Below are positions 1 to 32,000 of a stretch of DNA of 32,000 nt, in pieces. The first letter of the stretch is position 1; each line of letters begins with the position of its first letter. The position numbers were made by a program, and so were the translations under genes. Source of the stretch: Candidatus Nitrospira nitrosa (GTDB lineage: Bacteria; Nitrospirota; Nitrospiria; Nitrospirales; Nitrospiraceae). The notes under the pieces are model-generated. The model was not told the DNA's origin, searched no databases, and saw only the letters and a list, made by a program, of their open reading frames with translations. The stretch is from positions 85,483 to 117,482 of the forward strand of contig NZ_CZQA01000011.1 of NCBI RefSeq assembly GCF_001458735.1. Direction: 5' to 3'.

Positions 1-3000
1 GACGTCATCAATCAAACCCCGGGCAGCAACGTGGTCTTTAATGCGACAGGGCTTGGCGAGTTTCGTGATCCATCCGGGGAAAACCGGCCCCGCAGTGTCG
101 TGCTGCAAGAAATGATGAGTCTGTACCGCCAGGTTGAAGCTGACCCAAACAGCGCAATGGAGGTGCCGATACAACTTTCACTCTTGCAATTGGCGGCGAT
201 TAACGCATTGCCCATTGATCGCACTGATCCAAATGGGAATATCTATTCTGCTCCACGGCAAGATTTTGCTCAGGCCTACATTCAGAACAGATACGGTACG
301 TCTTACAATGACTTTGGTGCCACCGTTGCCGAACCCTCTTTTGCCCAATATTTTGGGGTCGCCCTCTCAGGGTTCGATGCGACAGCCGTGGCCAATTCTG
401 GAAGTCATCCGGTTTCTGTCGGCCTCCCGATTGAAGGCCAACCGGTCGTAGAAATTCCTGGTCTGGCCCCACGGTTCGACTATCTCAATACCCACAGTTT
501 GGCCCTGATCGCGGATTCGTTACGTCTTCAGGTCCTCTTCAAAGAGATTGATGACTCAATTGCAATCGATGCGATCCAAGCGATCTTTCAGGCGTCCTCC
601 GCCAGTGCCGCCAATACTTTACTTGGACGAGCCGAGAAGGACTCACTCGAAAACGCACTCGATGCGATTCGGAGAGTGCTGTTACCGGTCGATCAGAACT
701 TTCAACCCACACCATCCTCCGATGTGGCAGGCAGCTTCGGTAACATGGCCAACCGTACGGTCTTTCACAACAACATCACGGCCATTGAAAATGTACTGCC
801 TCCACAGCCAAGCCTGTATCGCATTGAGGCATTGGTCAATCAGCCGCTTGAAGAAGTGAAAGGCAATGCTCTCCTTGACGATGAGGCAGGTAAGGGGCTG
901 GCGTATCGCTACGCCCTCACTGCGCTGAATCCGTTTGTGATTATTGGCCCGACCTATAGTCAGCACAATACCAATGGGGAATTGGCACTCTTTAACTCGG
1001 TGTCAGGGCTGGGCGCAATCACGACCGACTACATTCAGGATCGCAGTTTATTTCTCGCGGCAAAAGTGGCGTTGAATCAAGCCAATATCGATGGGCCACT
1101 GAATCCCTTTGCGCGTACGCACTATCATGACAACACCACGGGGTATGACATACCATCCGGGCTGAGTATCCCCCCGGCGGTGCAGCGCGAATATATTTTC
1201 GGGTCGGATAACGCAGAAACGATTGCCGGCGGACCGCTCTTTACCAATGACCATCTCTATGGTGCTGATGGAGTCGATACGCTCTTGGGTCATGGTGGCA
1301 ATGATTACCTGCAGGGGGATGCCGGCAATGACACCCTTGATGGTGGCAGCGGAGCTGATCGGATGCATGGCGGTCACGGGAACGATACCTACATTGTCGA
1401 CAATCTCGGTGATCAGGTAGTCGAAGTCGGCGACAATGGGCGTGACAGGGTCGAGAGTTCCGTAACCTTCTCTCTCGTCGGCACCACGGTTGAAGAGTTG
1501 ATATTGACGGGATCCGGAGATCTCAACGGCACCGGCAACGATCTTGACAATCTCCTTACCGGCAACAGCGGCATGAATCGCCTTGAAGGCAGGGATGGCA
1601 CGGATCATCTCATCGGCAACGACGGCGACGATGTACTGACCGGCGGGACCGGTGATGGGGACCTGCTTGAAGGTGGAAGTGGTTTCGATACCTATTTCTA
1701 CAACGCCGGTGATGGGTTGGATCGGATTGAAGATTCCGATGCCCAGGGACAAATCATTTTCAACGGTCACCGCTTGCTCGGCGGGATCCATCACTCGAAC
1801 GATTCGCTGAATACCTATACGAGTCTGGATGGTCTCACGACCTATGCGCTGTCCGGCACAGATCTCCTCGTCAACGGTGTACTGACCGTCAATGAAAACT
1901 TTCAGAGCGGGCAGTTTGGGATCGAACTGCGCGATGTGCCAGATCCCAATTGGGAGAACGACTATCTTGTCCTCATCGACTTCGAGGCCAATGGCCTCGT
2001 GAATGACATTGTGAATTATTCGGACGCGGATAGTTTCGGGTTCGGTGAGCGGGGAAATGACCAGCTCTTCGGTAATGGGGGCAACGACACGCTTTCGGGA
2101 TTTAGCGGGAATGATCGACTCTATGGAGGTACGGGGGATGATGCCTTGGATGGGGACTGGCGTTTCATCCTCTTCGATCCCTCGGATCCACCGGTTGATC
2201 TCGGCACGGATTTGTACTATGGCGATGATTGGGTGGAGGGTGGAGACGGGAACGATACGATTTACGGATCATGGGGCGATGACGTGCTGTACGGAGGAGC
2301 AGACAATGACCTCCTGTACGGCGATCACTTTTTGAAGGATCGGTTCACGTTTACCGCGGACGATTTCCTCGACGGCGGGGAGGGCGATGATGAACTGCAT
2401 GGTATGGCCGGCGACGACGTGCTCGTCGGCGGCGACGGGAACGATACGCTCTTAGGCCAGGAGGATGATGATTGGATGGACGGTGGTGGTGGAGCGGATG
2501 TGCTGTGGGCGGGCAGTGGAATGGATTCGCTCTCCGGTGGCAGCGGCGTCGACATCCTGCTGGGTGATCTGGGCAACGATCGGCTCGATGGAGGAAACGA
2601 AGCCGATTCCCTCTACGGTGGAGATGGTGCCGATGAACTCTTTGGTGGCGCGGGAAATGATCTTCTCTTCGGCGATGGTTTGAATACTCCGGAGGCGGCT
2701 GGGGTGGCTGGCGGGAACGACTTCTTAGACGGCGGTGATGGGGACGACGAAGTCCAGGGGATGATCGGAGATGACTCCCTCTTCGGGGGAGCGGGAAACG
2801 ATGTATTGCTTGGGCAAGAGGGTGACGATACGGTCTTTGGTGATGCCGGCAACGACCAAGTTGTGGGTGGAGCAGGAGCCGATCTGCTCTACGGCGATGC
2901 GGATGATGATGTGCTCAATGGCGGTACGGGTAACGACAGTCTCTTCGGCGGGGATGACAATGATGGCATAGCGGGCGAAGAAGGGAACGATGCGTTGTAC

Positions 3001-6000
3001 GGTGATGCGGGGAACGATACGTTGCAAGGTGATCAGGGGAACGATGCGCTCGTCGGCGGGGCGGGCAATGACATCTACAACTTCAGTCTCGGTGACGGAC
3101 AGGACACGATCACGGATGCAGCAGTGGGAGCAGAGGGAAATGTCATCAATTTCGTCGCTGGGATCACGCCGGACGCGTTGACCTTCGTGCACGATCCAGC
3201 GCAACAGATGCTCACGATTCAGGTCGGCGGCGGGGCTGATTCGATCCGCCTGCTTGGGTTTGATCCCAACACCTTCCAGTATGTCGTTGAGACGCTTCGA
3301 TTCGCCGACGGCTCGTTTGTGGCGTTGGCCGATCAGTTGCCGCTTCCGGGAGGGGTGGTCGAAGGGACGGATGAGGCCAACATCATTCGTACCGGTTCGG
3401 GCGATGATACCGTCTTTGCCGGAGCCGGTAACGATGTAGTGTACGCGGGGGCTGGAAATGACCTCCTCGTGGGAGGTGACGGTGCTGATACCTTGCAGGG
3501 AGGAGCAGGGCAGGACCAGTACCTGTTCGATATCGGTGATGGAGCGGATACGATCGTCGATACGGCAGGCGAGGGCAATCGGTTGGTCTTCGGCGCGGGG
3601 CTGATGTCGAGTGTTCTCACGTTGGAGAGGGGGACCAGCAATACCCTGGAGATTCGCGGGCCGTTGTCAGGTGACCGGCTCCAAATCGGTGCGCTTGTTC
3701 CCGGTGCCTCGCCGATCAGTACCTTCGAGTTCGCTGACGGTACCGTGCTGACCTTTGAACAGTTCATCGCACGCGGGATTGATCTTCGTGGGACTCCGGA
3801 CGCGGATGTGATCACAGGTACGAGTTTTGTCGATCGAATTGCCGGAGAGGCCGGCAACGACATCCTCCAAGGCGAAGCCGGCAACGACGTGCTCGATGGT
3901 GGGGCCGGTGACGACCAGCTGTACGGCGGCGAGGGAGCCGACCAGTTATTCGGTGGTGCCGGCGATGATGTTGTCGTCACCGACGCGGATGACACGGTCC
4001 GAGACGGCGGAGCCGGTATCGATACGATCAGCTTCCAGGGCGTCTTCGGCATCACCTTTGACCTTGGAACGTCCAATTTTGAGAACGCGATGGGAACGGA
4101 TGGGGATGATACGCTCACCGCCGCTTCCGCCGTCGGCTCGGTGCAGCTCGTTGGAAACGGAGGCAACGATATCCTGACAGGTGGGTTTGGTGACGATGTG
4201 CTTGTGGGCGGAGAGGTGTTTGTCGGCGAGGGGGCGGCCGATACACTGACGGGCGGGGCCGGCAACGATCGGCTTGAAGGTGGAACGGGTGACGATGCCT
4301 ATCGATTCAATCTTGGGGACGGACAGGACCGGATCGTTGATTCGGCCGTGCGTGAGGATCCATTCGGTGGTGGTGAAGGAGGCGGCGGAGGAACGATTCT
4401 CGAACACAACCGTCTTGTTTTTGGGGAAGGAATCAACAGTCAAGCGTTACAGCTGAGCTTTGGGCCTGGCGCGATCCCGCTCATCGATGGAATTGCGGCG
4501 GGCAGTCTACGCCTGAGCGTGGGAGCCGGCGACTCGCTGGTCTTGTCGGACTTCGATGCTGCCGATCTCTTCAGCCGGTACACCATCGAATCTTTCGAGT
4601 TTGCCGACACCACCTCGTTGACCTATGCCCAATTGGTGGAGGAGAGAGGCTTCGACGTCATCGGGACGGATGAGAGTGATATCGTGACGGGGACAGCGGT
4701 TGCAGATCGGATCAATGGTTTCGACGGGCAGGATGTACTTCGTTCCGGGCTGGGTGCCGACCAGCTCGATGGTGGGGCCGGGGACGATCAGCTTTTCGGC
4801 GGATCTGGTAATGACACGTATGTCTTCGGCGTGGGGACCGGACGGGATGTGGCGTTTGATCCGACTGGGTTCGACACAATCCGTATGGGTGAGGGGATCG
4901 CGCCGACGGATGTGCGGGGAGCTCGTGAAGGGAACGATCTCGTCCTCTCATTATCGAGTACGAACGATAGCCTGACACTTCAAAACTTTTATCTACACTC
5001 CATCTTCCAGGTGGAGCAGGTGACATTCGCGGATGGGACGATATGGGATCACGCACGCCTGCTGGCGAGTACTCGGCGTCAGATCGACGGCAGTGCCGGC
5101 GATGATGTGCTGACGGGCGGGGCGACGGACGACACGATCGTGGGATCGGCTGGTCACGATGCACTGATCGGCCAAGCGGGGGATGATGTGTTGGACGGCG
5201 GGACCGGCGCTGATGTCATGACGGGCGGGGACGGAGCGGATACCTATGTGGTGGATGACGCCGGAGATATCGTGATTGAATTGGTCGGCGAAGGAATAGA
5301 TACGGTGTACGGCGGAATCACCTATGCGTTGACCGCCAACGTCGAGAACTTGATTCTGACCGGCCCAGCGGCGATTGAGGGCACTGGAAATGAACTGGAC
5401 AACATGCTGACCGGCAATGCCGGAGTCAATGTACTGACCGGTGGCGCAGGGAACGACACCTATGTGATCGGGGCCGGTGATCTGGTGGTAGAGGAGGCCG
5501 GCGAAGGCGTTGATACAGTCGTGACCGACCAGAGCTATGTACTTGATGCGAATGTCGAGAACCTCACGCTGACAGGAACGTTCGCGCGTAACGGTACGGG
5601 GAATGAACTGGACAATGTGCTGACCGGCAATGCCGGAGTCAATGTGCTGATTGGTGGCGCGGGGGACGATACCTATGTGATTGAGGCCGGTGACCTGGTG
5701 GTGGAGGCTGCCGGCGAAGGCACGGATACGGTTGTCACGGCTCAAGACTATGTGCTTGGGGATGCGATAGAAAACCTGAGGCTGACGGGAAATCGGTCTG
5801 TCAACGGTGTAGGGAACGAGCTGGACAACAGGCTAGTTGGAAACGCAGCTGCGAATATTCTGCAAGGTGGGCTCGGCAACGACACCTACGTGGTCGGGTC
5901 GGACGATCTCGTAGTGGAGGCGGCGGACGCAGGCGATGATACCATTGAGGCTGCTGAGAGCTATGCTCTGGGAGCACACATCGAGAATCTCACCTTGCTC

Positions 6001-9000
6001 GATCCGTTTCCGACTCTTCGTGTCGGGCTCACGCCAGGAACCGGCGAAAGTGCTCCGGCGGGGCCGGAGAGTCATTATTCTGGAATCGGCAACGAGCTGA
6101 ACAACGTTCTGACCGGTAACCGTGGCGACAATGTGCTCGAGGGTTTTGGCGGAAACGATGTGCTCAATGGGCGAGGTGGTAACGATACGCTTAAAGGTGG
6201 TGAAGGTACCGATACGTATCTGTTTGGAGTCGGCGACGGACAGGATCGGATTGAAGACCGCAGCGTGAGCGGCGAGACCGATAGCGTGCAACTGGTGCCG
6301 GGGCTCGCGCCAAATCAAATCGGGGTGGTGCAGTCGGGAAGCGATCTGGTCCTGCGGATGCCTGGTTCCATGGATTCGTTGACATTCGCCGATTTCTTCG
6401 GCCCTCCTTCCGCCGCACAAAAAAATGTGCGATTCCAAGATGGCACGGTGTGGGATGAAGCGATTTTGCGCGCGCTGGGCGCCGACCCTGGACAAGGCCT
6501 CACCATCGTTGACACGGATAGCGGCGACAATGTGCTGTTAGGCAGCAGCGGACATGATGTACTTACGGGCGGCAGCGGCAATGACACCCTGACCGGGGGT
6601 GGGGGCAACGATATCCTCAAGGACTTGGCCGGGAATAATGTGTATGACGGGGGGAGCGGTGATGATTCCCTCATCGGCGGCGCCGGCAATGACGGCTTCA
6701 TGTTCGGCCGCGGGTATGGCCGCGATATGGTCCTTGTGGATCAACTCTTTAACGATGCCTTCACCACAGATACCGATCATGTTCAGATGGTGGGACTGAA
6801 CCCCAGTGATGTCATCATACAAAGGCAATCCTCCGCTTCAGGTCAGCTGAGCTTTGTGATCACCGTGCTCGATACGGCGGATCAGCTTACGGTGCGGTTT
6901 CGAAACGGTATCTACGGGTTTGCTCCCGCACCGGTCACGCTCAATTTTGCCGATGGCACGAGTCAAGAACTCGGTCTGTTTACCGATTTCCCCGCTGCGC
7001 CGTCCCGGACAGTGTTCAGTTCCGTGGACTATGCGCTGGGGGGAGATGAAGACAATCTCGTCCTTGTGGATAGTCATAGCCCGGTGGTTCCGGACTCCCG
7101 CGTAGGAATCGGCAACGGTTTGGATAATGTCATGCTCGGGAACACTGCGGATAACGTGATCGAAGGCGGTGCCGGGCATGATGTATTACACGGGGGGTTC
7201 GCGCGATCGGTGGAAGGTGTTTTCTTCGTCGATACCGGCAGCGACATTCTGATTGGTGGAGAAGGGAATGATACGCTCATTCCCTTCGGTGATTCGGCAT
7301 TTGCCTTCGACGTTGGAGTCGGTACTGACCCCAATCCATTCAACACTCCGGACGATGTTCTCATTGGTGGGCCTGGGAACGATACCTACTATATTCGGCA
7401 TGCCGGTCAGACTCTTGTCGAACTGCCGGAAGAGGGGGTGGACGCAGTGCACAGCACGGTCAGCTATTCCCTGCCTGACAACGTCGAGAATCTCGTCCTC
7501 ACTTCCACATGGAGTGAGGACGTCGGGTTTATCTCGCTGACCGGGACCGGCAATGAGTTGGACAACGTGCTGGTCGGTGGTGCCGGCGCAGATCTGCTCA
7601 GCGGTGGTGCCGGTCATGACACGCTCTATGGAGGACGAGATGCGACGTTTGACGACGGCACTCCGATAGGGCTTCCTTCCAGCGATACTTTGGTCGGAGG
7701 TGCCGGCAACGATGCCTATCTCTTCAATCTCGGTGACGGCATCGATACGGTCGAGGATGTCGCAGCTGTCGGCGAAGGGAACCGGATTCAATTTGGAACG
7801 GGGATTACCCCAAACGATCTCACCTTCACGCGGGATGATGCGGCCGGGATGCTGACCATCGAGGTGGGCGCAAGCGGGACGGACCAGCTCGTGCTCACGA
7901 ACTTCGACCCAACGGGAGTGAATGGCTCGTTGGTCATTGAGAACGTGGCCTTTACGGATGGGAGCACGGTTAGTCTCTCATCCTTACTCGGTGGCCCAAT
8001 CAACCATGCGCCGTCGGTGGTGACGTCGCTCGAGGATCAATGGATTACGCAAGGCAGTCTCTTCAGCTTCGTCGTCCCCACGAACACGTTTGTGGATCAG
8101 GATGCCTTGTATGGGGACAGCGTAACCTACGGTGCGACACAAGCCGATGGCACCACCCTGCCCACCTGGCTCACGTTCGATCCAAGTACCCGCACGTTCA
8201 GTGGGACACCACAAGGTCCGGATATCGGCACCGTCGATGTGCAAGTCACTGCGACCGACATAGGGGCGCTGAGTGCCGGCGATGTGTTTACTTTGACCAT
8301 CCTGCCGATCACCGGTACGGAGGGGAATGACACCCTTATCGGGACCGGCGGTGATGATGTCATTCAAGGCTTGGCGGGAGATGATGTTCTGCAGGGACTC
8401 GCAGGCAATGATCTGCTCGATGGTGGACCGGGGATCGACTCGATGACCGGCGGCCTGGGCCACGATACGTATGTCGTGGATGTGGCGGGCGAGGTGGTCA
8501 CGGAAGCCCTGAACCAAGGAACGGATACGGTCCACAGCAGTGTGACGTATACCCTGGGTGCGAACGTTGAAAATCTGGTTTTGACCGGCACGGGTGCGAT
8601 CAACGGAACCGGCAACAGCCTCAATAATCGTCTTACCGGTAATAGCGCCAATAACCAGCTCAATGGAGGGGCAGGTGCTGATACCATGACCGGCGGACCG
8701 GGCAATGACATGTATGTCGTCGCGAACATCGGTGATGTCGTGATCGAGCTGGCCAACGAAGGCATTGATCTGGTGCAGAGCGCCATCACCTATACGCTCG
8801 GTGCCGACGTTGAGCACCTCACCTTGACCGGCTCAATCGCCATCGACGGAACCGGGAACATCCTAGACAACATCATCAAGGGGAACAGTGCAGCCAACAT
8901 CCTCAGTGGTAGTGCGGGAAACGACACCTATGTGGTGGCCACTGGTGATACGGTGGTCGAGCTGGCGAATGAGGGGATCGACACGGTGCAAACGGCCGTG

Positions 9001-10905
9001 ACTTGGACTCTGGGTGCCGATGTGGAGAACCTCACGCTGACCGGCACTGGAGCGATCAGTGGGGGCGGGAATTCTCTAGACAACATTCTGACAGGGAACC
9101 GCGGCGCCAACACATTGGATGGTGGAGGAGGAGCTGACAGCTTGATCGGCGGTCTCGGCAACGACACGTACGTCGTGGACAATGCGGGTGATGTGGTCAT
9201 AGAGAACGTCAACGAGGGTGTGGACACGGTGCGGAGCGCAATGACGTACGTTCTCGGGACGGATGTAGAAAACCTTATGCTGATAGGTTCCACCGCCGTC
9301 AATGGGACCGGCAATAGTCTCAATAACATGCTCACGGGCAACGGCGTCGCGAACACCCTGACGGGGTTGGACGGAAACGATACGCTCGACGGCGGGGGCG
9401 GCACCGATATCCTAACGGGTGGCCTCGGTCACGACACCTATGTGGTTGATGATGCCGGCGATATCGTGACGGAGAACCTCAATGAGGGGACTGATCTGGT
9501 GCGGAGCGGGGTGAGCTATGCCCTCGCGGCCAATGTGGAACACCTCACGTTGACTGGCATCAGCGCTATCGACGGCATCGGCAATACTCTCAACAACAAG
9601 CTCACAGGCAACAGTGCGGCGAATCAACTGGCAGGTGGGGCGGGCAATGATACCTATGTCGTGAGCACGGGAGATACCGTGATCGAATATGCGGGTGAAG
9701 GCATGGACACCGTGCGGAGTAATGTGAGCTGGATGTTGGATTCAAATCTCGAACATCTCACGCTCACGGGTACGGCAGCGATTAATGGAGAAGGCAACAG
9801 TTTAGCCAATACCTTGCGTAGCAATGATGCGGCAAACGTGCTCATTGGAAGGGCGGGCAACGATACCTATGTCGTGAGTACAGGGGATACCGTGATCGAA
9901 TATGCGGGTGAAGGCATGGACACCGTGCGGAGTAATGTGAGCTGGATGTTGGATTCAAATCTCGAACATCTCACGCTCACGGGTACGGCAGCGATTAATG
10001 GAGAAGGCAACAGTTTAGCCAATACCTTGCGTAGCAATGATGCGGCAAACGTGCTCATTGGAAGGGCGGGCAACGATACCTATGTCGTGAGTACAGGGGA
10101 TACCGTGATCGAATATGCGGGTGAAGGCATGGACACCGTGCGGAGTAATGTGAGCTGGATGTTGGATTCAAATCTCGAACATCTCACGCTCACGGGTACG
10201 GCAGCGATTAATGGAGAAGGCAACAGTTTAGCCAATACCTTGCGTGGCAATGATGCGGCAAACGTGCTCATTGGAGGGGCGGGCAACGATACCTATGTCG
10301 TGAGTACAGGAGATACCGTGATCGAATATGCGGGTGAAGGCACGGATACCGTGCGGAGTAATGTGAGCTGGATGTTGGATTCAAATCTCGAACATCTCAC
10401 GCTCACAGGCACGGCGGCGATCGATGCGACAGGGAATATGCTGAACAACAGACTGACGGGCAACAATGCGGAAAATCAACTCGTCGGTGGGGTGGGCAAC
10501 GACACGTTGCGCGGTGGGTTGGGCAACGATACCTATCTCATCACTCGTGGTGAGGGCCTGGATGTCATCGTCGAGAATGACAGCACGGCCGGCAACAGTG
10601 ATCGACTTCAGTACGGGGCGGCGATCAATCCGCTCGATCTGGTCATCAGTCGTCAGGTCGACGATCTGCGGCTGGCGGTGCATGGTACCGCCGATCAGGT
10701 TACCATTAAGGACTGGTATGTCGGCACCGATCATCAGGTCGAGACGATGCAGGCCGGGAATGGCTCGCTGTTGCTCAGTACGCAAGTGGATCAACTGATT
10801 CACGCCATGGCTGCGTTCAATCAGCAGACTGGTCTGACCTGGGACCAAGCGATTGATCAGCGTCCCCAGGATGTGCACGCTATCCTTGCCGCAAACTGGC
10901 AGTAG
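1..10905 (+). CDS. Giant RTX-repeat (hemolysin-type Ca2+-binding) protein, more than 3630 aa. The 5' end lies outside the window. Predicted T1SS substrate, adhesin-like.
   Basis: The frame is open from nt 1 (no stop upstream of the GTG at 31) to the TAG at 10903-10905. It carries dozens of GGxGxDxL/I nonapeptide repeats; the first block is [46 protein letters not shown] at nt ~1255-1400. About eight ~90-aa modules of the form GNDxYxFxxGDGxDxIxD...FADGT are present (hemolysin-type Ca-binding-related modules). One cadherin-like/putative-Ig segment lies at nt ~7999-8310 (..[35 protein letters not shown]..). There are two arrays of a 71-aa unit. The last module ends in a non-repeat C-terminus, as expected for a T1SS signal. 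T1SS genes lie 1.4 kb downstream. Confidence 0.9.
   Translation, partial: [3634 protein letters not shown]
5386..5811. repeat. Diverged in-frame repeats with a 213-bp (71-codon) period inside the RTX gene (first array)
   Basis: The motif ggRaatgaactggacaaYRtgctgaccggcaatgccggagtcaatgt recurs at 5386 and 5599. A more diverged copy (gggaacgagctggacaac) starts at 5812. The spacing is exactly 213 bp each time. Confidence 0.7.
9639..10405. repeat. Near-identical tandem repeat, 213-bp unit, about 3.6 copies, in frame inside the RTX gene (second array)
   Basis: Units start at 9639, 9852, 10065 and 10278. By direct comparison, copy 1 differs from copy 2 at 4 positions and copy 2 from copy 3 at 2 positions. 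Copy 4 diverges after ~10405. Each copy encodes [71 protein letters not shown]. Older diverged copies of the same 71-aa unit extend back to ~8400. Confidence 0.93.
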
Positions 10906-10969
10906 CGGATAGAGGGGAGTGAACGGTAAACAGTAAGAAGCACGTCGCGAGGGGGGGGGCTGTTAGGTG

Positions 10970-10990
10970 CAGGGTCCCCCTGTCTATTTT
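10970..10990 (+). terminator. Weak candidate intrinsic terminator after the RTX gene
   Basis: caggg-tcc-ccctg forms a 5-bp stem with a 3-nt loop (10970-10982), followed by tctatttt. The stem is short, so this is only a candidate. Confidence 0.3.
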
Positions 10991-11072
10991 GTGATCATGC
11001 TTGTGTGTTTCAGGTAGAAAGGCCCTTGCAGAAAAGATCAACCGTTTTCTGAAAGCGAAGGAGGGCGATGTC

Positions 11073-11603
11073 TTACGGTGACGCGGCAAGGGCTTCGCGA
11101 GCGCTGGTCTGAATGGTTTCAGTTGAGAGGCGGTGATGGCGAGCCACGAGGAATGCATCGTCGAGATCGATCTCTGTTCCTCGACGAAGCTTGGTAATCA
11201 CGAAATCGATAGGAGACAAGACACGAATACGAAGGCGAGGTTCGTGAATGACATCGATGGCACGATCCCTATATCCCGGTGGCATGGCGACCACCGACCA
11301 ACCGGAGAAATTTTGGGTCAGATCAGCGGGGATCTTTCGGGCTGTCAGGTAATCCCTCAGCGGCATGAGAGGGCTTTGTAGCTCGGCGTCGACATCGAGC
11401 GTCACCCGATTGGACACGCCGTAGGCGTGGAGGGCCAACCCGCCGACGAGGAGTAGGTCGACCGGGGTATTAGTGTCGGCGACGTACTGAGTGAGAAGTT
11501 TAACGAGATACTCAGCGGTGAGCGTAGGCAAAGTAGACCGCCTCGGCGAATGTTCGATACTCGCGGAAGTCAATCGGACCGGGGTCGATCGGAAGAGGGG
11601 CAC
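11073..11603 (-). CDS. Hypothetical protein with a minimal nucleotidyltransferase-fold signature (DUF6036-like or AbiEii-like; tentative)
   Basis: The ORF contains LLLVGGLALHAYGVSNRVTLDVDAEL, matching the hG[GS]..(x)..DhDh pattern of the pol-beta NTase superfamily. A later segment, IDFVITKLRRGTEIDLDDA, is also present. The start is uncertain (GTG 11603 or an internal TTG). The ORF overlaps the 3' end of the upstream ORF. Confidence 0.5.
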   Translation of the reverse strand: MPLFRSTPVRLTSASIEHSPRRSTLPTLTAEYLVKLLTQYVADTNTPVDLLLVGGLALHAYGVSNRVTLDVDAELQSPLMPLRDYLTARKIPADLTQNFSGWSVVAMPPGYRDRAIDVIHEPRLRIRVLSPIDFVITKLRRGTEIDLDDAFLVARHHRLSTETIQTSAREALAASP

Positions 11604-11850
11604 GGTCGAAGAGATAACTGAGCAGGCGACGGTAGTGCGTATACCATCGGCAGGCTGTTCTGTGCGCGTCTTGTACCACCGGATCGGATTGCCAGGGGAT
11701 CAGATCCAATTGGTCGTTCAATAAGATTTCAAGCCAGAGCACCCGCCGTCCTCTGGCGGTTTGAGTGGCTTCCTGAATCGACGTTGTGCCAAGGTAGGCC
11801 GGGAGCAGTTTGAGCGTCGGTGTGGGCGGTTGTGTAGGCCTGTCTGACAT
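11512..11850 (-). CDS. Hypothetical protein (112 aa), upstream partner of the NTase-like ORF
   Basis: ATG-initiated ORF that overlaps the next gene on the same strand. I recognise no motif and see no clear SD, so support is weak. Confidence 0.4.
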   Translation of the reverse strand: MSDRPTQPPTPTLKLLPAYLGTTSIQEATQTARGRRVLWLEILLNDQLDLIPWQSDPVVQDAHRTACRWYTHYRRLLSYLFDRAPLPIDPGPIDFREYRTFAEAVYFAYAHR

Positions 11851-12300
11851 GGTGTTAGTGTAACATAGCCGTAAGCAGATCTATATCGGAACCGTCCGAA
11901 TGCTTCCAGATTGACCGTGGAGGGTTCATTGCCCGGTCGATGGGCAGCTTCCATAAACACTGGCGTGTGCAGCCACACCGCTGGACGATGCGTATGGAAG
12001 GCCATCAAGCTGTCACGATTCCCCAACTATATAGGAGTGTCGCCATATAAAAGAAGCCGGGAGCCTATGTCGAATATTGGCGCACCCGGCCTTTGCCTGT
12101 CCCAGCGGAGGGCAAATCCATCGCCTATGTAGGCCTGTGGCCCAGTCTGAAAGTACAAGTGGGTGGCTCTTCCGTTGTGGCTGCGCCTGAGTGCTGATGA
12201 GATTACCGAAAAGCAAGGCTCAGATAAATCACCTACTGTGCATCTGTCCCAATCCTCGAAAAGGTTTGGCCATCAGGCAGCCCTATCCTAAGATGGCTGG

Positions 12301-14481
12301 ATGTCAGCCAATGCCGCGCGGGTTCCCTCGCATCCACCGGAGTGCGAACGTTCTGACACCTCTTCAGTTGAGACAGATACCGGACTGATCTGCCTCCTCA
12401 TTCTTGCGCGTTTTCATGATCTGCCTGCCGATGGTTCTCAGCTGCGGCATCAGTTTGCCCAGTCTGGACAGACCCTATCCGATACCGATCTCCTCCGTGC
12501 CGCCAAACATCTGGGTATGAAAGCCGGGCTGGTGAAGATCTCATGGAGCAAACTGTCCGGAACCCCGTTGCCGGCGATAGCCAAGCGAACGGACGGGCGA
12601 TATCTTGTCTTGGCCAAAATCGAAGGAGACAAGGTGCTGGTCCAAGATCCCGTTGAAGGACGCCCCCTTGTGTTTGGTCGCCAAGACTTCGAGGGGATGT
12701 GGGCCGGTGAATTGTTGCTCTTTACGAAGCGGGCTCATGTCCGCCTCCAAGACCTGAAGTTTGACTTCACCTGGTTCATCCCAGAAATCGTCAAGTACCG
12801 CAAGTTTTTTGGAGAGGTCTTGGTTGCCTCGTTCTTTCTGCAGCTCTTTGCCCTGCTGACACCGCTCTTTACACAGGTGGTCATCGATAAGGTGCTTGTG
12901 CATAAGGGATTTACCACGCTCCATGTGCTGGCCATCGGGATGGTCACGCTGGCGGTCTTTGAGGCGCTCCTGGGAGGGCTTCGGACCTATCTGTTTGCCC
13001 ATACCACGAATCGGATTGATGTCAGCCTCGGGGCTCAGCTTTTCCGCCATGTCCTGGCGCTGCCTCTTTCCTATTTTGAAGCAAGGCGCATCGGCGATAC
13101 GGTGGCACGGGTCAGGGAGTTGGAGCAGATCCGCCAGTTCTTGACCAGCCATTCCGTCACCGTGGTGCTCGATGTGCTCTTTACTGTCGTGTTTCTGACC
13201 GTGATGTGGTTCTACAGTTCGACCCTCACGCTCGTGGTCATGGCGTCGTTGCCGATCTATGCATTGTTGTCCGTGGCGATTACGCCGGCGATCAGGGCTC
13301 GACTACATGAGAAGTTCAACCGAGGCGCCGAGAATCAAGCGTTCTTGGTGGAAGCCGTCAGCGGGATTCAAACCGTGAAGGCTCTGGCGGTGGAGCCGCC
13401 CCTGTTGCGGAAATGGGAGGAACAACTGGCCGGCTATGTGCAGGCGAGCTTTCGTGCTACGAGCATGATGACGATTGCTGGTCAGTCCGCAACCGCCGTG
13501 CAGAAGGTCACCACGGTAGCTGTGCTGTGGCTTGGAGCCTATCGTGTGATCGGCGGCGATCTCAGTATCGGTCAATTGATTGCCTTCAACATGCTGTCAG
13601 CCCAGGTCACCGGGCCAATTTTGCGGCTGGTGAATCTCTGGCAAGAGTTGCAGCAGGTCGGTATTTCGGTCGAGCGTTTAGGAGATGTGCTCAATACGTC
13701 GCCGGAGCCGTCCTACAATCCGAACCGGACGACCTTGCTCCATGTCGTCGGTCGCGTGCAATTCGACGACGTGACGTTTCGGTATCGACCTGATGGTCCA
13801 GAGGTCGTCCGCAAACTCTCTTGTCGTATTGAGCCAGGCCAGATGATCGGAATTGTCGGTCGATCGGGCTCGGGGAAAAGCACGATCGCGAAATTACTGC
13901 AGCGGCTCTATGTGCCGGAGCGAGGACGGATCCTAGTCGACGGCGTCGATCTGGCCCAGGTCGATCCGGCTTGGCTGCGACGACAGGTGGGTGTCGTGCT
14001 CCAAGAGAACTTCCTCTTCAACGGGTCAGTGCGGAGCAATATCGCGTTGACCGATCCCGGTTTGTCGATGGAGCAGGTGATTCAGGCGGCGAAGTTGGCC
14101 GGCGCCCATGAATTTATCCTAGAGCTATCGGACGGCTATGACACGGTAATCGGTGAGCATGGGTGTACCTTGTCCGGTGGCCAGCGGCAACGGGTCGCCA
14201 TCGCTCGGGCCTTGGTTGCGAACCCTCGGATTCTGATATTTGACGAAGCCACTAGCGCACTGGACTCTGAATCTGAGGCGGTGATCCAGCGGAATATGGC
14301 AGAGATTGCCAAGGGGCGGACGGTCCTGGTGATCGCCCATCGGCTGAGCACGGTGCGGCCAGCTCATTGCATCTATGTCGTCGAACGGGGAGAAATTGTC
14401 GAGCAGGGGTCGCATGATGACCTACTCAGCATTGGCGGAGCGTATGCGCGGTTGCATGCTCACCAGCTCGGCAAGGGATAA
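12301..14481 (+). CDS. T1SS ABC transporter, HlyB family, with an N-terminal C39-like domain (inactive peptidase)
   Basis: 726 aa. The N-terminal segment DTGLICLLILARFHD..LLRAAKHLGMKA is colinear with the HlyB C39-like domain. Thr sits where C39 peptidases carry the catalytic Cys (DCG). Six TM helices follow. Walker A is GRSGSGKST, the signature motif is LSGGQRQR, and Walker B is ILIFDEATSALD. Confidence 0.92.
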   Translation: MSANAARVPSHPPECERSDTSSVETDTGLICLLILARFHDLPADGSQLRHQFAQSGQTLSDTDLLRAAKHLGMKAGLVKISWSKLSGTPLPAIAKRTDGRYLVLAKIEGDKVLVQDPVEGRPLVFGRQDFEGMWAGELLLFTKRAHVRLQDLKFDFTWFIPEIVKYRKFFGEVLVASFFLQLFALLTPLFTQVVIDKVLVHKGFTTLHVLAIGMVTLAVFEALLGGLRTYLFAHTTNRIDVSLGAQLFRHVLALPLSYFEARRIGDTVARVRELEQIRQFLTSHSVTVVLDVLFTVVFLTVMWFYSSTLTLVVMASLPIYALLSVAITPAIRARLHEKFNRGAENQAFLVEAVSGIQTVKALAVEPPLLRKWEEQLAGYVQASFRATSMMTIAGQSATAVQKVTTVAVLWLGAYRVIGGDLSIGQLIAFNMLSAQVTGPILRLVNLWQELQQVGISVERLGDVLNTSPEPSYNPNRTTLLHVVGRVQFDDVTFRYRPDGPEVVRKLSCRIEPGQMIGIVGRSGSGKSTIAKLLQRLYVPERGRILVDGVDLAQVDPAWLRRQVGVVLQENFLFNGSVRSNIALTDPGLSMEQVIQAAKLAGAHEFILELSDGYDTVIGEHGCTLSGGQRQRVAIARALVANPRILIFDEATSALDSESEAVIQRNMAEIAKGRTVLVIAHRLSTVRPAHCIYVVERGEIVEQGSHDDLLSIGGAYARLHAHQLGKG

Positions 14482-14699
14482 TCGACAAAGACCGTCCGCA
14501 GCGTTCTCACGTCGCTCGAGGCTCAACATACGGGACAGAGTACGATTCGCCTCTTCGCTCGCTGCGGCCCTGCTGGACGGTCTTTTGAACAGTCCGGGAG
14601 GCATTCCGATATCGTCGGCCACCAGACGTGTCCCGATTCATTGCTCAGGTGACCAGGGTTCGTCCACACACTGATCGTCAACGGAAACCGAGAGAGACT

Positions 14700-16087
14700 A
14701 TGGCATTTGGCGGGCTGTCACGACATTGGACGGTCTGGAAGGCGGCTTGGCAGGCTGAATCACGTCAACCGTCCGGCACGGTTGCTCCTCGCGGGCGTGC
14801 CTCAGAATTTCTGCCGGCGTTGTTGGAAATCCAGCAGGCTCCTCCCTCGCCGATCGGTCGTGCGCTTATCTGGACGATTGTCGCAGCGTTCACTGCGTCC
14901 TTGCTGTGGGCCTCCTTCGGCTGGATCGACATTGTTGCGACTGCGCAGGGCAAGATCATTCCCAGCGGCTACTCGAAGGTCATCCAACCCTATGAAACCG
15001 GCGTGATTGCCGCCATTCATGTGCAGGATGGACAAGCGGTGCAGCAGGGGGATGTGCTGATCGAGCTCGATGCGACGCTCAATCGAGCCGATCGGGATCG
15101 AGTCGCGAACGAGCAGCGAAAGTTGATGCGGCTCGGTTACGGGCCCTCATCAAGGGCGAGGCTGCCTTTGATGCTCCCGCCGATGCCGATCAGGCATACG
15201 TCGGGCTACAACAACAGTTGTTGCGTGATCAACTCGCTGAGTATCAGGCCAAGGTGGCCGCGACGCAGCATCTTGTGGATCAACGCCAAGCGGCGCTCGA
15301 ACAAACCAACGAGAACATTCTCCGTTTAGAAGCGACGGTGCCGATGGAGGTTGAGCGAGCGGACGCCTACAAGAAATTGCTGGAACATGAAGCCGTGACC
15401 AAGATGGACTTTCTCCAGGCAGAAGGTCAGCGGATCGACAAGGCACAGGAACTAGCCGGACAAAAGAAAAAGCTACAGCAAGATCGTGCGGCGCTGGCGG
15501 AGGCTGAGAAGCATTATCGAGCCACGGTGTCGGAATTCCAACAGAACAAGCAGGCCGAGTTGTCGGTGCTGGAAACCAAGGTGGCCTCGCTCGCACAGGA
15601 GGTGACGAAGGCCGGCCAAAAGGCGGGTCTGCAGCGGCTGATGTCCCCTATTGCCGGTGTGGTGCAGCAGCTTGCGGTCCATACCGTCGGTGGTGTCGTG
15701 ACGCCGGCTCAACAGTTGCTTATCGTCGTGCCACGTGACCATCCGCTGGAAGTCGAAGCGCAGGTAGAAAATAAGGACGTCGGGTTTGTGAAGGAAGGGC
15801 AACCGGTCGAGATCAAGGTCGAAACGTTTCAGTTTACCTTATACGGGACGATTCCAGGCCATGTCTTGACGGTTTCCAACGATGCGGCTCCGATTGAAAA
15901 GGTTGGGCTTGTCTACCCCACCAGGGTCAGCATGGATCGGTCGGTGATCCACGTCGAAGGCAAGCAGGTGAACCTTTCTCCGGGTATGGCGGTTACGGTT
16001 GAGATGAAGACCGGTCAGCGACGGATCATCGAGTATCTGCTGAGCCCCTTGCTCAGGTCGGCACAAGAGAGTCTGAGAGAGCGGTAA
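14700..16087 (+). pseudogene. HlyD-family T1SS membrane fusion protein interrupted by a 1-nt frameshift (or a sequencing error)
   Basis: Two overlapping ORFs, 14628-15329 and 15218-16087, lie in different frames and together are colinear with HlyD. The elements are MAFGGLSRHWTVWK.. (ATG 14700), a TM helix LIWTIVAAFTASLLWASFGWI, GDVLIELD, a long coiled coil, and the C-terminus MAVTVEMKTGQRRIIEYLLSPL. The HlyD-like reading continues in the second frame from ~15119 (KVDAARLRALIKGEAAFDAPADADQAYVGLQQQLLRDQ). This places the break at the AAA run 15119-15121 (cgAAAgttgat). Confidence 0.85.
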
Positions 16088-16127
16088 CAGGAGGCACAAC
16101 CCGTGAGGTGTCGGAGGTAAAGAAGAA

Positions 16128-17522
16128 GTGAAACGTGAGAGGTCAAAGGTGAAGAGTGAGAGAGGGGCAGAAGAGAAACTGTGCCTCCGTGATCGATGTA
16201 GAGTGCTCGGTGTTGCCATCGTTGCTGTTGTAGCCACGACGAGTGCGGTTTGGGCGGGGGAGGCGGGGAATTCCGATCGGTTGATCCCGTCGCCGATGCT
16301 CTCGTTGACGTTGCGCGAAGCCTTGTCGGCCGCTGCCGACAGCAATCCCGATGTGCTGCTGTACAAGGAACGGATTCAAGAAGCCAAAGGCCAGGTGCAG
16401 ACACAGTTGGGAGCCATGTTACCCAATCTTTCCGCCGATGTTCGACAGAGCCGGCGGACACAATTTCTTGGGACTATCGGTCTCTCACCCGTGCGTACAG
16501 ATCCCTTCAGTATTTTCGATGCCCGGATCAGTGCGACGCAAAATCTCTTCAGCCTCAGCTTGATTCAGCGGTGGCGGGCTTCGCGGCAGTCACTACAGAT
16601 GACGGAACAGGAGGCGGAAGCCAAGAAGCTTGACACAATGGCCACTGTGGCATTGGCTTATATGGAAGGGCTGAAAGCGATGGCCCTGATCAAGGCGCAT
16701 GAATTGAATCAGCAGATCATGGAGGAGTTACTTGGAACGATTCGACAGCGGCAGCGTGGGGGCCTGGCCACAGGGCTCGATATTGCACGACTGGAAGCCC
16801 AACTAGCGGCAGAGCGGCAGCAGAGTTCCTCGGCTGGGTATGAGCTCGACCATGCCAAATTCAGCCTGATCAATCTGCTCGCGTTACCGACGCACAGTGC
16901 CGTGGCGCTGACCGATCAGTGGCGCATGGACGTGCCGGAGATTCCACGGTCGCAGAAGGCTGTCGAGGATGCGCTCGGTCAACGCCCCGAGGTCCAAGCG
17001 CAGTCTACCCGCGTACGAGCGGCTGAATTGATGTATGCCTCCATGACGGGGGAACGGGTGCCGTCACTCGTGGCACAGGGTGACTATGGGCTGGTCGGCA
17101 ATCGCTGGAGTAATACGCTTGATACTTACAGTATGGCGCTCATTCTTCAGATTCCCATCTTCGATGGCGCACAACGTGAAGGGCGCATTGTTCAAGCGCG
17201 AAGCCAGTGGCAACAAGAGGCTCTTCGGATGAGGTCTGTGCTCAACCAAGTCACCATGGAAGTTCAAGATGCCCTGGCATCACTGACTGCGGCGAAAGAA
17301 CAGGTGGGGATCGCCCAGGCTGGTCTCCGGATGGCGACGAAGGAGCTTGATCTGGCCCGGGAACGCTATGCCGTCATCACTTCCGCCAGCCACTTTGAAC
17401 TGACGAATGGACTCTCGGCTGTCGCCCGTGCGCGAGAAAACCTCGTCAACGCGCTCTTTCAGCTGAATGCCGCCCGCATCAATCTCGCCCGTTCGACCGG
17501 GAGTCTGGAGACACTGAACTAG
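16128..17522 (+). CDS. TolC-family outer membrane efflux protein (T1SS outer membrane component)
   Basis: 464 aa. GGAGG at 16113-16117 lies 10 nt before the GTG at 16128. The signal-like segment is VLGVAIVAVVATTSAVWA. Duplicated TolC-type repeats are present (LSLTLREALSAAADSNPDV.. and ..LDLARERYAVITSASHFELTNGLSAVARARENLVNALFQLNAARINLARSTG). The gene directly follows the ABC and MFP genes. An alternative start is GTG 16203. Confidence 0.88.
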   Translation: MKRERSKVKSERGAEEKLCLRDRCRVLGVAIVAVVATTSAVWAGEAGNSDRLIPSPMLSLTLREALSAAADSNPDVLLYKERIQEAKGQVQTQLGAMLPNLSADVRQSRRTQFLGTIGLSPVRTDPFSIFDARISATQNLFSLSLIQRWRASRQSLQMTEQEAEAKKLDTMATVALAYMEGLKAMALIKAHELNQQIMEELLGTIRQRQRGGLATGLDIARLEAQLAAERQQSSSAGYELDHAKFSLINLLALPTHSAVALTDQWRMDVPEIPRSQKAVEDALGQRPEVQAQSTRVRAAELMYASMTGERVPSLVAQGDYGLVGNRWSNTLDTYSMALILQIPIFDGAQREGRIVQARSQWQQEALRMRSVLNQVTMEVQDALASLTAAKEQVGIAQAGLRMATKELDLARERYAVITSASHFELTNGLSAVARARENLVNALFQLNAARINLARSTGSLETLN

Positions 17523-17689
17523 TGGCATGCGGAAACAGTCCGTCGGCGATGCTTTCGTCTCTGTGCTCGCGACGGCCTTTCTGCTTTCGATAACGATCCT
17601 CTCGGCGTATAAGTCGCGCTGAGAGGGTGCAGCTGTGTCTTGATTGATTCACCTTCGAAGGTGGATAATTCCTGGGAGAGGGTTGGGTT

Positions 17690-18775
17690 ATGCCTGCATC
17701 CCGAGTTCGAACCTGGGTTCTTGCAGCTGGTATTGCCGCACTGCTGCTCCATTTTCCTACAGAAGTGGCACAGTATCTCCTGGCCCTTGTTCCGTATCAG
17801 CGCTCGACGCCTTTCGAGCTGGAGACCCTCACAGAGGTCGCACATGAAAATATCACCACGTTCTCACCTCGAACGTCCGATGAGTCAGTGTGGAAGGCCG
17901 TCATCACCCGGGTGTTTGGCATGGCGTTGATCGGACTGCCGGTTTGGTATTTCCTGCAGCGTCGAGAGCGCGAAGAAGAGCTACAGCAGCTTGATAAAGG
18001 CTGGGCCGCGCGCTTGCACGCACGCAGCGAAGAGTTAATGGCCGTCAATCACGCACTCGTCAGCGAGGTCTCGAAACGAATTGATACCGAACAGTCCCTG
18101 GAGGCCAACCGACGGGATCTGCGCATGCTTGCTTCTCAATTGCTTCGCCTTCAGGAAGAGGAACGACGGCGAATCTCACGTGATCTGCACGACGATATCA
18201 ATCAACGACTAGCGCTCTTGTCGATCGACATTGAAATGTTAGAACGGCAGCTCTCACACGCGGCCGTCGGGACTGTCCGAACGGTGCGCAGCATTCAGGA
18301 TCGTATTGTCGAACTGTCCGAAAGCGTTCGGCGTCTCGCCTATCAGTTTCATCCGTCCGTCCTTGATGATCTGGGCTTGTCTATTGCGCTCCGACGTCTT
18401 ATTGATGATTTTCAGACTCGTACCGGTCTCGATGCTCGGTTCATCAGCAAAGAGATCCCGCAGCACCTGGCGCAGGACGTGGTCACATGCTTGTACCGTG
18501 TGACACAGGAAGGGTTGGCAAACATCGCGCGCCATGCGAGGGCACAAACCGTGCTGGTCGAACTGATGCGAGTGCGAGACGGGTTGCAGCTTCTGATACG
18601 GGATGACGGAGTGGGGTTTGACGTGAATCATGACGGCGGTCAGCGAGGTAGTCTCGGGCTGTTGAGTATGAAGGAACGAGTTGCGTTAGTTGCTGGGACG
18701 TTCACGATAGACTCGACACCGGGTACAGGAACACGTATCCGTGTCTGGGTTCCGTTTACACAGGAGTCTGTATGA
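17690..18775 (+). CDS. Sensor histidine kinase, HisKA_3 type (NarX/DegS-like), with two TM helices and a short external loop
   Basis: The H-box is EEERRRISRDLHDDINQRL. The HATPase segment reads ..LYRVTQEGLANIARHA.., IRDDGVGFD, GSLGLLSMKERVALVAGTF. Two N-terminal hydrophobic helices are present. The stop overlaps the next gene's start (ATGA at 18772). Confidence 0.88.
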   Translation: MPASRVRTWVLAAGIAALLLHFPTEVAQYLLALVPYQRSTPFELETLTEVAHENITTFSPRTSDESVWKAVITRVFGMALIGLPVWYFLQRREREEELQQLDKGWAARLHARSEELMAVNHALVSEVSKRIDTEQSLEANRRDLRMLASQLLRLQEEERRRISRDLHDDINQRLALLSIDIEMLERQLSHAAVGTVRTVRSIQDRIVELSESVRRLAYQFHPSVLDDLGLSIALRRLIDDFQTRTGLDARFISKEIPQHLAQDVVTCLYRVTQEGLANIARHARAQTVLVELMRVRDGLQLLIRDDGVGFDVNHDGGQRGSLGLLSMKERVALVAGTFTIDSTPGTGTRIRVWVPFTQESV

Positions 18776-19419
18776 GTAAGCCTCGCGTACTCTTGGCGGA
18801 TGACCACGCCCTGGTGCTGGAAGGGTTCAAAAAGCTGCTGGAAGAGCATTGTCAGGTCGTCGGGTCCGTAGAAGATGGTCGTGCGTTGCTCGATGCAGCG
18901 GAACGCTTGCAACCGGACATTGTGGTCTTGGATATTTCGATGCCTAAACTGAACGGTCTCGATGCGGCGCGTCGGTTGCGAAAGATGGTGCCTCGACCAC
19001 GACTGATTTTTGTGACGGTGCATGCGGATCAGGACTATGTCACTCAAGCTTTCAAGGCCGGCGCTTCAGCCTACCTGCTTAAACGGTCGGCGGGATCCGA
19101 GCTGGTACAGGCCATTGAAGCTGTGATGCACGACAATTATTACGTCACGTCGTTGATTGCCAAGGATCTGGTCCACGCTGCGATCGCGGACACGGAGTCG
19201 GACACCGGCGTGCAGGATCGCTTGCCGATGCGACAACGAGAGATTTTACAGCTTGTGGCTGAGGGACTGACACTCAAGGAAATCGCCTCAACGCTAGGGC
19301 TCTCTCCCAAGACGGTCGAGTATCACAAAGCCAAGCTCATGGAGCAGCTTGGCCTTCATACTACCGCTGAACTGACAAAATACGCACTCGCTCACGGGCT
19401 TACACCTTCCTCCGAGTAA
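18772..19419 (+). CDS. Response regulator, NarL/FixJ family (REC domain plus LuxR-type HTH)
   Basis: The REC domain reads VLLADDHALVLEGF...DIVVLDISMPKLNG...AGASAYLLK. The C-terminal segment is LPMRQREILQLVAEGLTLKEIASTLGLSPKTVEYHKAKLMEQLG. The gene is translationally coupled to the kinase. Confidence 0.9.
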   Translation: MSKPRVLLADDHALVLEGFKKLLEEHCQVVGSVEDGRALLDAAERLQPDIVVLDISMPKLNGLDAARRLRKMVPRPRLIFVTVHADQDYVTQAFKAGASAYLLKRSAGSELVQAIEAVMHDNYYVTSLIAKDLVHAAIADTESDTGVQDRLPMRQREILQLVAEGLTLKEIASTLGLSPKTVEYHKAKLMEQLGLHTTAELTKYALAHGLTPSSE

Positions 19420-19689
19420 CAGTCTTCGTTTCCTCATTTCTTGGTGCATCCATTCCAAGGGAATTTCCGTCCCGACCCTAGGCATGTCCCGTATGGCACA
19501 GACCATGAGGTTTTGCTAAGTATGAGACAAGCTGCGGCGGGTCCTATGAAAAGGAGGTTTGTGGTGGCCTCCGGAGGAGACCCGAGGTTGTCGCCATGTT
19601 GATACAACAACTCGGCTCTTCTTCAATCGATGGGTCACCTGAAACGTATCGACCTACGCATGCGAATAATCTAACAGGGAGGTATCGTC

Positions 19690-20508
19690 ATGGCAGCATC
19701 AAGTGAGCGAGGGTATGACGTCTCGCAGTGGTACGATTCGAAGCCGGTGAAGATCGGCTGGTTTGCGATGTTGGCGATCGGGGTGTTTTGGGTCCTGTAC
19801 CAGCGAACCTTCGGGTATTCGCATGGGTTGGATTCCATGACCCCGGAGTTCGAGTCGGTGTGGATGGGGCTGTGGCGGTTTAACATTTTGGCCAACGCCA
19901 TCTTCTTTGCCGTCTCGATCGGGTGGATCTGGGTGACGCGGGATCGGAACCTGACGAACCTGGACCCGAAGCTGGAGCTGAAGCGGTACTTTTACTGGAT
20001 GGGCTGGTTGGTGTGCTACATCTGGGGCGTGTACTACGCGGGGAGCTACACGTTGGAGCAGGATGCGGCGTGGCATCAAGTGATCATCCGGGACACGAGC
20101 TTTACGGCGAGCCACATAGTGGCGTTCTACGGGACGTTCCCGCTGTACATTACGTGCGGGGTGTCGAGCTACCTGTATGCACAGACGCGGTTGCCGCTGT
20201 ATAGCCAGGCGACGTCGTTCCCGTTGGTGGCGGCGGTGGTGGGGCCGATGTTCATTCTACCGAACGTGGGGCTCAATGAGTGGGGCCATGCGTTCTGGTT
20301 TGTGGATGAGCTGTTTGCGGCGCCGTTGCACTGGGGCTTTGTGACGTTGGGCTGGTGCGGGTTGTTCGGCGCGGCCGGTGGAGTGGCGGCGCAGATCGTG
20401 AGCCGGATGTCGAATCTGGCGGACGTGATCTGGAACAACGCCCCGAAGAGCATCTTGGATCCGTTCCCGGCCCAGGTGCAGAGCGCCAGCGCCAAGAGCG
20501 TGTACTAA
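19690..20508 (+). CDS. amoC: Ammonia monooxygenase subunit C (CuMMO C subunit)
   Basis: 272 aa. GGGAGG lies 7 nt upstream of the ATG. Diagnostic segments are [26 protein letters not shown] and [27 protein letters not shown]. The length is typical for AmoC/PmoC, and amoA follows directly. Confidence 0.93.
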
Positions 20509-20605
20509 GCAGATCGGTCGGTCTCGGAGGCGAGCCTGGGTGGTCGCGCGAATAAGCAAGGCTCAGGCCGCTTCTGATCGGCTGAAATGACGGAGGATGT
20601 CAGTT

Positions 20606-21448
20606 ATGTTTAGAACCGATGAAATTATCAAGGCCTCGAAATTGCCGCCGGAAGGGGTGGCAATGTCTCGGCACATTGATCACATCTATTTTATCCCAAT
20701 TTTGTTCATCACCATCGTCGGGACCTTTCACATGCACACCGCGTTGCTGTGCGGGGACTGGGATTTTTGGCTGGACTGGAAGGATCGGCAATGGTGGCCG
20801 ATCGTCACCCCGATTACGACCATTACGTTTTGTGCGGCCCTGCAGTATTACAATTGGGTGAACTATCGTCAGCCGTTCGGGGCGACGATTACGATTCTGG
20901 CGCTTGGGTTCGGAAAGTGGATTGCCGTCTATACGTCGTGGTGGTGGTGGTCGAATTATCCGCCGAACTTCGTCATGCCGGCGACACTGCTGCCGAGCGC
21001 ATTGGTCTTGGACATCACGCTCTTGCTCACCAGGAACTGGACCTTGACGGCGGTGATCGGCGCATGGATGTACGCGATTCTGTTTTATCCCAGCAACTGG
21101 CCGATCTTTGGCTATAGCCACACCCCGATCGTGGTCGATGGCTCGTTGCTCTCATGGGCCGACTACATGGGCTTCATGTATGTCCGGACCGGGACGCCGG
21201 AGTACATCCGCATGATCGAGGTCGGGTCGCTGCGCACCTTCGGTGGGCACAGCACCATGATCTCGGCCTTCTTCTCGGCGTTTGCCTCGTCGCTTGTGTA
21301 CGTACTGTGGTGGCAGTTCGGGAAATTCTTCTGCACCTCGTACTTCTACTTCACGGATGACAGGCAGAGAACGGTCAAGGTGTACGACGTATTCGCCTAC
21401 GCCACGTTAGCACACGGCGATAAGGCAAAAGTTGGGGGGAAAGCATGA
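20606..21448 (+). CDS. amoA: Ammonia monooxygenase subunit A (clade-A comammox-like)
   Basis: Key segments are [17 protein letters not shown].., [55 protein letters not shown] prefer ATG 20606 because GGAGG (20592-20596) is 9 nt upstream. The longest ORF starts at ATG 20597, which abuts the SD. The sequence tacaattgggtgaacta (20849-20865) and the complement of agatcatggtgctgtg (21248-21263) match, from memory, the clade-A comammox amoA primer sites and lie 415 bp apart. Confidence 0.93.
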
Positions 21449-21517
21449 ACGCCACATCTCGAACACATGATTCGGAGAGTCATGTAGAGTCGGCGTTCTA
21501 AGTAGGGGCTGGTAAGA

Positions 21518-21551
21518 ACCGGCGGGCTCGATTATCCGAGCTCGCCGGCTT
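21518..21551 (+). terminator. Hairpin terminator candidate downstream of amoA
   Basis: ccggcgggctcg (21518-21529), loop attatc, cgagctcgccgg (21536-21547). This is a 12-bp stem with one G-U pair, followed by cttt. The U-tract is short, so the hairpin is strong but the terminator call is moderate. Confidence 0.6.
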
Positions 21552-21684
21552 TGGTGGTCTGAGTATGACGGTGAATGTCAGCAATAGTGAAACGGACATG
21601 AACGGTCCACACAGCGTCTTATCGTGTGGACACGCATCACGGTGATCGGCCCTCTATCGTGGCGGATCCTCTGGGAGGCTAGAA

Positions 21685-23478
21685 GTGAAAAGCAAGACGC
21701 AAACCATCGTATTTTGGATGATCGTGGGCCTGTCGATATTCTTTCTTCTCAACCTCTGGAATACACCTACGCGTGCGGTCGTAGAGGAAGAGATTATGTT
21801 TAGCGACTTCATGGCAAAACTCGACCAGGGTGCTGTCGAGAAGGTCACCATGCAGGGACATCGTCTCACCGGCGTGTTGAAAGATAACTCCCAGGTGCGA
21901 ACCTACATGGCGGACTATCCTGATCTCGTCCAAATGCTGCGCGAGAAGCATGTTCAGATCGAGGTCAGGCCGCAGGGTGAAAGTGCTTGGTATGTGACGG
22001 TGCTCATGACCTGGGGGCCGTTCGTGCTTTTTCTCGGGGTGTGGCTGTTCATTATGCGCCGAATGCAGAATGGGAACGCGGCCTTATCTCTCGTGAAGAA
22101 TAGGGCCCGCATGCTGACGGATGAGCGGAAAAAAGTCACGTTTTCCGATGTGGCGGGCATTGACGAAGTGAAAGCGGATGTGCAGGAAACGGTCGAATTT
22201 CTGAAGGACCCCAGGAAGTTCCAAAAACTCGGCGGGCGCATTCCCAAAGGTGTGTTGGTCGTGGGCCCGCCTGGGACCGGGAAGACACTTTTGGCGAAGG
22301 CGATTGCCGGCGAAGCGGGCGTACCGTTCTTCAGCATTAGCGGTTCAGACTTTGTGGAAATGTTTGTGGGAGTCGGAGCCTCCCGTGTTCGCAGTATGTT
22401 CGAAGACGCAAAAAAGCATGCTCCTTGTATTATCTTCATTGATGAAATCGACGCAGTCGGACGATCACGAGGAGGGGGGATTGGGGGCGGCAACGATGAA
22501 CGCGAGCAAACACTCAATCAGTTGCTGGTTGAGATGGACGGATTTGATACGACAGAGGGCGTGATTTTGGTGGCGGCTACCAATCGGCCAGATGTCCTTG
22601 ACCCTGCTCTGCTGCGGCCAGGTCGATTCGACAGGCAAGTCGTGGTGAATCATCCCGATCTGAGGGGCCGGACGGAGATCCTGAAGGTTCATGCGAAAAA
22701 AGTTCCGGTGGCAGCAGACGTGGACCTGCAAACAATCGCTCGAGGAACCCCGGGATTCTCAGGCGCCGATTTGGAAAACCTCGTCAATGAGGCGGCGCTG
22801 TGGGCAGCTCGTCAGAGCAAAGACGAGGTGGGGTCCGCGGATTTTGAGAAGGCGAAGGATAAGATTCTGATGGGTGCCGAGCGCAAGAGCATGATATTGA
22901 CGGACGAGGAGAAGCGTGTCACCGCGTATCATGAGGCTGGTCATGCCTTAGTAGCGCAACTCCTGCCTGGTACAGATCCCGTTCACAAAGTATCGATTAT
23001 TCCGAGAGGTCGCGCACTGGGGGTGACCTTACAGTTGCCGACCAATGACCGCCACAATTACTCCAAAGAGTTCTTATACAACACGCTCGCCATTCTTCTT
23101 GGGGGCAGGGTGGCCGAAGAGCTGGTGTTCAACCAGGTGACAACCGGTGCTGGCAACGATTTGGAACGGGCTACAGCCCTTGCGCGGCAAATGGTATGCG
23201 AATGGGGTATGAGTGAAACGCTGGGACCTCTCACGTTCGGGCAGAAAGAGGGAACAACATTTCTGGGACGTTCGTTTTCGACGAATCGTGACTGCAGTGA
23301 TCAAATGGCAGCGGAGATTGACCTGGAAATCAAGCGTCTCATCACAGAAAACTATGCAAGGGTCAGGCAGGTGTTGACGGAACGGATGACGACCTTGGTT
23401 GCGCTGGCAGAAGCACTTCTGGAAAAGGAGGTGTTGGATGCAAGGGAGATTCAAGAGGTTCTTCTGCGGTCGTCTTAA
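21685..23478 (+). CDS. ftsH: ATP-dependent zinc metalloprotease FtsH
   Basis: 597 aa. GTG start with GGGAGG 6 nt upstream. Two N-terminal TM helices. Walker A is GPPGTGKT, Walker B is IIFIDEIDA, the SRH segment is [19 protein letters not shown], and the zinc site is HEAGHAL. Confidence 0.95.
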
Positions 23479-23693
23479 GATGGTTCGATCTAACGCGCAG
23501 TATTCATGAACGCTTCTCTTGGACCCCGTATCGAACCCGTGAAGAAACGTCTGAGGAAAGGGTAATCAACGGCGGAATACACCCGGCATCATTGTGGTGA
23601 TGTCATTGGGTCGTTTCACGCCGCTATCACCAAGCTCGACATCTTCTTACCCTGACGCGTGGAGATCGTTACAGACCTGTTGATTGTGGTGTC

Positions 23694-24599
23694 TATAGCC
23701 AAGCCCTCAATTACTGATGGACATAGGCAGTGGACTTTAGCGATCATGCGGGCATGAGATGTTCACCAGATTTGCGCCAGCGGGTCGTGGATTTTGTCCG
23801 AAGTGGGGGAAGCAAGGCCGACGCGGCTCGGCGGTTCAAAGTCGGTGAGGCGAGCGTGTACCGCTGGCTCAAGCCTGGTGGCCTAACGTACCAGCGTCCT
23901 GGTCCTCGTCGGGCCCACAAATTGGATTGGGAGCAGTTACGCCGTCATGTGGAGGACCATCCCGATCGGATACAAGCAGAACGGGCGCGGCATTTCCACG
24001 TCTCCCGACATTGCATCTGGAACGCGCTGCGCAAACTGGCCGTCACGCATAAAAAAAAGGATGGGCTACCAAGAACGTGACCCTCTCCAACGACGACGGT
24101 TCCTCCGTCTTCGTGAACGGTTTCTGCGACGCGGCAAACAGCCCGTCTACATCGATGAATGTGGGTTTGCCCCGTCGACGGTGCGGCGCTATGGATACGC
24201 GCCGAAAGGCCAGCGTGTAGATGGCCTGGTGTCCGGGCATCGACGGCCACGCACCTCGCTCATTGCCGCTCGTATGGATGGGCAACTGGTAGAGCCCTGT
24301 CTGTTCAAAGGCACCTGCGATACCGTGGTCTTCAACGCGTGGCTGCAGACGAGATTGTGCCCGCGCCTGACCGCCCACCATCTCGTCATCATGGACAATG
24401 CCACCTTTCATACCTCGCCCGAAACAGCGCAGCTCATCAAGGCGACTGGGGCGACCTTGCTATTCCTTGCACCCTATTCCCCCGACCTCAATCCCATCGA
24501 GCGGGACTTCGCCGTGCTGAAGAAACGCCGGGAATATCAGGAGCAAGCCACGCTCGACGACATCGTCAAGGCCTATCAATGATTGTGAACTTAGCTATA
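23694..24599 (+). mobile_element. IS630-family insertion sequence (~0.9 kb) with imperfect terminal inverted repeats and TA at both ends
   Basis: The left end ctatagccaagccctcaattactgatggac (23693-) and the reverse complement of the right end ctatagctaagttcacaatcattgataggc (-24600) match at 21 of 30 positions by hand alignment. Both junctions read cTATAg, consistent with a TA target duplication, but the exact boundary is ambiguous by 2-3 nt. Confidence 0.7.
23754..24582 (+). CDS. IS630-family DDE transposase encoded in two overlapping frames joined at an A8 run
   Basis: Frame A (23730/23754-24080) encodes MRCSPDLRQRVVDFVRSGGSKADAARRFKVGEASVYRWL, an HTH. Frame B (to 24582) encodes VYIDECGF.., ..LVIMDNATFH.., ..DLNPIERDF, a DDE triad with the second D and the E separated by 34 residues. 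The frames meet at aaaaaaaa (24051-24058). A +1 shift, or one fewer A, fuses them as ..VTHKKK/RMGYQERD... Confidence 0.85.
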
Positions 24600-24681
24600 G
24601 TGTTTTCCGGGGTGTCTTATGCTCGATCTCTCACGCGCAGTCCCATACCTATGTCGGCTATCGACCGGTGGTAGAATGCTC

Positions 24682-25554
24682 TCAGTTCATTCCACAACTC
24701 CCCAGGCTGATCGTTACTCCGGGATGTTTACTTTTCCAGAAGTTGAATGCCTCATCATCGATAATCTCAAGTGTTTTATGCCCTCGCTCACAGGTATGAC
24801 CTGATTCATGGGTAAAGAGAGCAAAGTAACATGCCTGACGGTCTTCAAGGTTTGGGAGTGCCCGTACCGTGGTGAGAAAGCCTGGACACATATGGCATTT
24901 TTTCGTCAAAGGGCTTGCCCAGCCATTCGCACCTTTGCACATACCGTCCATTGTTTTTTCGCACACCACTTTCCCATTCTTCTTGAAGCGATCTTCTAGA
25001 CAGCTCCCTATATTGACCGGCCAACCTCGAATCCCTTCAAGGGTCTTTTCAAACTCAGTCCAATTATCGGCTCCCCAGTCGATCGCCTGTCCGATTTCCG
25101 TCGTCTCCTGTGATGAGCAGTCTGTAACATTCGATGCTGCGGGAGATAGCTCCTCACTACTGATCGTGACCGTCTTTCGCATCTTATCCGTACACGTGAA
25201 GTCATCCGTGACCGTACTCACGGCATCTTCCCATTTCGTCCCTCCGATATGCCGCTGGTATGTCACCTTAAATTTTGTTGTATCTTTTTCTATGTGTTCC
25301 AGATCCTGCTTTTTGGTCCACTCCTTACCAGGTAAAATCTTCTGATGTCCATCTACACCAAACATGGATTCCGTGCGCCATTTGTCGGCCTTATAATCAT
25401 AGTATTGAAACTTGGTTACCTTGATTTCGTCCGCCGTGTCGTTTTTAAAGGTGATGTCGACATTGCTACAGACATCACCGATTGCCAGTGCCTGTTCCGT
25501 CATTGATATAAGGCCCATGGATATTGCTGCGACAAAGAAGGCTGTTCTGTACAT
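24682..25554 (-). CDS. Secreted Cys-rich protein with a C-terminal HExxH domain (M35/aspzincin-like peptidase fold suspected), encoded in a lower-GC island
   Basis: The SD is strong (gaaaggagataccgtATG). The signal peptide is MYRTAFFVAAISMGLISMTEQALA. The N-terminal half is beta-rich (VDITFKNDTADEIKVTKFQYYDY..). The C-terminal half reads DCSSQETTEIGQAI...VVCEKTMDGMCKGANGWASPLTKKCHMCPGFL...ALFTHESGHTCERGH. This contains HESGHTCERGH, an HExxHxxxxxH arrangement. Confidence 0.75.
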   Translation of the reverse strand: MYRTAFFVAAISMGLISMTEQALAIGDVCSNVDITFKNDTADEIKVTKFQYYDYKADKWRTESMFGVDGHQKILPGKEWTKKQDLEHIEKDTTKFKVTYQRHIGGTKWEDAVSTVTDDFTCTDKMRKTVTISSEELSPAASNVTDCSSQETTEIGQAIDWGADNWTEFEKTLEGIRGWPVNIGSCLEDRFKKNGKVVCEKTMDGMCKGANGWASPLTKKCHMCPGFLTTVRALPNLEDRQACYFALFTHESGHTCERGHKTLEIIDDEAFNFWKSKHPGVTISLGSCGMN

Positions 25555-25984
25555 ACGGTATCTCCTTTCTGCGGTTCATGCCGATCAGGCGAAAGAATAC
25601 GTTGTAGGTGTTCCTGAGTGAATCTCCTGTTTTTAGCTGGCTTCGTCTAAGCAAGTTACCTAGCAATAGACGTGCCTCACCGAGCAGAAGCCAGGACTGG
25701 TCCATTTCACCATCTGGAGTGGTGGATCTTGCTGGAAATGGGGATATAGATGGGATGAACCTCAGCACGAACGGATCTGAAGGAGTCGGATATGTGAGTA
25801 TCAAAAAGGATACAGGGATGTATCGTTTTTTTGAGGAAGCAGAAAGTTGATGTCCGAGAAGAGGTGAGGTTGATGGCACTCGATCTTGTTCGATAGTGCG
25901 TATCGTGTACAAAAGGTGATCGGTGCTCTGGTCGATCACACAACCTAGAAGAGTTTTTTAGAGAAAAAGATGAACGAGGCTAGC

Positions 25985-26190
25985 CATCCAGATGGTGACG
26001 AAGAAGCTCGATTTGGCTCGCCACGCCACCATTGTTTCCACCAGCCACTTTGCGCTGACCAATGGACGCACCGCGTCTTTCGCGTGAGAGAAAACCTCGT
26101 TAACGCACTCTTTCAGCTCAACGCCGCCCGCGTCAATCTCGCTCGTTCGATCGGGAGTCTACAGACCTTGCAGGAGCGGGCTCTGATTCG
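25985..26190 (+). pseudogene. Decayed 3' fragment of a second TolC-family gene
   Basis: The segment is alignable at nucleotide and protein level with 17331-17522, the 3' end of the intact TolC-like gene. Compare MVTKKLDLARHATIVSTSHFALTNG.. / ..RENLVNALFQLNAARVNLARSIGSLQTL with MATKELDLARERYAVITSASHFELTNG..RENLVNALFQLNAARINLARSTGSLETL. The fragment contains an internal frame break and premature TGA (~26086), has lost the stop at the homologous position, and has no 5' part. Confidence 0.8.
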
Positions 26191-26334
26191 CCATCCATTC
26201 GCCGTACTATCGAGCCGTTGAAGAAGCAACGATTCATTGCCCTTTAATCCTGTTGCGTTACGATAAGTCATCCACATTGTCTGAGGACTATCTCCGGCAT
26301 TGACTTGATTCGACCCTTCACGCACACTCCCGGC

Positions 26335-28587
26335 ATGTACGATCAGTCTGAAAGTGACCTCTTACGGATGTTGGCCGATCGGGCCGGCATTGCGGCGGAC
26401 TACTACGACATTGCCGGCACCCAGCATGTGACGACTGATGAGGCCCGACGTGCCATCCTCGGTGCCATGAATCTGCAGGTTGGCACGCGTGAAGAGCTCG
26501 TGGCGGAACTCGAAGCATGGGATGATCGCTGGTGGTTGCGAGGGTGTGAACCGGTCCATGTGTTGCGATTGGGATGTCCGGCGGGAACTTGGTCGCTGTA
26601 CGTGCCATGTGAAAGTTCAGACGAGTCCGATTTGTCCGTCAGATGGACCGTCACTACGGAGCAGGGAGATGCGCGATCTGAGCAGATGGAGGGGCAGGGC
26701 TTTACGATTGAAGAGAGCCGAACGATTCAGGGGCGGCGGTTTATTCGCACCACAGTGGCCTTTCCGCAAGATCTCCCGCTCGGGTATTACACGCTGACCG
26801 CCCAGACCAAAGGGGGCCGCACGAACACGGACGTGACCTCTCGCCTCATCGTCGCACCGGAACGGTGCTATATCCCTGATCCGCTGCAGCAGGGGATGCG
26901 ATGGTGGGGCGTCGCTCTGCAACTCTATTCTTTGCGGAGCCAGCAGAATTGGGGGATCGGGGATTTCCGTGATCTCGGTGCGGTCATCGACTGGGCCGGC
27001 AAACAGTTGGGCGCCTCAGTGATCGGGCTCAATCCGCTCCATGCGCTTAAGAACACGAAGCCCTATCACATCAGTCCCTATTCACCCACCAGCCGTCTCT
27101 TCCTCAATGACGTGTATATCGACATCTCCCAGGTTTCGGAGTGTCGGACGGATGCCGAGGTACAAGCCCGGTTGGCTGATCCCACGGTTCGTGCTCGGAT
27201 CGATGCGGCGCGGCAAAGCGAGTTAGTGGACTATGAGGCGGTGCAATCGGTCAAACGAGAGGTTCTCGAGCTGTGTTATCGGGCATTTGTCCGGGATAAC
27301 TTCGATGGGGTTGAACCGGAGTTATGTCCGACCACCGATCGAGGGAGAAGTTTTCAAGACTTCACGGAGCGAGAGGGTGAGTCGCTTCTACGCTATGCGC
27401 TGTTTCAAGCGTTGGAAGAGGCGCAACGGGCCGCTCAATCTCCCCCCATCACCTGGGAGGATTGGCCTGAACCCTATCGCACGCCGACATCGGAAGAGGT
27501 GGGAGCATTTCGCCGTTGCCATATGCATCGGGTGCGGTTTTTTGAATATCTGCAATGGTTGGCAGCTGAGCAATTACGCGGGCTGGTCAAGCAGACGCAT
27601 GATGCAGGGATGCCGATCGGTTTGTACCATGACTTTGCCTTGGGTAGCGATCGCTACGGCGCCGATGGGTGGTTGAATCGAGAGGTGCTCGCCTTCAAGG
27701 CCGACTGTGGAGCCCCGCCCGATGCCTTTGCGCCGGAAGGACAAAATTGGGGTTTTTCCCCTCTCGACCCGTTGCGACTGCGTGCGAACGGGTATCGGTA
27801 TTTTAGTGTGTTGCTCCGTAACAATCTCCGCTATGGAGGTGCGATACGGATCGACCATGTCATGGCACTCTTTCGACTGTTCTGGATTCCCCGTGGACTT
27901 CCCCCTGCGATGGGGACCTATGTGTATTATCGAGACGACGAACTATTGGCCATCCTGGCGTTAGAGAGTGTGCGGGCAAAAGCACTGGTGATCGGTGAAG
28001 ATCTGGGTACCGTTCCTGATTGGGTGCGTGAGCGACTCGGACCGGCCGGGGTCTTATCCTATCGAGTTTTCTATTTTGAGCGAGAACATTGGGGAAGATG
28101 GAAGCCTCCGGCTCAGTACCCTGCGCAAGCCCTCGCGGTGGCCACGACACACGATCTGCCGACGCTGGTGGGATACTGGGAGGGTGCGGATATCGAAACT
28201 CGATCCGCACTGGGCTTGTTTCCTTCGGAGGATGCACGGCAAGCGATGTGGGCGGACCGGCAGCGAGAGAAGAGTGGAATCCTCGCGGCCTTGAAGTCGG
28301 ACGGCCTGCTGCCCTCCTGGGTCTCCGATGATCCGGCGTACACGCCCGCCATGACGTCTGAACTCGTGGAATGTATTCATCAGTATCTGGCCCGAAGCCC
28401 TGCCTGGCTGGTCTTGGCCAATCTCGAAGATATGATCGGCACCCGACTCCAGACCAATCTTCCAGGGACGGTGGATCAGCATCCGAATTGGTGTCGGAAA
28501 TTGAGTGCGACGGTGGAGGACTTGACTCAAGATCCTCGCCCTCAACGGCTTGCGGCCCTGTTGCGTTTGACCCGCCCTCTTGTGTAA
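26335..28587 (+). CDS. malQ: 4-alpha-glucanotransferase (amylomaltase, GH77), long form
   Basis: Key segments are YSLRSQQNWGIGDFRDLGAVIDWAGKQLGASVIGLNPLHAL, GMPIGLYHDFALG, IRIDHVMALFRLFWIP, VIGEDLGTVPDWV. The N-terminus MYDQSESDLLRMLADRAGIAADYYDIAG.. resembles the E. coli MalQ N-terminus, so I prefer ATG 26335 over the TTG at 26305. Confidence 0.9.
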   Translation: MYDQSESDLLRMLADRAGIAADYYDIAGTQHVTTDEARRAILGAMNLQVGTREELVAELEAWDDRWWLRGCEPVHVLRLGCPAGTWSLYVPCESSDESDLSVRWTVTTEQGDARSEQMEGQGFTIEESRTIQGRRFIRTTVAFPQDLPLGYYTLTAQTKGGRTNTDVTSRLIVAPERCYIPDPLQQGMRWWGVALQLYSLRSQQNWGIGDFRDLGAVIDWAGKQLGASVIGLNPLHALKNTKPYHISPYSPTSRLFLNDVYIDISQVSECRTDAEVQARLADPTVRARIDAARQSELVDYEAVQSVKREVLELCYRAFVRDNFDGVEPELCPTTDRGRSFQDFTEREGESLLRYALFQALEEAQRAAQSPPITWEDWPEPYRTPTSEEVGAFRRCHMHRVRFFEYLQWLAAEQLRGLVKQTHDAGMPIGLYHDFALGSDRYGADGWLNREVLAFKADCGAPPDAFAPEGQNWGFSPLDPLRLRANGYRYFSVLLRNNLRYGGAIRIDHVMALFRLFWIPRGLPPAMGTYVYYRDDELLAILALESVRAKALVIGEDLGTVPDWVRERLGPAGVLSYRVFYFEREHWGRWKPPAQYPAQALAVATTHDLPTLVGYWEGADIETRSALGLFPSEDARQAMWADRQREKSGILAALKSDGLLPSWVSDDPAYTPAMTSELVECIHQYLARSPAWLVLANLEDMIGTRLQTNLPGTVDQHPNWCRKLSATVEDLTQDPRPQRLAALLRLTRPLV

Positions 28588-28638
28588 GTAGTACTGTGAA
28601 GGAATCCTCACGGTCGTGAGGCTCTCGATGCAGAGCCC

Positions 28639-29829
28639 GTGGGACAAGGCAATGCAATGGCAGGCATGACGCATCGCGACCGTATTGTACTGGCTATCGC
28701 CGCCGCCTGTTTTCTGATCATCCTGATCATCGAGCAGTTTGCTCCGGCCAACGTCGTCGTGGCCTATGGATACGTGCTGCCGATTTTGCTGGTCGCGACC
28801 TTTCGGAATCGCACGATGATGCTGGTCACCGTCTTGGCCTGTGTGGTCGCAACGTATTCGGGCCTTCTCCAACCCACCAAACCTGGGCGATTTCAAGCGG
28901 CGTTGATCAATCGGAGCGTCGTCGTCAGCGTCTTATTGCTGGTCGCGTATCTCGGCATGAGTTGGGAGGAGCGAAAGGCGCGGGAGGAGGCCGCGCGAGC
29001 GGCCTTGGCCAATGAAACGGAGAGTCTCCTCAAAGCCAATACGCAACTGGTGCAGGCAAAGGATCAACTGAATCGGTCGGAACGACTCGCGGCGGTCGGG
29101 CAGCTGGTGGCCTCCGTCGCACATGAAGTCGGTACCCCGCTTCACTCGATTGCCTGGCATGTGCAAGCCTTGGCTGAAGAGCCTGGTGTGACCCCCGACA
29201 TGAAGAAACGGGTAGCGGTCATTGACGAACAACTGGCGCGAGTGGTGCGCATCATCCAGGACTTGCTTTCCTCAACCCGTCCTCGACAGCCGGAACCGGA
29301 GTGGCTGTCGGTCGGAGAAGTGGTGAGTCCTTCGGCGGTGCTGATGGAGCCGGCGTTTCATGAAAAGGGTCTCACGTTGACGGTCGAGATTCCCAAAGAC
29401 CTTCCGTTCGTGTGGGCGGACAAGGAAAAGATCCATCAAGTACTTGTGAATGTGTTGGCGAATGCGCTCGCCGCAACCCCTGCACATGGGACGGTCACCG
29501 TGACTGCGGGATGTCGCGAGGCGTCAGCCGACGAGCTCGAGCGCGGTCGGCTCGTGGCCGATGGCATGTCTCCAATGGTGGTGACCATCCTGATACAGGA
29601 TACAGGGTGTGGAATGCCGACAGCCGATCTGGAAAAGGCGTTCGAGCCGTTTTTCACCACCAAGGCGGTTGGCAAAGGCACTGGCTTGGGACTATTCTTA
29701 AGCCGCGAATCAGTTGTGGCGCATGGTGGAAGCCTGGTGCTCGGCAGTGTGATCGGGCAGGGCACGACCGTGACGCTGACGTTACCGGCAATGCGACGTG
29801 CCTCTGTTCCTGTAAAGGGAGAGACATGA
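28639..29829 (+). CDS. Membrane sensor histidine kinase (HisKA plus HATPase_c), partner of the NtrC-family regulator
   Basis: The N-terminus has about four hydrophobic helices, then a coiled coil. The H-box is RLAAVGQLVASVAHEVGTPLHSI, the N-box is QVLVNVLANALAAT, G1 is IQDTGCGM, and G2 is GKGTGLGLFLSRE. The start could be GTG 28639 or ATG 28657/28666. Confidence 0.88.
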   Translation: MGQGNAMAGMTHRDRIVLAIAAACFLIILIIEQFAPANVVVAYGYVLPILLVATFRNRTMMLVTVLACVVATYSGLLQPTKPGRFQAALINRSVVVSVLLLVAYLGMSWEERKAREEAARAALANETESLLKANTQLVQAKDQLNRSERLAAVGQLVASVAHEVGTPLHSIAWHVQALAEEPGVTPDMKKRVAVIDEQLARVVRIIQDLLSSTRPRQPEPEWLSVGEVVSPSAVLMEPAFHEKGLTLTVEIPKDLPFVWADKEKIHQVLVNVLANALAATPAHGTVTVTAGCREASADELERGRLVADGMSPMVVTILIQDTGCGMPTADLEKAFEPFFTTKAVGKGTGLGLFLSRESVVAHGGSLVLGSVIGQGTTVTLTLPAMRRASVPVKGET

Positions 29830-30014
29830 CACACTGAACGATTCTGGTGGCCGACGATGATGCGGTTGCCCGTGAGCTGCTGGCAGAGGGGCTTGGAGAA
29901 GCGTACGATCGGCTTGTGGTGCTGGCCTGTGAGGGAGCGCAGTCCGTGGACGATTATGATGAGCATGTGACCAGCGAGGCAATGGGCTCAGGTTTCGTGA
30001 GGGAGGAGGCATGA
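29826..30014 (+). pseudogene. Degenerate duplicate of the 5' end of the downstream response-regulator gene
   Basis: ATG 29826 overlaps the kinase stop (ATGA) and reads [23 protein letters not shown]... The real gene reads [22 protein letters not shown]... Segments 29838-29887 and 30026-30075 are identical over 50 bp, after which the sequences are unrelated. The frame closes at the TGA at 30012-30014. Confidence 0.7.
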
Positions 30015-31444
30015 TGCATTCAGCGACGATTCTGGTGGCCGACGATGATGCGGTTGCCCGTGAGCTGCTGGCAGAAGCGCTCAGGAAAGAAGGCTATCAG
30101 GTCGAGGCGTTTGCAAGCGGGGAAGAGGTGATCGCCAGGGGGCGTGAGGGACGGGTCGATCTGGTGTTGACCGATATTCGCATGGGGGCCGTGGATGGAC
30201 TCACTGTGCTACGGGAGTTCAAGCGGGTCAGTCCGAATACGGCGGTGGTGGTGCTGACGGCGTTCGGCTCATTGGAGGGTGCGATTGAGGCGATCAAGCA
30301 AGGGGCCTACGATTACCTTGCGAAACCGTTCAAGCGGGAAGATATCAAGCTGGTCGTCAAGCGAGGGCTGGATCACTGTCGGTTGCTTCGAGAGAATGCC
30401 CGGTTCCGAGAGGAGTTGAAGAGCAAGGGCGAGTGGTCCCCATTGGTCGGAAGCAGCACGGCAATGTTAGAGGTCTACAAGCTGGTCGCCCGTGTGGCGG
30501 AGAGTAAGAGCACCGTGTTGCTGCAAGGAGAAAGCGGGACGGGCAAAGAACTGATTGCTCGGGCCATTCATACGAATGGTCCTCGTCGAGATAAGCCCTT
30601 TATCCCGGTCAACTGCGGCGCCTTGCCGGATACGCTGCTGGAGTCGGAAATGTTCGGATATGAGAAGGGCGCGTTTACCGGGGCGGTAGGGACCAAGGTC
30701 GGACTCTTTGAATCGGCCAATGGGGGGACGTTATTTCTCGATGAAATCGGTGAGCTTGGACAAGCGTTGCAAGTGAAATTGTTGCGGGTGATGCAAGATC
30801 AAGAAGTGCGGCGAGTCGGGAGCACGACATCAACTAAAGTCGATGTCCGGATCATTGCCGCGACGAATCGTGATTTGGAGCAGTTGGTGAAGGAAGGAAA
30901 GTTTCGGGACGATCTCTTCTACCGCCTGAAAGTGGTGCCGATCACCTTGCCGGCGTTGGTGGAACGCCGGGAAGATATTCCCATGTTGGTGCATCACTTT
31001 CTGCAAAAGTGTGCCACGGGGGCCGGGCACGTGGTACGAGGCGTCCTGCCGGAAACCATGACGCTCTTGACCCAGTATCGCTGGCCGGGCAATGTGCGTG
31101 AGTTGGAGAATGCGATTGAGCGGGCCGTGTCATTAAGTCACGGCCCCATGTTGACGCCCGAGGATTTGCCGGAAGTGATCCGACAGGGAGTGACCGCTGA
31201 AGGGGACGCGAGTGTTGTTCCAGGCGATCCACTCAATGATGCCTATCTGACACTCGAGGAAGTTGAGAAACGGCATCTGATTCGCGTGCTCAAGGAAACC
31301 AAGGGTAATAAGGTGAAAGCGGCCAAGATTCTTGGGATTGATCGGCGAACCCTCTATCGGATGGCAGAACGGTTTGGTCTTGACCTGGGAGAAGAAGTAG
31401 AGGGAGTAGAGAAAGAATCTGTCGGACCGAGCGGAACATCCTGA
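30011..31444 (+). CDS. Sigma54-dependent response regulator (NtrC/AtoC family: REC, AAA+ and Fis-type HTH domains)
   Basis: GGGAGGAGG precedes the ATG. The REC domain reads ILVADDD...DLVLTDIRM. Walker A is GESGTGKE. The GAFTGA motif is present ([10 protein letters not shown]). Further segments are LFLDEIGEL and the C-terminal [25 protein letters not shown]. Confidence 0.93.
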
Positions 31445-31486
31445 TAGAGGAGTCGTTATACGTGATAAGTCCGTCACATAGAGGGC

Positions 31487-31527
31487 AAAAAAAAAGCGCC
31501 ACGACCGTGAGGCCGTGGCGCTTTTTT
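31487..31527. terminator. Bidirectional intrinsic terminator between convergent genes
   Basis: An A9 run (31487-31495) precedes gcgccacg (31496-31503), a 10-nt loop and cgtggcgc (31514-21), followed by a T6 run (31522-31527). The A-run and T-run flanks allow termination on both strands. Confidence 0.85.
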
Positions 31528-31545
31528 CATAACAGGAGACGCGCG

Positions 31546-32000
31546 CTATTGTTTTGCGCCGTAAAACGTCTCAGTTGTATAAGTGGTCTGGACGATTTTC
31601 AGCTCGTTTTTGATTAACCGTAGTTTATTTTGTGCACTCTGTGGGACTTGGGGTGTTGTTGGGCCCCAGCTGTCAAACATCGTTTGCTTGCCCTCAGACG
31701 AGACCTGGAGACGGAGGCGAGAGCGCTGATCAGTTTCCGCCGTCACAGACGCTTCAGCCTGGCTTCTGACAACGCCAAACCGTCCTCTCACAAGCCAATC
31801 CCAGATGCTCGGCTGCTCGCCCCGATAGCCCGTGTGAAGCTGCGACCCGTCCTTCCAGTCCACACAGCAGTAATCATCATCTGCAAGCACTTTTGTCACA
31901 GCGGCCTTAACCCGGTCTGCCGAAACAGGCAGCGTGACTTCCACGACATCTGGCTCCACGGGGTGCTGAACACCGGCACATCCAAACGTAACAGCGGTGA
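31546..32000 (-). CDS. Putative lipoprotein of unknown function; the 5' end lies outside the window
   Basis: The minus-strand frame stays open to the window edge. Upstream of the GTG at 31959 it reads ..TAVTFGCAGVQHPVEPD.., a lipobox-like FGC. No recognisable motif follows. Confidence 0.6.
   Translation of the reverse strand, partial: TAVTFGCAGVQHPVEPDVVEVTLPVSADRVKAAVTKVLADDDYCCVDWKDGSQLHTGYRGEQPSIWDWLVRGRFGVVRSQAEASVTAETDQRSRLRLQVSSEGKQTMFDSWGPTTPQVPQSAQNKLRLIKNELKIVQTTYTTETFYGAKQ

Follow-up and report, generated by a model that had tools for sequence, protein, structure and literature searches.

A second amo locus without amoB, joined to ftsH and a two-component pair, in Candidatus Nitrospira nitrosa and other clade A comammox Nitrospira

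The stretch of Candidatus Nitrospira nitrosa DNA analysed here (the window, 32,000 nt of contig NZ_CZQA01000011.1) carries a truncated copy of the amo genes in which amoC and amoA are followed by ftsH. Our preferred reading, to which we would give odds of about three in four, is that this is a second amo locus within an old block of five genes (sensor kinase, response regulator, amoC, amoA, and ftsH), that its coding sequences are kept homogeneous with those of the complete operon, that its products draw on AmoB made elsewhere, and that it provides a separately controlled supply of AmoC and AmoA.

Both amo genes are complete. The amoC gene (19690..20508, + strand) encodes 272 amino acids that match nearly the whole of Pfam profile PF04896 (E 1.5e-105; 352 bits against a curated cut-off of 26.7), and amoA (20606..21448, + strand) encodes 280 amino acids that match nearly the whole of PF02461 (E 1.6e-98; 330 bits against a cut-off of 27.5); the profile matches and coordinates bear out an earlier reading of this DNA from the letters alone (the sequence-only reading), according to which the two genes are intact, co-directional, and separated by 97 nt. 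The longest amoA reading frame opens at 20597, and the start at 20606 is favored by a ribosome binding site, GGAGGA, at 20592-20597 and by public gene calls of 280 amino acids. The encoded subunits are equivalent to those of complete amoCAB loci (L001, L002, L008, and L013): an exact-sequence look-up finds the window AmoA with 100% protein identity at an amoCAB locus, and by tblastn the window AmoC matches operon-encoded AmoC of N. nitrosa-type strains at 99-100% identity (L001, L004, and L008). At the nucleotide level, amoA is 99.0% identical to that of L001, with 8 synonymous and no nonsynonymous differences. The amoC-amoA spacer (20509..20605, + strand) has diverged from the operon copy except for its last ~30 nt, which include the amoA ribosome binding site; its identity to the operon copy is 62-85%, compared with 94-100% for the adjoining coding sequence. 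A spacer specific to each type of copy would have argued for copy-specific regulation, but across species the spacers do not group cleanly by copy type. An Rfam scan of 19300-21800 gave no family matches.

The segment homologous to amoCAB is 1.79 kb long (19670..21454, + strand) and extends from the ribosome binding site of amoC to 10 nt inside amoB. By blastn, the match to amoCAB loci L001, L008, and L012 begins at 19670-19688; homology to these three, and to nearly all other amoCAB loci compared, stops at 21454; and beyond these limits the identity profile drops to a background of ~34-49%. In a canonical amoCAB operon, amoB (~419 amino acids, PF04744) comes directly after amoA, and its start overlaps the amoA stop. 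Here that place is occupied by a stub, ATGAACGCCA (21445..21454, + strand), delimited by the end of amoCAB homology and by its sequence, which consists of the start codon, sharing ATGA with the end of amoA, and 7 further bases; a vestigial open reading frame of 18 codons opens at the stub and ends at 21501. When the whole window was searched by tblastn with a 419-residue AmoB from an N. nitrosa-like amoCAB locus, the best E value was 0.75. The earlier claim that amoB is missing thus stands insofar as the window contains no AmoB-like sequence, but needs qualification in that the first 10 nt of the gene remain. Other species retain an amoB remnant of 7-30 nt at the same place.

A partial second amo locus pairing with AmoB from elsewhere, one of the possibilities raised by the sequence-only reading, is supported by two observations: i) the identical 280-residue AmoA is found in public assemblies both as amoC-amoA-amoB and as amoC-amoA-ftsH; and ii) related genomes contain both loci (pairs L024/L026, L034/L033, L047/L076, L048/L049, and L012/L075, of which L075 carries frameshifts). 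In OZ245008.1, the sole closed chromosome in which both were located, the ftsH-linked copy and the full operon lie ~415 kb apart. In some species the N-termini of the two AmoC proteins differ, as between L033 and L034 (OZ245008.1). The two copies within a genome were compared in sister strains and in other species; for the window's own genome the closest strain, L001 (99.0%), was used. Three such amoA pairs (L033/L034, L076/L047, and L049/L048) are 99.8-99.9% identical in nucleotide sequence with no nonsynonymous differences, whereas amoA genes from different species are only ~80-91% identical; an exception is the pair L026/L024, which is only 91.7% identical. Outside the block shared by the two copies, identity collapses to ~30-45%. 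Conversion tracts span amoC and amoA and usually skip the spacer between them. Paralogs within a genome therefore resemble each other more than orthologs between species do, despite conserved and distinct flanks, and this pattern shows, for the related genomes, that repeated gene conversion holds the coding sequences at near-identity with those of the operon. We wish to emphasize that conversion from a selected operon copy is sufficient to account for intact genes, so that neither intactness nor a dN/dS of ~0 is proof that the ftsH-linked copy is used.

Indeed, amoA has disappeared from the ftsH-linked locus in N. nitrificans, L092, L096, and L098, leaving an orphan amoC, and must be dispensable at least there. 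L098 retains the amoC-amoA spacer and ~52 nt of a degraded amoA 5′ end in which the ATG has mutated to AGG, and N. nitrificans retains the spacer up to the amoA ribosome binding site, as well as a leader resembling that of L049. Later deletion of amoA thus produced one type of "orphan" amoC, demonstrably in L098 and likely in N. nitrificans. The converse scenario, an ancestral amoC-ftsH arrangement that gained amoA only afterward, is rejected because of these amoA 5′ remnants in amoC-only loci. We have seen no genome in which amoC has been lost from the ftsH-linked locus.

The same five genes are found together in many clade A comammox species. The first is a sensor histidine kinase (17690..18775, + strand; Pfam HisKA_3 and HATPase_c) with one clear transmembrane segment at residues 70-89 by hydropathy, and the second a response regulator of the NarL/LuxR type (18772..19419, + strand; Pfam Response_reg and GerE). 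Kinase orthologs with 56-99% identity (L017, L026, L033, L045, L049, L075, L076, L092, and L109-L112) directly precede the response regulator and ftsH-linked amoC in those loci, and the response regulator (76-98% identity) always adjoins the kinase upstream of ftsH-linked amoC; the pair is absent beside the amoCAB operons and AOB loci compared. The order amoC-amoA-ftsH is present in L026, L033, L045, L049, L070, L075, and L076, the amoA-ftsH junction is shared by BO4 (L095), and L099 has a sequence resembling the amoB stub just 5′ of ftsH; at least nine species-level genomes besides N. nitrosa contain the ftsH-linked amo locus. In every lineage examined, kinase-regulator-amoC-(amoA)-ftsH is intact while both flanks have been rearranged. 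We conclude that the five-gene block is an old, ancestral feature of clade A.

Alignment of the spacer between the regulator and amoC reveals a motif in three parts, GGAATTTCC-N17-GTCCCGTATGGCAC-N14-TGCTAAGT (19460..19521, + strand), which recurs with fixed spacing 5′ of ftsH-linked amoC in the 8 species-level loci checked: all three parts are present in 4, two parts in 3, and a degenerate first part only in L033. The motif was not found 5′ of operon amoC or of other orphan amoC copies. On the strength of this alignment, it may be a promoter or operator that depends on the neighboring regulator. A promoter scan found no sigma-70 consensus upstream of amoC or within the amoA-ftsH spacer; inspection by eye also led us to reject a sigma-54 site within the motif, where the GG-GC spacing is wrong, and a sigma-32 or ECF-type (sigma-E-like) consensus.

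The AMO enzyme has an A3B3C3 architecture. With no amoB at the locus, and with an AmoC and an AmoA that do not differ from those of the operon, these two subunits would have to assemble with AmoB supplied by the complete operon at its other site, and would work only in this way. The distinct, conserved upstream region beside a two-component system of its own would then allow both of these membrane-embedded subunits to be supplied under separate control.

The most serious competitor, which we regard as unlikely but by no means negligible, holds that an old illegitimate recombination event left the locus behind, that it adds nothing to what the operon provides, and that it persists intact only through overwriting by gene conversion from the operon. 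Homogenization of its coding sequences with the operon copy is in keeping with such a relic, as are the absence of apparent consequences where amoA was lost (N. nitrificans, L092, L096, and L098), the fast-evolving spacers lacking copy-specific conservation, and the frameshifts in L075; but a relic would not readily explain why kinase-regulator-amoC-(amoA)-ftsH has been kept whole despite rearranged flanks in every lineage examined, why the upstream motif with its fixed spacing is conserved at the ftsH-linked copy only, why ribosome binding sites and start codons are still present at this copy, or why amoC is retained at the locus in all genomes seen.

Somewhat more doubtful is a reading in which the block serves to maintain AMO: the two-component system would sense membrane or enzyme damage and drive production of fresh AmoC and AmoA (cast as the subunits bearing the active site) together with FtsH, which would extract the damaged subunits, while AmoB (cast as stable and periplasmic) would be reused. 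Such a cassette would be the analogue of the FtsH-dependent repair cycle of D1 in photosystem II and, if real, would explain why extra copies of amoC (and amoA) without amoB are common in nitrifiers; more generally, the ftsH linkage, if functional, offers a testable handle on the upkeep of a damage-prone enzyme in ammonia oxidizers.

The ftsH gene itself (21685..23478, + strand; 597 amino acids; Pfam Peptidase_M41, AAA, and FtsH_ext) begins with GTG behind a GGGAGG ribosome binding site, in agreement with the earlier proposal that it has its own Shine-Dalgarno sequence and starts at 21685. It has the features of an M41 AAA+ membrane protease: two transmembrane segments by hydropathy (at about residues 4-27 and 101-125), and intact catalytic motifs comprising Walker A (GPPGTGKT, residue 194), Walker B (IIFIDE, 249), SRH (299), and the HEXXH zinc site (HEAGH, 416). 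Alignment across species shows that the ftsH leader and ribosome binding site (...ATCGTGnnGGAnnnTCTGGGAGGCT...GTG; 21650..21684, + strand) are the sole part of the amoA-ftsH spacer alignable in all species, amoC-only loci included. In N. moscoviensis (CP011801.1), ftsH belongs to the cluster tilS-hpt-ftsH-folP-glmM; the window FtsH is 78% identical to the product of that gene, with 78-84% as the full range, which is also the range among comammox orthologs, and tilS-hpt still lies directly upstream of the kinase-regulator-amoC block in a comammox genome (L109 and L110). Judged by sequence and synteny, the window ftsH is probably the ortholog of this housekeeping gene, and the arrangements tilS-hpt-ftsH in N. 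moscoviensis and tilS-hpt-kinase-regulator-amoC in a comammox genome leave an FtsH paralog dedicated to amo without support. Clade A comammox differs from N. moscoviensis in having the two-component pair and amo fragment between hpt and ftsH, and folP-glmM follows ftsH in none of the comammox loci examined.

We consider it very improbable that amoB, and whatever followed it, was deleted from a complete second operon by mobile elements in a recent rearrangement confined to this strain. An IS630-family element does lie close by (23696..24597, 217 nt downstream of ftsH), and the 10-nt amoB stub does indicate that the copy formerly reached into amoB; but species with an FtsH only 75-82% identical, and an amoA ~80% identical in nucleotide sequence, to those of the window also have amoB broken off after its first ~7-30 nt, with ftsH next in line, and L003, L005, and L006 have the identical amoA-ftsH junction without the IS element. 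The suggestion that a rearrangement removed amoB therefore survives only in the sense that the copy ends 10 nt into the gene, since the break is old and common to several species. The mosaic described at 21.4-26.3 kb comes down to this one strain-specific IS630-family insertion; apart from it, the region keeps the order of other N. nitrosa-type contigs. The element lies 2.2 kb downstream of the amoB break and is absent in other strains with the same junction; truncation of amoB is unrelated to it. Least credible of all is an assembly artefact, in which repeats would have fused the end of amoA to an ftsH contig from somewhere else. In its favor, amoC and amoA are multi-copy repeats of the kind that break assemblies or join them wrongly, most MAG contigs begin just before amoA, and L093/L100 resembles a join through amoC. 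The artefact is nevertheless refuted: the junction is spanned by seven independent metagenome contigs from different samples (L003-L007, L009, and L010; 96-99% identity), the same gene order occurs in closed genomes of related species (OZ245008.1, CP060499.1, and CP060501.1), and upstream synteny with L017 covers 9.3 kb, reaching into amoA. An amoCA copy lacking amoB is thus no peculiarity of a single genome: closed genomes contain it, and short-read MAGs have repeatedly collapsed it or broken it up.

Two amoA paralogs in the Ca. N. nitrosa genome have been reported since 2015 (van Kessel et al., as cited in PMC6311188, PMC5596200, and PMC6365651), and the locus of the window is this duplicated amoA; the window FtsH has 100% identity to a protein assigned to Ca. 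N. nitrosa. The base fact is thus already known, and the finding as first stated adds little. PMC6311188, PMC5596200, and PMC6365651 treat the duplication as an exception among comammox genomes; they do not describe how far the copy extends, its lack of amoB, its neighbors (ftsH and the two-component genes), or the presence of the locus in other species. Our literature search found no paper linking amoC or amoA with ftsH, and cross-species conservation of the ftsH-linked copy was not found in the searchable literature; the novelty claimed earlier is weak. What the present analysis adds is that the amoCA copy is always accompanied by its own two-component system and ftsH, and that at least one comammox "orphan" amoC descends from this locus by deletion of amoA. 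There are practical consequences as well: clade A amoA abundances from qPCR or reads usually assume one amoA per genome and may overestimate cells by up to a factor of two in species with both copies, while the copy-specific flanks let transcriptomes tell the two amo loci apart (segments unique to the window copy are the 5′ UTR at 19522-19689, the spacer at 20509-20605, and 21455-21684).

The locus can be compared with two known systems. The multi-copy amoCAB operons of betaproteobacterial ammonia oxidizers (PMC6053082) likewise combine near-identical paralogs within a genome, diverging orthologs, and conserved flanking synteny, but there the whole operon is duplicated (C, A, B, and often D and E), whereas the comammox copy stops 10 nt into amoB and conversion usually spares the amoC-amoA spacer. 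The amoC3 gene of N. europaea (Berube and Stahl 2012, as cited in PMC6311188) is an extra non-operonal amoC with its own upstream region, and several comammox species have precisely this kind of orphan amoC at the ftsH-linked locus. AmoC3 is, however, divergent and monocistronic, and the window amoC is not of this type, being 99-100% identical to operon AmoC and having a complete amoA behind it; the reported role of AmoC3 under stress was established experimentally in N. europaea, another organism. As to induction under stress or on recovery from starvation, the literature gives indirect hints only: amoC transcripts of N. inopinata increase following ATU treatment, and amoC was the sole nitrification transcript in one hot-spring MAG.

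A hairpin begins 70 nt past the amoA stop (21519..21548, + strand); its G+C-rich stem pairs perfectly over 12 bp, its loop has 6 nt, and CTTTGG comes next. The sequence-only reading had described the stem and its distance from amoA correctly but placed it one base off, at 21518-21547. The pattern occurs once in the window, against a chance expectation of 0 matches, and the 56-nt hairpin context folds with -32.8 kcal/mol, compared with -19.9 +/- 2.8 for shuffled sequences (z -4.6; 0 of 200 shuffles as good). A Rho-independent terminator combines a G+C-rich stem-loop with a U run, taken here as at least 5 T in the 8 nt straight after the stem; the stem-loop is present but the U run is not, and a terminator scan made no call at the hairpin because only 3 T follow the stem (tail CTTTGGTG). 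The hairpin thus resembles intercistronic stem-loops and intrinsic terminators in being a strong G+C-rich structure between a highly expressed pair and a downstream gene, but lacks the U-tract of the terminator consensus and is confined to the N. nitrosa lineage: it is kept solely in N. nitrosa-type loci, and species with spacers of 85-88 nt have no strong hairpin. We see it as a candidate partial terminator or stabilizer of the mRNA 3′ end; rather than ending transcription fully, it would most likely act as an intercistronic stem-loop that stabilizes the amoCA message or attenuates transcription reading on into ftsH.

The ftsH-linked locus comprises amoC (19690-20508; 272 aa; PF04896, E 1.5e-105), amoA (20606-21448; PF02461, E 1.6e-98), and ftsH (21685-23478; 597 aa, with FtsH_ext, AAA, lid, and M41 domains and all catalytic motifs); the longest amoA ORF begins at 20597, and a start at 20606 is supported by a GGAGGA ribosome-binding site (20592-20597) and by public annotations, which give a 280-aa product. 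No AmoB could be found in the window by a tblastn search with the 419-aa AmoB of an N. nitrosa-like amoCAB locus (best E 0.75), and the sequence-only reading of the locus as an amoC-amoA pair that lacks amoB and precedes ftsH is borne out. That reading had offered three explanations: a partial second locus relying on AmoB made elsewhere, a rearrangement that removed amoB, or an assembly join. Comparison with database loci (L numbers) disposes of the last. Specifically, i) the identical 280-aa AmoA is found in public assemblies in two contexts, amoC-amoA-amoB (L001, L002, L008) and amoC-amoA-ftsH (L003-L007, L009, L010), the latter group coming from different samples and being 96-99% identical to the window through the amoA-ftsH junction; ii) the amoC-amoA-ftsH order recurs in other species-level genomes (L026, L033, L045, L049, L070, L075, L076), as well as in closed genomes (CP060499.1, CP060501.1) and Nitrospira sp. 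BO4 (L095), and ftsH of L099 is preceded by a corresponding sequence that resembles the amoB stub; and iii) five genomes with amoC-amoA-ftsH additionally hold a complete amoCAB locus, the two loci lying about 415 kb apart on the closed chromosome OZ245008.1. Independent contigs and closed genomes share one junction, and five of the genomes also hold complete amoCAB; we conclude that this is a partial second locus served by AmoB encoded elsewhere.

Homology between the window and the amoCAB loci that include amoC (L001, L008, L012) begins at 19670-19688, and homology with nearly every amoCAB locus compared stops at 21454; the homologous segment extends from 20 nt ahead of the amoC start codon through the first 10 nt of amoB, ATGAACGCCA, beyond which identity to amoCAB loci is background. 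Homology in other species stops 7-30 nt past the amoA stop, so that truncation within the first amoB codons is common to species, and a rearrangement that removed amoB holds as an ancient event but in no other sense. The amoB start codon survives, sharing bases with the amoA stop (ATGA), and a vestigial ORF of 18 codons that begins with it (21445-21501) could still be translated by coupling. An IS630-family element (23696-24597) shows a TA target duplication and imperfect terminal inverted repeats, and its transposase is split between two ORFs (23730-24080, 23947-24582). Other N. nitrosa-type contigs that share the junction lack this element; the empty site in L003, L005, and L006 identifies the insertion as strain-specific and recent, and it has no connection with the missing amoB.

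Most MAG contigs with amoA-amoB (L011-L077) start just 100-400 nt before amoA, and so break inside the amoC/spacer repeat, while several ftsH contigs have 60-380 nt of sequence ahead of ftsH; copy numbers of amoC and amoA are therefore underestimated in short-read MAGs. On one contig (L093/L100; GCA_009612975.1, WBZP01001064.1) the sequence that precedes the amoCAB operon in L001 leads into amoC and then into ftsH; this contig is probably a chimera joined at the amoC repeat, an example of such repeats misleading assemblers. Two contigs of one hot-spring MAG (L030 and L077; JANDJK01, QZM_B4_2_Bin429) each carry amoA-amoB, which could represent a full second operon or a strain mixture in the bin.

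Within a genome, the amoA genes of the ftsH-linked and amoCAB loci (L033/L034, L076/L047, L049/L048) are 99.8-99.9% identical in nucleotide sequence with no nonsynonymous changes, but amoA is only about 80-91% identical between species. The amoC genes are 97-100% identical in two of the three pairs and 80-99% in L049/L048; the amoC-amoA spacers fall far below the coding sequence in L033/L034 and L076/L047 (51-79%), reach about 90% in L049/L048, and show no grouping by copy type when species are compared. A fourth amoA pair, L026/L024, is less similar (91.7%). The window's own amoA, compared with sister strains, is 99.0% identical to that of L001 (8 synonymous and 0 nonsynonymous differences). 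On its sequence signature, this pattern is one of recurrent gene conversion, as already described in Nitrosomonadales, although there for whole amo operons (PMC6053082). In L075, on a hybrid-scaffolded contig (JAMXAU010000189.1), amoC, amoA, and ftsH alike are frameshifted, reflecting either assembly errors or a decaying locus.

A HisKA_3 kinase (17690-18775) and a NarL/LuxR regulator (18772-19419) precede ftsH-linked amoC in every locus with enough flank (L017, L026, L033, L045, L049, L075, L076, L092, L109-L112), and neither was found beside any amoCAB operon or AOB locus. About 40 nt past the regulator stop (19460-19521) lies a three-part motif of fixed spacing, GGAAnTTCC-N17-GTnCCnnnnGGCAC-N14-TGCTAAGT, whose middle part is GTnCC-N4-GGCAC. 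All or most of it is present at the same position upstream of ftsH-linked amoC in eight species-level loci checked (L017, L045, L049, L075, L076, L092, L109, L111), L033 having just a degenerate first part, and no copy of it turned up ahead of operon amoC or the other orphan amoC genes; the motif may be a regulator-dependent promoter or operator. In L033 (OZ245008.1) regulator and amoC are separated by an inserted ORF of 192 aa (7872-8450) whose C-terminal segment is hydrophobic, and a 50-aa ORF just upstream of amoC (8865-9017) bears a loose likeness to the AmoC N-terminus and first helix. Two species have an extra amoC about 0.9 kb downstream of ftsH (L045, 13612-14430; L049, 13795-14610; amoC-amoA-ftsH-...-amoC), without the conserved upstream motif.

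N. moscoviensis, a canonical nitrite oxidiser, has the gene order hemB-ribF-tilS-hpt-ftsH-folP-glmM, hpt directly preceding ftsH. In a comammox genome (L109, L110) hemB-ribF-tilS-hpt is followed by kinase-regulator-amoC. All amo-linked FtsHs share 78-84% identity with that of N. moscoviensis, the same range as among themselves. The amo-linked ftsH is therefore most likely an ordinary housekeeping gene, and the two-component pair and amo fragment were most likely interposed between hpt and ftsH in a clade A ancestor. In some genomes of clade A, amoC is linked to ftsH and amoA is missing (N. nitrificans, L091; L092/L094; L096/L097; L098). In L098 the amoC-amoA spacer is still followed by about 52 nt of degenerate 5′ amoA sequence whose ATG has become AGG; in N. 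nitrificans the spacer persists as far as the amoA ribosome-binding site, and the leader after it aligns gap-free to that of L049; and amoC-only lineages are scattered among amoC-amoA lineages in the FtsH tree. The simplest reading is that amoC-amoA-amoB′-ftsH was ancestral and amoA was deleted several times, which would also be the origin of one of the comammox 'non-operonal amoC' copies listed without explanation in the literature (PMC6311188, PMC8115096).

The AmoC and AmoA encoded by the locus are identical to those of the operon, and AmoB is absent. Enzymes of this kind have an A3B3C3 architecture, as in the N. inopinata structure, so products of the locus would be functional only with the operon's AmoB. 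The locus-specific conserved upstream region and two-component system suggest that supply of the two membrane subunits may be separately controlled. The main rival to separate control, that gene conversion preserves the locus as a neutral relic, is favoured by the repeated loss of amoA, but invariable retention of amoC, the regulatory motif, and the whole block speaks against it, and we consider it unlikely. Still less likely is that the block acts as a cassette for damage repair, pairing newly made AmoC and AmoA with the FtsH protease, an idea suggested by the conserved adjacency and weakened by the probable housekeeping nature of the linked ftsH.

The window's FtsH is 100% identical to a protein assigned by NCBI and UniRef to Ca. 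N. nitrosa. A second amoA was previously known in this genome: reviews and genome papers describe duplicated amoA in Ca. N. nitrosa as exceptional among comammox genomes (PMC6311188, PMC5596200, PMC6365651, citing van Kessel et al. 2015). In the literature searched we found no paper treating comammox, amoA, and ftsH together, or amoC and ftsH as neighbours. Our additions are modest, namely cross-species conservation, exact limits, gene conversion, an orphan amoC origin, and two-component/ftsH linkage, and bear in practice on amoA copy-number assumptions.

The hairpin reported after amoA is present, one base from the position first assigned (21519-21548 rather than 21518-21547), with a perfect 12-bp G+C-rich stem and a 6-nt loop. 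Its stability is well above that of shuffled sequence (z -4.6; 0/200 shuffles as good), the pattern occurs once in the window, the region matches no Rfam family, and a terminator scan made no call there because CTTTGG comes next. Its conservation is confined to N. nitrosa-type loci: the window, L003, and L075, the last with minor differences. In other species the amoA-ftsH spacer is either about 235 nt of unrelated sequence or just 85-88 nt long and devoid of a strong stem-loop, the common part being only the final 35 nt or so before the ftsH start. Since ftsH is probably a housekeeping gene and a scan of the stretch separating it from the hairpin detected no consensus promoter, a fully efficient terminator is unlikely, and a candidate attenuating or message-stabilising stem-loop is more plausible.

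Genes beyond the block from kinase to ftsH vary between lineages, both upstream and downstream. In the window, type I secretion genes come after a 3624-aa ORF (31-10905) and extend to 17522: a C39-peptidase ABC transporter (12301-14481), an HlyD-family protein whose sequence is divided between two ORFs that overlap (14628-15329, 15218-16087), and a TolC-like OEP (16128-17522). The part spanning the secretion genes, kinase, and regulator is syntenic with L017 at 86% nucleotide identity.

Follow-up and report, generated by a model that had tools for sequence, protein, structure and literature searches.

A candidate exported zinc metallopeptidase of an undescribed zincin family, encoded in a low-GC patch of Candidatus Nitrospira nitrosa

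The M35 metallopeptidases, deuterolysin and peptidyl-Lys metalloendopeptidase (PF02102, PF14521; PDB 1EB6), are small secreted zinc endopeptidases with a disulfide-rich fold. The third zinc ligand of aspzincins is the Asp of a GTxDxxYG motif, and gluzincin-type sites, such as that of M36, consist of HExxH plus an ExxxD on the following helix (PMC3938660). For deuterolysin, a title quoted in the reference list of PMC3386192 names His128, His132 and Asp164 as the zinc ligands. The fungal zincophores Pra1/Aspf2 are secreted and rich in Cys and His, and they have a scaffold like that of deuterolysin; Pra1, which is modelled best on deuterolysin, has HRxxH and is a secreted zinc scavenger devoid of protease activity (PMC3386192). 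Further points of comparison are the AsaP1 proenzyme of Aeromonas salmonicida (PDB 2X3A/2X3B/2X3C), in which a signal peptide, a beta-rich N-domain and a zincin domain follow one another, the minimal zincins (minigluzincin selecase, 4QHF; WLM/Wss1, 5XBN) and the metzincins (HExxHxxGxxH plus a Met-turn).

The window analysed here, a stretch of 32,000 nucleotides from Candidatus Nitrospira nitrosa, contains a gene whose product resembles each of these systems in part (Table 1). We consider it probable that the product is an exported zinc metallopeptidase, stabilised by disulfides, from a zincin family not described before, and that the gene has been spread horizontally.

Table 1. Features of the gene and its surroundings, in window positions
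Feature	Position	Strand	Basis
Gene for 290-aa exported two-domain protein	24682..25554 (stop codon included)	-	ORF + translation
Sec-type signal peptide, residues 1-24, predicted cleavage between ALA and IGD	25483..25554	-	Sequence features
N-terminal beta-sandwich module, residues 25-135, conserved Cys pair C29/C121	25150..25482	-	AF2, alignment
C-terminal Cys-rich zincin-like domain, ~150 aa, residues 136-290	24685..25149	-	AF2 + Foldseek + alignments A2/A4
Putative metal/catalytic site H249-E250-x-x-H253-T-C255-x-R257-x-H259-x-x-x-E263	24766..24810	-	Column counts
Shine-Dalgarno AGGAG	25562..25566	-	7 nt before ATG, read from sequence
Low-GC (46.5%) 5' leader/promoter region travelling with gene	25555..25976	-	ACE_NIT13 upstream similarity
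Inverted repeat GATACA-N4-TGTATC, inside 5' leader region	25809-25824		
IS630-family element, neighbour outside cassette	23693..24599	+	HTH_Tnp_IS630 + DDE_3 in two frames
Decayed duplicate of TolC-like gene 3' end, island boundary	25977..26166	+	77% identical to window 17317-17512

The original prediction had placed one minus-strand gene, with a strong Shine-Dalgarno sequence and a signal peptide, in this low-GC island. ORF calling recovered that gene, and its ribosome-binding site is as expected; AAAGGAG is kept ahead of the gene in the copies of UW-LDO-01 and ACE_NIT13. Upstream of the ATG the reading frame stays open for just 7 codons, and a search of positions 23400-26400 for a sigma-70 consensus, a terminator consensus or an Rfam family gave no match. 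The host genome carries one copy of the gene, HMMs of both domains detecting no second, and 53 close homologues of its product were collected. Comparison with the ACE_NIT13 copy gives a dN/dS of 0.049 for the whole gene and 0.023 for the C-terminal domain; this purifying selection, with dN/dS near 0.05, shows that the gene is functional.

The N-terminus reads MYRTAFFVAAISMGLISMTEQALA, followed by IGD, and has the n-, h- and c-regions of a signal peptide: a basic n-region (Arg3), a hydrophobic core at residues 5-18 (Kyte-Doolittle maximum 2.41) and an AxA site. A hydrophobic N-terminus of like kind is found in 49 of the 53 homologues, and those with two domains conserve IGDVCSN directly after the AxA site. 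Sec export with removal of the signal peptide after Ala24 would yield a mature protein of ~30 kDa, which would fold either extracellularly or in the oxidising periplasm. The C-terminal half, said originally to hold about ten cysteines and the motif HESGHTCERGH, has that motif and nine cysteines (146, 185, 198, 206, 220, 223, 242, 255 and 287). Eight cysteines are conserved across the family, consistent with an exported protein, and these would be better explained as disulfides of such a protein than as metal ligands.

Sequence searches did not place the protein in a known family: it has no Pfam (E<=1) or NCBIfam match, no PDB sequence above threshold, and no match in the PADLOC and PHROGs searches. 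Just 167 clusters match it at E<=1e-3 among 1.84 billion representatives. Confident AF2 models were obtained for the full-length protein (pLDDT 87) and for the C-terminal domain (pLDDT 91.5, pTM 0.89); the Ser/Pro/Ala-rich linker between the modules (approximately residues 131-145) has lower pLDDT. The best PDB match of the full-length model in Foldseek is the AsaP1 zymogen, an M35 enzyme (E 3e-5, probability 1.0, ~302 columns), and that of the C-terminal domain is deuterolysin 1EB6 (probability 0.98, TM 0.50/0.45, 175 columns, rmsd 6 Å, E 0.088), followed by selecase, Wss1 and archaemetzincin. In a viral structure library the matches are minimal zincins only. When the family profile was compared with PDB sequences, deuterolysin was again the sole match, at a sub-threshold E of 0.071 over 91 columns running from the Cys-rich beta region through HExxH. 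Four of 34 relatives also have sub-threshold matches to PF14521, the best being P0079 with 22.3 bits (cut-off 30) over profile positions 44-103; a PF14521 search of the host genome gave no match. The resemblance to M35 proposed from the sequence is thus echoed by folds and by profiles.

The resemblance has clear limits, and the TM score against deuterolysin is borderline. As in M35, a Cys-containing beta region precedes the HExxH helix and a short connector leads to the putative third-ligand helix. Unlike M35, the protein lacks GTxDxxYG, as originally claimed: the motif was not found in it or in 34 or 54 aligned relatives, nor is there a conserved Tyr. Its place is taken by a conserved HExxH-x-C-x3-[H/E]-x3-[E/D], then x2-[D/E]266, in which the part downstream of HExxH reads x-C-x-R-x-[H/E]-x3-[E/D]. 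The domain is ~150 aa long, its Cys pattern is different, and the Pfam cut-offs are missed. A canonical bacterial M35 alignment (A6), made from the sole Aspzincin_M35 protein in 401 Nitrospirota genomes and 43 homologues, has an invariant T-x-D-x-x-Y-G. The hhalign comparison of family alignment A2 with A6 gives a probability of 15% over 19 columns, with the HExxH helix alone aligned, and a single-sequence M35 template gives 4.5%; this comparison provides no evidence of homology.

The N-terminal domain was described in the original prediction as beta-rich and unassigned, and a Pfam search indeed gives no match. Its AF2 model is all-beta, with pLDDT mostly >90, and C29 and C121 are both invariant in an alignment of standalone homologues (A3). 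The order of signal peptide, beta-rich domain and zincin domain is shared with AsaP1, and it is conceivable, though unlikely, that the protein is a zymogen of the AsaP1 kind, its N-domain being a propeptide (intramolecular chaperone or inhibitor) and the chain being autoprocessed in the linker. AsaP1 aligns over both domains in the same order and vanishes from the matches when the C-domain is used alone, which shows that part of the match comes from the N-domain; the lower pLDDT of the linker also fits. However, the TM score against AsaP1 is 0.27-0.28, with an rmsd of 16 Å, and the N-domain otherwise matches binding sandwiches of a generic kind (CBM20, cytolysin domain 4 and aegerolysin). The N-domain is, moreover, promiscuous and mostly found without a peptidase: 93 proteins carry it alone, nine in tandem arrays, three at the C-terminus of other proteins and two fused to an unrelated 235-aa domain. 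Conversely, 78 proteins with the C-domain have no N-domain at all, and searches with HMMs of both domains found no separate N-domain gene beside them. The C-domain is preceded by at least four kinds of N-terminal region: none, a Cys-rich PCGxDGxC linker, DUF7450 repeats or, in other Nitrospira, a domain of ~230 aa. The two modules are independent, the N-domain being a promiscuous module in its own right.

The protein has a single HExxH, at residue 249, and the HESGH of residues 249-253 lies on a predicted helix. Among 34 family members, H249, E250 and H253 are each present in 31, and C255 in all. Position 259 is Glu in 20, His in 10 and another residue in four, and position 263 is Glu in 24 and Asp in six; the three members that lack HExxH also lack residues 259 and 263. 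The segment [H/E]259-x3-[E/D]263 begins a predicted helix of residues 259-276 and may correspond to the ExxxD of gluzincin-type sites; the spacer after HExxH is just five residues long.

The original prediction likened His259, six residues after the second His, to the third ligand of metzincins. The His and its spacing are real, and HExxHx5H is the metzincin spacing in this particular protein; as a constant of the family it does not stand, the column being mostly Glu, and the metzincin analogy fails with it, because position 259 is variable, Gly is absent at +3 and no Met-turn is conserved. The residue at +3 is Glu256. Met289, which belongs to the C-terminal CGM, is the lone Met-turn candidate; 11 of 34 members have Met there, and the rest have L, F, T or other residues. 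A metzincin assignment was consequently rejected. In metzincins the third His follows a Gly turn, whereas the third-ligand candidate here starts a helix in the AF2 model; the sole metzincin-type PDB match is archaemetzincin 2x7m, with a probability of 0.14. The minimal zincins have a compact helical zincin core that gives the second-rank fold matches. The third-ligand candidate sits on the helix after the motif, six residues past the second His, and these proteins interchange His and Glu at that position much as the present family does. They are, however, cytoplasmic or archaeal and Cys-poor, share no sequence similarity past the motif, and match with probabilities of 0.1-0.77.

A protein with a deuterolysin-like scaffold need not be a protease, as Pra1 demonstrates (PMC3386192), and the product could in principle be a secreted, non-catalytic scavenger or chaperone of zinc (or copper). 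The family is Cys/His-rich, three of its members persist despite the loss of HExxH, and one homologue is encoded beside a giant protein that contains a MopE copper-binding domain. We nevertheless regard this role as very improbable: the family keeps HExxH, with the catalytic Glu250 in 31 of 34 members where Pra1 has Arg (PMC3386192), no metal transporter adjoins the gene in the contexts examined, and the conserved cysteines are better read as disulfides.

The composition of the island is unusual for the host. Its GC content is 47.5%, against 54.8% for the genome, and just 0.7% of the genome's 1.4-kb windows reach so low a value; the hand counts given in the original prediction (46% at 25201-25300, 48% at 25701-25800 and 62% at 20001-20100) are exact. 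The GC of the gene (0.472) falls below the 1st percentile of 2375 long ORFs and its GC3 (0.514) at the 4.6th. Homologues in other hosts also have a GC content 2-10 points below that of their flanks, so part of the low GC is due to amino-acid composition (GC1 0.48 in the gene). The truly anomalous composition is confined to 24600-25976, the DNA from 25977 to 26166 being native-derived.

An orthologue is present in three of 134 species genomes of the genus. In ACE_NIT13 the cassette occupies a different locus, also within a low-GC patch, and ~330 bp of the leader is 69% identical to the DNA upstream of that copy despite the change of locus; there, an intact TolC-like gene lies directly upstream of malQ. 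In a relative (G009) the corresponding junction lacks the gene and consists of ftsH, 410 bp and malQ. A locus search with alignment A4 found homologues in MAGs of Acidobacteriota, Gammaproteobacteria, Myxococcota and Oligoflexia. These observations support the horizontal acquisition originally suggested, and the gene with ~400 bp of upstream DNA is most likely a small low-GC accessory cassette that has spread horizontally, with carriers in unrelated phyla as well as a few Nitrospira. The dS between the gene and its ACE_NIT13 copy (1.06) is similar to that of malQ (0.92), so the gene may instead have been acquired once, long ago, and later relocated and lost from some lineages.

The IS630-family element adjoins the stop codon of the gene at a distance of 82 bp. 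A second copy, 100% identical, lies at C14:82581-83487 and its end matches window position 24599; UW-LDO-01 has the gene without the IS, with an empty site in which window position 24598 is joined to 23695. In ACE_NIT13, the ~4 kb flanking the gene at each end give no IS630 match. The possibility that the gene is an IS630 passenger or part of a composite transposon was therefore rejected, given that the identical second copy ends at 24599, and given the UW-LDO-01 site. The IS630 element is a separate, recent insertion, unrelated to the arrival of the gene.

The neighbourhoods reveal no conserved operon partner in seven contexts examined, and the neighbours do not suggest a substrate. An immunity-like gene conserved beside it is missing from the window, from UW-LDO-01 and ACE_NIT13 and from four other contexts. 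The distribution and the neighbours both bear on whether the protein might be an antagonistic effector, a toxin secreted against neighbouring microbes or eukaryotes and belonging to a group of modular secreted proteins, with the N-domain for delivery or binding and the C-domain as an exchangeable payload. Aspzincin_M35 domains are reported to act as the toxic part of T6SS effectors in bacteria (bioRxiv 10.64898/2026.09.28.754971), both modules are shuffled (the N-domain with at least two unrelated C-terminal domains, the C-domain with its several N-terminal partners), and the distribution is patchy and mobile. This role nonetheless seems quite improbable to us, as the immunity-like neighbour is missing from the contexts examined, the protein has a Sec signal peptide with no T6SS or contact-dependent delivery domain, and there is no PADLOC or PHROG match, nothing pointing to a target.

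Our preferred reading, that of an exported metallopeptidase, leads to the following model. The C-terminal domain (136-290) would adopt a zincin fold nearest to that of the M35 aspzincins, with zinc held by His249 and His253 on the active-site helix and Glu250 activating the water molecule. The third ligand would be carried by the next helix, after a turn of five residues that a Cys anchors. Residue 259 (His in this protein, Glu in most relatives) is its most likely identity, with support from the conserved acid at 263, which would make a short-spacer [H/E]xxx[E/D] site. Alternatively, Glu263 might serve as the third ligand. The separable N-terminal beta-sandwich (25-135) most likely serves to direct the enzyme to its substrate or to a surface. 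More tentatively, and with considerable doubt, we speculate that the C-domain founds a new zincin family bridging aspzincins and minimal gluzincins, characterised by a His/Glu-switching, short-spacer third ligand whose turn an invariant disulfide Cys holds in place. With the beta-sandwich, it could then be part of a shuffled repertoire of Sec-exported effectors that nitrifiers and other biofilm bacteria exchange and use for antagonism or protein scavenging.

If the assignment is true, a new family would be added to the zincin metallopeptidases, one without a Pfam or NCBIfam model, and its variant metal-site motif would inform the evolution of the third ligand among aspzincins, gluzincins and metzincins. 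The second module, a widespread secreted beta-sandwich of ~110 aa, likewise has no family assignment. Current understanding is not overturned by these results; they represent a solid gain in annotation and a reasonable target for structural genomics. For the organism itself, the gene would be one of the few accessory exported putative hydrolases in a comammox Nitrospira, and it points to a possible capacity for breaking down proteins or for interference in what is considered a strict chemolithoautotroph.

The sequence start and export signals of the P0001 gene, which encodes a 290-aa protein, agree with the Shine–Dalgarno sequence and signal peptide that the original prediction had assigned to this minus-strand gene. 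AGGAG lies 7 nt before the ATG, upstream of which the frame is open for 7 codons only, and the N-terminus of the protein, MYRTAFFVAAISMGLISMTEQALA continuing into IGD, has the sequence features typical of Sec signal peptides. Both the AxA site and the IGDVCSN following it are kept among the two-domain homologues of P0001, and a hydrophobic N-terminus is present in 49 of 53 homologues. The island gave no sigma-70 consensus, no terminator consensus and no match to an Rfam family. The perfect inverted repeat upstream of the gene lies between A- and T-runs, with a third GATAC after it; its GATAC/GTATC arms are retained in the copy carried by ACE_NIT13, another Nitrospira (L029 about 3150-3200), though overall identity is 69%. 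It is possibly an operator or a small hairpin.

Coordinates of the features of the P0001 locus in the window
Feature	Position	Strand	Basis or remark
Region from intact TolC-like gene to its decayed copy	17523-26166		~8.5 kb
IS630 element, left neighbour of P0001 gene	23693-24599		transposase in two frames
A8 run	24051-24058		separates HTH and DDE frames of IS630
Low-GC island	24600-25984		GC 47.5% (genome 54.8%)
P0001 ORF, 290 aa	24682-25554	minus	ORF and translation
Inverted repeat GATACA-N4-TGTATC	25809-25824		~255 nt upstream of P0001 start codon
Decayed 3'-end copy of TolC-like gene	25977-26166		beside malQ

Pfam, NCBIfam, PADLOC, PHROGs and PDB sequence searches with P0001 gave no match. 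A search of 5.8 billion proteins returned 53 relatives, of which 16 are full-length and 60-89% identical to P0001; the remaining ones, from MAGs of several phyla, have the C-terminal ~150 residues alone in common (50-70% identity). The 167 matches at E<=1e-3 from an exhaustive HMMER search of 1.84 billion representatives split cleanly between residues ~25-132 and ~139-290. When HMMs of both halves were applied to 198 retrieved proteins, 93 had the N-domain only, 78 the C-domain only, 17 the N-C fusion, seven an N-N and two an N-N-N arrangement. The N-domain stands at the C-terminus of three proteins of ~430-520 aa and is fused in two others (P0055 and P0057, sharing 58% identity) to an unrelated domain of ~235 aa. 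This C-terminal, conserved domain of metagenomic origin contains FLVHEAGYH, is not matched in Pfam and could be a further secreted enzyme domain that lacks annotation. The N-domain family itself consists of secreted proteins of ~130 aa in which two Cys are invariant, and its alignment has no match in Pfam. Elsewhere the C-domain has nothing before it, or else a Cys-rich PCGxDGxC...DPDCP linker, DUF7450 repeats or a ~230-aa domain. The last arrangement is seen in four other species of the genus (L002, L003, L040 and L041), in a secreted paralogue type of ~390 aa with the C-domain motif HEFSHTCEHYAEAGPE and an N-terminal part without a Pfam match.

In the AF2 model of full-length P0001 (mean pLDDT 87), the N-domain is all-beta, the C-domain is mixed alpha/beta and the linker between them has lower confidence. 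The PDB structures that match this model best are the three entries of the AsaP1 proenzyme, an M35 aspzincin with a propeptide (E 3e-5 to 2e-4, probability 0.99-1.0, ~302 columns), with a TM of only 0.27-0.28 because domain orientation differs; deuterolysin comes next (probability 0.99). Modelled alone (pLDDT 91.5, pTM 0.89), the C-domain is closest to deuterolysin 1EB6 (probability 0.98, TM 0.50/0.45, 175 columns, E 0.088), followed by selecase (probability 0.77) and then, at low probability, by Wss1, archaemetzincin and other small zincins. BFVD gave weak IrrE-like and SprT-like zincins and nothing else. From these matches, the predicted fold is that of a zincin with M35 nearest, at a borderline score. 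The N-domain alone matches generic binding sandwiches (CBM20, cytolysin domain 4, aegerolysin, PUD-1/2).

The M35/aspzincin resemblance noted in the original prediction is supported by the predicted structure and, below threshold, by sequence profiles: the profile of A2, an alignment of 34 diverse C-domains, matched a single PDB sequence at E<=10, that of deuterolysin (E 0.071), over 91 columns that start in the Cys-rich beta region and extend into HExxH. Sub-threshold matches to PF14521 were seen in four of the 34 members, the best being P0079 (22.3 bits, cut-off 30, profile positions 44-103). A stricter test, hhalign of A2 against 29 canonical bacterial Aspzincin_M35 proteins in which T-x-D-x-x-Y-G is invariant, was negative (15% probability over 19 columns). 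Membership of P0001 in M35 is rejected, because the defining GTxDxxYG is absent from its family and scores stay below the family models; at the level of sequence, homology to M35 is plausible rather than demonstrated.

Within A2, H249, E250 and H253 are each present in 31 of 34 members, C255 in all and R257 in 22. Position 259 is Glu in 20 and His in 10, position 263 Glu in 24 and Asp in 6, and position 266 Asp in 16 and Glu in 11. The members lacking HExxH (P0125, P0155 and P0167) have lost residues 259 and 263 too, which places all these positions in one functional site. The model has HExxH at the end of helix 236-253, and a 5-residue turn, T-C-E-R-G, leads to helix 259-276, on one face of which lie residues 259, 263, 266 and 270. 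In its ungapped match, hhalign puts the Asp ligand of aspzincins (second His +7) one residue past position 259. On the grounds of the joint losses, the helix face and this register, we favour residue 259, His here, as the putative third zinc ligand and E263 as a supporting acid; alternatively E263 would itself be the third ligand. With residue 259 as ligand, the [H/E]xxx[E/D] pattern would be similar to the ExxxD of gluzincins such as M36 (PMC3938660), but with an aspzincin-like short spacer. The metzincin-like reading of the original prediction does not stand: there is no Gly at +3, the third His is not conserved, and only 11 of 34 members have Met at the candidate Met position. Pra1, a non-catalytic zinc scavenger, carries HRxxH (PMC3386192); a similar role for P0001 is argued against by the catalytic Glu, which its family, unlike Pra1, retains. 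Eight conserved Cys (146, 185, 198, 206, 223, 242, 255 and 287) would fit four disulfides in an exported protein, and C220 is subfamily-specific.

The hand counts of GC in the original prediction were reproduced exactly. The low GC of the island is reached by 0.7% of 1.4-kb stretches of the genome; the gene lies below the 1st percentile among 2375 long ORFs, and its GC3 (0.514, mean 0.616) at the 4.6th. Amino-acid composition accounts for part of this (GC1 0.48). Homologues in other hosts are likewise 2-10 points under their flanks.

The gene and ~400 bp of upstream DNA behave as an accessory, horizontally spread cassette, as had been suspected. The two-domain orthologue occurs in 3 of 134 species genomes of the genus and the ~390-aa paralogue type, with a C-domain 39-43% identical, in 4. 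In the same-genus relative G009, ftsH and malQ are separated by 410 bp, homology to the window ending at 23494 and restarting at 26216. ACE_NIT13 has the gene, with ~330 bp of the DNA upstream (69% identical), at another place, between trpF-trpB-trpA and a TraF_2-like/ABC transporter cluster. The homologues of these two flanks are on separate host contigs (C1 and C8), and the cassette again forms a 45-48% GC patch within a 55-59% background. Named carriers outside the genus are MAGs of Thermoanaerobaculia, Acidobacteriota, Gammaproteobacteria, Deltaproteobacteria, Myxococcaceae and Oligoflexia. A two-domain homologue, 62% identical, is found on 67-68% GC contigs. On a metagenomic contig of this GC (L023 201-5738), the gene beside a two-domain homologue encodes 1845 aa, with SpaA-like repeats and a MopE copper-binding domain. 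The contexts examined have no neighbouring gene in common, so there is no operon partner or immunity-like gene. The dS between the gene and its ACE_NIT13 copy (1.06) is close to the malQ value (0.92), so either a single early acquisition followed by relocation and loss, or repeated transfers, would fit.

The neighbouring IS630 is a recent, separate insertion, since in UW-LDO-01, another Nitrospira with the orthologue at the same locus (96.7% identity), its site is empty (window 24598 joined to 23695). A 100% identical copy lies on contig 14 (C14:82581-83487), and the host genome has at least five more copies or fragments that have diverged (67-81%, e.g. C10:458213-459117), so the family has been active there repeatedly. 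Between ftsH and the cassette, UW-LDO-01 (L028 2567-4707) has a gene for a short-chain dehydrogenase (274 aa, adh_short_C2), which the window lacks; ftsH there is only 87% identical in DNA and the cassette with malQ 96.7%, which suggests recombination inside the locus. The ~8.5 kb between the two TolC-like copies carries a two-component system, amoC, amoA, ftsH, IS630 and the cassette. ACE_NIT13 (L043, G090:C30, 1-5158) has homologues of orf726, orf233 and orf289 of the window and an intact TolC-like gene with malQ directly after it, and no TolC remnant was detected between ftsH and malQ of G009. This region is a hot spot of rearrangement.

The P0001 gene differs from the ACE_NIT13 copy by 137 nucleotide changes and only 32 amino-acid changes (dN/dS 0.049; N-domain 0.066, C-domain 0.023), and from the UW-LDO-01 copy by 8 nt. 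The initial observation was correct and its interpretation holds up well overall. P0001 is probably a zinc endopeptidase, exported by Sec and stabilised by disulfides, that belongs to a new zincin family with a remote relationship to the M35 aspzincins and is joined to a separable beta-sandwich module, for which a targeting role is more likely than an inhibiting one.
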